In this document: in pieces, positions 1-64,000 of the stretch
How the letters are laid out: each line of letters opens with the position of its first letter
How positions within the stretch are numbered: position 1 is the first letter of the stretch
From: an uncultured Planctomycetota bacterium
Lineage (GTDB): Bacteria; Planctomycetota; Planctomycetia; Isosphaerales; Isosphaeraceae
DNA: 64,000 bases
Assembly: GCA_963845755.1 (NCBI GenBank)
Contig: CAWJTV010000019.1
Location: forward strand, 224,001-288,000
Reading direction: 5' to 3'
The notes under the pieces: model-generated
Told to the model about the DNA's origin: nothing
The model's input: only the letters and a program-made list of their open reading frames with translations
The model's database searches: none
Translations under genes and position numbers: made by a program

Positions 1-22
1 GGACGCGATCGCGTGCCGCGAC

Positions 23-732
23 GTGACGCTCGCCAGCGTGGCGGAGGACCTGGCGCTCGATGAGGCGCTGCTCATCGAGGCCGATGAGGGGCGCACACCG
101 CCATTGGTGCGCTTCTGGGAGCCCGGGGAGTACGCGGTCGTCCTCGGCGCCTCGCGCCGGATTCGCGATGAGGTCCGGATCGAGGCATGCCGGAATGACG
201 GGGTCCCGATCCTGCGACGGTCCAGCGGCGGCGGGACCGTCGTCATCGGTCCCGGCGCGCTCAACGTGGCCGTCGTCCTGCCGCAGACGGCGGCCCCGGG
301 ACTCTCGACGGTCGTGGCGGCCCAGGGCTACGTCGTCGAGAGGATCGCCGAGTCGATCCGCCGCGCGGGGCGGCCGGTCGGGGTCCTGGGCCACGGCGAC
401 CTGGTGCTCGGCGACCGGAAATGCGGCGGCAGTGCCCAGCGCCGGCTGAAACGCTGGTTCCTGGTCCATTGCTCGATCCTCTATCGGTTCCCGATCGACC
501 GAATCGACCGCTATCTCGCGATCCCCGAGCGACAGCCGGCTTACCGCCAAGGGCGGCCGCATCACGAGTTTGCGACCAATCTCGACCTCTCGCGTCAGGC
601 CCTGATCGACGCCCTCAGCGGCGCGGGTTTCCCTGCGCGGGGCCGTTCCCGGCACTCGACCGGCCCTTGAGCCACGTCCCCTCACTCCTCGCCGAGAAGT
701 ACGCGAACCCCGCCTGGATCGAGCGGTTCTGA
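23..732 (+). CDS. Lipoate-protein ligase A (LplA/LipM) family protein; frameshift near C-terminus; start may lie off-window
   Basis: Motifs LALDEALL, RRSSGGGTV, GDRKCGGSAQ, LVHCSIL. The typical end (EKYANPAWIERF) is in the 421..732 frame. Confidence 0.8.
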
Positions 733-945
733 CCGTTCCGGACAGCCGATGACCTGACGACCGCCGTGGTCCTCATCCTCGAAGCGAGCCCGACCCGGGC
801 GAAGCCGCTCGACGTGTAACGCCGGCTGGTCCGCATCGAGCCGAAGCCGGCCGGCCATCACGCCCAACACACGGCGGATCGCACCATCACCCAAACGTGA
901 TCTACAGTTCTCCAGGGTCCCTATCTCCGCGCCCTGGAGAGCCGC

Positions 946-3900
946 ATGTTATTCCGCTCTCAACCACGACGTCCACTCCGGTCGCGGCACGGTCGCGCCG
1001 CGCGCCCGCTCCTGGAAGATCTGGAGATTCGCCTGGCCCCGGCTGCCTTCAACCTCGGCCCGAGTCCCGATGTGATGGTGTCGGTCGGCGATCTTTACGG
1101 AGTCCAACCTCAAGGGTTCGGAGTTCCCCTTTCTTCGAGCTACAGCCCCCAACAGATCCGCCTCGCCTATGGTCTCGACCAGATCGCATTCGGGACGATC
1201 CAGGGGAATGGATCAGGCCAGACCATCGCGATTGTTGACGCCTACGACGATCCCAGCCTCGTGGACAGTTCGAGTAGCAACTTCCCGATCAGCGACCTGG
1301 CCCGGTTCGACCAGGAATTCGACCTGCCGGATCCGCCCAAATTCACCAAGCTCAATGAGTACGGCGCGGATATCGGCGGTAGCACGGTCGGAGCGGCGCC
1401 CGGCCTGGACCCCGCGGGGGCCGGTAATCCCAACGGCAACTGGGAGGCGGAAGAAGCCCTCGACGTCGAGTGGGCGCATGCGATCGCACCGGCTGCGAGC
1501 ATCATCCTTGTCGAGTGCAACTCCGCCGCCAGCCAGGACCTGTACACCGGAGTGGCGATGGCCGCCGACCTTCCGGGTGTCTCCGTGGTCTCGATGAGTT
1601 GGGGCTCGGCGGAATCGAACCTGGGCTCGGGAGGATCGAGTTTCGAGCTGGGGTCCGATGGCGTCTTGACCACTCCGAGCGGCCACCAGGGGGTCACGTT
1701 CGTGGCGGCCACCGGCGACTCAGGATCTCCGGGCGGGTACCCCGCCGACTCACCCAATGTGGTCGCGGTCGGTGGCACGAGCCTGACGCTCAACTGGTTC
1801 GATGCTTACTCCGGCGAGACTGCCTGGTCGGGCAGTGGTGGCGGCACCAGCCAGTACGAGGAGGAACCGGCCTATCAAGGGGGCGTTCAGAGTACCGGAA
1901 AGAGGACCATCCCCGACGTGTCCTTCGATGCCGACCCGAATACCGGAGTGGCGGTTTACGACTCCTACAACAACGGCAGCACCACCCCGTGGAGCCAGGT
2001 CGGTGGCACCAGCCTGGCGGCACCCTGTTGGGCCGGCTTGATCGCGGTGGCCAATCAAGGACGAGTGGCCCAGGGGGGGACGACCCTCGACGGTCCCAGC
2101 CAGACCCTGCCCGCCCTCTACACGCTGCCCGCCTCGGATTTCCACGACATCACCATCGGCAGCAACGGCGGATTCAGCGCCGGGCCGGGCTATGATGAGG
2201 TGACCGGGCTAGGGTCCCCGGTGGCCAACTCCCTGGTGCCCGATTTGGCCTCCTACGACCTGCCCAGCCAACTGGTCGTGAGCAACGGACCGCCCAGTAG
2301 CGTCACCGCCGGCAACTCGTTTGGACTCACCGTCACGGTCGAGGACCGCTTGGAGGACCTGATCACATCCTTCGACGGCAATGTCACGATCGCGCTGGCG
2401 AACGGCTCCGGCACCGGCGCGCTCGGCGGTACGCTCACCGTCAAGGCCAGCCAGGGCATTGCCACCTTCACGGGACTGACGCTCGGCACGGCCGGGGACG
2501 GCGACACGCTTCAGGTCAGCATCAATGGCGGTGCTGTGACGGCGACGACCAGCCCCCTGAATGTGACGCCGGGGGCCGCGACCCAACTGGTGGTGACGAC
2601 CCAGCCGCCTGCCTCCATGGTCGTCGGCACCAGCTTCGGCCTGGTGGTTTCGGCCGAAGACAGCTACGGCAATGTGGACACCTCCTTCGATGGCAACGTC
2701 ACGATCGCGCTGGCCGGCGACGCCGGAGATGGCGCGCTCGGCGGCACGCTCACCGTCGCCGCCAGCCAGGGCGTGGCGACCTTCACCGGGCTGACACGCA
2801 CTCGGGCCGGTACGGGCGACAGCATCCATGTCAGCGCCGGGGACTTGAGTCCCGCGACATCGCAGACCTTCGATGTCACGCCCGCGGCGGCCGTGGGCCT
2901 GGTCGTGACCACCGAGCCTCCCAGCTCGGTCACCGCCGGCAACGCGTTTGGGCTGACGGTCGCGGCCGAGGACAACTACGGCAACGTGGACACGTCCTTC
3001 GACGGCACCGGCACCGTCGCGCTGGCGAGCGATCCCGGTGACGGCACACTCAACGGCCTCGACTTGACGGTCACGGCGAACCACGGCGTGGCCACGTTCA
3101 CCGGCATGACTCTGGACACGCCCGGCAATGGCTATACACTTCAGGTCAGCAGCACTGGCGTCTCGAGCACGACGACCACACCGTTTAGAGTGCCACCCGG
3201 ACCAGCCGCATCGCTCGTCGTCACGAGCCAGCCCACGGCCACCGTCGCGCCCGGAAGCCGATTCGGTCTGGTCATCACGGCCGAGGACAGCTACGGCAAC
3301 GTGGCGACCTCCTTCGACGGCAATGTCACCGTCGTTCTTGGCACCATCGGCGGTACCATACCCACGCTCGGCGGTACGCTCACGGTCGCGGCGATCGACG
3401 GCGTGGCCACCTTCACCGACCTGACGTTGGACACGGCCGGCACCGGTTACACGTTGCGGGTGACCAGCGGCTCATTCCTGAGCGGGACGACCGACCCGTT
3501 GACTGTGAAGGTGGGCCCGCCCACGCAACTGGTGATCACCTCCCAGCCCCCCACCGGCGTGGACGTCGGCGACCCGTTCGGGATGACCGTCGTGGCCGAA
3601 GATAGCTTCGGCAATGTGGCGACGTCCTTCAACGGGGCGGTCACTGTCGCGCTTGTCGGCGCCGCGGCCGACGGCGCGCTGGCCGGCACGGTGACCGTCG
3701 CGGCCGTTCAGGGCGTGGCCTCCTTCACCGGGCTGGCGCTCGACATCGCCAACAGCGGCTACACAGTCCAGGCAACCAGCATCGGACTGACCGCCGCAAC
3801 CACGACCCCCGTCGCCGTGATCATCGGACCGGTCCCCCACCTGATGCTGCTCAGCCCACCCTCCGCCGTCACGGTGGGCCAGTACTTCCAGGCTACGGTC

Positions 3901-4518
3901 ATCGTTGAGGACTCCAGCGGCGCGATCGAGACCAGCTTCACGGGCGATGTCACTCTCGCGCTGGCGAGCGGTCCGGGTGGCGCCATCCTCGGCGGCAACC
4001 TGACGATGCCGGTAAACGCTGGCAAAGTCACGTTCTACGGCCTGACCCTGAACGTGCCCGGCTCGGGCTATGCCATCCGGGCCACCGGCAGCGGTTTCTC
4101 TCCCGCGGTCACGGCACCGATCACGGTGGAGGAACCGCCGGCAACGCAGCTCGTGGTCGCCGCCCAACCTCCCCCGACCGTCACGGCGAACCAACCCTTC
4201 GGCTTCACCGTCGCCATTGAGGACGCGTCCGGTGCCCAGGCCTCCAGCTTCCAGGGGGATGTGACCATCGCCTTGTCGGGCAAGCATCCGAAGGGAAGTC
4301 TTCACGGCACGCTCACGGTCGCGGCGATCGACGGCCTGGCCACTTTCACGGGCTTAACGCTGACCGGACCGAGAAAGGGTTATACGATGAAGGTGACCGC
4401 AAGCGGGCTCACCTCCGCGACGACGACGCCTCTCAACCTTTCCCCCGCGGCCCGGCATCCGGCGGTGGTCGCCCGGCCTCATCCTTCCCGGGCAAGGAGG
4501 ATGAAGGTCCGCTTATGA
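946..4518 (+). CDS. Secreted S53 (sedolisin/kumamolisin-like) peptidase with tandem Ig-like repeats
   Basis: Catalytic-type motifs EEALDVEW, ATGDSG, GGTSLAAP and GYDEVTGLGSP; N-terminal LEDLEIRLAP planctomycete extracellular-type motif; about 7 repeats of about 105 aa (QLVV..QPP..V.AG..FG..V..ED..GN...GVATF.GL). Confidence 0.85.
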   Translation: MLFRSQPRRPLRSRHGRAARPLLEDLEIRLAPAAFNLGPSPDVMVSVGDLYGVQPQGFGVPLSSSYSPQQIRLAYGLDQIAFGTIQGNGSGQTIAIVDAYDDPSLVDSSSSNFPISDLARFDQEFDLPDPPKFTKLNEYGADIGGSTVGAAPGLDPAGAGNPNGNWEAEEALDVEWAHAIAPAASIILVECNSAASQDLYTGVAMAADLPGVSVVSMSWGSAESNLGSGGSSFELGSDGVLTTPSGHQGVTFVAATGDSGSPGGYPADSPNVVAVGGTSLTLNWFDAYSGETAWSGSGGGTSQYEEEPAYQGGVQSTGKRTIPDVSFDADPNTGVAVYDSYNNGSTTPWSQVGGTSLAAPCWAGLIAVANQGRVAQGGTTLDGPSQTLPALYTLPASDFHDITIGSNGGFSAGPGYDEVTGLGSPVANSLVPDLASYDLPSQLVVSNGPPSSVTAGNSFGLTVTVEDRLEDLITSFDGNVTIALANGSGTGALGGTLTVKASQGIATFTGLTLGTAGDGDTLQVSINGGAVTATTSPLNVTPGAATQLVVTTQPPASMVVGTSFGLVVSAEDSYGNVDTSFDGNVTIALAGDAGDGALGGTLTVAASQGVATFTGLTRTRAGTGDSIHVSAGDLSPATSQTFDVTPAAAVGLVVTTEPPSSVTAGNAFGLTVAAEDNYGNVDTSFDGTGTVALASDPGDGTLNGLDLTVTANHGVATFTGMTLDTPGNGYTLQVSSTGVSSTTTTPFRVPPGPAASLVVTSQPTATVAPGSRFGLVITAEDSYGNVATSFDGNVTVVLGTIGGTIPTLGGTLTVAAIDGVATFTDLTLDTAGTGYTLRVTSGSFLSGTTDPLTVKVGPPTQLVITSQPPTGVDVGDPFGMTVVAEDSFGNVATSFNGAVTVALVGAAADGALAGTVTVAAVQGVASFTGLALDIANSGYTVQATSIGLTAATTTPVAVIIGPVPHLMLLSPPSAVTVGQYFQATVIVEDSSGAIETSFTGDVTLALASGPGGAILGGNLTMPVNAGKVTFYGLTLNVPGSGYAIRATGSGFSPAVTAPITVEEPPATQLVVAAQPPPTVTANQPFGFTVAIEDASGAQASSFQGDVTIALSGKHPKGSLHGTLTVAAIDGLATFTGLTLTGPRKGYTMKVTASGLTSATTTPLNLSPAARHPAVVARPHPSRARRMKVRL

Positions 4519-4643
4519 TTAGATAATGATCCCATGATCGGCACCACGGTTTATCATTGACTTTTCACGACTCGAACGATAAGAAGATAGTGGTACTCTG
4601 TTCAGAAGGACTCTCGAGCGATTATGGGCCGGAAGGAGACGCC

Positions 4644-5192
4644 ATGAGTTTTCCTTTAAGAGTATTGAAGACAATTCAGGCCATAGGCGTCCTGCTCCGT
4701 CACGACGGGGTGAAACGGATGAACTATATGCGGCTCCTGAAATTGCTCTACATTGCAGACCGTGAGAGTCTTAAGGAGACGGGACGCCCCATCACGGGAG
4801 GGCCGGTCGTCGCCATGGAACGTGGCCCTGGGCTCCAAGAGGTCTACGACCTGATCCTGGGCCAACATCGTGAGATGTCCCTCTGGTCCCAATTCTACCG
4901 CAAGGAAAAATACGATCTGCTCGAGCTGGCGGAGCCGGACGTCGGTCAACTTTCCAAGTTCGAGATCGGCAAGCTTCTGGAAGTCGCCAAGACCTACGAA
5001 GACGATGATGAGTGGGCGCTGGTCGACATCACTCACCGATTCCCGGAGTGGATCCAGAATGATCCCGGAAAGGCTTCGAAGCCGATCCCTCTGTCAAACA
5101 TCCTGGAAGCACTCGGGCAAGCTGATGCCATCGATGTGATATCGAAGGAGGCTCAGAGTCTAACCGCCTTCCATCGCCTGTTAGGGAAGTAG
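4644..5192 (+). CDS. Panacea-domain (DUF4065/SocA-like) antitoxin
   Basis: LLKLLYIADRE...GRPITG...AMERGP motifs and a later TH..PEW; AAGGAG SD precedes ATG at 4644. Confidence 0.8.
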   Translation: MSFPLRVLKTIQAIGVLLRHDGVKRMNYMRLLKLLYIADRESLKETGRPITGGPVVAMERGPGLQEVYDLILGQHREMSLWSQFYRKEKYDLLELAEPDVGQLSKFEIGKLLEVAKTYEDDDEWALVDITHRFPEWIQNDPGKASKPIPLSNILEALGQADAIDVISKEAQSLTAFHRLLGK

Positions 5193-5198
5193 TCGAGT

Positions 5199-5573
5199 AT
5201 GGAAGCCGGCACGACCTTCCTATTGAGCGCCGTCGATATCCACCTCTGGATCATCATCTCCGATGCCAAGCGGGATCCTGAGAACGTCCTGATCGTAAAT
5301 CTGACGACTCTCGATCCTCGCAAGGAGCGATCGTGTCTGCTCAAGGCGGGGGACCATCCTTGGATCCGACATGATACCTGCGTCAATTATGGCGACTCAC
5401 AAGTCACGACCCTCGATAAGCTCGTGGCTGCCCGAGATGGTAATGCTTTGATGATACAGAACCCATTGAGGCCCGACATCCTGCAACGGATCCGTGAGGG
5501 TGCTTTGAGTTCGACCAAGATGCCGCTCGATCATGCGGACCTCTGGATCAACCAAGGATTGGTACAGCCGTAG
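5199..5573 (+). CDS. Putative toxin partner of the Panacea antitoxin (possibly PemK/MazF-like fold)
   Basis: Starts 6 bp after the antitoxin; 124 aa; HLWIIIS...VLIVNLTT...GDHPWIRHDTCVNY pattern resembles PemK-like proteins (fold is inferred). Confidence 0.55.
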   Translation: MEAGTTFLLSAVDIHLWIIISDAKRDPENVLIVNLTTLDPRKERSCLLKAGDHPWIRHDTCVNYGDSQVTTLDKLVAARDGNALMIQNPLRPDILQRIREGALSSTKMPLDHADLWINQGLVQP

Positions 5574-5652
5574 AAATCCCACAATTCGAGCAAAGGCTTT
5601 TCCGCGCCGCCGCGTTGGGGGTGCAGACTCAAGCCAGTCAGGATTGGCATCC

Positions 5653-6894
5653 TCACGACCGCCCGAGCCGGACGGAGATATCTATCGCTTGGCCGTCGCG
5701 GACGACGGTGATCCGGACGGTCTCGCCGGGCCGATGCTTCTCGACCTCGGTGAGCAGCTCGTCGAGGGTTCGCACGCGCTCGTGCTCGACGGCGACGATC
5801 AGGTCGGCGCTGTTGGGGTTGACGGTCCGGCGGGTGACGGGCCCGAATCGCTCGACCCGCACCTGGACGCCCAGGAGCCCCGCGCGCTCGGCCGGTCCCC
5901 CGTCCACCAGGGAGACGATGAGCAGGCCCTTGCCGGTGGCATAGAACCGGCTGATCCCCAGGTCAGCCCGGACGACCCGGCCGTTGCGGATCAACGGGTC
6001 GAGGATCCGCACGATCCCGTTGATCGGCACGGCGAAGCTGATGCCGGCCGACTGGCCGACATGGCTGACGATCGCGGTGTTCATGCCGATCACTTCGCCG
6101 CGCGAATTGAGCAATGGGCCGCCCGAATTGCCGGGATTGATCGCCGCGTCCGTCTGGATGATGCCCTTCATCATCCGGCCGTGATTGGCCCGGAACGAGC
6201 GGTCGAGACTGCTGACGATCCCCGCGGTGAGGGTCCGCTCCAGCCCGAACGGGTTGCCCAGCGCCAGGATCTTCTGGCCGACGAGGATCTTCGAGGAATC
6301 CCCGAACGTCACGGGTACCAGCTTCTCGGCCGGCACCTGGATCTTCAGCACGGCCACGTCGTTGGGCTCATCGGCACCGATGAGCCGGGCGTCGTGAGCC
6401 GAGCCGTCGAACAACTTGACCCGGACCGAATCGGCATCCTGGATGACGTGGAAATTGGTCAGGATGTGGCCCTGCTTATCGATGACGAATCCGGAGCCGC
6501 CGCCCGTGCTCGTCTCGTCGCCGAAGAAGCCCAGTCCCTCGGCCTCGGTCGTGATGTTGACCACGCTCTTGTTGACCGCGGCGTAGACCTGGATGTTGAT
6601 CCGTTCGTCGGCGTCGAGGCCCTTGAGCACGTCCTCCGGCGGAGGCGGCGTCGCGGATGCGACCACGGCGCCGTGCGCGGGGGTCGCGCGCGGCGAAGGG
6701 GCGATCGGCAGCGGGGAAGGGGGTACGGGCGCAACCCGCTCGTTGGGTCCGCCCGGGATCTGTGCCAGCGGCGGCCTCCGCAACCCCAGGCGATCGCCGA
6801 AGAGCACCGCGACCAGCAACAAGGTCACCGCAACCGTGGCAGCATGCGCCAGGATCGGCCTCCAACCGATCGACATCGGGTTTTCCTTATTCAT
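5653..6894 (-). CDS. HtrA/DegP-type trypsin-like serine protease with PDZ domain
   Basis: GSGFVID, LTNFHV, DVAVLK, IQTDAAINPGNSGGPL; N-terminal TM segment; C-terminal PDZ (GGPAERAGL). Confidence 0.9.
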   Translation of the reverse strand: MNKENPMSIGWRPILAHAATVAVTLLLVAVLFGDRLGLRRPPLAQIPGGPNERVAPVPPSPLPIAPSPRATPAHGAVVASATPPPPEDVLKGLDADERINIQVYAAVNKSVVNITTEAEGLGFFGDETSTGGGSGFVIDKQGHILTNFHVIQDADSVRVKLFDGSAHDARLIGADEPNDVAVLKIQVPAEKLVPVTFGDSSKILVGQKILALGNPFGLERTLTAGIVSSLDRSFRANHGRMMKGIIQTDAAINPGNSGGPLLNSRGEVIGMNTAIVSHVGQSAGISFAVPINGIVRILDPLIRNGRVVRADLGISRFYATGKGLLIVSLVDGGPAERAGLLGVQVRVERFGPVTRRTVNPNSADLIVAVEHERVRTLDELLTEVEKHRPGETVRITVVRDGQAIDISVRLGRS

Positions 6895-7232
6895 GATCGT
6901 GTCCTTCCCCAAAAACTGGACGGTCCAGCCTCAGATGACGTTAAATAATCAATCCAGCATTTGTGATTGCCGCGATCCCTGGGGGTGTCGCGCTCCGGCG
7001 CCGACTCCAGCCACTCGACCCTCGTTGTGGGCTTCCAGGAGTGGCTGGGGTCGAAGCCGGCTCCAGCCGGCGAGTTCCCAGGAGCGATCCGGCGCGACGA
7101 GGCACGGTGGAATGAGGCAGCGGCCTGCCGTTCTCGTCGTCCGGAGCGCGCTGGTTATTATATACGTCGCGACGGGTGAACCGCGACGTTTTCCGCGGGA
7201 AGGTGCGGCTCCGACCGGGCCGGATCGGGGGT

Positions 7233-8440
7233 TTACCGATCGGTATCCGGGCCGGCCGAGCTGGTCTCGAACTCGGCATCGGCGCGGCTGCGGGGTTGGC
7301 CGCCCCGGGTGCGAGCGGGCGCGCGGTCGGTGTCGCGGGTGGCTCGGGCGCGCTCGACCTTGTTCACGTCGAGGAACAGGAGGACCTCGGTGGCGGTCGG
7401 GAATGTCCCCGGGATCGGGAGGTTGAACAGGCCGTTCTTCTTGTCGTGGATCCGGGGTGGATCCCGCACGAGATGATCAGCGTCTGGCCCAGCTTCCAGT
7501 CCGTGACGGTCTTCTCCAGCCGGGTCTCGGTTGCATCCGGCACGTCGATGCTCGACTCGGCCAAACCGACCTCACGGGGGGCGATCACCCGGGTCCGGTG
7601 CAGAGAGCGGAGCGTGTTGACCGACAGGTCGATCTTGGCGTCAACGGCGGTCCCCTCGAAATTCAACAGCGGGCTGAACTTGAGGACGATCCCCTCATAG
7701 AGCGTCACGGGACGGGGCTGGAACGACAGGCCGGCGGTGCTATCGCGCTGAAGGCCGCCGACGAACTTTCGCTCTTCCAGGGTCTGGTACTTGACGGTCT
7801 GGCCATTGATCATTTCCAGGCCCCTGTGGGACAGGGGTCGAAAACCCTGCTGGACCTGCATCTGCGAGAGGATGAGTGCGGCATCCTTCATGTCCATCGT
7901 CCAGATCTGCTGTCCCTGCGGGCCGGCGCCGACGTAGGTGAGCCGCGAGTAGACCGTGTACCGCCATCGCGGGTCCACGGCCGCCACGAGCTGGACGTTG
8001 ACGGTCAGCATGTCCTCGACCGCATTGGTGAATCGCTCGACGATATCACTTACCTGCTTGAGGACTTGCGGCGAGTTGTAGGCTGAGAGCGAGCTCCGGT
8101 TGGCCCAGAGCGCGGCGGCCCGTTCGCCGTGCCACTCGGGCATGCCGGTCCGCAGGAAGATCCAGTCGATGATCGCCTTCTCCGGAGGCGCCTGGTGGCT
8201 GGAGATGCGGGTGTACCCCGAGATGTCCCACGTCTTCAACTGGAACCCGCGTTCCTTGGGGAACCCGGCGGGTAGGTCGGCGTCTCCAGACCCGGCATCG
8301 GCCGTGTCGCGATCGTCCACGACCGATTCGGCGGGCGTCTCCCGTCGCGCGAGTTTTCGGCCCTGCCCTTGCGCGAGGAGACTTCGCGGGACCAGGCCGC
8401 CCAGAAACATCGACGCTAACAGTGCCGTGCGGCGGTTCAT
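7233..8440 (-). CDS. Exported hypothetical protein (frameshifted near C-terminus)
   Basis: MNRRTALLASMFLGG twin-arginine-like leader; ORF 7364..8440 continues in frame 7233..7469 (KKNGLFNLPIPG...EVLLFLDV). Confidence 0.6.
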
Positions 8441-9100
8441 GCCAGGAGGCCTCCTTGCCGGGCTGGCGGGCTCGGGATCTCATCGGACCAGGATCCCGAG
8501 ACAAGAGTGGCGAGAGTCATGCTGTCATGGAGTAAGCGGCGACCATCGCGGCGGGGCGCTCGCCTCTGGGGCGACGCGCATCCAGATCGAGGCACCAAGA
8601 CTAACGCCCCGGAGCCTAACCGCGGTGCTTCATAGCAGACGGGCGGTTTTCGCTCAAGGCCAACCTGTCGGGAGTAGCAAGCGGCCAAGCGGCAAGTGGC
8701 CGGTGAAATCAAGACCGGTTTCTCCACAACGCCCGAGCCCCGGGCACGATCGCTCCCAGGAGTGGCGCGTGGGATTTCGTAGAGCCTACCGACTTGCCAC
8801 TCCCGGCGCCCCTTGCTGCCCACAACTCACGACCCCAATTTGTGGGCTACACTACTTCCAGATACCGGGAAGGCAGGGTGGTCACCTGGGGGCCGGCGAG
8901 GACGGGGTACCGACGTGGGTTTCCCGTTCAGCGTCGATGCTATGCGGCACGGATCCCTCGGGAACGACCCTGGACCACTGGCCGATCGCCATCGGATCGA
9001 ATCGGTCATTGGTTATTGGTGGCACAAGAACACGAGAACGGCCCGAACCGTTTGCGTACGAACCACTCGCCAGTAACCACCAGCAACTATGGAGAGTGGC

Positions 9101-12100
9101 ATGGCCCCCCTTCAACGAGCTGTACGCCGAGCCCGACCGCGCAACCCGCCGCGCATTCCTGACATCTCGGGACGACCTGGAAGTCCGCATCGTCCCCGCC
9201 CTGATCAGCACCGGCGCGACCGCGGTCGCAGTGATATCGCCGGTCCTCGTGCCTCCGGGATCTCGGCCGATCGAGCCCGACGGCGGCGGTGAGTCTCCCG
9301 GCGGCTACACTCCGCAAGAAATCCAGACCGCCTATGGAGTCAACAGCATCCGCTTCGGCTCGATCACCGGCGATGGGGCGGGCCAGACCATCGCGATCGT
9401 CGACGCGTACGATGACCCCGGACTGGTGGATAGCGCGGCCTCCCATTTCAGCACCAGCGACCTGGCCCAGTTCGACCAGGCGTTCGGCCTGGCAGACCCG
9501 CCCAGCTTCACGAAGGTCAACCAGAACGGCGACACGTCCGGCCTGCCCGGCACGGACCCGGCGGGCGCGGGGAGTTCTAGCGGGAACTGGGAGTACGAGG
9601 AAGCCATGGATGTGGAGTGGGCCCACGCCCTCGCCCCCGCGGCGAGCATCGTGCTCGTCGAAGCCGATTCGAACAGCTTCAGCGACCTGACTTCCGCGAT
9701 CACCATCGCGGCCAACCTCCCCGGCGTCTCGGTGGTCTCGTTGAGCTGGGGCTCGTCGGAATTCAGCGGAGAGTCGTTCTGGGATTCCGACTTCGAGACG
9801 CCGACCGGCCACCAGGGCGTGACCTTCGTGGCCGCCTCGGGCGACGGAGGGTCTCCGGGCATCTACCCGGCGTCGTCGCCGAACGTGGTAGCCGCCGGTG
9901 GCACCACGCTGCGGCTCGGTTCGGGCGGTTCTTACCAAGGCGAGACGGCCTGGTCCGGCAGCGGCGGCGGGGTCAGCGCCGACGAGAACGAGCCGGCGTA
10001 CCAGGATGGGGTCCAGAGCACCGGCTTTCGGACGACCCCCGACGTGGCGTTCGTGGCCGATCGGTCCACGGGCGTCGCGGTCTACGACTCCTACGACAAC
10101 ACCGGCGGCGGCCCCTGGAATGAAATGGGCGGCACCAGCCTCGCCGCCCCGAGTTGGGCCGCCCTGATCGCCATCGCCGACCAGGGTCGGGTTGCCGAGG
10201 GGGGGACGACCCTCGATGGCGCAACGCAGACCCTGCCCGCACTCTATTCGCTCCCCGCCGCCGACTTCCACGACATCACCGGCGGCAGCAACGGTGGCTA
10301 CAACGCCGGGCCGGGATACGACGAGGTCACAGGGCTGGGTACGCCGGTCGCAAATCTCCTGGTCCCCGATCTCGCCTCGTACGGCATGCCGGACCAGCTC
10401 GTCGTGACCGCGCAGCCGCCCGGTTCGGTCACGGCCGGCAGCCCGTTCGCCCTGGTCGTCGACGTCGAGAGCCCCAGCGGCACACCGATCACCGGCGCGA
10501 CCGGCACCGTGACTCTCTCCCTGGCCAACGACCCGGGCGGAGCGGCCCTGAATGGCACGCTGACGGCGACCATCAACCAGGGCGTCGCCACGTTCTCGGG
10601 CCTGACGATCGATCAGGCCGGCACCGGCTATGCCCTGCTCGTCAGCGGAAGTAACCTCGGTTCGGCGACCTCGGGCTCATTCAACGTCGTGCCGGCCGCG
10701 GCCTCCCAGCTCGTCATCAGCGCGCAACCTCCGGCCATCGTCACGGCCGGTGGCGCGTTTGGCCTGACGGTCAGCGTCGAGGATCCATTTGGCAACCTCG
10801 AGGCCGGCTACGGCGGCAGCGTCGCGCTCGCACTCGGAGCCAATCCGGGCGGGGGCAGCCTGGGCGGCGAGGTCACGGTCACGGCATCCGGCGGCGTGGC
10901 CAGTTTCTCCGGCCTGACCCTCGACCAGGCCGGGGCCGGTTACGCGATCCAGGCGAGCGCGAGCGGGCTCCTCGCCGGGACCACGCAATCCTTCAACGTG
11001 ATCCCCGCAACACCCGCACAGCTCGTGATGGCGGCGGAACCCGCGCCGGCGATCACCGCAGGCGCCGGGTTCGGCCTGGCGGTCTCGGTCGAGGACGTTT
11101 ACGGCAACCTCGAAACCAGCTATAGCGGCAATGTCGCGGTGAGCCTGACCGGCGGTCCCGGCGGGGCCAGCCTGGGCGGTACGCTCAATCTGCCGGCATC
11201 CGGCGGCGTTGCCAGTTTCTCCGGCCTGACCCTCGACCAGGCCGGGACCGGTTACGCGATCGGCGCCGTCGGCACCGGCCTTTCGTCCGCCACGACGTCG
11301 AGCTTCAATGTGATCCCCGCTGCACCGGCCCAGCTCGTGATCATCGCAGGTCCCCCGGCGACCGTGACGGCCGGAGCCGGGTTCGGCCTCTCGGCGTCGA
11401 TTGAGGACGCCTACGGCAACCTCGAGACGACCGACAGTAGCCAGGTCACACTCGCCCTGACCGGAGGGCCCGACACACTGTCCATCGCCGGCACGAGCGC
11501 GGTTTCCGCCGTCGGCGGCATGGCCAGCTTTTCGGACCTCGCGCTCGACCAGGCCGGGTCGGGTTATACCATCCACCTCGCGAGCGATGGCCTGACGACC
11601 GCGACCACGACGGCCTTCACCGTGAACCCCGCCGCGCCCAGCCGACTGGTCATCACGGCCGAGCCCACGACCAGCGTCACGGCCGGCCAGGCGTTCGGCG
11701 TCACGGTCGCGGTCGAGGACGCGTTCGGCAACGCGGAGCCGTCCTATAACGGCGACCTGACGCTCGCCCTGGCAGGGGGCGCCGCGGGGACGAGCCTGGG
11801 CGGAGACCTCACGCTCGCCGCGGATGGCGGAGTCGCCAGCTTCTCGGGCCTCTCGCTCGATCGAGTGGACGGCGGCTACACGATCCAGGCCCGCGGTGAC
11901 GGCCTCACCGGCGCCTCCACGACGGCCTTCCAGGTTACGCCCGCCGCGGCGTCCCAATTGGTGATGGTCGCCCAGCCCCCGACCAAGCTGAGCGCCGGGC
12001 AACCGTTCGGCTTCACCGTGGCCGCCGAGGACCCGTTCGGGAACCTCGCCACCACCTTCGACGGCAGCGTGTCGGCCGCGATGGCCCACGATCCCGCCGG

Positions 12101-12976
12101 CGCTCTGCTTTCGGGCATCGTGACAGTCACCGCCGACAGCGGCCTGGCTCGCTTCTCCGGACTGACGATCGACGAGGCCGGCGCGGGCTACACACTGAAC
12201 GCGACCGCCGGCAACCTGTCCGCAACGACCACCGTCTCGATCGAGGTCAGCCCGACGGCGGCGACCCGGCTGATCGTCACCGTGCAACCTCCCTCGAGCG
12301 TCACGGCCGGAAGCGGCTTCGGACTGGTCGCCACGGCCGAGGATCCGTTCGGCAACGTGGACACGTCCTTCCAGGGCGATGTGACGGCATCGCTCTCGCC
12401 CTGGCTCGACGCGGACGCGCTCGGCGGCACGAGCCGCGTATCGGCCGTCAACGGCGTGGCGCGTTTCTCCGATCTCACGCTCTACCGGGCCGTCGCCGGA
12501 GATTCGCTGCAAATCGCCTCCGTCGGTCTGTCTACGGCGACGACGAATCTTCGTTCGCAGTGAACCCCGCCGCACCGACCCAGGTCGTCCTGATCTCCCA
12601 GCCGCCCGGGAAGATCCCCCAGCACCAGTCCTTCAGTTTCGCCGCCGCGGTGGAGGATGCGTTCGGGAACATCGTCACGAGCTACAATGGCACCGTGAGC
12701 GTCACCCTGTCAAACAATCCCAGTCATGCCCGGTTCCACGGCTCGCTCACGGTCCAGGCCGGCGCGGGCGTGGCCGTCTTCGATGGCTCGATGTCGAAGA
12801 AGCGCGGCAAGGGAGACGCCGCCCTGAGCGTCTCCGCCCTCGGCCTGACGCCCGCCACCTCGACCGTCTTCCAGGTCGCCCATCCGAATCCAGCAGCGTC
12901 CGTCTTCACGGCCCGCTTCCGCCACGGCCGGGTCCGCGATCACGCGTTGCGACCGACTTTGCGTCGGGGTCACTGA
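9101..12976 (+). CDS. Second secreted S53 peptidase with tandem Ig-like repeats (frameshifts near 9130-9170 and 12560)
   Basis: GGAGA SD plus ATG at 9101; DLEVRIVP leader; EEAMDVEW, ASGDGG, GGTSLAAP; same repeat family as 946..4518; the last repeat is in ORF 12560..12976. Confidence 0.8.
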
Positions 12977-12977
12977 T

Positions 12978-13604
12978 TCACAACGAACTTATAAACGACC
13001 AGAGATCCGTGAACGCATCGGAATCCCAGGGCCAGTATCCCGCCTGGGCAGCTTCGCCGACTCGCAAGGCAGGCTTGGGGCGCGACGCGAGCCAGGCATG
13101 AGCTCGCGCCTTGTAGAGGTTCGTCGGAAGTGGAACGTGCCCCTGAAGACATTGGAAATAGCCGTCCACGCAAGGAAACTCGGGCAGTCCGGATACGGAC
13201 TGAAGACAGAGCGTTTCCAGCATTCCATCATCGACTCCGTTTGGGACGATGAAGATGCCCACGCGCGGCGGGCCATCGACGAACTGGCCATGAGCGACGG
13301 GACAGGGCAGTCCGACGTGCCTCAAGGAACCGCAGATGGATTGGAAGGCCTGGATCGCCGAAGGCACGGTCGAACCGGGAGCTGTCGCGTCGGCATCCCG
13401 GATGATCGCCAAGGATTGAACGTTTGAGAAAAGCGGGTCGTTCACCAGGCCCGCGAGGTTCGCGGTCAAGCGGGTCTTCCCACCGATCGGCATGACCTGG
13501 ATGTCGGCGAGCCCGAGGTGATCCCGCAGCGCGGCCGCGAAGAACTGCTCCTCATCATGTCCCTCGACGATGAGCAACCTGGGTCGCTGGATCTGGGCAC
13601 TCAT
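12978..13604 (-). CDS. TOPRIM-like protein (DUF3226-type) coupled to an ABC-type ATPase
   Basis: LLIVEGHDE and IIRDAD (TOPRIM E...DxD pattern); GMLETLCL; ATGA overlap with the upstream ATPase. Confidence 0.7.
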   Translation of the reverse strand: MSAQIQRPRLLIVEGHDEEQFFAAALRDHLGLADIQVMPIGGKTRLTANLAGLVNDPLFSNVQSLAIIRDADATAPGSTVPSAIQAFQSICGSLRHVGLPCPVAHGQFVDGPPRVGIFIVPNGVDDGMLETLCLQSVSGLPEFPCVDGYFQCLQGHVPLPTNLYKARAHAWLASRPKPALRVGEAAQAGYWPWDSDAFTDLWSFISSL

Positions 13605-14683
13605 CCCCGCACCTCGAACGGTACCTCGCGGACACCCTGCATGGCCTCGTCGCTGTAACTGACCATGACATGGCGATCGTCGCGCTTGTCGATGCGGGAC
13701 AGTCCGAGAGTGCCCTCCTTGCCGGCGTAGACGTCCAGAGCGGAACGGATGATGTCGTCGTTATGCGTGGTTCCGAAGACCTGGACCTGATGCTTCTCGA
13801 CTAGCTCATCCAGGAGCTTCCACAAGGTGGGCATCACCTTGTGGTGCAGGCCGTTGTCGATCTCATCGATCAGGAGCACACCATTTCTCGAGGCGATCAA
13901 CTCCAGGATGATCGAGAACAGGCGAACCATCCCCTCGCCGCAAACCGCGAGCGGCACGAGTGCGTCAAGGCCGATGTCCAGGTAGATCGACGGGCCACTC
14001 GGCTCGGAGAGGACCTCGATTCTCTGAACGTTTGGATCAATAATTTGTAAAGCCTTTAGAATATTTTGATCATACTTGTTCTTGAGTAAGGAGCTGAACT
14101 GCTGGGCATCACGAACCGGGCTGGGAAAGACTCGAGCGGATAGGAGTGTGGTTCGTATCAAATCGTCTCTGTATTGGTGACCCTTTACCTCGACGTTTCC
14201 AGTTTCAGGGTCGAGAAGTGCCATTGCGCCCGTCTGAATGGCGTTCCCGGCTCCTCGGTAACCGAATCCCAGCCTATTGATGGTCGTGTCTTGAGTCGCA
14301 ACGGCAACGCCTCCCTCGTTACCGAACGATAAGCCTGATGAAGAGGAGGCAAGTGACACCTCGTGGGCTTGAATCTCCAAAGTCCTGTCGCGTGGTTCTT
14401 CCTGCCAGCGCCCAGAGATTTGCACGGGCACTGTCGCGTTCAGGTTGCGGAACAACGGTCTCCAGATCGTATCGGGATAACCTCTTCCCGACCGCTGCCC
14501 GCGCAACTGCCCGAGCGTTGTGGGAAGCAGAGGGTCGGTCGCTCCACCCAGGAGTAGAAGGGCCTCGAGAAACGTGGTCTTCCCCGAATTATTCCGGCCG
14601 AGAATCAAGTTGATGCGGCGGAGCCCTTCCGCTTCGAGCGATTCGATCCCGCGGAAGTTCTTGATCGAGACCTTGGAGTACAT
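13601..14683 (-). CDS. AAA_15/AAA_21-type ABC ATPase
   Basis: IKNFRGI, Walker A GRNNSGKT, signature-like GEGMVRL, Walker B/D-loop LLIDEIDNGLH, H-loop TTHN. Confidence 0.85.
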   Translation of the reverse strand: MYSKVSIKNFRGIESLEAEGLRRINLILGRNNSGKTTFLEALLLLGGATDPLLPTTLGQLRGQRSGRGYPDTIWRPLFRNLNATVPVQISGRWQEEPRDRTLEIQAHEVSLASSSSGLSFGNEGGVAVATQDTTINRLGFGYRGAGNAIQTGAMALLDPETGNVEVKGHQYRDDLIRTTLLSARVFPSPVRDAQQFSSLLKNKYDQNILKALQIIDPNVQRIEVLSEPSGPSIYLDIGLDALVPLAVCGEGMVRLFSIILELIASRNGVLLIDEIDNGLHHKVMPTLWKLLDELVEKHQVQVFGTTHNDDIIRSALDVYAGKEGTLGLSRIDKRDDRHVMVSYSDEAMQGVREVPFEVRG

Positions 14684-14917
14684 GGCCCGCCTCCTCTAAG
14701 TTCGGAAGACCGATCGAGACCGGGAGGTCGCTGCACTCCATCCCGATACCGTCCTGGCCGAGTTCCCTGCCCAGGTTGTGACACGTGAGGGATTCTCGAC
14801 GTCCCCTCATTGTATCAGATCCCGGCTAGCCGCCGCCGCCGCGTCGCCACACGGGCGCCTCGTAGGCCGAGTCCGGCCCTCCCTATATGGGGTTTTGTCG
14901 ATTGCGCCGGCCAGAAA

Positions 14918-14958
14918 GTAGGTCAGCCTTTCCAGCCTGACGACGGCTCCTGTCAGGC
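14918..14958. repeat. GTAG-type REP-like palindrome (partial copy)
   Basis: GTAGGTCAGCCTTTCCAGCCTGAC...GTCAGGC, nearly identical to the element at 25056-25113. Confidence 0.6.
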
Positions 14959-15012
14959 CGACTCGCGCTTGGCACGATCGGGAGATGTCATTTCATCAGA
15001 AAGCTTTTGTCG

Positions 15013-16212
15013 TCAGGCGCGAAAGAGCGGCAGCCTCTCGAAATCTCCGCCCACTGCCGTCCTGGCAGGCAGGTCGAGCCAATCCTCGAGGACGCTCGCA
15101 TAGATCCGGCGGAAGTCGATCACGGTCTTGAGGTCGCCGTGCTTCGGGTCCGGGTCGAGCAGGCTCGGCGTCGCCCCCACGAGACCACCCTTGACGCTCG
15201 CACCGGCGAGAAAGACAGGGCCGGACGTGCCGTGGTCGGTGCCAGCCGAGCCGTTCTCCTTGACGGTCCGGCCGAACTCGCTGAAGAACAATACCACGAC
15301 ACGGTCCGCCAGCCTGGCCGCGGCCAGGTCGTCGAGAAACGCCTTCAGGGCGCCGGACAGTTCGAGAAGGAGGTTGCTGTGCGCGAAGAGCTGGGCCGAG
15401 TGGGTATCGTAGCCCGACTGAAGCGTATAGAAGACACGCGTGTCCTGGCCGCCCTTCAGGAGCTGGGCGATGAGCCGCAGTCGTGAGGCCAGGCCACTCT
15501 GCGGATAACGAGCCTCATCCTTGTGAGGGGCCAATTGCTGCGTGCGATCGGCCGCGCTGTAGGCGTCCAGCATGCTCCGCTGGACGAACGCCGCCGTGTC
15601 ATCGCCTGGTCGCATCGTTCGGAGAACCTTGCGCGGGTCGGAGCCCGCGTCCAGAGTGAGGTCCTCGATCCGCGCGATGGACGTGGCGATGGAGCGTCAA
15701 CCGCGGATCGCCACCGACGGTGGGTCCGCGCCGACCTGCACCAGGGAGGCCGTCCCTCCGGCCTCATCGAGGGCGCGGCCGAGCCACCCCGCTCCCTTGT
15801 GCTCCTCCGGGTCGAGCCGGGCCGTATGCCAGGTCGCCATGCTCTGGAAATGCGATCGGTTCGGGTTGGGATAGCTGACGCCCTGGGCGATGACCAGTTG
15901 CCCGGCCTCCAGCAGCTTGCCGAATCCCTGAAGCGACGGATGGAGGCCGATGTGGTCGTTGACTTTGATCAGACGGTCCCTGGCGAGCCGGAGCGTCTTG
16001 CGATGCTTGGCGTAGCCCTCGTCGGCGAAGGGGACGACGGTGTTGATGCCGTCGTTGCCGCCGTTCAATTCCACGACCACCAGCACCCGGTCGTCGCGCC
16101 GCGGTGCCGCGGCACGGGCCGTGCGGGCGAGGAAGCCGGGGACCGTCGGAGCCAGCGCAATCAGGGAGGAGCTGCTCAAGGTCGCTCCCAGGAAACCGCG
16201 ACGCGTAGACAT
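15013..16212 (-). CDS. DUF1501 family protein (frameshifted near 15650-15700)
   Basis: Tat-like MSTRRGFL; LVVVELNGGNDGINT, PNRSHF, GYDTH, SEFGRT..ENGSAGTDHG; split between ORFs 15697..16212 and 15013..15615. Confidence 0.85.
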
Positions 16213-16239
16213 GGGAACCTCCGGGATAGCCGCGATTCT

Positions 16240-16530
16240 TTCACCACAGAAACCGCAAAGCGATAAGGAAAAGGAACGGATCGATTCACCACAGAGTCAC
16301 GGAGAACACCGAGAAAACCAAGACGCGTTGTGATGTCGAGAGCGCACAGGTATAGTTCACTCTCGGTGAATCTGACAAAACATTAATGTTAAATATATAT
16401 AATTTTATTATTATATAAAAATTATCAAACTTAAAAAAATCAAGGGAAATGTCTCTGTGATCTCTGTGGCTCTGTGGTGAATCTGTATTGATCCCTTGCG
16501 GCTCCGCAGCGCCGGGGCTTTGCGGTGAGG
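16240..16530. repeat. ORF-less cassette bounded by inverted arrays of 9-nt repeats around an AT-rich core
   Basis: GATTCACCACAGAG (16283-16296) is the exact reverse complement of 16470-16483; arms extend to 28/32 identity using CACAGAGA-like units; the core at about 16375-16445 is almost pure A/T. Confidence 0.75.
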
Positions 16531-16615
16531 AATCGGTATGGAGCGGTTAACGGATGCGTCGGGTAGGCCCCAGGACCGATGCCCAAGCACCTTCGTCCCG
16601 AAGTGCCCGATCGGT

Positions 16616-18015
16616 TCAAGCCAGTTGGGCCTCGGGGCAGGTCAATATCAGGGCGATGGCATGGCGGGCAGCGTCGGGGCCCCACGACTCATCCGAGCCA
16701 GTAGCGTCGGCGATCCGAGCATGCCAGTCGCGGCCCGGCTCGGAGCCGAAGAGCAGCTCGGCGATGAAGTCGATGTACTCATCACGGCCTCGGCCCCGGT
16801 CGTGGCGACTGGCCAGGGCGAGGGGATCCCACGGTGACGGACGGCCAACCCCGTGACCGCCGACGAGTCCCGTCGCGTAGTTGGCCCGACCGATCAGGCC
16901 GCGCGTCGTCAGCCAGGACCGGCCACCCGTCCAGCCGCCCACGTTGGGCGGGAAGAACAGGTCCTGACCGAGCCGCGTACACCACTCGGCGAGCGTCAGC
17001 GTGCTGCACGGCGGCTCGAATAACTCCAGGGCGCGGGCCGCCCCGATGACGTACTCCACCGGGCTAAGCACGCGGTCTCCGACGTTCGCGTCGGCGAAGA
17101 AGACTTGCGATCGCAGGACCGTCTCGACCGCCCAGCCGATGTCGAGGTTGCGCGCCCGCAGGCCGTCCGCCAGGGCATCGAGATCGGCGGCTTTCATCGC
17201 CGTCTCGCTCAGGAATAGCTCGCCGATCCGCCAGGCCAGGCGGCGCGACGTCGCCGGGTGCTCCAGCACCATTCGGACCACGTCATCTCCCTTCCAGCGC
17301 CCGGTCTTCCCCAGGATGGTCTTCTCGCCGTCATCGTGGCGAGCGGCAGTCTCGGCGAAGACCTCGTTCTCGATCCTCCAGCCGGTGAGGGCCCGCGCCG
17401 CTTCCTTGACGTCGTGCTCGGTGTAATGGCCGATTCCCAGGCTGAAAAGCTCCATCAGCTCGCGCGCAGGTTCTCGTTCGGGTGGCCCTTCCGGTTGCTC
17501 GTGGCGTCGAGCCACATCAGCATCGCCGGGTCGTGGAGGACGGCTTCGAGCAACTCCCCGAAAGGCCGACGGGCGCGTTGGCGGAACAGCACGTTCTGCC
17601 GATACATGAACGCCAGGCTGCCGACCTTGAAGTTGCTGGTGGCGAAGTGGTTGTGCCACATCAGTGCCAGCCGCTCGGTCAGCGGGTCGGGGCCGAACAG
17701 CATGCGGTAGAGCCACCATGCCTTGAGCCGTGCCGGATCGCTCGAGGTCGCGGCCGACTCGCCCAACACGTCCGCGGTCTTCTCGAACTCCGAAGGCACG
17801 CCGACGGTCGCTGCGGTGCCCGACAGCACACGATCAAGGCTGACCTCAGGGCCGGCCTTCAGGTCACGCTGGATCTCGCCCCGGGTGGCCGCGAAGCCGG
17901 CACGGCGGTGCAGGAGGACGACGCGCCGCAGGTTCCAGGGGGCTTCGTCGCATGGGACATAAGGCGCCCACGGGCCCGCGGATCGTCCGCTCTTGGTGTC
18001 CGGCGGCGGTTTCAT
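16616..18015 (-). CDS. DUF1800 family protein (frameshifted near 17465)
   Basis: LHRRAGF, ERLALMWHNHFATS, PNEN(L)ARELMELFSLG, EAARALTGW, PPNVGGW; usual partner of DUF1501. Confidence 0.85.
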
Positions 18016-18159
18016 CGGTCACTCGCTTTCGATCTCAAACCCCGCGACGAACGGGGTGTCCGTAGGATGCTCTATGAGCACCGTTGCCAATCCCGCCGAA
18101 CTCGGCATCACTCTTGGAACTCCGGTGCTCACAGAGCACCCTACAGAATTCTCATTCCA

Positions 18160-21010
18160 TCACTCACTACCAGTCTTCACGTCACCTAGGGCCTTCGTCT
18201 CGCCCCAACGGAGACCCTCGCCCAGGGACAGAAGGCTCTTTCCGTCGTACAGGGAGAACTGGTAATCGGGCAATAAACCCGCGATACGGAACCGACCCTG
18301 CTCATCCGTCTTGTCAGGCTGTGGGGGGAAATACGTGTAGTCCATCGGCTGGGCGAGTTCCTTGTAGTCACGCCAGACGACCAGTTTCACGCCGGGTCGC
18401 GGTCGTCCGTCCGCATCGACCAGCCGGCCCGCGATCGTGGCGCCGGGCCGCAGTTGCACGGTGATCGATTCGCTCCGGTTCTTCGGAAGGTGTGCCACTC
18501 CCACCAGTCCCTTCTGCGGGTGCTGGAACATCAGGGGCCGCGGATGATGCGGGTTGAACCCGCTGACCGTGAACTCGGCCGTCTTCATCGGCTTGAGATC
18601 ACGCGCGAAGTCGCCGCGGGCGGTCAGTCCGATGCCCCACGCCCCGGCCATCGGCTTGCCGTCCGGCCCGAGCACCGTTCCCGTAAAGGTCCAGCCCGGG
18701 TCGAGCGTCAGGTCACGCGTCGCCGATTCCACACCCTGGGCCGGGTCGATCCGGGCGATCGCGGTGTAGTTCATCGTGGGTAGAGGCATCGTCGGGACGA
18801 AGATTTCCTTGATCGCGTACTCGTCATCGCGTTCGTGAGCTCGGAGGTAACCGTCCACGAACCGGACCGCGACCATGCCGGGTCCCGGCATGCCAGCGAC
18901 GCGGTATGATCCGTCCTCATTCGTGGTCCTGGGCGTGTCATTGGGGAAATAGCCGTAGGCACTCTGATTGGGGTTATCGGGCTGGGCGTGATAGCGGATC
19001 TCACCCACCACAGGCTTACCGGTCACCTTGTCGGTCAGCTTGCCCTCGATCCAGATGCCGCACTTCAGCTCGAAATCGGCCGTGACCGGCTCCAGGCCGG
19101 GAGTATCCGGCACGTCCCGGAAAGTCACGAGGTATGGCTGGTCGTTACCCGGGACGATCTTGATCTGGTTTCCCTCCCCTTTGGGCATGCCCACAAGCCG
19201 GTATTGTCCCTGGGCGTCGGTCGTGGTCCGAACCATCTCGTTCCCACCGATCAGTTCATTGGCCAGTTTCTGGCTGGTGATCGTGAGCCCGGCCAGCGGC
19301 TTCTTCGTGTCCCTGTCGCGGACCACGCCGACGATCGGCTTGGTCGGGGCCGCCGCATGCCGGAAGGTGGCGCCGTAGTAGGTCGCGGTCAGGGTCGGTT
19401 GGGACGGCATCTCGAACCGGACCACGGTCAGGGCCTCGACCGAACGTGTCAGGATACTGAGCTGCTGGCTGGCGATGGTCGGACCGTCGAGTTGCACCAC
19501 GACGAGGCGATTCCGCCCGATGCCTGTCAGTCGGAAACGACCCTCGGCATCAGCGGTGAACTTCGGAGCCGGAGCGATCGTGAGCCGAGGGAGGTACTGC
19601 ATCTCAAGTTGATCGCTCAGTCCTTTCCTGGCCTTGGCGGCTTCGAGCCATGGGCCGAGGTCGTCTCCGGCCGCGGCGCGGACCCTCAGCACCTGGAGCG
19701 TCGCGCCCGGGACCGCCTTCCCTTCGAGGTCGACGACCTGGCCGATGATCGGCTGGTCCTCGACCAGTTGGAGCGTCAGGTCGTCGCTCCGGCCTTTCGG
19801 CGGGACCTCGACCCAGCCGAGCCCGTAGTTCGCCGCGGTGGCCGCGACGACGGTCGGTTGATGGAACTGGCCTGCCTTCACCACGTACTCGAACTCGAAG
19901 CGGCCGTCCGGTCCGCTCGTTGCAGATCCGGGTTCCGAAAACGGCTCGCTGCCGTACAGCGGAGTCCGGTAGATCTTCGCATCGGCGACGGGTCGCCCGT
20001 CCGGCCCGAGCACTCGGCCGTGTACGGTGATCTTTCTGGGTGCCTCGCGCAAATTCGATTCGGCCCGCGGCGCGACCGTCTCAGCTCTTCGCCGAGGAGG
20101 ATCCGAGCTCGCGACCGTCTTCTTCGCGGGCTCCTCACTGAGGGAGACCAGCGCAGCCGACGCCCCCCACGCGATCAGTCCTCCAGCCAGGAGAGCGGCT
20201 GACGCCAATGTAAGTTTCTTGAACAACATGATTCCGAGCACCTCCCGAGTCAATTCCTGGGCCGCCGCCGAGACGACCCCGACGGTTAACGAGCGATCGA
20301 CCGTGGCCAGCGCCGCCCGGACGGCCGCCTGGCTCCAGGCCGGCGGTACGGCGATGCCAGCCCCACCGAGGACCGCCGATCCCAGGACCCCGCCCTCCGG
20401 CGCCAGTCCCCGGCGGATCAGTCGAGTCTTGAGCCGCGCAGCGTCCTTCGCTCAGTCGGCGCTGGAGCGTGCGCTCACTCCATCGCAACTCCGCGGCGGC
20501 CCGATTCTGAGGAACGCCCTGAAGCTCGCAGAGGATCACCGCCCGGCGGAGCTTCTCGGGCAGCCGAGCGATCTCTTCGTGGAGTGCTTGCAACGGCTCG
20601 TCGGGGGCCGACGGCCCAGGCGTTGACGTGATCGCCGCCATTTGTCCCGCCCGCCTTTCGCATGCCCGCCGCCGGGCGGCGGCGGCGTTGGCCCGGATCG
20701 CCACGCGGTGGGCCACCTGATAGAGCCAGGGCCCCAGGGCCTCGTGCCTGCGGAGAGTCCCCGATTTCTTCACGAGGATGAGGAACGTGGCCTGGAAGGC
20801 GTCCTCGGCGTCGTTCCAATCCTTCAAGATGCCCCGGCAGACGCTCAGGACCATCGGTCCATGATGCGCCACCAGGGCCTCGAATGCCGCGGCGTCGTGC
20901 CCGGAGACGAAGCGCTCGAGCAGTTGCGCATCGGAGAATCCCGTGATGGTCCCATCCGCCCAGAGGCGGCTGATCTGCCTCACTGCGGCGCCTAGCGTCT
21001 CGATGGCCGT
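18160..21010 (-). CDS. ECF sigma-70 factor with TM segment and long C-terminal carboxypeptidase-regulatory-like domains (frameshifted near 20250-20450)
   Basis: SDAQLLERF, AFEALV..HGPMV, DAEDAFQATFLIL, ALHEEIARLPEK; C-terminal repeats G.V.GPDG.PV..A...TD..GRF in ORF 18160..20253. The start codon is uncertain (ACG at 21010, or 20983). Confidence 0.8.
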
Positions 21011-21173
21011 GTCTCCTGATCGCCTCCCGCCCTTGTCTCAATAACCTAAGAGACCCGAGCGACGACGCAGCCGCCACTTTTTTTTCTGAAGGGCCAAGTT
21101 GGCTGGCGTCCTCTCGTCTGGACGCTCGGGGATCGTCAGGCCACAATGGGACGATCCCGGGCCAATCTTTGAA

Positions 21174-21295
21174 CAGTAGGTAGTAGGCAGTGGGATGCAG
21201 GCAGTGGGCAACGGCGGTGGGCAGTGGGCAGTCAACAGAAGCATCGAAGTTTGTATTCTATTTGCTACCGACTACCGACTGCCTACCGCCTACTG
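21174..21295. repeat. Inverted arrays of 7-nt repeats (CAGTRGG / CCTACYG) around a short AT-rich spacer
   Basis: cagtagg-tagtagg-cagtggg...cagtggg-cagt on the left; ctaccga-ctaccga-ctgccta-ccgccta-ctg on the right. Confidence 0.65.
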
Positions 21296-21313
21296 AAGAA
21301 GGAGTCTCTCTCG

Positions 21314-24300
21314 ATGTTGCAACGCATTCCGATGTTCCGGTCGATCGCCATCTCGGTGGTGTTGGGGATGGCCGGGATCTGTCCCGGGCTCGCCTCGGCC
21401 CAGGTCAGCGCCGAGAAGTCGGCCCAGCGGCTCAAGCCGGCCCCGGGGCTGGAGGCGACACTCTGGGCGTCGGAGCCCATGCTGAGCAACCCCACCAATA
21501 TGGATATCGACTCCCGAGGCCGGGTCTGGATCGCCGAGGGGCTGAACTACCGGCTCACCCGCGGCGGCAACCGCCGCTTCAAGCGCATCGAGGAAGCCGA
21601 TCGAATCAAGATCCTCGAAGACACCGACGGCGACGGCAAGGCCGACAAGGTCACCGTGTTCGCCGATCGGATCTTCCCCGTCCCGATGGGCATTGCCGTC
21701 GAAGAGCATCACGACCAGTCGGGCAAGTACACCGGCTGCCGCGTCTTCATCGGCAATAGCCCGGATCTCCTGGTCCTCGAGGACACCGACGGTGACGACA
21801 AGGCCGACAAGCGGTACCCGCTGCTGACCGGCTTCGGTGGGGTTGACTCCGACCATGGTGTGCATGGCATGACCCTCGGCATCGACGGCAAACTCTACTT
21901 CACCCACGGCGACGGCTGCTGCTCGGTCCAGCACGACCACTCCGAGCGGCCCCAGAACTTCGACGTCATCGACAAAAGCGGCCGGCACGTCTGGACCGAC
22001 CAACTGGCCAACACCTTGCGAGTCAACCGCGACGGCACCGAGTTCGAGATCATCTGCGACCGCCAGCGGAACAACTACGAGACCTGCGTCAACTCGTTCG
22101 GCAACATCTTCACCAGCGACAACGACGACGACGGCAATCGCGGCTGCCGGGTGATCTGGGCGATGGACGGCGGCCATTACGGCTACCGGACGCCGGGCAG
22201 CCCGCGGCACTGGGGCGAGGAGGTGCCGGGCAACGTCCCCAAGATCGTCGGCACGGGTAACGGCAGCCCCTGCGGCATCATGGTCTATGAGGGCGAACTT
22301 CTGCCCGCTGAATACCGAGGCGCGGTCCTCGAAGTCGACGCCGGCACCCGACAGGTCAATTTCTTCCCGATCACCCGACAGGGCGCCGCATTCCGGACCG
22401 ATTACAAGGTCTTCCTGGGTGGCGATGATCCGTGGTTCCGGCCCGTCGATGCCTGCACCGCACCCGATGGCTCGGTGTTCGTCGCCGACTGGTACGACGC
22501 GGGCGTCGGCGGCCACGCCTTCAGCGATCAGACGACCGGGCGGATCTACCGCGTCGCGAGCGAGGGGCACAAGAGCACCAGGCCCAAGCCCGATTTCGGC
22601 ACGTTCGACGGGCTGGTCGCCGCGCTGAAGTCGCCGAATGTCACTACGATGGATGCGGCCCGGAATGTACTCTTGCATCGGGCGGTATACCTCAACCACC
22701 GTCCGGACCAATCGTTTCGCCGGATTCAAGAAGTGATGAACGTCCTGACGAAGCTGGCGGCGCCGGGGAATCGGGACATCGACCGCGCCCGGGCCTACTG
22801 GACGATCCAGGCCATCGTCGAACAGGCCCCCATCAAGAATCCCCTGTCACGAGACCTCATCAAGTCTCCGGACGGACGCCTCCGCGAAATGGCTGTCCGC
22901 ATGCTCGGCCGCGACTGCCGCGAGAATGGCCACGTCGAATATCAGAAGGTCGAGGCCAAGCACGCGCCGGCCGCGATGAAGCATCTCGACACGCTCCTGT
23001 CAATGACCGACGATCCGGACGCGGGCGTCCGCCGCGAGCTGATCCTCGCGTTCCGCAACTTGCCAACCGACACGGTCGGCGACGCCTTGAGCAAGCTAGC
23101 CGCATCGTGGGACGGCCAGGACCGCTGGTATCTCGAGACCCTCGGCCTGGCCCTGGAGAAGCGCGACGGCGCCTTCCTGTCGAGGCTCCTCGACGGCACG
23201 CTCTACGGAGACCTCGACCTGGCGCAATCCGGCCGAAACGGCAAGGTCGCGCTGCCGCCGTATTTCCCGGTCGACCGGAATGAGGCCTACCTTCCCATCG
23301 GTTCGCCGGACCTGCCGGCCACGGCGTTGAGCAAGTATCTCGGGCTGGCCTGGCGGCTTCATACGCGAGAGGTTCTGCCGTTGCTGGAGCGGATCCTCCC
23401 GTCCCTGCGCGCCCCGAGCTTCAACAAGCGGCCGACGACATCCTGGATAGGATCACGGCACCCGAGGCTGCGGACCTGGTCGCCGGACTTGCCTCCCAAA
23501 CCAACGACCTGGCCCGCAAGCTGGGATTGTCCGCGATGCTGGTACGCCGGCTCCCGGGCGACTGGAACGCGGCACGGACCCGGCCGCGGGTCGTGAACCT
23601 GATCGCCCAGGAGTTGAAGGACCCGGCGACGCGGCTTCAGGGGATCACGCTGGCTGCCGCGACCCGCGACGGCCGCTATCGCACGACCCTCGAGAAAATG
23701 GCCCAGGAGACCAGCGCACCGATCGAGGCCCGCGTCGCGGCCATCGAGGCGGTCGGCTCGTTCGACATCACGCCCAACCGGGTCCCGGAGCAACTGATCG
23801 CCGCGGTCCGAGGCAAGGCGAGCTCCGACCCGGTGGCCGAGGCGGCCGTTCGCGCCATGGCCGGGCAATCTGGCGCGCGGGGCCGGCTGACCGACCTGGT
23901 TACCGCGCGCGACTACCCCCTGGGCCTGCGTCGCGAGGCCCTGCACGCCATCGCGCAACTCAGGGACGGCGGCTCGCACATCATCGAGCTGGCCCGCGCC
24001 GGCAGACTGCCCGACGACCTGAAGACCGAGGCTACGACCGCCTTGTACGCCTCGCCCGACCGGCGGGTTCGCGAGGCGGCGGCCAAGGTCCTGCCGTTGC
24101 CCAAGATCGCCGGTGGCCACACCCTGCCGTCGATGGGCGAGTTGATGCGCGGCGATGGCGATGCCGGTCGCGGCCGCGAGGTCTTCTTCCGCGCCGGTGC
24201 CAACTCCTGCGGGGGATGTCACCGGGTTCAGGGACGTGGCCAGTGGGTCGGACCCGACCTCTCGACGATCGGCGTCAAGTACGGTCGCGATGAGTTGATC

Positions 24301-25047
24301 CACTCCGTCCTCAACCCGAGCACCGCGATCGGCTACAACTTCCGATCCGTCGTGGCGGCCACGGCCGACGGTCGCGTCATCACCGGCCTGCTCGTCGAGG
24401 AGACCGCCGACCGGCTCGTGCTCAAGACCGCGACCGGCGAACGGATCTCACTCCCGACCGGATCGATCGAGGATCGCCGGACCAGCGACGTCTCGCTCAT
24501 GCCCGAGGGACTGGCCCAATCGCTGACCGAACGCGAGCTCGTCAACCTGCTCGTCTATCTGACGACCCTGAAGCAGCCTGTGAGTATCGTCGGCCAGTAT
24601 CACGTGGTCGGCCCATTCGCCCGGAATGGCGACGCGCCCCGGATCGACCCGGCGTCGGCGGTCGACCTCGACGCGACGATCGACGACGGAGGAGGCCGCA
24701 AGCTCTCCTGGCGCCGGATCACGGCGAATGCCGAGGGTCGGGTGGATCTTGCCTCCCTGGCGTCTGCCGATGCGAATTCTGGGGTGACCCTCTACGCCTA
24801 CACGCCGATCCTCTCGCCGACGGCCCAGAAGGCCACGCTCGTCCTCGACACCCCGGCGGAGGTCGCCGTGTGGCTCAACGGCAAACCCGTCGCGCTCTCG
24901 ACCGGCGAGGCCAAAGGCGAGCCGCGGACCGCGTTCGTTGATCTGCCCCAGGGCCCCGGTTCGCTCCTGATCCGCATGACCCCCGAAGGGCCGGCCCCAC
25001 TGGTCACGACGTTCGTGGCCGACCAGCCGGTCGGATTTGCCAAATAA
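21314..25047 (+). CDS. PVC-type heme-binding CxxCH protein (dehydrogenase-like beta-propeller, HEAT repeats, cytochrome c); frameshifted near 23420-23530
   Basis: Signal peptide; EDTDGDGKAD repeats; FRPVD..APDGSVFVADWYD; CGGCH...VGPDLS...SLMPEGL. Confidence 0.85.
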
Positions 25048-25055
25048 GTAAGAAC

Positions 25056-25113
25056 GCAGGTCAGGCTTTCCAGCCTGACGCGCCTTTTTGTCAGGCTGGA
25101 AAGCCCGACCTAC
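25056..25113. repeat. GTAG-type REP-like inverted pair (possible terminator or RNA-stabilising hairpin)
   Basis: GCAGGTCAGGCTTTCCAGCCTGAC / GTCAGGCTGGAAAGCCCGACCTAC, 22/24 complementary, 10-nt loop. Confidence 0.7.
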
Positions 25114-25115
25114 AT

Positions 25116-26006
25116 GTGAAAACCACCCCCGTGACGATCCCCGACGCGTCCGAGTCACCCCCCGGCTCCGCCCGCATCGCCGTCGCCATCCCATGCTTCA
25201 ACGAGGCGGCGGCGATCGCCATCGTGGTGGCGCAGTTCCGCGCGGTGTTACCGAGTGCCGAGATCGTGGTCTTCGATAATAACTCCACCGACGGCACTGG
25301 CGCGATCGCGCACGGGCTGGGTATTCGAGTGGTGAATGTCCCCGAGCAAGGCAAGGGGCACGCCGTCCGGGCCGCGTTCGCGGCCCTGGGGGACTTCGAG
25401 GTGCTGCTCCTGACCGACGGCGACGGCACCTACCCGGCCGAGGCCGCCCCGCTGCTGATCGCGCCGGTCCTCGAGGGCTCTGCCGACATGACCGTCGGCG
25501 CGCGCCAGCCCGCGCCCGGCGCCGGGGCGATGACCCTCACGCGCGGCGTGGGCAACCGATTGATCCGCGCGGCGTTCCGGCTGCTGATCGGGCCGGGAAA
25601 CACCGATCTCCTCTCCGGCTACCGCGCCTTCAGCCGTCGCTTCCGCACCGAGGTGACGTTGCGCTCCGAAGGCTTCGAGATCGAGACCGAACTGACCAGC
25701 GAGGCGGTCGCGCGCCGGCTCCGCGTCCTGGAGATCTCGATCCTCTATCATCCGCGAATCGCCGGCACCCAGAGCAAGCTTCGGGCCTACCGCGACGGCC
25801 TGAGGATCCTCGCGACGATCGTCGCGCAGAGCATTCGGCTGCGTCCTCATCGTACGATGTTGTTTGCGATCGTCCCGTGCGCGATCCTGGCGTTGACCGT
25901 CCACTGGGCATTCGCCGTCGCGGGCGGCCTGATCGTCATGACTCTGTGGAGCCTCTTCCTGATGGAGTTACGGTCGCGACCTCGGGGAAACACGATGAGC
26001 CGTTGA
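25116..26006 (+). CDS. Glycosyltransferase family 2 (DPM1-like) with C-terminal TM helices
   Basis: IPCFNE, DNNSTDGT, GKGHAV, TDGDGTY, DLLSGYRAF, FEIETEL. Confidence 0.9.
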   Translation: MKTTPVTIPDASESPPGSARIAVAIPCFNEAAAIAIVVAQFRAVLPSAEIVVFDNNSTDGTGAIAHGLGIRVVNVPEQGKGHAVRAAFAALGDFEVLLLTDGDGTYPAEAAPLLIAPVLEGSADMTVGARQPAPGAGAMTLTRGVGNRLIRAAFRLLIGPGNTDLLSGYRAFSRRFRTEVTLRSEGFEIETELTSEAVARRLRVLEISILYHPRIAGTQSKLRAYRDGLRILATIVAQSIRLRPHRTMLFAIVPCAILALTVHWAFAVAGGLIVMTLWSLFLMELRSRPRGNTMSR

Positions 26007-26018
26007 GGAAGGTCATAC

Positions 26019-26479
26019 ATGAACGATCTACCCCGGAAGTTGCCGATCTGGCCGGGAGCCCCGTCGGCCTCGAATCCGAAGAAGCACGTCGAGCAGCGAT
26101 ACGGCCCGGATTGCGCCATCGCCGCGGCTGCGACTATCACCGGGACCACGTACGACGAGGCCGCGTCGGTGGCGTTCTCGTTGCGTGAGGAGGGACTCGG
26201 CGGAATGCGCCTGACAACGTGATCAAGCTCCTGGAACGCCTTACGAATGTCCCCTGGCGCGTGATACCGGTTCTTCGTTCATGGATTCGGCTCTGCGAGA
26301 TGCCCTTCCCCAGCGAGCTGGTTCTCGCGACCATCGTTCACCCGTGGTGGCCCAAGGCCCATGCGATCGTCGTCCGCAGTCGAGTGGTGTACGACGGCTC
26401 TCTCCTGGAGCCTATATCTCCTCAGGATCATCCGCTCAAGAAATGGTATGTGGCCACGATAATCACTCGTGATCTGTAG
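26019..26479 (+). CDS. Small C39-like cysteine-peptidase-fold protein (frameshifted near 26220)
   Basis: VEQRYGPDCAIAA (Q..C), then HAIVV and VYD across the two abutting ORFs. Confidence 0.5.
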
Positions 26480-26500
26480 AAGGAGCCAGGTTGGAAAGAA

Positions 26501-26995
26501 CTACACGGATGATTGAACACGGATTATCGAACACGAAATACACGAAAAAAGCCAGAGAGAGAGGAGTGAGGTGCGATCGCCGACCTGATTTACAAGGATG
26601 AATCCTACAAGATCATGGGCGCCTGCTTCGAGGTCTACCAGACCCTCGGTCGCGGCTTCCTGGAGCCTGTCTACCAGGAATGCCTGGGAATCGAGCTCGC
26701 CGATCGAGGCGTACCATTCGTGCCCCAGCAGGAACTTCACCTTGTGTACAAGGGGCGAACCCTGAAGCAATTCTACAAGGCCGACTTTGTCTGCTATGAC
26801 AAGATCGTCATCGAGGTAAAAGCCGTGACCGAACTCTGCGATTCGCACCGCGCCCAGGCTTTCAACGACTTGAAGGCAACAGGTATGAGGCTCAGCATCC
26901 TCGTCAACTTCGGCGCTTATCCCAAGCTCGAGCATCATCGCATCGTATTCTAATTTTGTCTTTTTTCGTGTATTTCGTGTATTTCGTGTTCAATA
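26501..26995. repeat. Inverted arrays of 9-nt repeats flanking the GxxExxY gene
   Basis: ACACGAAATACACGAAAAAAG (26531-26551) is the exact reverse complement of 26960-26980; further ACACG(G/A)A units lie on both sides. Confidence 0.8.
26576..26953 (+). CDS. GxxExxY protein (PD-(D/E)XK-like)
   Basis: LGRGFLEPVYQECL, ADFVCYDKIVIEVKA, LVNFG. The frame is open from about 26576 behind GAGGAG (ATC in place of ATG); the ORF track starts at 26615. Confidence 0.85.
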   Translation: MADLIYKDESYKIMGACFEVYQTLGRGFLEPVYQECLGIELADRGVPFVPQQELHLVYKGRTLKQFYKADFVCYDKIVIEVKAVTELCDSHRAQAFNDLKATGMRLSILVNFGAYPKLEHHRIVF

Positions 26996-27052
26996 TCTCT
27001 TCCTCGGTTCTTCCGACAGTGCTCGAGCCATGACGGAGAGGATCGCAATCCT

Positions 27053-30000
27053 ATGACCATTCGTCCTTGGGACCGGCGGCTCGTCCTGGTGGTGACGACG
27101 TTCGTGGTCTCGATCGCCCCCACGGCCCTCTGTGCCGCGATGCCCAAGGTGCCCGATGGCTTCAAGATCCGCCTGGTGGCCGCGGTTCCGGCCGTGCAGT
27201 TTCCCTGCCAGGTCGCGACGGCCCCCGATGGTTCGCTGTTCGTCGGCGAGGACCCGATGGACCAGGTCGGCCCGGCGAACAAGCCAATCGACCGCATCCT
27301 CCTGTTCCGCGACGGCAAGGAGCCGGTCGTCTTCGCCGACAAGTTGAACGCGATCTTCGGCATGGTCTGGCACGACGGGTCGCTCTACGTCATGAACATG
27401 CCCCACCTCACCGTGTTTCGTGACAAGGATGGCGACGGCAAGGCCGACGAGCGCAAGGAGCTGTTCACGGACCTGGGCGTCCCCGCCGGGTCACCCAACG
27501 ACTTCAACGACCACATCGTCTCGGGCCTGAAGATCGGCATCGATGGGTATCTTTATATCTCGGTCGGTGACAAGGGCGTCCCCAAGGCCACCGGTCCGGA
27601 CGGCCGCACGGTGCAGGTGAAGGGGGGCGGCACGCTCCGCTGCCGGCTCGACGGCACGGGGCTGGAGGTCTATTCCACCGGGACCCGCAATCACCTCGAG
27701 CCCAACCTCGACGACCGCGACAACCTCTTCACCTACGACAACACCGACGACGGCCTGGGCTGGTGGACCCGCGTGACCCATCACATCGACGGTGGCTATT
27801 ACGGCTATCCGTACGATTACCACAAACGGACCGACCGGATGCTCCCCCGGATGGCCGAGTACGGCGGCGGCTCGCCCTGTGGCGGCGTGTTCTACGGCGA
27901 GGACGTCTGGCCCGAGAAGTATCGCGGCCGCCTCTTCTGGGCCGAGTGGGGCAAGCGGGCCGTCCAGTCGTTCCGGTTCGCCCCCGACGGCGCGACGTTC
28001 AAGGTCGGCGACATGATCGACTTCATCGAGCCCGGCGACGTCGAGAGCTTCCGCCCGCTCGACCTGGCGCTCTCGCACGACGGCAAGACCCTCTACGTCG
28101 CCGACTGGTCGATGGGCGGCTGGAACAACAAGACCGAGAAGCTCGGCCGGGTCTACGCGGTGACTTACGAGAAGGCGGACACGGTCAAGACCCGCCCGCG
28201 CGGCAAGGACTCCGACCCGATCGAAGCCCAGATCAAGCAGCTCGATCATCCCTCGTACAACGAGCGGCGCCGGGCACAGACGGCCCTGATCCGGCAGGGC
28301 AAGGCCGCGCTCATCGCGGTCACCGACGCACTGGCGAAGCCCGCGACCGACCCGCTCGCCAAACGGCACCTGGTCTGGGTCACTCGACGCGATCGCCGGC
28401 GGCACGCCCGAGGCGACCTATCCCTTGATCGACGCCCTGAAATCACCGGTCGCCGACGTCCGCGCCCAGGCCGCCCGCGCCCTGGGCGAGCGCACCGTGC
28501 CGATCGCCCGCGAGCCGCTGGTCAACCTGCTCAAGGACCGCGAGCCCTCGGTCCGGCTCCAGGCGATCATCGCCCTCGGGCGGATCGGCCTGAGCGACTC
28601 AATCCCCTCCTTGATCCCACGGGTTGCCGACTCCGACGTCTTCCTCGCGTTTTCCGCACGCCAGGCCCTGCGGCGCATCGGCGACTGGCCGCGGGCGGCC
28701 AAGTGGCTCGATTCGCCCGATCCCAAGGTTCGCGCCGGGGTGTTGCTCGCCTTGGAGGGAGTCTATGACGAGGCGGCCGTCATGGCCCTGGATCAGCTGG
28801 AGCGGACACACGATGGATGAAAAGGTCCAGACGATCCGGTTCCTGGCCGAGGTCGCTCGCAAGGCGCCCCCGTGGGACGGCAAGTGGTGGGGCACGCAGC
28901 CGGCCAGCGGCAAGCCGCCGGCCAGGACGATCGACTGGAGCCAGACGCGTCGCGTGCTGAGGACGATCCGAGGCTGGGTGGAGATGAAGTCCTATCGCGA
29001 ACCGTACGCGTCCAGGGAGCTCCCTGTCCGGCTCGCCGCCGTGGAGGCGCTCGTCGAGATCAACGACCGGGAGTCGCTGCCGATGCTCCGATCCCAGTTC
29101 GCGGTTGAGAAGTACGTCACGGTCCGCCGCGCGATCGCCCTGGCCCTGGGGAAGCTGGCCGACAAGGAGGCGCTCGACATCCTGATCGCCGCGCTTCGCG
29201 ACCCGCGATCGCCCGAACCGGTCCGTGACGCCGCGCTCGAGGCCGTCGAGACCATCGGCACGGGCAAGGCCGTGACGGCGCTGTCCGACCTGCTGACCCG
29301 CCAGACGCTCAGCCCCGACCGTCAGCCGCGCGTCATCGCCGCGCTGGGACGGTTCAAGGACCCCGCCGCGGTGAAGCCCCTGCTCGCCTCGTTGAAGAAC
29401 CCGGCGGCGAAAGTGCGATCGTCCTCCGTCGACGCCCTGGTCGCCATCGCAAAGGTTCGGAAAGAGGCGCCCCGCGACGAGGTGAGCCGTTCCGTCCGCG
29501 GGCTCCTCGCCGATCCCGATGTCGCGGTCCGGCACCGCGCGATGGCCGCCGCAGCCGAGTTAAAGGATCGTGACGCGATCCCCGCGCTGCTGACCGCATC
29601 CGAGAAGCCCGAATCCCAGTTCGAGGCCGGCCTGGCCCTGGCCGCGATGCCGGATCTCCGCGCGTTGCAAGTCTACCTCCGCGGCCTGACCGACAAGAAC
29701 ACCGAGCTGCGCCGCGCCTCGGCCACCGCCATCGCCAACCTCCGCGATCAGGCGGCCCCGGTGCTCGACCAGCTCGCCCAGCGTCACGAGCTGGCCCCCG
29801 CGCTGGTGCCCGAGTTGCGTTCCATCTTCGCGGGTGTGAAGCCGATCACGGACTGGCGCGTCGTCGGCCCGTTCCCGATCGCCGCGGCGCCGGGCCTCGA
29901 CGCCTCGCGGCCGATCGATCCCAAGGCCGGCTTCGAAGGCGCCGGCGGGCGCCACCTGACCTGGCGGACCGTCAAGCCGGCCGATCCCCGCGGACAGGTC

Positions 30001-30804
30001 AACCTCGGACATACCTACAGCCACGACGACGACCTCGCAGCCTACGGCTATGCCGAGGTCCCGAGCCCCTCCGACCGGCAGGCCCAGATGGCCGTCGGCT
30101 CCGACGACACGCTGACCGTCTGGCTCAATGGCAAGGAGGTCTACCAGTACTCCGACCGTCGCGGGTTCGAACCCGAGCAGGCGCGGTTCGACGTGACGCT
30201 GAAAAAGGGGGTGAATCGCGTGCTGATCCGCTGCGGCAACCTCGGCGGACCATGGGCCTACGCCGTCGCCATCACGGCCCCGGCGGACTTCGCGTTCCTC
30301 AAGGCCCCGTCGGGCGCGGGCTTCAACCCCGAGGTCTATCGCGCCCTCGCGCTCAAGGGACAGGGTAACCCCGATCATGGCCGCAAGCTCTTCAGCGACC
30401 TGAAGGGCCTGGCATGCATCAAGTGCCACACCGTGGGCAAGGAGGGCGGCACCGTCGGGCCGGAGCTCTCGAGCATCGCGTCCAAGTATCCCCGCGACGA
30501 GCTGATCGCGTCCGTCCTGTATCCCTCGGCCAAGATCTCCTCGGGCTACGAGCCGATCGCACTGGCCCTCGACGACGGCCGCGTCCTCACCGGCATCGTC
30601 CGCAACGAGACCTCTGAGGCCCTCGAGATCCAGGACGCCGACGCCAGGACGATCCGCATCGCCAAGGATCAGATCGAGGATCGCAAGCGCAGCGACGTCT
30701 CCGTCATGCCCAACGGCCTGGCCCAGGGACTCAGCACCGGGGACTTTGCCGATCTGATCGCTTATCTGGAGACACTCAAGAATGCGGATGTCAAGAACAG
30801 GTAG
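27053..30804 (+). CDS. Second PVC-type heme-binding CxxCH protein with HEAT repeats (frameshifts near 28380 and 28810)
   Basis: RDKDGDGKAD, FRPLDLA..DGKTLYVADW, HEAT repeats, GSDD.L.VWLNG, CIKCH...VGPELS, SVMPNGL. Confidence 0.85.
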
Positions 30805-30879
30805 ATTCAGGTCGATCTGACAGGAACCGGCAGTCGCGATCAGGCCGCCGTGTTACACTCGAAGCCGCGCGACGTCCGA

Positions 30880-32419
30880 ATGTCCACGGATCGTGCGGCA
30901 TCGCCCTGTGTCCGCAACTCGGAGATCAATCTCGTGAATCCCGCCAACCCGGACCGCGGACCTGTACCCGACGCCGATTCCGGATCCGGGTCGAGAGCCG
31001 GCCCGGAAGCTTCCCGTCCAGCCGAGGTCCCGCCGACGTTCGACGCCGTGCCGCGCCGGGCGTGGGGCATCTTCGCGATGCTCTTCGCGATGCATCTCCT
31101 CGACTCGGCCGATCGCTGGCTGCCGACCGCGGTCCTGCCGCAGATCGATCAGGAGCTCGGGCTGTCGGCGGGCCAGGCGGGATGGCTGTTCAACGGTATT
31201 ACTCCTGGGTTTCGCCGTCGCCGGCCCGCCGATCGGCTATCTGGCCGACCGGTTGCGGCGGCCCCGGCTCCTGGCGCTGGGGTTCGCCCTCGAGAGCCTG
31301 GCGACGGTCGTTTCCGGCCTGGCGCGGACCTACGACCAGCTCCTCGGGGCCCGGGTGCTGGTCGGCGTCGGCTCGGCCACCTTCGTGGTCATCGCCCTGA
31401 CGTGGCTCATGGACCTGTTCCCCAGCCGGCTTCGCGGCCGGGTCCTGGCGAGCTTCTTCCTGGCAATGCCCCTGGGTGCGGTCCTCGTGATGGGCCTGGG
31501 CACGGCCTTCGTCAATTGGCAGACGGCGTTCCTGGCGGCCGGCGCGCCGGGGCTCTTGCTGGCCCTCCTGGCCCTCGCCATGCCCGAGCCCGTGCGCGGG
31601 TGGAGCGAGGGCATCGACATCCCCCGCTTGCGGCTCCACGAACAAGTGGGGCCCAGTCGCGAGGATTATGTCGACCTCATGGTCAACTCGTCGTACACGT
31701 ATTCCGTCTTCGGCATGGCGTTCGCGTCGTTCGCCATCGCGGGATGGGTCTACTGGCTCCCCACGTTCCTCACGCTGGTCAAGGGACTCAACGCGGAACA
31801 CCAGGTCGATCGCCTGCTGGGTGGGACCCTCCTGGCGGCGGCGATCCTGGGCATCGGCGTGGGCGGCTGGCTGGCCGACGCCTTCGCGATCCGCAGGCCC
31901 CGGCTGGTGTTCACACTGCCCGGACTGGCGATGCTGGGCTCGATCGTCTGCGTCCTGATCGCGATCCATGGTCGCGGTGTGCCCTGGGTCTTCGGTGGCA
32001 CCTTCCTGGCGGTGGGGCTGATGGGCCTGGAGTTCGGCCCGTGCTATGCAGTCCTCTCTCGCGTGGTGATGCCGAACATGCGTGCCGTGGCCTGCGCCGT
32101 GACGCTCTCGGCCGCCCACCTCCTGGGCGACCTCTGGTCGCCGGCCCTGATGGGTTGGGTCATCGACACGTTCGGGCAGGCCGATTCCATGGCCACCGGG
32201 TTCGGCCACGTCCTGGCCGCTCTGGGCGCCCTGCCGGTCGTCGAGCCCGGCCGCGAACCCCAAAACCTGACCGCCGGCATGCTCGCCGTCTTGCCGGCGC
32301 TGTTGATCGCGGGCATCGTTCTGCTGGCAGGTTCGCGCCATCTTCCCCGCGAGATGGCCCTGATGCTCGCCAAGCTCCGGGCCGCGCCGAGCCGTCGAGC
32401 CGCCAGGCCGCGGGCGTGA
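30880..32419 (+). CDS. MFS transporter, Spinster-like (frameshifted near 31195)
   Basis: LLDSADRW...VLPQI, YLADR, ARVLVGVG, DLFP..RGR, HLLGDLWSP; multiple TM segments. Confidence 0.8.
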
Positions 32420-32637
32420 TGTCGGCCAGGCAATTCTGACCGAACTGGGGAGCTAAGTAGACCGGGTATGACGATCGCAAGGATCGCCCGGCAGTGGTTT
32501 CCGGCGGCACACTCTTGTGATCCCGATTAATCCCATTAAATTCGGAGAAAGGCACCGAGGTTGTCCTAAAGTTCTTCGGACGGATTCGACGGGCTCCCTC
32601 TCAGGGACGGGTCACCGTGGATCTCTGAAGACCGGAC

Positions 32638-35600
32638 ATGAAGCTGTTCAACAACCCTCGTCGCCCGCGGCGCCGCTCCCTGGGATTCGTCGAGCTCGAG
32701 AGCCGCTGCCTGCTCACGGCAACGGTCACCTGCCTCGGCCAGGACGGGCAGGACCTCGTCGGCCCCGATGCCTCCCAGGGTCCTGATGGGATCCAGGACC
32801 TGCATCTGCACTTCGCCGATCTCTCCGGCACCGTCTCATCGATCGCGATCCAGGCACCCGGCGGCTTCCAGTGGGCGACGGCACCCGACCCGACCGGTGC
32901 GGCGCTGGCGGAGTATTTCCCGTCCGCGACGACCGGTCAGGGCGACCTGTATCTCAACCCGCAGGTCAAGAGCGACCAGCCCCCGCCCGGCGGTTCGCTG
33001 CCGCTCGGCGGCTCGACGGGGAGCTTGATCGAACTGACCAGCGGCGCGAGCCTGACCGTGACCATCGACTATCAGGGTCAGGGCACTCCCGACGTGGTGA
33101 CCGTGCCCGTCTCGAACCTGGTCTCTGCCACCGATCCGATGCCTGCCACTCCCGTCCCGGCCGACGTCGTAGGCACGTTCCAGGTGGCCGACGACGGCCA
33201 GGACGGCACGGGCCTGTCGTATGAGCAAGGGTTCGTGCACCTGGTCGTGACCGCGCCGAGCGGCGTCGCCTTCGACAGCAACACCTTCGGCCAGGTCGCC
33301 TGGGGACTCAGCGATACGGTCGGCAACGCCTGGGACAGCACCACCGCCAGCCTCGGTCACAACCACCTTTATGCGTCGCTCCGGGCGAATTCCACGAACG
33401 TCGTGGACCTCTACTTCCCGCCGGACGGCAACGACGCGCCCCCGAGCGGCTCGAATGACCCCACGATGCTCTTGCAGGTCGGCCTGCCGGACGACGGTCA
33501 GGTCTATGCCACCGCGTTCGCGGGCGCGGACTGGGACCCGACCTTGATGACCGCGGCCCCGAACGCCCAGGCCCCGCCCACACCGCCGACCACCGAGGCC
33601 CAGCTCCGCGCCGATCTCATGTCGACGAGCCCCGAGTACGACACCATCGACCTGCCCGCCAACCAGACGATCGCGATCACCCAGCCGCTCGAAATCACCC
33701 ACACGGTCACGATCGTCGGCAACGGGGCCACGCTGTTCTTCCAGCAAGGCGACACGGCGGCCTGGCCGGCCGACGCCTCGGGTGCCATCTACGTCAACGC
33801 CTCCCCGTACAGCAACATCCAGTTGACGCTGGAAAACTTCACGATCCGTTTCGACATGAGCGTCCCGATCCGATGGAGCAACCCCGCGGGGACTCAGCCG
33901 GCGCTCTGGGATCCGGAGAACGACCCCGGCGGGATCACGAAGGCGGTGATCGATACACGCGACTCGAATACCAACCTGAATCGAGACCTCCTGACGTTGA
34001 CCGGCATGACGGTCTACGGCCCCCCGGCCTTCGACGGCTCCGCGTATTCCAATCTCCAGGCCCAGCTCGTGCAATCCGGCGACACCAGCGATGAGTATGT
34101 AGGCGAGCAGGATATCGACCTGATCCGGGCCAACGACGCGGACCTCGGGACGATCGCCGACAGCACGTTCCAGGGCGGATCGATCGAGGTCTTCGGTGGT
34201 CCCTGGACCATCACGGGCAACACGATCCTCGGCTCGACGGCCGACACCTATTCGCCGGGCGCCTTCGCCCTCCACGGCTCCGACGATGCCGTCGTCGAGG
34301 ACAATCAGGTCTCGCAGTCGGATCCCGCCGGCCGGGTGTTCCGCCTGATCGTCCTCGCCACCGGCGGCACCGGCAGCACGATCGCGGACAATACCTTCGG
34401 GGGCGGCGCGGGTCAGGTCGGTAACGAGTTGAGCTACAATTCGTCCATCGGCCAGTTCGACGGCATCAACGATCCGGAGGTGATCCTGGCCGAGAGCACT
34501 TATGGCGTCCTGTTCGAAGGCCGGCCGGGTGCGATCTCGGCGGACGGACGACTGCTAGTCCTCCCGAATCTCCGGGTTTCCGCCGTTCCGGCATCGACCG
34601 GTCCCGGGATGGTGGTCTCGATCCTCTCCGGCGTCGATGGCGACGGCACGTCCGACATGACCCTCGCCGGTCAGTGGTTCCCCGTCGCGCAGCAGGTCAG
34701 CCTCGTCGGCAACACCATCGAGCTGCTGATGGCGAACCCGCTGCCCGCTCCTCCCCCGGGGGGCTACTACGTGGTCGAGGTCACCGGCGGCTACGTCAAC
34801 GATACGATCGAGGGCAACACGATCGACCTCACGGGCAAGTCCTCGACCGCCATCAAGCTCGACGGCGAGGATTATGGGATCCGCATCGTCGGCAACCACA
34901 TCATCGGCGGGACGACCTACGACGACGGCTACAACGGCACGGCGATCTTCCTGGGGGCGGCCATCGGCTCTGCCCCGAGCGGATCCGGCGCCTTCCCCTT
35001 AAGTTGGGGCTGGACCGCCCTGCCGAGCCTGGGCGCGGTGATCGAAGGCAACGTGATCCAGGACTCCCTCGGCGGCATCATCCTCGGGGTGGAGCATAGC
35101 GACGACTACTGGACCGCGCAGGTCGGCACCACCTCGGAGACCGGGCGCGTCTTCCTGACGGCGACCGTGACCGGGAACACATTCGAGTATGATGCCGCTT
35201 TTCTGAACGCATGGGCCGCTGCGTACGTCGCCGAGAGGAACGATCCCGCGCAGGATTCCACCCCCCCGACGGTGACCATCGGCAGCGGTTGGAGTGCCGA
35301 GGCCCCCGGCCAGTACGCCGGCCCGCGGTTCCCCTGGACCGTGGGCGGCGCCTTGACGGTCAACGGCAGCGACCAGCCGATCTTCGTCGACCCGATCGAG
35401 AACGTCGTGACCGTCCAGGGGAATTCGGTCGAGGACATCTCGGCCAACGGGACGACCACCGCCCAGACGGGTCCATCCGGCCAGGTCTACGAAGGCATCG
35501 TCAACGGCGTCACGGTCGCCCCCACGTTGACGCCCCAGACGTATAACAACGAACCGTATTATCCGTTCAATCTCGACAACCTGGATATCGCCGCCGCGAT

Positions 35601-36456
35601 CACGCCCACACCCACCCCGACGCCCACGCCAACACCAACACCAACACCAACACCGACTCCGACACCCACGCCCACTCCGACACCCACGCCCACTCCGACA
35701 CCCACCCCGACGCCCGCACCGCCCCGAACTCCCTTGCCAACGGCACCGTTGAACCTGGCGGCGGTCGCGGTGGGAGCCTCTGAGATCGACCTCTCCTGGC
35801 TGCCCTCACTGGGAGCGTCGCAATATCTGGTGGAGCGAAGTGTTGATGGAGGCCCGTGGAGCGTGATCGCGAGTGGGATCCTGGCACCGCTGTATGACGA
35901 CTCGGGGCTCGCTCCGGCGACGGCCTACGCGTACTGCATCGTGGCGGCTTCCAGAGCCGGTGACTCGCCGGCCAGCGCACCGGCCGTCGCGGCGACGCCT
36001 CCCCTGGCGGACGCATTGTCGATCCAGCCCCTGAGCATCGTGGCGACTCGGAAACTGCCGTTCACCGGGACCGTGGCGACCTTCACCGATGCGAACGTCT
36101 TGACCTCATCGGGGAGCTTCGTGGCGATCATCCACTGGGGAGACGGTCATGTCAGCCGGGGGACGATTACCGGTGACGACGGCGCGTTCTCGGTGATCGC
36201 CCGGCACACGTATTCCGCCCTCGGCCATGATGTGGTCCGGGTGACCGTGACGATGTCCGCGCCGGCCACAGCCGGCGCCTCGTCGGCGTCAACCGCAATC
36301 GTCGTCACCCGCGCGCGGAACCTGAACCGGAAGATCGCGCGGCTCCATCCCAGCCCGGTGAAAAGTCGTCGCATCCGGGCAGTCGGCGATCACCCCATGC
36401 GGACATCCCTCCCGCGGCCTCCGCACCGATCGGCACCAGGACGCCCGAGTTCCTGA
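32638..36456 (+). CDS. Large extracellular protein: parallel beta-helix region, (TP)n linker, FN3 and Ig-like domains
   Basis: ELESRCLL planctomycete leader; repeated I.GN.I/I.DN strands; TP repeat; PLNL.A...IDLSW...Y.VERS...YDDSGL.P.T.Y.Y (FN3); IHWGDG. Confidence 0.75.
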   Translation: MKLFNNPRRPRRRSLGFVELESRCLLTATVTCLGQDGQDLVGPDASQGPDGIQDLHLHFADLSGTVSSIAIQAPGGFQWATAPDPTGAALAEYFPSATTGQGDLYLNPQVKSDQPPPGGSLPLGGSTGSLIELTSGASLTVTIDYQGQGTPDVVTVPVSNLVSATDPMPATPVPADVVGTFQVADDGQDGTGLSYEQGFVHLVVTAPSGVAFDSNTFGQVAWGLSDTVGNAWDSTTASLGHNHLYASLRANSTNVVDLYFPPDGNDAPPSGSNDPTMLLQVGLPDDGQVYATAFAGADWDPTLMTAAPNAQAPPTPPTTEAQLRADLMSTSPEYDTIDLPANQTIAITQPLEITHTVTIVGNGATLFFQQGDTAAWPADASGAIYVNASPYSNIQLTLENFTIRFDMSVPIRWSNPAGTQPALWDPENDPGGITKAVIDTRDSNTNLNRDLLTLTGMTVYGPPAFDGSAYSNLQAQLVQSGDTSDEYVGEQDIDLIRANDADLGTIADSTFQGGSIEVFGGPWTITGNTILGSTADTYSPGAFALHGSDDAVVEDNQVSQSDPAGRVFRLIVLATGGTGSTIADNTFGGGAGQVGNELSYNSSIGQFDGINDPEVILAESTYGVLFEGRPGAISADGRLLVLPNLRVSAVPASTGPGMVVSILSGVDGDGTSDMTLAGQWFPVAQQVSLVGNTIELLMANPLPAPPPGGYYVVEVTGGYVNDTIEGNTIDLTGKSSTAIKLDGEDYGIRIVGNHIIGGTTYDDGYNGTAIFLGAAIGSAPSGSGAFPLSWGWTALPSLGAVIEGNVIQDSLGGIILGVEHSDDYWTAQVGTTSETGRVFLTATVTGNTFEYDAAFLNAWAAAYVAERNDPAQDSTPPTVTIGSGWSAEAPGQYAGPRFPWTVGGALTVNGSDQPIFVDPIENVVTVQGNSVEDISANGTTTAQTGPSGQVYEGIVNGVTVAPTLTPQTYNNEPYYPFNLDNLDIAAAITPTPTPTPTPTPTPTPTPTPTPTPTPTPTPTPTPTPTPAPPRTPLPTAPLNLAAVAVGASEIDLSWLPSLGASQYLVERSVDGGPWSVIASGILAPLYDDSGLAPATAYAYCIVAASRAGDSPASAPAVAATPPLADALSIQPLSIVATRKLPFTGTVATFTDANVLTSSGSFVAIIHWGDGHVSRGTITGDDGAFSVIARHTYSALGHDVVRVTVTMSAPATAGASSASTAIVVTRARNLNRKIARLHPSPVKSRRIRAVGDHPMRTSLPRPPHRSAPGRPSS
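35602..35717 (+). repeat. Coding Thr-Pro hexamer repeat (linker)
   Basis: ACNCCN tandem units encoding TPTPTP... Confidence 0.9.
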
Positions 36457-36496
36457 CAGGCCCTCGAGCGCTTCACGCTTGAGTTGAATACGGGCC

Positions 36497-36599
36497 CGTA
36501 GGGTGCTCTGTGAGCACCGATCCTCGCCACCGGCCCACCCGATGCGCCGGGGATTTTGGTGGGCCTCACGCCGCGATGCGGCGTTCGACCCACCCTACG
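36497..36599. repeat. GTAG-type REP-like element at the trailer end of the array
   Basis: CGTAGGGTG...CACCCTACG terminal inverted repeat with internal hairpins (GGTGCTC-tgt-GAGCACC). Confidence 0.55.
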
Positions 36600-36615
36600 A
36601 CCCGTTTCGTAAACC

Positions 36616-39600
36616 CTTCCAATCCCCGCGGAATCAGGGGTCACTTAGATCTGGTCGCCGACGACGAGGGCCGGCTCTGCCCGTTTCAATCCCCGCGGAA
36701 TCAGGGGTCACTTAGATCCGTTCAAATCGCAGGGGCGAGGGCCGAACACCAGAAGTTTCAATCCCCGCTGAATCAGGGGTCACTTAGATCTGGGCTACGG
36801 TGGATTTCGTTGTCCTGGCAGCAGTCTCAATCCCCGCTGAATCAGGGGTCACTTAGATCCAGAAAGAAGGGACCATGAACAACGATCCCAGTTTCAATCC
36901 CCGCTGAATCAGGGGTCACTTAGATCAGTGACCTGTCCCCGAGCTCAAAATCCGCGTCTTGAGTTTCAATCCCCGCTGAATCAGGGGTCACTTAGATCGA
37001 TATGGTCCGATGTCGAGCGCTCTGCGCAACACCGTTTCAATCCCCGCTGAATCAGGGGTCACTTAGATCTCGAAGGGGCGGTGGGAGAAGCAGAGAATTA
37101 GATGTGTTTCAATCCCCGCTGAATCAGGGGTCACTTAGATCCTCACCAGGGCTCATCCCGGTCCTTCAACGCTAGTTTCAATCCCCGCTGAATCAGGGGT
37201 CACTTAGATCCAACGATGCGAACAAAGCCAAGTTGGCTGGCTTGTTTCAATCCCCGCTGAATCAGGGGTCACTTAGATCTTCGAAGTGCACAACACAACG
37301 CTTCTCGCCTTGGTTTCAATCCCCGCTGAATCAGGGGTCACTTAGATCATGCCCACGCCGACGACCGCGGCCGGCCGCAAGTTTCAATCCCCGCTGAATC
37401 AGGGGTCACTTAGATCTGGGCCTGCCGGCGGTCGCCGCGTTGGTGCGGTTGGTTTCAATCCCCGCTGAATCAGGGGTCACTTAGATCACGTCCCAGCCAT
37501 GGCCGAGCGCAAGCACATGTTTCAATCCCCGCTGAATCAGGGGTCACTTAGATCGAATACCAGGACTCGGAATTCGAGCTGCACGCGGAGTTTCAATCCC
37601 CGCTGAATCAGGGGTCACTTAGATCCATTATTCTCCTGATTCTGAGATACGGCGCGTCCGTTTCAATCCCCGCTGAATCAGGGGTCACTTAGATCGAATC
37701 CTCGACATCCAGCCGGCCGCGGGGTTCGTTTCAATCCCCGCTGAATCAGGGGTCACTTAGATCATTGTCAACTCCAACGTTCGTTCTGCAAAGGAATCGT
37801 TTCAATCCCCGCTGAATCAGGGGTCACTTAGATCTCGCTGCCGCCGCCAATGCTGCTCAAGCGGAGAGGAAGTTTCAATCCCCGCTGAATCAGGGGTCAC
37901 TTAGATCACAGGTCGAACCGGGTGTGTTGCCCGGTCGAATCGGTTTCAATCCCCGCTGAATCAGGGGTCACTTAGATCGATGCGACGTCTCAAGAGAATG
38001 GGCTGGCGCGCCATGTTTCAATCCCCGCTGAATCAGGGATCACTTAGATCTGGATGTACCGATCTATCGCCGGTGCATGATGTTTCAATCCCCGCTGAAT
38101 CAGGGGTCACTTAGATCTGGTTCACCCGCGCCATCTCCGAAGCCCTAAAAGTTTCAATCCCCGCTGAATCAGGGGTCACTTAGATCGACGAACCGGACGA
38201 TGCCGATAAGCTCGCTGGTTTCAATCCCCGCTGAATCAGGGGTCACTTAGATCGGAAGTTCCTCAACATGAGCACCTGGACTTCTGCGTTTCAATCCCCG
38301 CTGAATCAGGGGTCACTTAGATCAAACGCAGACTTTGTACGGAAACAAAGCTCCTGGTGGTTTCAATCCCCGCTGAATCAGGGGTCACTTAGATCGGCGA
38401 CTTCGCCACGCTGACCGGCGGCGACTAGTTTCAATCCCCGCTGAATCAGGGGTCACTTAGATCTGGATCGACGCCTGCAGAATGAACCCACCTCGTTTCA
38501 ATCCCCGCTGAATCAGGGGTCACTTAGATCAACATGCAGAGGCTCTCGACAGAATTCGGGCCAAATGGTTTCAATCCCCGCTGAATCAGGGGTCACTTAG
38601 ATCGCACTGCGGGCAATATGTTCGGGCTTTTAGTTTCAATCCCCGCTGAATCAGGGGTCACTTAGATCGCTGCGCCTCACCGAGTCTCACCGGGACGATA
38701 TGTTTCAATCCCCGCTGAATCAGGGGTCACTTAGATCAGTACAGCGAGCGGCCAGTTTGCTTCACGGCTGTTTCAATCCCCGCTGAATCAGGGGTCACTT
38801 AGATCGTCCGACGTCTACTGGATCACGCTGACGGAGGACGGTTTCAATCCCCGCTGAATCAGGGGTCACTTAGATCGAGAACCGCCAAGTTCGACGCTGC
38901 GCTTCGCGTTTCAATCCCCGCTGAATCAGGGGTCACTTAGATCAACAACTGTTTTGGTTCGTCGTGAAGATGCTCGTTTCAATCCCCGCTGAATCAGGGG
39001 TCACTTAGATCGGTATACCATAAGGTTCAACCGACCCAAACTAGTTTCAATCCCCGCTGAATCAGGGGTCACTTAGATCGCAAAGGGAGATGTCGTCATC
39101 ATCCCGCCCACGGCGTTTCAATCCCCGCTGAATCAGGGGTCACTTAGATCAATATTAGAATAATTGTAGGTAGAGAAGAGTGTTTCAATCCCCGCTGAAT
39201 CAGGGGTCACTTAGATCTTCGGTCCTCGCTTTGATGAGCTGCCTTTCTGTTTCAATCCCCGCTGAATCAGGGGTCACTTAGATCGAAGGCACTCGAAGAG
39301 AGCGCTAGCTCCTTGGGAGAGGAGGTTTCAATCCCCGCTGAATCAGGGGTCACTTAGATCCCATTCCAGACAGACCGCTTCCGCAGGCAACAGTTTCAAT
39401 CCCCGCTGAATCAGGGGTCACTTAGATCCACGGCGCTCAACGAGGCCAAGCCGCGCGTCAAGCCGAGTTTCAATCCCCGCTGAATCAGGGGTCACTTAGA
39501 TCAAGAGCGCTGGCATTGCCTTCGCTCCCTTCGTTTCAATCCCCGCTGAATCAGGGGTCACTTAGATCTCCAGCTGCTGCACGTCTCCGCCGCCATGAAG

Positions 39601-40325
39601 TTTCAATCCCCGCTGAATCAGGGGTCACTTAGATCAAAAGCGCTTCTTCTACTTTCTTTTTTTTTCTGTCGTTTCAATCCCCGCTGAATCAGGGGTCACT
39701 TAGATCACAAACTGTAGCAGCATCAGCACAGTGAGTGCCTTGTTTCAATCCCCGCTGAATCAGGGGTCACTTAGATCATCTGTCGGGCGTGTCGCGATGG
39801 AAAATGAAGTTTCAATCCCCGCTGAATCAGGGGTCACTTAGATCAAGTGCCTTTCATCGAGATCATACTCACTTGTTTCAATCCCCGCTGAATCAGGGGT
39901 CACTTAGATCACCGAACTGGTCCAGGACGGTATGTCCTACGCGTTTCAATCCCCGCTGAATCAGGGGTCACTTAGATCGGAAGTGCCAGGGCTCATCGAA
40001 ACGGCTCTTGTTTCAATCCCCGCTGAATCAGGGGTCACTTAGATCTTTACCGGGAGTGGACCGACAAGGATAGGCCGCACGTTTCAATCCCCGCTGAATC
40101 AGGGGTCACTTAGATCGGGTCGAGAGTAGCCAGTCGGTCGGTGTGGTTGGCGGTTTCAATCCCCGCTGAATCAGGGGTCACTTAGATCCTAAGTTCTACA
40201 AGGTCATCAAGGACCTCAACGTTTCAATCCCCGCTGAATCAGGGGTCACTTAGATCGCAAAGAAATGTGTAGTAGTTAAAAGTCGAGTAGTTTCAATCCC
40301 CGCTGAATCAGGGGTCACTTAGATC
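36616..40325 (-). CRISPR. CRISPR array, 54 repeats / 53 spacers (manual count); 36-nt repeat, transcribed-strand sequence GATCTAAGTGACCCCTGATTCAGCGGGGATTGAAAC
   Basis: Plus-strand repeat GTTTCAATCCCCGCTGAATCAGGGGTCACTTAGATC; spacers about 29-40 nt. Degenerate copies at 36616, 36683 and 36824 mark the trailer; the ATTGAAAC 3' end and adjacent cas2 fix the orientation. Confidence 0.97.
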
Positions 40326-40700
40326 TGCACATCCGGCCACATGTAATCTGGAAATCGTCCCAGACTGTCCTGGCATATCGACTTCCGATCAATCCGGGAT
40401 GCACGTGCCGACAAGTTAACGCGCAGTATCCCACTTGGCCACCCCTCACGTGGTTTTTTTCGGCTTGCGTTTCCGCCGGCGCCAACCAAAGCGAGAGGCG
40501 CAAACGGCGTCCCCGCGTCCCCGAGAGGACCCAGAGCAAGACCGAGGCCGCAAACCGCGGCCAGCCGCCCTGCTGTAGCGACCCGCTCATTCGCGCCCGT
40601 GGGGCCAACCTACGCCCCGGCAGGAAACGAACGGGAGTCGCGGGGGAGCGATGAACCCCCGTGCGGTATACGCTGGAACTCCCTCGGAAGTGCGAACCAT
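40326..40700 (-). promoter_or_regulatory. CRISPR leader
   Basis: Non-coding interval between the cas2 stop and the first non-degenerate repeat; position-based inference. Confidence 0.6.
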
Positions 40701-40973
40701 TCACACCACGATCACGGCATCCTCGGCGACCGGATCGCGCTGCCAGGAGATGCGTCGTTTGGGGAATCGGCGGTCGATGGGGAAAAGATCGAACGCATCG
40801 GTCTTGGCCAGCAGCAGGCCCACGCGGAACCGCAGTTCGTCGAGGTCCTCCGGCTCGACCTCGATCTCGAAGACGCTCCGCTGGACGCGGCGGCCATACT
40901 CCAGGAGGATCTCGGCGACGCGGGCCCGCCGGGAATCGCGGGTGACATCGTAGGCGGCGACGTAAAGGCTCAT
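40701..40973 (-). CDS. cas2: CRISPR-associated Cas2
   Basis: YVAAYDV, RRARVA..L..YGRRVQRSVFE; 90 aa; adjacent to the array. Confidence 0.93.
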   Translation of the reverse strand: MSLYVAAYDVTRDSRRARVAEILLEYGRRVQRSVFEIEVEPEDLDELRFRVGLLLAKTDAFDLFPIDRRFPKRRISWQRDPVAEDAVIVV

Positions 40974-43738
40974 GGGTGTTCGAACGGCTCCCAGGGTGAT
41001 TCGGGGTCGACCAACCGGCGTCTCAAACCGCGGGCCGTGGCGAGAAACTGCGCCAGCCAGGGCCGCGGCTCGGTCTGGCCTTTGCCGATGACGCCCGTCT
41101 TCCAGCTCCTCTGCATCAGCGCGTGAAACGTCTTCGCGGCGTGGTGCTCCAGTACCAGTGGATAAGGACCGTCAAAGCGCGGGACGAACTGGGACGGCTT
41201 CAAAATGCGCGTGGCCAGGATCACGGCCCGCTCTACCAGATGACGGAACGGCTCCTGAAGGTCGGCGGCGAGCGAGGCATAACGGCCGTCACTGGCGTGC
41301 AGGAACCCGACCGCGGGCGAAAGTCCCGCCGCCCGGCAGGCGGCGATCGCATGGCGGTAGAGCATCGTATGGCCCATGTTCAGCATCACGTTGACCGGGT
41401 CGCCGGCATCGGGCGCACGCGCAGATGAAACGAAAACCCCCTGCCGAGAAGCGAGGGGAGCCGCCGATACCACGCCGCCGCGCCCGACCCTTCATGCCCG
41501 CGCAGCGCGTCGAGCGACCCGGCCGTCATGCATTCCTCCGCCAGCTCGCGGAGCCGGACGGCGGTCGGTTCGCCGGGCTCGGTCGCGGCTTCCAGCAGGG
41601 CTGCGAAGTTCCGCAGCTTGGCCCGAACCAGCGGACGCGCCAGGAGCAGGGCGCATCGCCGGGTCGGCGGCAGCCAGGCATTGCAGCAAGATCGCCTCGG
41701 GATCGTCGGGTGGCTCGCTCACCAGATCGCCGATGGGCCAGCCCGCGTCGGAGAGCAGATGAACCGGAATCTTGCTGCGAAGGAGCTTGCCGGGAGCATC
41801 CGGGCTCCAGCCGGCCGGCCCCAGCACGATCAGCCGCTCCAGCGTGCTCAACGGGACGTCCTTGTCGTCGCTCTCGTCGGGGCCGCGAATCTTGAGTGAG
41901 TCGCCCACCACGTCCAGAAGCGTGATCCCCGGCCCAGCCACGATCACTCCCGCACCCACCTGGTGGGGCGTCTCCTGGGGCAACGCGAGCGCGAGCACCG
42001 ACGGCGTTCGATCAGCGTCCTTCCAGCCCAGCTCCTGCACCCGTCGCGGACCCGATGGCCCCGCGTACTGCCATCGCTCCTCATGACGAAATCGGTACCC
42101 CAGGAAGTCGAACGGCTCGCGGACGTCGATCACGGCGGAATCGGCGTTGAGCTGAAGCAGGAGATCGGCGGCCAGCTCCTGCGCGCGGACGTGCAGCCGC
42201 TCGGCATCGCCGCGTCGGCGCGTGAAGATCAGGAAGTCGTCCGCGTACCGGACCAGCCGTCCTCCCTCGTTCTCGATCGCTTCGTCGAACTGGTCGAGCA
42301 GCAGGTTTCCCAGCAGCGGAGAAAGGGGCGCGCCGGTGGGTATCCCCACGTCGCCCGGCAGCTCGGCCTCGACGAAGGACCACACCGCCGCCGTCGCTCG
42401 GTCGTCGCCGAGACAGGCTTCCAGCCGGTCGCGCGCGAGCTGACGCGGAACGCGATCGAAGAAACGGTCGAAGTCGGCGCGCACCGCAAAATGCCAGCCG
42501 TCGTTGACCAGGCGCTCGATGCGACGCGCCGCCGACGCGCGATTCAGTCCCCGACGCCAGGCGAATGAGGAGGTCTCGAAGAGTCGGTCCAGGGCCGGAC
42601 CCAGCCGCGCCAGGATCAATCGCTGCAAAGCCCGGTCCTCGACCGGCGGGATGCGCAGCTCGCGCGACGCGCCGTCAGCCGATCGCAAGACCACGCGATG
42701 AGCCTGGCCCGGCTGGTACGTGCCGGCCCTCAATTCTTCGGCGGCACGCCGGAATGCCTCGGGCTCGAGGTCATGCTCCGCGGCGGAATGTGAGATGGCC
42801 GCGGGCGAGAGGCAGAGATCCAGCAAGGGCCTGGCCCGCTGGCACTCGGTCGGATCGGGGCCAAGCTCCTCGATGCGGTAGCGACCAAAGCCGAAGTGCA
42901 GGTTCTTGCCGATGCGGGTGTACTGTCCCCACATCAGCGCCGCGACGGCGACCGGGTCGTGCACGGCGACGGTGATCCGCCCGAGCGCGCCCCGAGCGAC
43001 TTCCGCTCGTCGCGCCGCCCGTACTCGAGGTCGAGCCACGTCAGACGATTCGCCAGCAGCGTGATGGCCGAATCGTCAAAGGGGGCCTCGGCACCAGTAT
43101 CGGTATCGGTGTTATGATCGCGGCGACGTAGCCCGATGGCCGCGAGCCGCTTCTGGACGGTACGAAGGAACTGCCCGACGTGCAGGCCGGCGGCATCGGC
43201 GTAGCGATGTCCGGACTGCGCTTCGGAGCCGGGCCGTTCGAGCCGGAGCGGGCTGTGGAATCGAAGCGTCAGCGACTGGCCGGCCATGGCGTACAGCCGT
43301 TCGAGCTCCCGGTCGATCGTATCCAGACCGAGTGCCGCAAACGGTTCGCCCGGTGCCAGAGATCGTTTCGCGACGAGGTCTTGCACGTTGACGAGGTCGA
43401 AATTGCCTCCCAGCGCGACGGGCTTTCGCGGAGCGTCGTGCCCCACCCTGGCGAGCCCCTCGGAGATCGCGCAACCGCCGCAGCGCCATCGCGGGGTCGA
43501 ACTCGATGAGCGTGGCGCCAAAGGCAAAAAGATCGCCGGGCTCGTACCGATCGCGACACTGCTCCGGGGCATCCAGGAGCAATCCCTCCGGCATGTGCGA
43601 CGGCCGATCGGCGTCGTTCCCCCGAGCGGCATCACACAAGAGTGCGTAAAGGATGGCGTTCTGGTGACTGTGCAGAGTCCACGCCGATCGCGCGCGAAGC
43701 GTCCAGCGGACGCGGAAGAACGGTGTCTCGATTGACAT
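40970..43738 (-). CDS. cas1: Cas6-reverse transcriptase-Cas1 fusion (several frameshifts in the assembly)
   Basis: N-terminal RAMP region with LTLRFHSPLRL and G-loop IGKNLHFGFGRY, in the same ORF (41492..43039) as RT motifs RELRIP...DRALQ, ADFDRFFD, GIPTGAPLSPLLGN, RYADDF. Cas1 follows: LRGHEG, DPVNVMLN, GFLH, LAADLQEPFR. It overlaps the cas2 start (ATGA). Confidence 0.88.
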
Positions 43739-44066
43739 CGATCCAGCTCCCGGATCATGAGGGGATTGGGAGAAGCGGGGCCGTCGGCTCCGACACGGGT
43801 CCCCAGCGTCGCCGGAATCCGTAATCGGGCAAGGAGCCGCCGTACCAGCCTTCCGGTCGAGCGATCAGGAAACGGTTTTGGGGCCGGTCCCCTGGGATCC
43901 GCGCGAACCGATCCGCGACGACGGCGCTCCGGTCGCAAGGGAACACGACGACAGTCAACCGCACACCGGGGAGGATCCGCGCGGTCTCCCGGGCGCTCTC
44001 AGCCGGGGCTGTCGGTTCGTTCGGCAGTGATCCCCTGGGCAGAGCGGTTGGCCACTGGGAGTTTGG

Positions 44067-44680
44067 TCAGGCGATCAAATCCGTCGCAAGTTCCTGAGCC
44101 TGTTCGCGATCGTTTCTTGGTTGGCCAGACAGTTCGGAGAGCCCGTGGGCCACTTTCTTCGTGAACGACACCGTGATCCGATACCACGAGTAGCCTGCAA
44201 GCGCCGTAAGTAATACCCCCAAGAGGCCGACGAGCCAGGCCAACACGGCCTGGGAGACCCCGAACTCCGGCGCCACTGCCTGCCGATAAACAGCTCGCCG
44301 CACAGGGTGATGAGTGTGAAATTGAACACGGACGATCGGCAGATCCTTACCCTCGTCCTCATGTAATCGAACTGGCGGGACAGCCATTCGTCCCGCTTAC
44401 GGCCGAGGAGACGCGTCACGGTCGGGCCGTCGTCATGCATATATCTGCGTCGGATGCGTCAACTAATGGGATGGAGCAGGTCGTCAGCCAGGTTGTCGAC
44501 GAATACGCCAGCCGGGTAAAGAATCGGCAGCAGGGCTGCCGCGATGGCCACCTCCCACCCTTTGAGTTCCTTCAGCGCGGCGGGATCGAACCCGACGAAG
44601 CTCGCGACGAGCAGGCACAGCCAGATGCCCACCTGAACGCCGGAGATCAGCAAATCCACGAAGAGCAATGTCGTGTTCAT
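44067..44680 (-). CDS. Predicted 4-TM membrane protein of about 200 aa (in-frame TGA at 44459 and one frameshift near 44280)
   Basis: ORFs 44459..44680 and 44075..44440 share a frame; the C-terminus is in 44067..44387; four hydrophobic segments; start overlaps the NTPase stop (ATGA 44677-44680). Confidence 0.65.
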
Positions 44681-45301
44681 GATTCTTGAAGGGCTGCAAC
44701 GCCTTGCGGGTTGACGGCGGGCTCCGGGGCGCTCGCCAGTCGGACCAGAAGCCGGGCTAACTCCCGGACCATCGGACGTTCGTGGACGGGCTCACCGCGT
44801 TCCAAACGATGGATCGAGCCGGTCAGGAGACCCGTGTCCTTCCAACGAACGTCATCTTCAATGCCCCCGTAGTCGCTCCAGATTTCGGCCACAACCGTCA
44901 GACCCACTCGAGCCGCGAACTCACGCCACTCGTCAAACGCACCGCGGTCGCCAGCCAGGAGTATGGCGTGGGTCGCCCCGGCGCTGATCTTCTCATTCTT
45001 CTCGTCGGGCACGCCCCCGATATCAACCAGCGTCAGTGGCTCCGCACAGTTTCTTACCGAATTGGCGACGAGTTGTACGAACTCGGGAGTGAATCGCGCT
45101 ATAGGCTTTCTTGTATGCCTGGGCCCTCGCGGAATCACGTCGAACGGTTTCCTGATACCAGGCTCCCTCACCGTCGGGACAGGCGGTGATGACATAGCAA
45201 TAGGGGGCGCCGGATATGTGCGACACCGCGTCCTTCAAACCCTGCCGCAGGCAAGACTTGCCCGACTGCGGTGGGCCGCACAAGACCACTTTGATGCTCA
45301 T
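44677..45301 (-). CDS. Csx3-associated P-loop NTPase (frameshift near 45100)
   Basis: Walker A GPPQSGKS, ACPDGEGAW motif, Walker B-like LVDIGG, ATHAILL; split between ORFs 45023..45301 and 44677..45195. Confidence 0.75.
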
Positions 45302-45355
45302 CGAGCACTCTCCGAACTGTCACAATCCCAAGGAAAACCCCTCGGAGATGATCGA

Positions 45356-45671
45356 TTACTCCAGTTGCTGCCCCAGTTCGAAACTCGGGGTCATGGGTGA
45401 TACACACGACGTAGCCGGGGGAGAGTTTTGGATCGCGCCAGGCCAGCGCCTCGAACTTATGAGCGACCTCATGTGCAAGCACCACGGCGACGAGCACCGA
45501 CACCGGCCCGTTGAACTTGACGAGCTTCCCACCGGTCAGGTTCAGCTCTCTGATGGCCGCCACTGCATCGCGAATGATCTCCGGGTTCTCCGCCGGGGCA
45601 CCGAATGAGGTGCGCAGTTCTACAACTCCATGGGATTCTTCTATGATCTCGACCGTATAATGCTTCGCCAC
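45356..45671 (-). CDS. csx3: Csx3/Crn3-family protein, divergent type (second copy)
   Basis: GGKLVKFNGPVSVLVAVVLAH...DPKL...YVVCITHDP. Removing one base near 45382 gives the natural end HDPEFELGQQLE*. GGAGG SD precedes GTG at 45671. Confidence 0.7.
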
Positions 45672-46111
45672 GTGCCCCTCCCATTGGTTCATCGCTCGTT
45701 GCGACAGCGCCGAAGCGATCGCACTCTACTGCGTCAGATCTCCACAAGCCCGCGGGCCTCTCACCAGCGGAAAGCCCGGGGGGCGGCGGACACTCAAGGT
45801 CGGCGGCCCGCGGCCCTGCCCATCGAGTTCGGAACCGAAGAGTATTCGCCGGGCTCCAACGAAGATTCAGGCTCCGCGCCGCCTGGGCAACTGGGTCAGC
45901 GGCCCAGCCCGCCGACCGCACACCTGATTGATCAGCATAAGCCACACCAGGGCGGATCCGCTACCGTGTGGCGTTCGAGAAAGACCTGGAGCACATTCAC
46001 GCTTGGATTGAGCACGCGGACTTGAGAAGCCGGTGCCGACAGATCGCGATCCCCCGACACTGGCACAGGACTGATCTCTTGGAGAGGCATGATTGACGAG
46101 ATCGGCGTACA

Positions 46112-46459
46112 TCAGGATGTGCCCATTGACTCACGCTCGCAACTCGCTTGTCCTCCGGTCGTTGGGCCAGGCCCCGCGGGGGCGGGAGTGGCCGGCGGCG
46201 TTACATCGATGACCTGGCCCTCATGCCACTCAGGGCGATGGGACGCCACGACGACGGCCCCCAGGCGGGGATCGTAGACGGCGATCGCCCCGGCCGGCGA
46301 GCCATGCAGGCGGTGAAAAGCGATGCCATAACGCCAGATCGGCGCGCGGCCCTCGATGACGACCAAGGCGCCGCGCGGGATCGTGGGCAACGACGGCAGT
46401 GGCTCCTCGGGCCGGATCGGCGCGGTGACGCCGATGGAGTAGAAGACGACATCAGTCAT
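46112..46459 (-). CDS. csx3: Csx3/Crn3 cA4 ring-nuclease family protein
   Basis: VVIEGRAPIWRY...H...AVYDPRLGAVVVASH; likely start MTDVVFY at 46459. Confidence 0.88.
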   Translation of the reverse strand: MTDVVFYSIGVTAPIRPEEPLPSLPTIPRGALVVIEGRAPIWRYGIAFHRLHGSPAGAIAVYDPRLGAVVVASHRPEWHEGQVIDVTPPATPAPAGPGPTTGGQASCERESMGTS

Positions 46460-46619
46460 CAAAGATGTCCCCGTTGTGATCCCGGACGATGGTCCTTGCC
46501 GCCATTTGGAGACCTCTGGTTTCGACTTTGGGTGATGGGCTAAGGCTATCTCCGACATTGGTGGGACGAGGATTCCAACTTGCTGCACGCTGGCCGCGCT
46601 CGCAACCGAGGACGCGGAG

Positions 46620-46837
46620 GTTTCAACGCCCTCGGCGCGGGCGAGACCTGTTAGGGTAGCAGCCAGTGCCATGCATGTCCCTTGCGAGACGTTTCAATCC
46701 CCGCTGAATCAGGGGTCACTTCGATCCGCAGCCCGAGACGAAAACAGCTCTCTCCTGTGTTTCTAATCCCCGCCGAATCAGGGGTCACTTTGATGTCGCA
46801 GCCAGTGCTATGCATGTCCCTTGCGAGTCGTTTCAAT
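46620..46837 (-). CRISPR. Degenerate CRISPR mini-array with a duplicated spacer
   Basis: Repeats at 46691-46726 (1 mismatch) and 46759-46795 (degenerate); GTTTCAAT stub at 46830-46837; divergent repeat-like unit at 46620-46657; spacer 46659-46690 recurs at 46798-46829 with 2 substitutions. Confidence 0.85.
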
Positions 46838-47094
46838 GTTCTTGGACCGGACGAGACACATAAATCTCGTGTCCTCCTCTTGAATTTACTCGGAAACCGA
46901 GGATAATTCAAGTATCGCGGGCGTAGAATTGGAGGGAGGGCAGAGTCTCTCCATATGTAGTGCTCGGTTGACCATTACGGAACGTGGTTTCATGACCTGT
47001 TATCATCGATGATTTCAAAAGCAGCCAACGTCATTCATGTCACCTTGGAGAGACTTCTCCAGAGCGATCCACTAATCCTATCTGGAGGAATTCC

Positions 47095-47481
47095 ATGACG
47101 ACCGTCTCACGATTCCAAATGGACCTGACTTCCGCCGAGCTGGGACTCATCGAGCGATGGATGCGCTTCGCAGGTTTCCGAACGAAGAAGGAGTTCCTGC
47201 TCAATGCGTTCACGCTGTTCCAGTGGGCTGCGAAGCAGGTCTTACTCGGCGCACGATCCTCGCCGTGAACGAATCCACAGGAGAAATCCGTCACCTGGAG
47301 ATGCCAGGCGCTGGCTGCGATCGGGGAAAGCTATCCACCGGGCACCCTCCTGACACCCGAGGAGACCCGACGGCGGGCTGCCCAACCGGGACAGCCTTTG
47401 GAAGAAGTCCTTTCGAAGCTTCGAAGAGGAGACCAAGATGCCCAGGTCGCCTGTGGAGTGGACGCCGAAGGCGGTGGATGA
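47095..47481 (+). CDS. Putative ribbon-helix-helix antitoxin/regulator (two frameshifts; not in the ORF track)
   Basis: GGAGG SD; MTTVSRFQMDLTSAELGLIERWMRFAGFRTKKEFLLNAFTLFQWAAKQVLLG/RTILAVNESTGEIRHLEMP...TPEETRRRAAQPGQPLEEVLSKLR. Confidence 0.55.
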
Positions 47482-47744
47482 TCTCGCGAACATACAACGA
47501 TCATCCGGATTTGCACAACGAGATCACTTCCGTCGCGCAGGAGGTTGATAGCCAGCTCGCGAAAAACCCGCGACAATTTGGCGAGTGCCATCAGGATCCC
47601 GATGATCCTGACGGCACTGAAATGGGGGTTGCATTGGAACCCGTCAGCGCCGAGTTGCTGGTCCGCATCGAGTTCGAACTTGGGGACATCGTCAAAGTCG
47701 TCTCATTCAAGCCAGTGAAAAGGCGGAGGAGGAAGGCGGACTGA
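47438..47744 (+). CDS. Putative RelE/ParE-like toxin (one frameshift near 47495)
   Basis: GAGGAG SD; MPRSPVEWTPKAVDDLANI/YNDHPDLHNEITSVAQEVDSQLAKNPRQFGE...VKVVSF; about 100 aa; overlaps the upstream gene. Confidence 0.55.
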
Positions 47745-47975
47745 TCCTCATTCGGGCCTGGAGGACAGATGCGTTGATTCCTCTCATGGGAGCGGGTAAG
47801 TTCTCTGAAGCGGGGACTGGCCGAGATGGCGTCGAGTCGAGACGCCGACGCCCCTGAGCGAGAACCCGCGCCGGTCTGCCGCCCGATGCCCTCGGGTCGC
47901 CGGGGGTTTGGGAATCGGCAGCGGTTCGAGGTTTGAACCAACCCCAGGTTGTGCCCTCATACAAAGGTTCCAACG

Positions 47976-49416
47976 ATGGGCCGCACCATTCGCGCCTCTT
48001 GCCCGGAATCCGAGGCCCCTGCTCTGGTAAAGCCTCCCGAGGGAGCCTGGAAGATTGGGGTTCGTCTGGTCACACCGTTGTTCGGAGGGGGACCTCGCCG
48101 GGCAGTACGACGTTGGCACACCGTTTGCCCCCAAGGCGATTCGCGGCCAGCTTCGGTTCTGGTGGCGCTCGTCGCGGGGTGGGCGCTTCCTCCCGACCCC
48201 GATCGATCTGCGGTTGAACTCATGAGCCTGCGGGAGACGGAGATCTTCGGCAGCGCCGAGTTGCCCAGCCCGTTCGATCTGATCGTCAGCGATGTGCGGC
48301 TCAACGGAGAGCGCCGCCTCGATGCGAAAGAGGAATACGAATTTGGGAGGTTGGGACCAGAGGCTTACGCGCTTTTCTCTGCGAAACAGAACAAGGTCGG
48401 GGCGATTGTGAAGGAAGGAGCGACGTTCACCCTCGAAGTGCGTTTGTCGTCGGCCCGGGCGTTCTCGCGAAGGCAGTCCATCGAACAACAGCGGCGTGAG
48501 GAATCGACGAAAACTGCTTCCGATGGCAAGCGCCGACCACTCGATTGCCTGGAACAAGAAGCTGTCCGGGATCATCTCCGCGCCGCGCCTGTGGGCATGG
48601 CTCAATCTCGGCGGCCTCGGCGCACGTACACGGCGGGGTGTCGGTTCCGTCACCACGGACAAGCAGGAATTCTCCTTCCTCGCGGACGGCAAGCTACGAC
48701 ATGCCCTCCCGGCGACGATCGTCTTGGCCGATCCTAAGCAGGGGACGACTGCGGCCCTGGCGTCGGGCAGCCGCAGTGGGAGTCTATCAGAGATTCCGCC
48801 AGGGATTCCGAAGGCCTCCCGGAAAGAAGGGCCCCGCACCGGGTCGCTCGAAGTGGCCTGAGCCCGACTCGCTGCGCAAATCGCAGGATGTGCCTTGGAG
48901 CCGCGCCAAGGCGACCCGCGCATCATTCCACGCCGGTCGTTCCCACTGAGACGATCCCTGGCTTCCCTCGCGCGGCCTTGGGCCTGCCAATGATCTTCCA
49001 TTTCGCCCACGGCGACGGGCCTGGCAAGGATCAGCCGCCCAAATCCTTCAAGGATCCAGCGGACGGATCTGAATCCCAAGATTGTTGGGTCGGATGCAAA
49101 ATCCCGCAGGGGAGCGGATGGCGAGCCCCGTCCTCACTCGTGCGGTGTGGATCGAAGGCCAATGCGGTGCCCGCGATCATCGTGTTGCGACATCCCCCGG
49201 CGTTGGACCGCTGATTTTTCCATTGGAACCACACCTGAACATCAAGGGCGTCAATGCCAAGGGGAACGCGAGGACAAATCGCGAGACGTCGCTCACGATC
49301 GGATCGTGAACCCGGCCTTCGCGACGCTCGAACCGATGCAGAAGCAAAGCAACGCACGGGACGCGCTCCTGGTCTTTGTCCGTGCGAACGGTTTCCGGGA
49401 CTTCCAAGGAAAATGA
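47976..49416 (+). CDS. cmr1: Type III-B RAMP Cmr1 (multiple frameshifts)
   Basis: LVTPLFGGG, EIFGS...SP, AWLNLGGLGARTRRGVG, WPEPDSLR, FPRAALGLP.IFHF, RMASPV. Confidence 0.85.
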
Positions 49417-51672
49417 GCCTGGCCATGGAATACCTGATGGCGGTCTCGATCGGCCCGGTGCAGGGATTCATCGCGGCGGCGAGACGGACCCGAGACTTCT
49501 GGATGGCTTCCACCATCCTGTCCGAGTGCGACAAAGCGGCCGCGCGCTGGATCGTCGAGCAGCCGCCCGGATCGGCGGATTCCCCCGATTAGAGCGGTTG
49601 ATCTTTCCGTCGCCACGCAACAGGTGGACGAGCCCAGCGAAAAGGATGCTCTCGCCGGGGCAGTGCCTCGACCTCAAGGCTTGGGATTTCACCGAGGATA
49701 ACACGTGCTCGCCATCGGAGCGACTTCAATGTTACGAACGTCTTGCTGTTCCGATTCCAGACCGAAGATCCCGGGGGAGGTTGTCGCTCTAATCCGCGAT
49801 GATGTGGTCGGACGATGGAGTTGGTTTGTCAAGCGGACTCTGGACCGCAAGGTCAGGGTCCTCGATGGGCCCCGGGCCGGCGAGGAATTGCCCGTCGAGA
49901 CCGACCTCTGGGATGCCGCCTTGTCGGGCCAACGCGAAGCCGCGAGAGACGTCTTTCAGAATTTCGCCGCCGGGGTCCCTATTGATGCCGCTCTCGGCAA
50001 GTACGGGGACGCGAGGAATCGCGTAATGAGGCTCCTAAATGGACGTAAGTCGTGTTGCGACTTCAAACCCTGGAAAGGGGTTGCCGGCCGGCCGAAATCC
50101 TCCTTGGACGGGGTCGCGCGAATCCGTCCTGAAGGAGCCTGTGGATCGCGTATTACCCTTGGACATTCGGCCGGGCGAACAGCTCGATCTGGTGGGGCTG
50201 GTCAAGCGACTCGAGTTCGGCAACGATGCGATCCGGTTCCCTTCCGTGTCGCGCCTGGCTGCCGACCCATGGATTCGGGCCGCATGCACGGACCCTCAGG
50301 CCAGAAAGAGCCTTGAGAAGATCGAGGCGATTTGCGAGGAACTTCGTGGGCTCAACCTGATCCGAAAGCGAATGTACTTTCCTAACGCGGCCAAGGAGGA
50401 CGATCCGCCAAAGTTTCCTTGGTGGGACGATTTCCCTTTCGAAGGATCTCCGTCGTCGTTCATTTCCCGCCACCGGGAACTGATGCCGGCAACATCCGGC
50501 ATTCGAGCCGGACTTCAAACCACGACCGGGTGAGGACCCGGTAGCGACCCGAAAGCGGGAGGAGCCGGTCGGATCACTGGAGAACCCGGTCCTCTCAGAT
50601 CGAGCAGAAGCTTGACTTGGTGGAAGATTTGGTAAGATGCATGAAGCCCTCTCTCTGCGAACCATCTCCTTATTTCGCCATCGTCGTGGCCGACGGCGAC
50701 GGCATGGGGCGGACGATCTCGTCCCTTGCATCGCTGGACGACCCCGATATTCACCGAGCCTTCTCGCTGGCCCAGTCTGTCTTCGACGACGAGGTGCGCT
50801 CCCACGATCGATGGGAGATCCCCTGCGGAAATCCGCGATCCGGGGTCCCGAGGGTGATTCGCGAGTGGTCGGATTTCATGGCGCCACCGTCTTCGCCTCC
50901 CGGTGACGACGTCCTGTGTTTTCTCCCAATCGACCAGTGCCTCGTCGGGGCGAGGATGATGCACGACCTGTTCGATCAGATCCTGCGCCGAGAGTTCGAA
51001 AAGTCGCCTTCAGGTGTGACCGCTCTCCGGCATCTTGAGGACCAGGGACCGATGCCGACTCTCTCCGTCGGCATCGCCATCGGACACTTCATGGAACCGC
51101 TCGAAGACCTCCTCGCTTTCGCGAAAGCCGCGGAGTATCGTGCGAAGAACCCGACAAAAGAGGACGTGCCTTTGCCGCCAAGTCTGCGCAACGGTCTGGC
51201 TCTCGCAATCCATCCTCGAGGCGGGGCGGCCTTTACCGTGCGCGATAACTGGTCCGGAGTCGATTCCCCCGGTTTCCAGCCCCTGGATCGGCGACTGCTC
51301 GAGTGGGCAGAATTACACCAGGAGAAAGTTCTCCCCACCAAAGCGGCCTATGATTTGCATTTGGCCTCGCGTTTTTACACGAACTGGAAGTCCAACACTG
51401 ATGCCGACAAGGAAGCCCTCCGGCGAGCCATCCGGTCGAATTGCCTCCGGTACTCGCGCGGGAGGCGGTTCCGCCGGTAGGGAGGATGACAGGAGGAAGG
51501 TGCGCGACCTAATCCAGAACGTCCGGAACACCTCAGATCTGGAGAGCCTGGCCCATGAGCTGATTGCCGGCCAGTGGATCGGTGATGCGTCCGGCAGGCA
51601 TCAGTCCCGCGGCCTGACGGCAATCAGCCAGGAGAACCGTCTCAACAGCACGCCCCCGGGGGAGTCGTCTGA
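49413..51672 (+). CDS. cas10: Cas10/Cmr2 lacking an N-terminal HD domain (multiple frameshifts)
   Basis: Begins directly with SIGPVQGFIAAARRTRDFW.AS.ILS; KSSLDG.RES; YFAIVVADGDGMG; GDDVL; TLSVGIAIGHFMEPL. Confidence 0.88.
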
Positions 51673-52960
51673 TGTCGGCATCGAGCATCTACCTGTCACT
51701 GACTCCCCGCGATCCGCTGATCCTCGGGATGGGCGACCGTTCTCCGCCGGGTACCGGATGAAGTCGCTGGACTGGTTCTATCCGTCCGTGTTGGCGGGCT
51801 CGTTGCGGACCTTACTCGGCCAGAAACAGGGGGGGTTTCCGCCACAAGGTTCCGACGAGTATAGCCGGCTCGTCCACTCGCTCAAACAGGTCGAGTGTGC
51901 CGGGCCTTTTCCTTGCGTCACGAGGGATGGAAAGCCTCCAGAACTCTATTCTCCACGTCCGGGGGATTTTGTGGTACGGAAGAAATGTGGGAGGCTGCAG
52001 GGCCTCCCGGTCCGACCGTGGGATCTGGACCAGGAGTGTGGTGGATGCGATCTACCGAAAGGCCTCTCGCCTGTGATTCTGAATCCCGAGGTCGTGAAGG
52101 GCGAGTTCAAACCTTCGCCGGTGCCGGCATTCTGGTCGCGGTCGCAAATCACTTCGTGGCTGACAGACGCCACCGGGACTTCCTTTCGGATGAGAACTCA
52201 ATGGGGGGATGGAGATCTGGACGCTCCGTGCAAAGAGGAACGGACTCATGTCAAAATGAGTTATGATCTGGCGCCGGGCAAGATGGCAACCTCTTTCAGA
52301 CGACGGGCCTCGTCCTCGAGGAACTTCCTCGTCCTGATCAAGAGGAAGAATGCCTAAAGACTGCTCAATCCATCATCTTGGTGTCTCGGCTCGTCTGCGG
52401 CCCTGAAAGCCCGTTCCAGACGATCGGTGCCTCCCTCAATGACTCCTCTCCCTTCGGTGGAGAACGGCGTCTCATGCACTGGCAGGCGGGAGGCGCCCCC
52501 GCCGTCGTGGGATTGCCCTAAGGCGGTGAGGGATGCCCTCAATACTCTCGAGCAGGAAGATCAACCGTGTTCGTTCGTATGGTCCTTGCCACGCCGGCAT
52601 TGTTCCGGCGCGGGTGGTGTCCGGGCTCGATGGATAGAAAACACTCACCGGCGAGGTGCCGGGAACGGGTGTGAGCGTCCGACTCATCGGGGCTGCAACG
52701 GAACGGTGGAGGCCGGTCTCGGGTTGGTCATACGAAACGGCTCTTGCGCCCAAGCCCGTCCGTCGCGTCGTTCCCGCCGGAGGTGTCTTTTTCTTTGAGG
52801 TCACGCCGGGCAGCCCTCGTCCGCCGTCTCGCTGGCGGATCACTGGCTGAGATCGGTCTGCGACGATGAACAGGATCAACGCGATGGCTTCGGCCTCGCT
52901 CTTTGGGGAGTCTGGAAACCGTTTAAAGACACGCACACTTTTATAGGATCAGCCCGATGA
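51672..52960 (+). CDS. cmr3: Type III-B Cmr3 (frameshifted)
   Basis: LTPRDPLI.RDGRPF, PSVLAGSLRT, SLPFGGERR, VSGW...PKPVRRVVPAGGVFFF, RDGFGLALWG. Confidence 0.85.
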
Positions 52961-53934
52961 GCACGGCAATGTCACCGACGGTGGGACAAGTGGCGCGACA
53001 CCGTGCAAGGTCCCTACTGGATTCACGCGCTGACGCCGCTCCATGTCGGCTCCGGTCGCGGGATTGGGTTCATCGACCTGCCGATCATGCGCAGAAAGCC
53101 ACCGAGTATCCCTTCGTCCCGGGATCGGCCGTGAAGGGCGTCCTGGCGGATCATCATGGCGCCGATGATGAGGCCCGCGACCAATCGAACAAGCAGAATG
53201 GCAGGTTCAAGCCGGACCTGAAACTGGCGTTCGGGTCGGGGGGAGATGAGTTCGCCAACTCCGGAGCAATCGTTTTCACCGACGCGCGACTCGTGTGTCT
53301 CCCGGTTCGCAGCCTGTATGGAACATTCGCCTGGTGCACGTCGAACCTCATCCTGAAGCGGCTCCAACGCGACCTCGTCCGTTGTCACCATTCCTGGAGA
53401 CCGCTGCCACCTCAGGCGACAAAGATCGACCGAATTGTCGTCACGAACCTATCGACCTCGGCGTTGAAGGATCAGGATCAGCGGGCCTTCTTCGAGGACC
53501 TCGATTTCACCATGGAGACCAGTGAAGCCGCGGAGGAGTGGGCGAAGTCGCTGGCCGAGTCGGTGTTTGCTGATCCCGACTGGCAGAAGCTTTTCCTCGA
53601 TCGATTCGCCGTCGTTCACGACGACGTCTTTACGTTCCTCTGCGAGACGGCCACGCAAGTGGACGCGCGCGTGAAGATCGACGACGACACCAAGACCGTC
53701 GCGAAAGGCCAACTCTGGTACGAGGAGTCGCTGCCGGCGGAATCGATCCTGTCTGGTATCGCCTGGTGCGGGCCGGTATTCGGTAACAATGGGAACCGAA
53801 ACGACCCAGAGAAACGGCGCCAACTCATGAAGGACTTCTGCGGCGGTTCTCACTATCTGCAACTTGGCGGCAAGGCGACGGTTGGTCGAGGCCAGGTGCG
53901 GTTGACTTTCTCGGACGGAGCCTCGGCGGGCTGA
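52957..53934 (+). CDS. cmr4: Type III-B RAMP Cmr4
   Basis: HALTPLHVGSG...IDLPI (frameshifted N-terminus), YPFVPGSAVKG, DARLVCLPVRS, LWYEESLP, LQLGGKATVGRG. Confidence 0.92.
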   Translation: MSTAMSPTVGQVARHRARSLLDSRADAAPCRLRSRDWVHRPADHAQKATEYPFVPGSAVKGVLADHHGADDEARDQSNKQNGRFKPDLKLAFGSGGDEFANSGAIVFTDARLVCLPVRSLYGTFAWCTSNLILKRLQRDLVRCHHSWRPLPPQATKIDRIVVTNLSTSALKDQDQRAFFEDLDFTMETSEAAEEWAKSLAESVFADPDWQKLFLDRFAVVHDDVFTFLCETATQVDARVKIDDDTKTVAKGQLWYEESLPAESILSGIAWCGPVFGNNGNRNDPEKRRQLMKDFCGGSHYLQLGGKATVGRGQVRLTFSDGASAG

Positions 53935-53994
53935 GGACTCTTCCTTCCTCCAAGGCCCGCGAGGGCCAACCTCTTCTTGAATGACAAGAAATCT

Positions 53995-54364
53995 ATGAGT
54001 ACCACATCCGAAAGCAAGCCCATCCGAACCCGCCAGCAGACGATGGCCCAGGCTGCGTTCGAACACGTCGATCGTCGGCACGGCGCACGGATCGACATCC
54101 CCAGGGAATCCGCTCCTTCGCGCCTCTCGTTCCCATCATTGATCCAGGCTGCCGGGCTGTGTCAAGCCGTTGCATTCGCCCAGGCAAAGGGAGGAAGGAA
54201 CAAGGAGGTCTTGGACGACGTAGTTGCGACGATCAAGGAATCGAAGAGTTATGAGGGAGATTTGAGGAAGACATGCACAGAAAGGCGTCGGCGAGTACCT
54301 TCGTTTGACGCGTCTGGCTCTCCAGGCCGCGACGTGGGTCAAACGATACGTTCGAGGCGCTTGA
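53995..54364 (+). CDS. cmr5: Type III-B small subunit Cmr5 (frameshifted)
   Basis: TRQQTMAQAA, FPSLIQAAGLCQAVAF, EYLRLTRLALQAATWVKRY; end approximate. Confidence 0.8.
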
Positions 54365-54448
54365 CAGAGAGACGAATGGGCCACCCAGAACCAACTTGGC
54401 GAGCACCCTGAACACCAGTGAGCCGTCGTGATCGATCGGGGAGTTCCC

Positions 54449-55625
<1,177 letters not shown>

Positions 55626-55790
55626 ACGGAAAACCACAAGGCCGGTGCCTCGCGGGACTCCTGTACCGAAACGATCGCGCCAGCTTCTGACTCGCTATCC
55701 CGGTCTGTCTACGAGATGCAAACGGGTGAGAGCCCGAGTCCATCCCTCTGTCATGACGAGGACCGTCGGCGTACGGAGCAGCCCGAATTC

Positions 55791-56871
55791 ATGTGGCGGC
55801 ATCTCTGTTTGACCGTACTCCAGGCCGAGTACCGGACCGATCGCTCTTGCGAGCTGCCGGAATACCTAGGCTCGACGTTGCGCGGGGCGTTCGGCCAGGA
55901 GCTGCGCGGTGAGCTGCGTCGAGGAGGGTTCGCTGTGCGCGGTTTGTCGGCGGCCGGATCGTTGTGCCTCCGGGGCGATGTTCGATGACCAGGTGATGTC
56001 CCTCCCACTCGATAGGGAGGGAAGGGGTGAATCCCCCCTCATCCGGCCCTACGGGCCACCTTCTCCCCCGAGGGGAGAAGGACTTTCCCTGGGCTTCGAC
56101 CGGCCGCGGGCGTATGTCCTCGTCCCGCCGCCGCGGCGCCGGGGCAGTTATGCGGCCGGCGAGACGATCCGGTTCGGAGTCACCCTCGTCGGCCGGGGTC
56201 GGGTCTGGTCCCCGTGGGTCGTCGCCGCGATGGCCGGGATCGGTCGACGGGGCATCGGCGTCGAACGGCAGCATTGGTCGCTGGTCCGGATCGGCGCGGT
56301 CGGTGCCGACGGCGGTCTCGTCGAGATCGATCCCGGGACCGCCGGCGACGGAGCGGTCGTCCCCGAGCTCTCGGGCGCCGGGATCATCGCCGACGGCCCG
56401 CCTCCCACTCCCCAGGCCATCGTCGCCCTGGTCACTCCGGCCGACCTTCAGCAGAAGGGCCGGCGGCTCGATCGGCTCGATGGGCCCGCGTTCTTCCGTC
56501 GGCTCATCCGACGCATCGGCACCCTGGTCGAAACCTATTGCCCCCCGTCGCCGGAAGCCGGGGCCTGCGATTATCGCGCCCTGGCCGATCTCGCCGACCA
56601 GGTCGCGGTGGAAGACCAGCAGGTCGCCGTCCAGACTTGGGAACGCTACAGCAACCGTCAGGAGGCCAAGCATCCCCTCTCCGGTCTGGTGGGACAGGCC
56701 CTGTTCACGCACATCCCGGAACCCCTCTGGCCTTATCTGATCCTCGGCCAATGGGTCCACGTGGGTAAGGGGGCCAGCTTCGGCCAGGGGCGCTACCTCG
56801 TCTTGCCGCAGGACGAGTCCGAGACCAGGTCGATCCCGAGCTCCGTGCGTTCTCGCAGGCCCGGCTGGTAG
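55791..56871 (+). CDS. cas6: Stand-alone Cas6 with a Cys cluster (one frameshift near 55910)
   Basis: LPEYLGSTLRGAFG, C...CAVC....C, WERYSNRQ, GLVG, G-loop HVGKGASFGQGRY. Confidence 0.88.
55999..56081. repeat. Triple-hairpin palindromic element inside cas6
   Basis: TCCCTCCC/GGGAGGGA, GGCCC/GGGCC and CCTTCTCCCC/GGGGAGAAGG stems. Confidence 0.65.
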
Positions 56872-57280
56872 TCTGACGCCAAGCCCCCCCAAATCGACCT
56901 TGGTTGGGCCGGACGGCACAAGCGATTCGTTCTCAGGGGCGGCCGTTGAAAAAACGTCCGGGCACGCGCATAACCGCGCCAACGATAAAGCGCCCGTGGG
57001 TCAGGTCCTGTTTTACGTGATGCATGATCACTACGTGAAGTCCGTGCTCCATCGGCAGCTTGTCGGCGATCAGGGTCGATTGTTGTCTCCAACCCCAGAC
57101 CCATCCCAGGATTTCCGGAGCCAAGTTGCCAAATCTGCAAAAGTATCCATTAATCAAGGATGTCGGGACTTCCCGGCGGCGTTCGAGGTGCGCAGGGTGT
57201 TGAGGAAGGCGGGTGATTGCATGGGGGGACGAATTGGAATTGGGTCGCGGACGACTCGGCCAAACTCGGAAACGAAAACG

Positions 57281-57421
57281 ATGAAACGAAGCCAACCGCG
57301 CCGGCTGACGATCACGGAACCGATGAAACGAAGCCAACCGCACCGGCTGACGATCACGAAAATGATGAAACGAAGCCAATCGCACCGTTCAACTGGCGCA
57401 AAATCGGCGAAACGAAGCCAC
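57281..57421. repeat. 42-bp tandem repeat (about 3.3 copies) with invariant GAAACGAAGCCA core
   Basis: Units start at 57281, 57323, 57365 and 57407. Confidence 0.85.
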
Positions 57422-57827
57422 AATTATGAGGTTTGGGAAAAGTTTGCCGGTTATACTGGGATTATGGATGGGTGCATACTCTCTAGATTCTTTCGGCTTG
57501 CCCCGTGGGTCGTATCAGGCGGGAAACGACGGCACGACTGTGCGGAAAGTATCGATTATCCCGAGCCAAACTTTTTCGGCGACACGAGTAATGCACGATG
57601 GAACGTTTGTGCTGAAAACAACGATTTCGCAGATCAGGGGATATATCCCGGACGCCTTGCGGCACTCGGAGCCGCTCCCCATAGCGCGGCGACGTACCCG
57701 GACCGCCGGGACGAAGGCGGAGTTGGGTCCGGCTCGTCGAGGACAGTCCGACCTTCCATCTCGCCCCATTTCATGACAGGCTATTGAGGTCATCGGACAA
57801 CCGATCTCTTCGACGGAGTATTCCAAC

Positions 57828-58823
57828 ATGACCACACCAATCCGCGTCGCGATCACGGGGGCAGGGGGCCAGATCGGCTACGCTCTGCTGTTCCGGATCG
57901 CCTCGGGCGCGGCCTTCGGCCCCGACCAGCCGGTGGCGCTCCAGATGCTCGAGATCACCCCGGCGCTACCGGCCTTGAACGGGACGATCATGGAGCTGGA
58001 GGATTGCGCCTTTCCGCTCCTGGCCGATGTCACGGCCAGCGATAAGGCCGAGGAGGCGTTCGCAGGCGCCGACTGGGTGATCCTCGTTGGCGGCCTGCCC
58101 CGGAAGGACGGCATGTCGCGCGCCGACCTGATCCGGGCCAATAGCGGCATCTTCACCGGACAGGGCCAGGCAATCAACGCCGCCGCCGGTCCGAATGTGC
58201 GGGTCCTCACCGTGGCCAACCCGTGCAATACCAACTGTCTGATCGCGCGGTCCCACGCGCCGAAGGTCCCCGCCGAGCGCTGGTTCGCGATGACCCGACT
58301 CGACCAGAACCGCGCCAAGTCCCTGCTGGCCAGGAAGGCGGGCGTGCCCGTCGGCGCGGTGACCTGCATGACCATCTGGGGCAACCACAGCGATACGCAG
58401 TACCCCGATTACAAGAACGCCCGGATTCAGGGCAAGCCCGCGACCGAGGTGATCTCCGATACGGCCTGGTTCGCAGAAACCTACATCCCGACCGTGGCCA
58501 AGCGCGGATCGGCCGTGATCAAGGCCCGAGGCGCGTCGTCGGCCGCCTCCGCGGCCAACGCCATCATCGACAGCGTCCGCTCGATCGTGTCGCCGACCCC
58601 CGCCGGGGATTGGTTCAGCGCGGCGGTCGTCTCGGAGGGAAGCTACGGCATCCCCGCCGGCCTCGTCTACAGCTACCCGCTCGTCTCCAAGGGGAACGCG
58701 GCCTGGTCGGTCGTACCCGGTCTGCCGATCGACGGCGAAGCCCGACAGCGGCTCGATGCCTCCGCCGCCGAACTGGTCTCGGAGCGCGATGCCGTCAAGG
58801 AACTCCTGGGGTCGGCCGGATAG
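57828..58823 (+). CDS. mdh: Malate dehydrogenase
   Basis: [60 protein letters not shown]. Confidence 0.95.
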
Positions 58824-58878
58824 TCATTGGATCATCGCTCATTGACAATTCGGTCGTAATTGCGGAATGGCCATGGAT

Positions 58879-60702
58879 TCAGCGGAGCGGCCAGGCGCCG
58901 GGGCCAGTCCCGGCGCGGGCGTTGGGGTCCAGGCCGATGATCCGGCTGCGCGGCCGGCTGCGATCGACGATGACCGGTCCGGATTCGGTCGTCTCGGCAG
59001 ACCCGTGGTGGCCGACGGTATCCACCGCCTCGACCCGGATGTGAAATCGGGTCGGCACGGTCGTCGGCACGGCCCAGATGAAGCGGCCCGTGTTCTCCTG
59101 CCCCTCGGCCAGCGGCTGCCAGCCCGAACCGGCGAGGTCTGGGCGCCAGGAGAGGGAGACCGATTTCGGGGCCAGATGCAGGTCGTTCGCCCGCCAGGTG
59201 ATCGCCACCTTGCCGGAGTTCACGCCCGTGCCGACCTGCACCGGGTCGAGTTGAACGGCCGGTGCCGTGGTGTCGATCTCGACCCAGGTCTGTGGTGGAT
59301 CGCCGGGTGCAGGGGGCTGATCGCCCAGGCCCGACGCCGATCGCGCCACCAGGCAGATGCCGTAGGTCCCCTCACCTCCGAGGTCAACTTCGATGGGTGA
59401 AGCGCGGTCGGGGTCGTCGCTGCGGCGGATCCAGGTCCGCCCGCCGTCCTGGGTGATCCAGAGTTCGAGCGTGGCGGGGCCATTGGGTCCTGCGTCGTCA
59501 ACCGCATACTGGAGCTTGAACTTTGGGCTATCCACCAACAGCGAACGGGAGCCGCCGCCGGCCCCGCCATGGGCTGTTGGCGGGGCGGAGGCAGCCAGCG
59601 CGCCGGGGTTGCCCGGCGTGCCGTTGGCCACCGGCACTGCCCCGAATCCGCCCGGGGGTGTCACACCGCCGGCCGCGGGGAAGAGGTTCGGCGAATCCGG
59701 CGATGGGATCTCGGCCGCGGGTGCCGGCGAAGGACTGGCTGGCGGCGGGCCGGGGTCGCGGACCCAATCCGGAGTGGTGGGACGAGGCCGGCCGGGCCCC
59801 GTGCTCGCCCGCCCGCGGGGCCGCATCGCACGCTCCGATATCGCTTCCGGTCGCGGGGCGGACTCGCCGTCCACCGGGGTGAAGTTCGGTCCGGCCGTGA
59901 TCCGGGGTTGGCCCGGACTGGAGATCTGCTCCACCATCGGAAGGCTCGGGTCCTCCAGCTCGTCGGGGGCGGAGTCCGGCGGGCTCGCCGTCCCTTCGGG
60001 TAGGTCAACCACCTCGGTGGTCACGTTCCCCGCCCGGTCGCCGACGGACATCCGGACTTTCAACGCTTCGGCCGTGCCGGCGTCCCACAACTGCCGGCCG
60101 GCCAGTTTCACCGGGCGATGCAGCGGCACGCGTCGCCACACGCCCACTCCCTCAATCTGGTACTCGAGCACCAGCAACTTGGGGTCGAGGTTCTGGTCCT
60201 TGACCTGCCAGCGCACGGCGGCCATGCTCGCGCACCGACCGTCCGGCTCCAGGAACAGCGAAGGAGGCGTCGTGTCCACGACAACTTTCAGGTTCGGCTC
60301 GACGGTCGCGTCCAAGGACGGGGAGACATTGCCGTCAACGGTGAGCGTCTGGACCGCGAACCAGTACTCGCCGTCATGCTTGGCCCGGAAGGAAAAGGCG
60401 GGGTGGTCCGGGAACGTCTTGCTCACCGGCTTCCATTGATATTCCGAGCCCTCCGAGACCAGGAGAGTGACCTCCTTGATCCGGTTCTTCGCCGCGGCGG
60501 GCAGCGTGATCGGGATCCGGAAGTTGCGCCCCTTGTAGTAGATCAGCGGCACCTCGGCCGGTTGCGACGACGGCGGCTCGGCCGCAGCCCGGCTGGGCCG
60601 GACCACCACGCTCGCCACGCCCAGCATGCTGAATCCCAGGACCCAGGCCATCATGCCGGGTGTGATCCGCATACGGGACATGTTCCGCCGCATACGCCTC
60701 AC
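58879..60702 (-). CDS. Exported hypothetical protein with beta-sandwich domains and a Pro-rich linker
   Basis: Signal-like N-terminus; DGEYWFAV, VDTTPP, LWITQDGGRTW, GEGTYG repeats. Confidence 0.65.
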   Translation of the reverse strand: MRRMRRNMSRMRITPGMMAWVLGFSMLGVASVVVRPSRAAAEPPSSQPAEVPLIYYKGRNFRIPITLPAAAKNRIKEVTLLVSEGSEYQWKPVSKTFPDHPAFSFRAKHDGEYWFAVQTLTVDGNVSPSLDATVEPNLKVVVDTTPPSLFLEPDGRCASMAAVRWQVKDQNLDPKLLVLEYQIEGVGVWRRVPLHRPVKLAGRQLWDAGTAEALKVRMSVGDRAGNVTTEVVDLPEGTASPPDSAPDELEDPSLPMVEQISSPGQPRITAGPNFTPVDGESAPRPEAISERAMRPRGRASTGPGRPRPTTPDWVRDPGPPPASPSPAPAAEIPSPDSPNLFPAAGGVTPPGGFGAVPVANGTPGNPGALAASAPPTAHGGAGGGSRSLLVDSPKFKLQYAVDDAGPNGPATLELWITQDGGRTWIRRSDDPDRASPIEVDLGGEGTYGICLVARSASGLGDQPPAPGDPPQTWVEIDTTAPAVQLDPVQVGTGVNSGKVAITWRANDLHLAPKSVSLSWRPDLAGSGWQPLAEGQENTGRFIWAVPTTVPTRFHIRVEAVDTVGHHGSAETTESGPVIVDRSRPRSRIIGLDPNARAGTGPGAWPLR

Positions 60703-61070
60703 GTGACTCGTCCCCCCACCGACAGGTTAACGTGCACCCTGCCGGCGCACCGCTCACGCGGCTTCCCGGATCGCTCGCCTTGCGATTTTCGACCGCCGGC
60801 CTTTTCTGGCCGTCTTGACGCGAAATCAGGGCGCGGGCCGGGAGTTATGCCGTGTTTATCGACTTTGATTCCTACCAGCCTTGAAGCGAATCGGCCGAAG
60901 CGTGCGATTGAAGGGGTTGCGCTGGGTCGAACATTGACCCTCTCAAGGAGCTGGATAATCCAAATAGTCTAGAGAATATTTCGGAAAATCATTAAAAATG
61001 GGCAATCTGGAAAAAGGTGGGTCTCCTCATTGCCAGAACTGCGAAACACCCTGTATCGAATGACCAGTCG

Positions 61071-61721
61071 CTATTGACTACTCCGGAACCGGCGAATGAT
61101 GGCTGTATACTGTTCGGCAAGGTTGCGAATGCGCGCGAAGTCTCCGGCGGCGATGGCCTTGGGATCGACCAGGGCGCTGCCGACCCCCAGGCAGCATCCG
61201 CCGGCCTTGAGGAAGTTCTCGGCGGTCGTCAAATCGACGCCGCCGGTCGGCATAAGTCGGATTTGCGGGAGCGGGCCGCGGATGGCTTTGAGGTAGGCGG
61301 GGCCGCCGACATCGGCCGGGAAGACTTTGACGATATCGGCGCCCGCTTCCCAGGCGGTGAGTATCTCGGTCGGTGTGAAGGCGCCGGGCATGACGGCCTT
61401 GTCATAACGGCGGCAGAGCCGGATCACGTCGAGATTCAGGGTCGGCGCAACAAGGTACTCGGCACCGGCCAGGAGTGCGGCGCGGGCCGTCTCCGGATCC
61501 AGCACGGTACCGGCCCCGAGCACGATCGCATCGCCCACTTCGCGGCGGACCTGGCGGATCACCTCGATCGCATCGGGCACGGTGAACGTCACCTCGGCCG
61601 CGCCGACGCCGCCTTCGGCCAGAGCCTGAACGACCTTGACCAGCGATGCGCTCGACTCGGAGCGCACTACGGCCACGATGCCCCCGTCCACGATTCGCTT
61701 CAGCGTCGATTCACGATTCAT
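61071..61721 (-). CDS. eda: KDPG/KHG aldolase
   Basis: IVAVVR, AEVTF, GAGTVL, PGAFTPTEI, VKVFPA, MPTGGV. Confidence 0.92.
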   Translation of the reverse strand: MNRESTLKRIVDGGIVAVVRSESSASLVKVVQALAEGGVGAAEVTFTVPDAIEVIRQVRREVGDAIVLGAGTVLDPETARAALLAGAEYLVAPTLNLDVIRLCRRYDKAVMPGAFTPTEILTAWEAGADIVKVFPADVGGPAYLKAIRGPLPQIRLMPTGGVDLTTAENFLKAGGCCLGVGSALVDPKAIAAGDFARIRNLAEQYTAIIRRFRSSQ

Positions 61722-62006
61722 CGCGATCGCCCTCGAACCCCGGCCGTAGTTGATCTCCTGTCTCGAACTGTAATGGCCCGAGGATTGCATCGTCAAGGAT
61801 CATCATCAGTTCAACGACTCACACCATCTGCCATGTGAACCGGAGTTTGCCTTGCCAATCCTGCCTCCTCCTCTGGTTTTCTCCGACTCCACGGCTTATT
61901 CTCGTAGGAGCGGGAAACCGAACTAAAGAAATCACCACTCCTCAAAATCGTGCGAGTCTGCTATCAATCTCGGATGAGTTGCGTAATGATTCGGAGCCAT
62001 CACGCG

Positions 62007-63536
62007 ATGCCTGATGACTTGAAGGCCGGGCCAACGCACCGCTCGTCGCGCGAGTTCCTCGCGGCCCTCGAGCGGTCGGGAGTCCTGCCCGATGCGCAAT
62101 GGCGGGCAGTGCGGGACCGATTCGTTCCCCGGGCGGAACGTGAGGATTCCTTGGCCCTGGCTCATCAGCTCATCGAGGAAGGGACGCTCACCGAGTTCCA
62201 GGCCCGTCGGCTCTTGACGGGGAAGAAAAGCCTGTCCTTCGGCCGCTATGCCTTGCTCGACCATCTGGGTCAGGGGGCGCGGGGCCGGGTCTTCAAGGCG
62301 CGGCACCGCCTGATGGATCGCGTGGTCGCACTCAAGGTATTCTTGCCCGAGAGTACGTTGAGCAAGACGGCCATCTCCCGGTTCGTCCGCGAGATGAAGA
62401 TCGTCGGGCTCCTCGACCATCCCAACGTGGTCCGCGCCATAGATGCCGACGTGCACGAGGGCTGTCCCTACATTGTCATGGAGTACCTGGAAGGGGACGA
62501 CCTGGAGCATGTCTTTGCACGACGCGGGCCATTACCGCCGGAAGAGGTCGTCGCGTACATGGCGCAGGCCGCCCAGGGCCTGGCTCACGCGCACGAGAGG
62601 GGCGTGATCCACCGCGATGTCAAGCCGACGAATGTGTTCCTCGTCAAGACCGGGATCGTGAAGGTGCTCGACCTGGGATTCGGGGAACTGGTTGGGATGG
62701 CGGGGCAAGCGGGCAACGTCTTCGATACCGACGAAGGCATCGTGGTCGGGACGACCGATTTCATGTCGCCCGAGCAGGTCAAACGGAATGCGATCGATGT
62801 CCGGACGGACCTCTTCAGTCTCGGATGCACGATGTACCGCCTGCTCACCGGCTGCTATGCCTTCCCCGGCGTGACCCGAGAGGATCGCCTCATCAAGCGG
62901 ATCCGGGAGGGCCATGTCCCGATCACGGATGTCCGGCCGGGCCTCTCCTATCGCCTGGTTGCGGTCGTCAACCGACTGCTCGCGATCCGCCCCGACGATC
63001 GCTTCCACTCGGCCGCCGAAGCGGCGGAAGTCCTCGAGGCGTTGTTGCCGCCGTCGGACCGATCGGAGCGCGGGACGGGCGCGAAGCCCGTGGCGAGACG
63101 GCCCGGTAGCGGCGGGGCGCCTCTTCTCGCGGAGCCCGAAGCACCTCTGGACTGGTCGATGATCGAATCGGCACTCCGTCCGACCGGTCACGGTGCCCGG
63201 GAAACCCGGCGCCTCGTCGACAGGGAGGAGCCACAACCGACCTCCACCAAGGGACTCTCGGCCCATCGCAAGGCCCTCGAAGCGGAGGGCATCGAATCCG
63301 GTCGAGAAGTGCATGAGCAATACCGCAACCAGTTGATCCAGATGAACCGGGTGACGGCCGAGCTCCACTCCATGGGGCCCAAGGATGAAGAGCCCACCGA
63401 GACCGCAACCTGGTTAGAGCGAATCGGGGAGAAGATCGGCGACTTCCTGGCGGAGCCGAGCGCAGGGCAGATCGTCATCATCATCCTGCTGGTCTTCCTC
63501 ATCCTCGCGCTGGCCATGGCCGCCGCGCTCGGATAG
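62007..63536 (+). CDS. Hanks-type Ser/Thr protein kinase with C-terminal TM
   Basis: LGQGARGRV, VALK, HRDVKPTN, DLG, GTTDFMSPEQ, DLFSLG. Confidence 0.9.
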   Translation: MPDDLKAGPTHRSSREFLAALERSGVLPDAQWRAVRDRFVPRAEREDSLALAHQLIEEGTLTEFQARRLLTGKKSLSFGRYALLDHLGQGARGRVFKARHRLMDRVVALKVFLPESTLSKTAISRFVREMKIVGLLDHPNVVRAIDADVHEGCPYIVMEYLEGDDLEHVFARRGPLPPEEVVAYMAQAAQGLAHAHERGVIHRDVKPTNVFLVKTGIVKVLDLGFGELVGMAGQAGNVFDTDEGIVVGTTDFMSPEQVKRNAIDVRTDLFSLGCTMYRLLTGCYAFPGVTREDRLIKRIREGHVPITDVRPGLSYRLVAVVNRLLAIRPDDRFHSAAEAAEVLEALLPPSDRSERGTGAKPVARRPGSGGAPLLAEPEAPLDWSMIESALRPTGHGARETRRLVDREEPQPTSTKGLSAHRKALEAEGIESGREVHEQYRNQLIQMNRVTAELHSMGPKDEEPTETATWLERIGEKIGDFLAEPSAGQIVIIILLVFLILALAMAAALG

Positions 63537-63570
63537 TCGCGTTTGGCGAGAATCGTCGCGGTACCCGATC

Positions 63571-64000
63571 TCACGGCCGACGGCTTAGGAACGTGACGGG
63601 CAGCAGCGGGCAACCCGGCTTGGGCTCGACCAGCGAATAAGCCTCAGCGAATTCCACGCCGCATTCGGTTCCGCGTCGACGGTGCATTCGCTCATGGGCC
63701 TGCCAAATCGCCACTGGCTCCTGGCTCTTGTGCTGATCGAGCGCCTTGTGCTTGACCTCCCGGACCGGCCCGATGTCGAGATACAGATCCGGCCGGAAAG
63801 CCAGCGTCTGCTGGTCGGTCATGACCTCGAAGAAATACAAGTTCCAACCGCCTTTGCGCTGATAGCACTGCCAGACGAGCGAGCTGACGGCGTGATGGTT
63901 CGGGTGGGTATCCAGCGGCCAGTGGGTCACCACAATGTCGGGCTTGACTTCGTCGAGCCATGAGGAGATCGCCCGCAGCGTCGCCTCATCGGCGACGAGC
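63571..64000 (-). CDS. PIG-L/LmbE family deacetylase (5' end off-window)
   Basis: KPDIVVTHWPLDTHPNH, YLDI...K..AL..HKSQ, FAEAY. Confidence 0.8.
   Translation of the reverse strand, partial: LVADEATLRAISSWLDEVKPDIVVTHWPLDTHPNHHAVSSLVWQCYQRKGGWNLYFFEVMTDQQTLAFRPDLYLDIGPVREVKHKALDQHKSQEPVAIWQAHERMHRRRGTECGVEFAEAYSLVEPKPGCPLLPVTFLSRRP

Follow-up and report, generated by a model that had tools for sequence, protein, structure and literature searches.

For CRISPR types I, II and V it is established that guide-like RNAs can turn the effectors on genes of the cell itself. The window analysed here, a stretch of 64,000 nucleotides from an uncultured Planctomycetota bacterium, carries a type III locus with a mini-array of CRISPR-like repeats beside csx3, and raises the question of whether a guide of this kind could also operate with a type III effector. 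The preliminary description of the locus had proposed that the mini-array produces a regulatory crRNA-like RNA. In favour of this proposal, we found a candidate target of spacer A, here named A'', in the predicted 5' UTR of the adjacent operon; against it stand the lack of recurrence of the design, a spacer B without a target and the frameshifts in the cas genes. Our tentative reading, which we regard as possible rather than probable, is that the mini-array would supply a self-directed guide by which the neighbouring operon is, or in the past was, regulated.

Composition and history of the mini-array

The mini-array is a patchwork of four repeats and three spacers, which read R0-A'-R1-B-R2-A-R3 along the minus strand (Table 1), and the elements listed in the preliminary description were all found again at their coordinates and on that strand. 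R1, R2 and R3 (36-37 nt) and the spacers (35, 32 and 35 nt) have the sizes of repeats and spacers in CRISPR arrays. The arrangement departs from that of one repeat family with unique spacers, as two families are present and spacer A occurs twice with three differences. Specifically, the two copies differ, as described before, at two of the first 32 nt, and over the full 35 nt at positions 2, 21 and 33. The hexamer GGCTGC does lie close to the 3' end of A, A' and B, at a distance of 1-3 nt, and in 0/53 main-array spacers. The 6.3-kb gap between the mini-array and the main array, which starts at 40326, was also recovered. As for the placement between the csx3 and cmr operons, the position holds, but a two-gene cassette intervenes before cmr1.

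Table 1. Features of the locus, in coordinates of the window
Feature	Position	Strand	Description
Main array	36616..40326	-	54 repeats, 53 unique spacers
Cas6-RT-Cas1 fusion gene	40970..43738	-	Broken by frameshifts
csx3 (ring nuclease Crn3/Csx3)	46115..46459	-	Intact; Pfam 7.8e-22, TIGR02579 1.5e-19
R3	46620..46655	-	Second-family repeat with family hairpin, then GTTGAAAC
Spacer A	46656..46690	-	Guide of the one crRNA unit left fully intact
R2	46691..46726	-	Near-perfect main-family repeat, canonical tag ATTGAAAC
Spacer B	46727..46758	-	No target found
R1	46759..46794	-	Main-family repeat, tag altered to ATTAGAAAC
Spacer A'	46795..46829	-	Older copy of A, 3 derived substitutions
R0	46830..46859	-	Decayed repeat, probably second family; ends in tag ATTGAAAC (46837-46830)
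Remnant overlapping R0	46838..46880	-	Likeness to spacer B and repeat start
34-bp near-palindrome	46879..46912	both	Promoter-like hexamers; core is the cassette's conserved operator-like motif
A''	47018..47054	+	Imperfect complement of spacer A in predicted cassette 5' UTR; candidate target/protospacer
Two-gene cassette	47095..47744	+	Gene 1 starts at 47095; gene 2, 47438-47744
cmr1, cas10, cmr3, cmr4, cmr5, cmr6, cas6	47976..56871	+	Six cmr genes, each spread over two or more frames; stand-alone cas6 at 55909-56871

Judged by their sequences, R1 and R2 are members of the repeat family found in the neighbouring array of Cas6-RT-Cas1. By inspection of the alignment, R1 departs from the main consensus by three substitutions and a 1-nt insertion; R2 carries a single substitution (T5G) and is the best-kept of the repeats, which counts for a self-directed guide. 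The G at position 5 is the form seen in the arrays of relatives: the L024 repeats, as well as repeats in L090 and L091, have exactly the R2 sequence, and the L089 copies examined end in ATTGAGAC. R3 had been described as a divergent repeat. It is no drifted form of the main repeat, and a second repeat family fits better: the last 25 nt of R3 match the G376 repeat at 22/25 positions and the G231:C3 repeat at 20/25, versus 14/25 for the main repeat. By this comparison R3 is a member of the second family, which in relatives accompanies csx3, the two-gene cassette and type III genes. In addition, R3 retains the hairpin typical of its family, which likewise counts for a self-directed guide.

The upstream tag, previously described as bare, is the end of a 30-nt segment (46859-46830) that matches R3 at 21/30 positions. 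When the last 30 nt of R3 were scanned over the window, 47 sites reached at least 18/30, and the match at R0 ties for the best after R3 itself, with one unrelated site also at 21/30. From this likeness, R0 probably belongs to the second family too. The hairpin is kept in R1, R2 and R3; the fold of R0 is weak (-1.2 kcal/mol) and the family hairpin is lost.

The 43 nt upstream of the tag (46838-46880) resemble spacer B followed by the start of a repeat, with a position-specific alignment score of 18 that was reached by 11/3000 shuffles and by 24/3000 random 43-mers from the window. On the evidence of this remnant, the array grew by tandem duplication of a B-repeat-A-repeat unit, the upstream copy of which has decayed. 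A'' has the base of A at each of the three positions where A' departs from it (sequences read by eye). Only the unit of R2 and spacer A is fully intact: the repeat that precedes the spacer is canonical and retains both hairpin and tag, and the hairpin-bearing R3 follows. No leader or trailer homology was found between the mini-array and the main array.

A candidate target of spacer A in the cassette leader

The near-palindrome upstream of the cassette carries the hexamers TTGAAT-16-GATAAT on the plus strand and TTGAAT-17-TAAATT on the minus strand, and shows a 28-nt match to G356. By inspection, a motif CTCG..CGAG followed by a -10-like hexamer precedes the cassette in relatives. Of six cassette copies in the family, four adjoin CRISPR arrays or cas genes, which counts for a self-directed guide. 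The cassette genes themselves need, by inspection, two frame changes (gene 1) and one (gene 2), and their proteins have no Pfam or NCBIfam match. Gene 1 was named a possible ribbon-helix-helix regulator, with a strand-helix-helix fold, from a reading of its sequence; its model (pLDDT 63) has helices at residues 13-25 and 32-50, as a monomer without the N-terminal strand, and found no match in Foldseek. The AlphaFold model of gene 2 (pLDDT 58) consists of two helices followed by four strands and has no Foldseek match in the PDB at E <= 0.001; in an Atlas search the nearest named clusters were ParE-like at 0.89-0.90, a lead only, and gene 2 may be a toxin.

A'' is situated 41-77 nt upstream of the cassette start codon, upstream of cmr1 and 362 nt from spacer A. 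It lies between the conserved promoter/operator of the cassette and the ribosome-binding site, a position that counts for a self-directed guide. The two sequences match at 24/35 positions without gaps, or with 28 identities in 37 aligned columns when two 1-nt insertions in the target are allowed. The local alignment score is 40, compared to 22.6 +/- 3.3 for shuffles (maximum 33.5), and A'' is among only four sites with at least 24/35 in about 28.5 million genome positions, A and A' themselves excluded; these two aside, the genome search returned no match to spacer A better than A''. Because the score exceeds the shuffle maximum and matches of 24/35 are so rare genome-wide, we conclude from the sequences that the similarity is not due to chance.

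The orientation suits RNA targeting. The predicted duplex of crRNA-A with the predicted UTR has an energy of -45.6 kcal/mol (RNAduplex), a value as low being reached by 1/1491 random 181-nt stretches (-29.8 +/- 4.0 kcal/mol), and the best duplex of the 53 main-array spacers with the same UTR is -31.4 kcal/mol. A' pairs less well than A does (-34.9 kcal/mol). The homology with A ends at the spacer ends, so that A'' looks like a target or protospacer and not like a copied piece of array. Specifically, the 36-nt upstream flank of A'' shares 7/36 identities with R2 (hand count), and the repeat likeness downstream is not significant, its score being reached by 402/500 shuffles. The possibility that the region around A'' is a simple older array was rejected on this repeat likeness and on a weak likeness to spacer B (44/500). 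By inspection, the A'' flank is complementary to the tag at 4/8 positions.

Type III complexes are described as pairing with their targets in 5-nt segments, every sixth position being unpaired, in the part of PMC8376896 that deals with this point. In the putative crRNA-A/A'' duplex, segments 1-5, 7-11 and 13-17 pair at 5/5 positions and segments 19-23 and 25-29 at 4/5. The mismatches fall at positions 6, 18, 22, 24, 25, 34 and 35, and A'' has two extra bases, next to position 6 and next to position 12. Of the seven mismatches, three are thus located at or near every-sixth positions, as are the two insertions, a pattern with a simulated chance probability of 0.004 in a test chosen post hoc, after seeing the data; the sixth-position mismatches in the ungapped register alone have a probability of 0.17 and are not significant. 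The two 1-nt insertions in the target count against a self-directed guide, and a limited literature search surfaced no paper on the tolerance of Cmr for such insertions.

Spacer matches elsewhere and related loci

Perfect matches to mobile elements had been named in advance as an observation that would speak for an ordinary relic array; none appeared in the viral, phage and plasmid searches. An exact scan of viral contigs gave 0 matches for A and 0 for B, phage records gave 0 matches for the spacers, and plasmid records gave one match of 27 nt, which is at chance level. A BLAST search of the own genome, with A, A', B and R3 as queries, returned nothing beyond 18 nt. Spacer B had no target in genome-wide and predicted-UTR searches, which counts against a self-directed guide, as do four features of the locus: none of the six cmr genes stays within a single frame, the Cas6-RT-Cas1 gene carries frame-breaking indels, the cassette needs, by inspection, three frame changes in all, and the Cas10 of this locus is the only one found in the genome with PF22335.

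Conservation of the design in related loci, which had been suggested as a check, was not seen. Orthologs were sought by a repeat scan of species genomes and metagenomes and by a DNA search of 121 same-family genomes; only main-type arrays were returned, and no orthologous mini-array was found in any of the three sets. The degenerate repeat scan of the species genomes gave 81 loci, nearly all of them, by inspection, single matches in one motif, which would correspond to a conserved part of the dnaK coding sequence. The repeat of the present locus occurs in L024 alone (L061 had a different one), and the L024 genome showed no match to 44000-49000 besides the repeats. The metagenome scan returned three short contigs, all with main-type arrays.

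A guide paired with a matching target was not seen in relatives either: 7/7 homologous cassettes lack A'' in their 5' UTRs, and a spacer matching the cassette UTR was found in neither of the two arrays of G376 and G231:C3 (0/2). More broadly, none of the three related arrays or repeat clusters examined contains a spacer matching its own cassette region. One of these, an apparent mini-array beside the cassette copy in G231:C2, was set aside as a dispersed element, a triple 31-nt repeat present at four places in that genome, and the spacers of the cluster do not match the cassette. The G356 intergenic region has no significant likeness to the mini-array. In G015 and G002, csx3 stands last in the cmr operon or forms a fusion with another protein, and its surroundings are free of repeats.

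Competing explanations and significance

Under the mechanism that we propose, the minus-strand half of the palindromic promoter/operator, which is shared, would drive transcription of the array, and Cas6 would cut in R2 and perhaps in R3. Once taken up by the Cmr complex, the resulting crRNA-A would bind the cassette leader, possibly also the leader of the cmr operon, with good pairing in the 5-nt segments and irregularities concentrated at every-sixth positions. The own mRNA would be bound or cleaved, giving feedback on the cassette and possibly on cmr, with no full immune alarm. In view of the frameshifted cas genes, such a role may since have disappeared.

Nearly as likely as the self-directed guide is an inert relic, namely a decaying stump of the second-family array of the cmr module, partly overwritten by main-family repeats, locally shuffled and inactive today, with A'' as a stray local copy of A or as the old source of a self-derived spacer acquired via the RT-Cas1 machinery. 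The loss of the hairpin in R0, the altered tag of R1, the three derived changes in A', the recurrence of local duplication in the region and the frameshifts in the cas genes all fit this explanation, and in the same-genus genome G001 a main-type array and Cas6-RT-Cas1 are present with csx3, cassette and mini-array missing at this place (only a weak Cmr4-like match lies elsewhere in that genome). The base rate in published work favours it as well: in the survey's account (PMC10120712), type III mini-arrays occur in 10-16% of loci, show no conservation and no targets, and are judged to be degraded repeats; self-targeting spacers are reported to go often with mutated targets or cas genes in the relevant part of PMC6990116; and, according to the portion of PMC5576922 concerned, an RT-Cas1 type III-B system acquires spacers from RNA and DNA in either orientation. 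However, neutral decay or escape should strike paired and unpaired positions equally, whereas the irregularities of A'' tend towards the sixth positions; a stray array fragment should retain flanking repeat homology, of which there is none around A''; in a genome of 14 Mb, the origin of a self-derived spacer at a site only 362 nt distant would call for a particular cause; and R2 is nearly perfect among decayed neighbours.

An ordinary small defence array, in which A and B would be directed against mobile elements outside the databases, neutral recombination between repeats would account for the duplication and the likeness of A'' would be of no consequence, appears unlikely. It would agree with the hairpins kept in three repeats, with spacer lengths of 32-35 nt that fall within the main-array range of 29-40 nt, and with G231:C3, where a full second-family array adjoins csx3 in the order opposite to that seen here; moreover, most CRISPR spacers have no known match. 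The empty viral and phage searches, the relation of A to A'' far beyond chance and the absence of any duplicated spacer among the 53 of the main array speak against it. More improbable still, in our view, is that the main role of the repeats is to let Cas6 cleave the csx3 5' leader, the spacers being passengers, so that cleavage frees or stabilises the csx3 mRNA or leaves a tag-like 5' end after R3. The array and csx3 do share a strand, with 160 nt from the array down to the gene, no terminator-like site was found in 46000-48200, including between array and csx3, the locus encodes two Cas6 units, and the neighbourhood of csx3 and array is shared, in other order, by G231:C3. Against this, G015 and G002 have csx3 without repeats, and A'' is left unexplained. 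In the same region, Rfam gave 0 matches at E <= 1 over 45800-48000, and the z-score of the fold of the array-to-csx3 transcript (-1.3) is not informative. Lastly, the many indels at the locus could suggest that the duplicated spacer comes from a mis-assembled repetitive region. This is hardly credible, because mis-assembly would give identical copies, and here R1 and R2 differ at three positions and by an indel, A and A' carry their own substitutions and the flanks are unlike; the assembly artefact that had been named as a possible refutation is not borne out.

Coming back to the self-directed guide, such guides are not established for type III, and the broad survey, in its treatment of mini-arrays, gives no candidates there (PMC10120712). 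CreR is described for types I and V-A only in the corresponding section of the review PMC12737573, and the known CreR-type regulators direct their effectors to promoter DNA adjacent to a PAM, where these bind, as presented in these two sources. As in those systems, a degenerate mini-array lies here in a cas locus, between csx3 and the cassette plus cmr genes and beside the promoter of the targeted operon, and its guide is partly complementary to a control region of the same locus (A versus 47018-47054). Unlike CreR, the effector here would be RNA-targeting and the site is in a 5' UTR without a PAM, and no conservation across loci was found. In CreTA/CrePA, as outlined in PMC12737573, a crRNA-like antitoxin RNA represses a toxin gene within the CRISPR-Cas locus. 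The present guide-like RNA would similarly stand beside a small cassette in a cas locus, whose gene 2 is a possible toxin, and the cassette would be de-repressed on loss of the effector; it differs in that the putative toxin has only a ParE-like lead, with no family or fold match, and in that a putative protein partner and an operator are part of the cassette itself.

The imperfect match of a spacer to the host chromosome, the changes in its target, the decay of nearby repeats and the damage to cas genes also recall the self-targeting autoimmunity accidents of Stern et al. 2010, as these are cited in PMC6990116. Here, however, the match is to the immediately adjacent transcript, the changes tend to lie off the paired positions, and the spacer lasted long enough to duplicate and diverge. 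With the degraded type III mini-arrays, as characterised in PMC10120712, the locus shares its short length, degenerate repeats, type III setting and absence of detected conservation; it is set apart by a candidate target and by the mixture of two repeat families. We consider it doubtful, while worth stating, that this is the first type III counterpart of CreR/CrePA, in which crRNA-A within Cmr would act on the leader of its own operon, with the paired segments kept and the sixth positions drifting.

Even if the mini-array is inert, the locus is useful for annotation, as it documents an array mixing two repeat families, a two-gene cassette recurring beside CRISPR elements, and damage to cas genes that is widespread in the lineage. 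If the self-directed guide is real, RNA-targeting effectors can be tamed for self-regulation, and the locus would be a natural example of mismatches that permit binding without the cyclic-oligoadenylate alarm. In the bacterium itself, expression of the cassette, a possible toxin-antitoxin pair, and perhaps of cmr, would then track the amount of working Cmr.

Composition of the mini-array and its two repeat families

The preliminary description had proposed a minus-strand mini-array carrying a duplicated spacer, and such an array is present, from the tag to the end of R3, at 46837-46620 (R0-A'-R1-B-R2-A-R3, where R denotes repeats and A, A' and B spacers). As proposed, A' is a lightly substituted A, the two differing at positions 2, 21 and 33 of 35, and GGCTGC lies close to the 3' end of A, A' and B. 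This hexamer is absent from all 53 spacers of the main array (54 repeats), among which no duplicated spacer was found. An assembly duplication, considered as an alternative, is not borne out since the copies differ from one another. By reading, GTCTCG occurs four times within 46620-46859, in R0, B, A and R3.

Features of the locus in window coordinates
Feature	Coordinates	Strand	Basis or remark
RT-Cas1 gene, Cas6-like N-terminus		-	Pfam
Main array	start 40326	-	
csx3	46115-46459	-	Pfam
Second csx3-like ORF, weak		-	Pfam
R3	46655-46620	-	sequence
Spacer A	46690-46656	-	sequence
R2	46726-46691	-	sequence
Spacer B	46758-46727	-	sequence
R1	46794-46759	-	sequence
Spacer A'	46829-46795	-	sequence
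Tag ATTGAAAC	46837-46830	-	end of R0
Near-palindrome, 34 bp	46879-46912		
Promoter-like site TTGAAT-16-GATAAT	46880-46907	+	
A'' (imperfect third copy of spacer A)	47018-47054	-	
Cassette gene 1	start 47095	+	GGAGGA ribosome-binding site in front
Cassette gene 2	47438-47744	+	
cmr1, cas10, cmr3, cmr4, cmr5, cmr6, cas6	47976-56871	+	Pfam

R2 differs from the main-array consensus by one base. R1 carries, by reading, three substitutions and a one-base insertion, the latter turning the tag into ATTAGAAAC. The G at position 5 of R2 is the form of every related array recovered (L024, a species genome, and metagenome contigs L089-L091); all 54 main-array repeats have T. The last 25 nt of R3 match the repeats of the G376 and G231:C3 arrays, which define a second repeat family, at 22/25 and 20/25, versus 14/25 for the main repeat (15/18, 13/18 and 7/18 when the common TTGAAAC is left out). 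These values rule out R3 as a worn main repeat: the terminal repeat, described earlier as divergent, does diverge from the main type, but as a second-family member. The folds of R3 and of the G231:C3 repeat share the same short GC hairpin immediately 5' of (G/T)TTGAAAC.

The tag had been called bare. It ends, however, a 30-nt stretch matching R3 at 21/30 positions. Of the 47 window sites that reach at least 18/30, this stretch and one unrelated site share first place after R3 itself, and on this match R0 probably belongs to the second family, in decayed form. In addition, the 43-nt stretch upstream of the tag aligns to spacer B plus a repeat start; its score of 18 was attained in 11 of 3000 shuffles and by 24 of 3000 random window 43-mers. 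Taken together, the R3 and R0 matches and this B-like remnant point to a B-repeat-A-repeat unit having been duplicated in tandem, in an array whose inner repeats are of the main family and whose outer repeats are of the second. In conclusion, the structure is settled: the array is a patchwork, was duplicated and has decayed in part, and one of its units is intact.

The presence of a cas6 homologue and a Cmr4-like gene 12-20 kb from the G231:C3 array fits an assignment of the second family to the cmr/cas6/csx3 module and of the main family to the Cas6-RT-Cas1 module. In the 39-repeat second-family array of G376 (L105 559-3376, contig G376:C66), 20 of 38 spacers begin purine-pyrimidine-G, often RYGTCT, by our own count; this strong bias sits at the repeat-proximal spacer end, and neither the G231:C3 array nor the window main array shows it. 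The degenerate repeat pattern GACCCC-N9-GGGGATTGAAAC gave single-site matches in dozens of unrelated bacteria (loci L008-L088) translating to LDVTPLSLGIET, which we take to be a conserved DnaK motif; such DnaK-like single sites can mislead scans that rely on repeats.

A third copy of spacer A beside the neighbouring cassette

The mini-array had been placed between the csx3 and cmr operons. Indeed csx3 lies on one side and the cmr genes on the other, but a cassette of two small genes before cmr1, divergent from csx3, had been overlooked. Local alignment of the mini-array with its upstream region returned GAGAAGTCTCTCCAAGGTGACATGAATGACGTTGGCTGCT (47060-47021, minus strand) with a score of 40, against 22.6 ± 3.3 and a maximum of 33.5 for shuffles. 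This copy, A'', lies 362 nt from A and agrees with A, not A', at each of the three positions that distinguish the two. An ungapped scan of both genome strands (~28.5 million positions) found only four sites with at least 24/35 identity to A, A'' among them and A and A' themselves left out of the count; spacer B has no counterpart in locus or genome. The 36 nt upstream of A'' match R2 at 7/36 (own count), and repeat likeness downstream is not significant (score reached by 402 of 500 shuffles). Homology is thus limited to the spacer, which rules out A'' as a copied array fragment.

As A'' is oriented like the spacer, a guide RNA carrying spacer A (crRNA-A) would be complementary to plus-strand RNA. 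With 46914-47094 as target, RNAduplex gave -45.6 kcal/mol for crRNA-A, whereas random 181-nt window stretches gave -29.8 ± 4.0, with 1 of 1491 equally low; on the same target, A' reached -34.9, B -32.0 and the best of the 53 main-array spacers -31.4 kcal/mol. The sole promoter-like site reported in 46000-48200 lies inside the near-palindrome, which by reading also offers TTGAAT-17-TAAATT on the minus strand and whose region has a 28-nt match to G356. Since five same-family cassette homologues show upstream, by reading, an inverted repeat (CTCG...CGAG) and, after it, a -10-like hexamer, the predicted promoter is assigned to the cassette. A'' sits between this promoter and the ribosome-binding site, and the RNA complementary to crRNA-A is the predicted cassette 5' UTR. 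At the level of sequence, we consider it settled that the neighbour's leader contains an imperfect antisense partner of spacer A.

In the best global alignment of A and A'', mismatches fall at spacer positions 6, 18, 22, 24, 25, 34 and 35, and A'' has two extra bases, one after 11 and one that can be placed equally well after 5, 6 or 7. PMC8376896 describes type III guide-target pairing in segments 1-5, 7-11, 13-17, 19-23 and 25-29, the sixth bases being unpaired. Read this way, pairing is complete (5/5) in segments one to three and 4/5 in segments four and five, and the sixth positions or their neighbours account for three mismatches and both insertions. In simulation, three or more of 7 mismatches landing on sixth positions, with both insertions next to one, had a probability of 0.004; the test was picked after the alignment had been seen, so that the pattern is no more than suggestive. 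In the ungapped register, sixth-position enrichment alone was not significant (0.17), and no paper in a literature search listing dealt with tolerance of an extra target base at the flipped position. By reading, the A'' flank matches the tag at 4/8 positions (-7, -5, -4, -2). Tag pairing generally damps Cas10, and from this rule the flank would be expected to lower Cas10 activation without abolishing it.

Cassette proteins, damaged cas genes and related loci

Cassette homologues from the same bacterial family (n=5) show 67-70% identity across the N-terminal 52-53 residues. Intact gene 1 homologues of ~110-140 aa occur in G376, G356, G275 and G231 (two copies), with the second small gene also following in homologous loci; in the window, gene 1 requires two frame changes. 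Neither cassette protein matched Pfam or NCBIfam, and the predicted models, which are poor (pLDDT 63 and 58), gave nothing at E <= 0.001 with Foldseek against the PDB. The nearest named Atlas clusters of gene 2 are ParE-like (0.89-0.90), a lead; given no family or fold match, "ribbon-helix-helix plus ParE-like" is our reading and not a result. Four of six cassette copies adjoin CRISPR or cas elements: besides the window, G376 (39-repeat array 600 nt off), G231:C3 (divergent from Card1-csx3, then a second-family array) and G356 (cas6-homologous fragments ~580 nt off). The G275:C4 copy has no such elements beside it. The cassette may be a CRISPR-linked regulator or a toxin-antitoxin pair.

Across cassette loci (window 47095-47744; L098-L104, L105-L109), a conserved CTCG..CGAG operator-like motif adjoins the -10 element. 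A candidate mini-array at G231:C2 was rejected as a dispersed repeat: direct repeats of 31 nt, in threes and at fixed 58/68-nt spacing, recur at four positions of the G231 genome (C1:1378113, C2:3692116, C2:4484030, C5:2556224).

Aligned with intact G015 homologues, 6/6 cmr genes require at least two frames and csx3 one. Compared with the intact 901-aa Cas6-RT-Cas1 of L024 (DNA ~88-90% identical), the window copy shows indels of -2, +12, -1, +1, -1 and +1, no nonsense codons, and 166 synonymous and 85 non-synonymous codon differences. The G001 copy (same genus) has an indel set of its own, sharing with the window the +12, one -1 (compensated 76 nt later in G001) and the +1 18 nt before the stop. 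Lineage-specific RT-Cas1 substitutions are strongly biased to third positions (codon positions 1/2/3: window 16/6/44, G001 6/8/50). A uniform sequencing-error rate cannot explain the breaks, since window ORFs of 1190, 1487, 1272 aa and others are unbroken outside the locus. Very recent decay and local mis-assembly are the two explanations, and we lean towards real, recent decay. A PF22335 genome search found this Cas10 only.

Frameshifted cas genes beside intact long ORFs occur in several large genomes of this family (window 40970-56871; G001:C12, that is L120/L121; G231). The G231 Card1 (L109 8518-9929) is split by Pfam into two overlapping ORFs, and the G231 and G356 cas6 homologues align in separate pieces; across genomes, the breaks stem either from parallel decay of recent date or from assembly errors specific to the locus. 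Directly after the window cas6, a 42-nt unit is repeated three times in tandem (57272-57420) within an ORF without family match, ahead of a 331-aa ORF (57828-58823) read as a putative malate dehydrogenase. Imperfect repeats of 12-18 nt period at 35577-35756 correspond to a Thr/Pro-rich stretch of the 1272-aa ORF (32638-36456).

In G015 csx3 ends the cmr operon and in G002 it is fused into a larger protein, with no repeats near csx3 in either. In G002:C159 (L006 16-1560), csx3 is the C-terminal part of a 514-aa ORF directly after cmr6, whose long N-terminal region appears CARF-like by eye. G001 shares the array and Cas6-RT-Cas1 at 95% identity, homology ending at window 43757. L024, on a contig labelled Myxococcota, shares repeat, leader and Cas6-RT-Cas1 with window 39954-43743 at 88% DNA identity; the DUF1559 neighbour and Atlas taxa speak for Planctomycetota as the affiliation of the window's family, so that transfer or mis-binning is suggested.

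Self-directed guide or relic

We tentatively read spacer A as a self-directed guide exerting feedback on the cassette leader, a reading we hold as quite possible though short of probable. It draws on the adjacency of A'' to A and its orientation for crRNA-A pairing, on homology that ends at the spacer ends, on the sixth-position pattern, and on R2 and A being better preserved than the other units. Such a relic is nevertheless a serious contender, to which we give about a third of our belief. A survey of repeat-like elements puts the share of type III loci with mini-arrays nearby at 10-16%, reports neither conservation nor targets for these, and judges them degraded (PMC10120712). Likewise, the conserved counterpart sought in related loci did not appear: no orthologous mini-array was recovered in the relatives scanned (species-genome and metagenome repeat scans, DNA search of family genomes, the rest of L024), and A'' is absent from 7/7 homologous cassette UTRs. 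No spacer of the G376 and G231:C3 arrays matched the cassette UTR. The two insertions in the A'' target, spacer B without a target and the damaged cas genes also weigh against guide function. An ordinary defence array, a csx3 processing role or an artefact, the last opposed by the differences between copies, together share the smaller remaining part.

In reviews, CreR is placed in types I and V-A (PMC12737573), binding without damage is considered possible with partial matches, and self-targeting is accompanied by mutated targets or cas genes (PMC6990116). In this organism the guide function may be gone already. Under the guide reading, Cas6 would make crRNA-A from R2, crRNA-A would be loaded into Cmr, and the complex would bind or cut the cassette leader, possibly also the cmr leader, so providing feedback.
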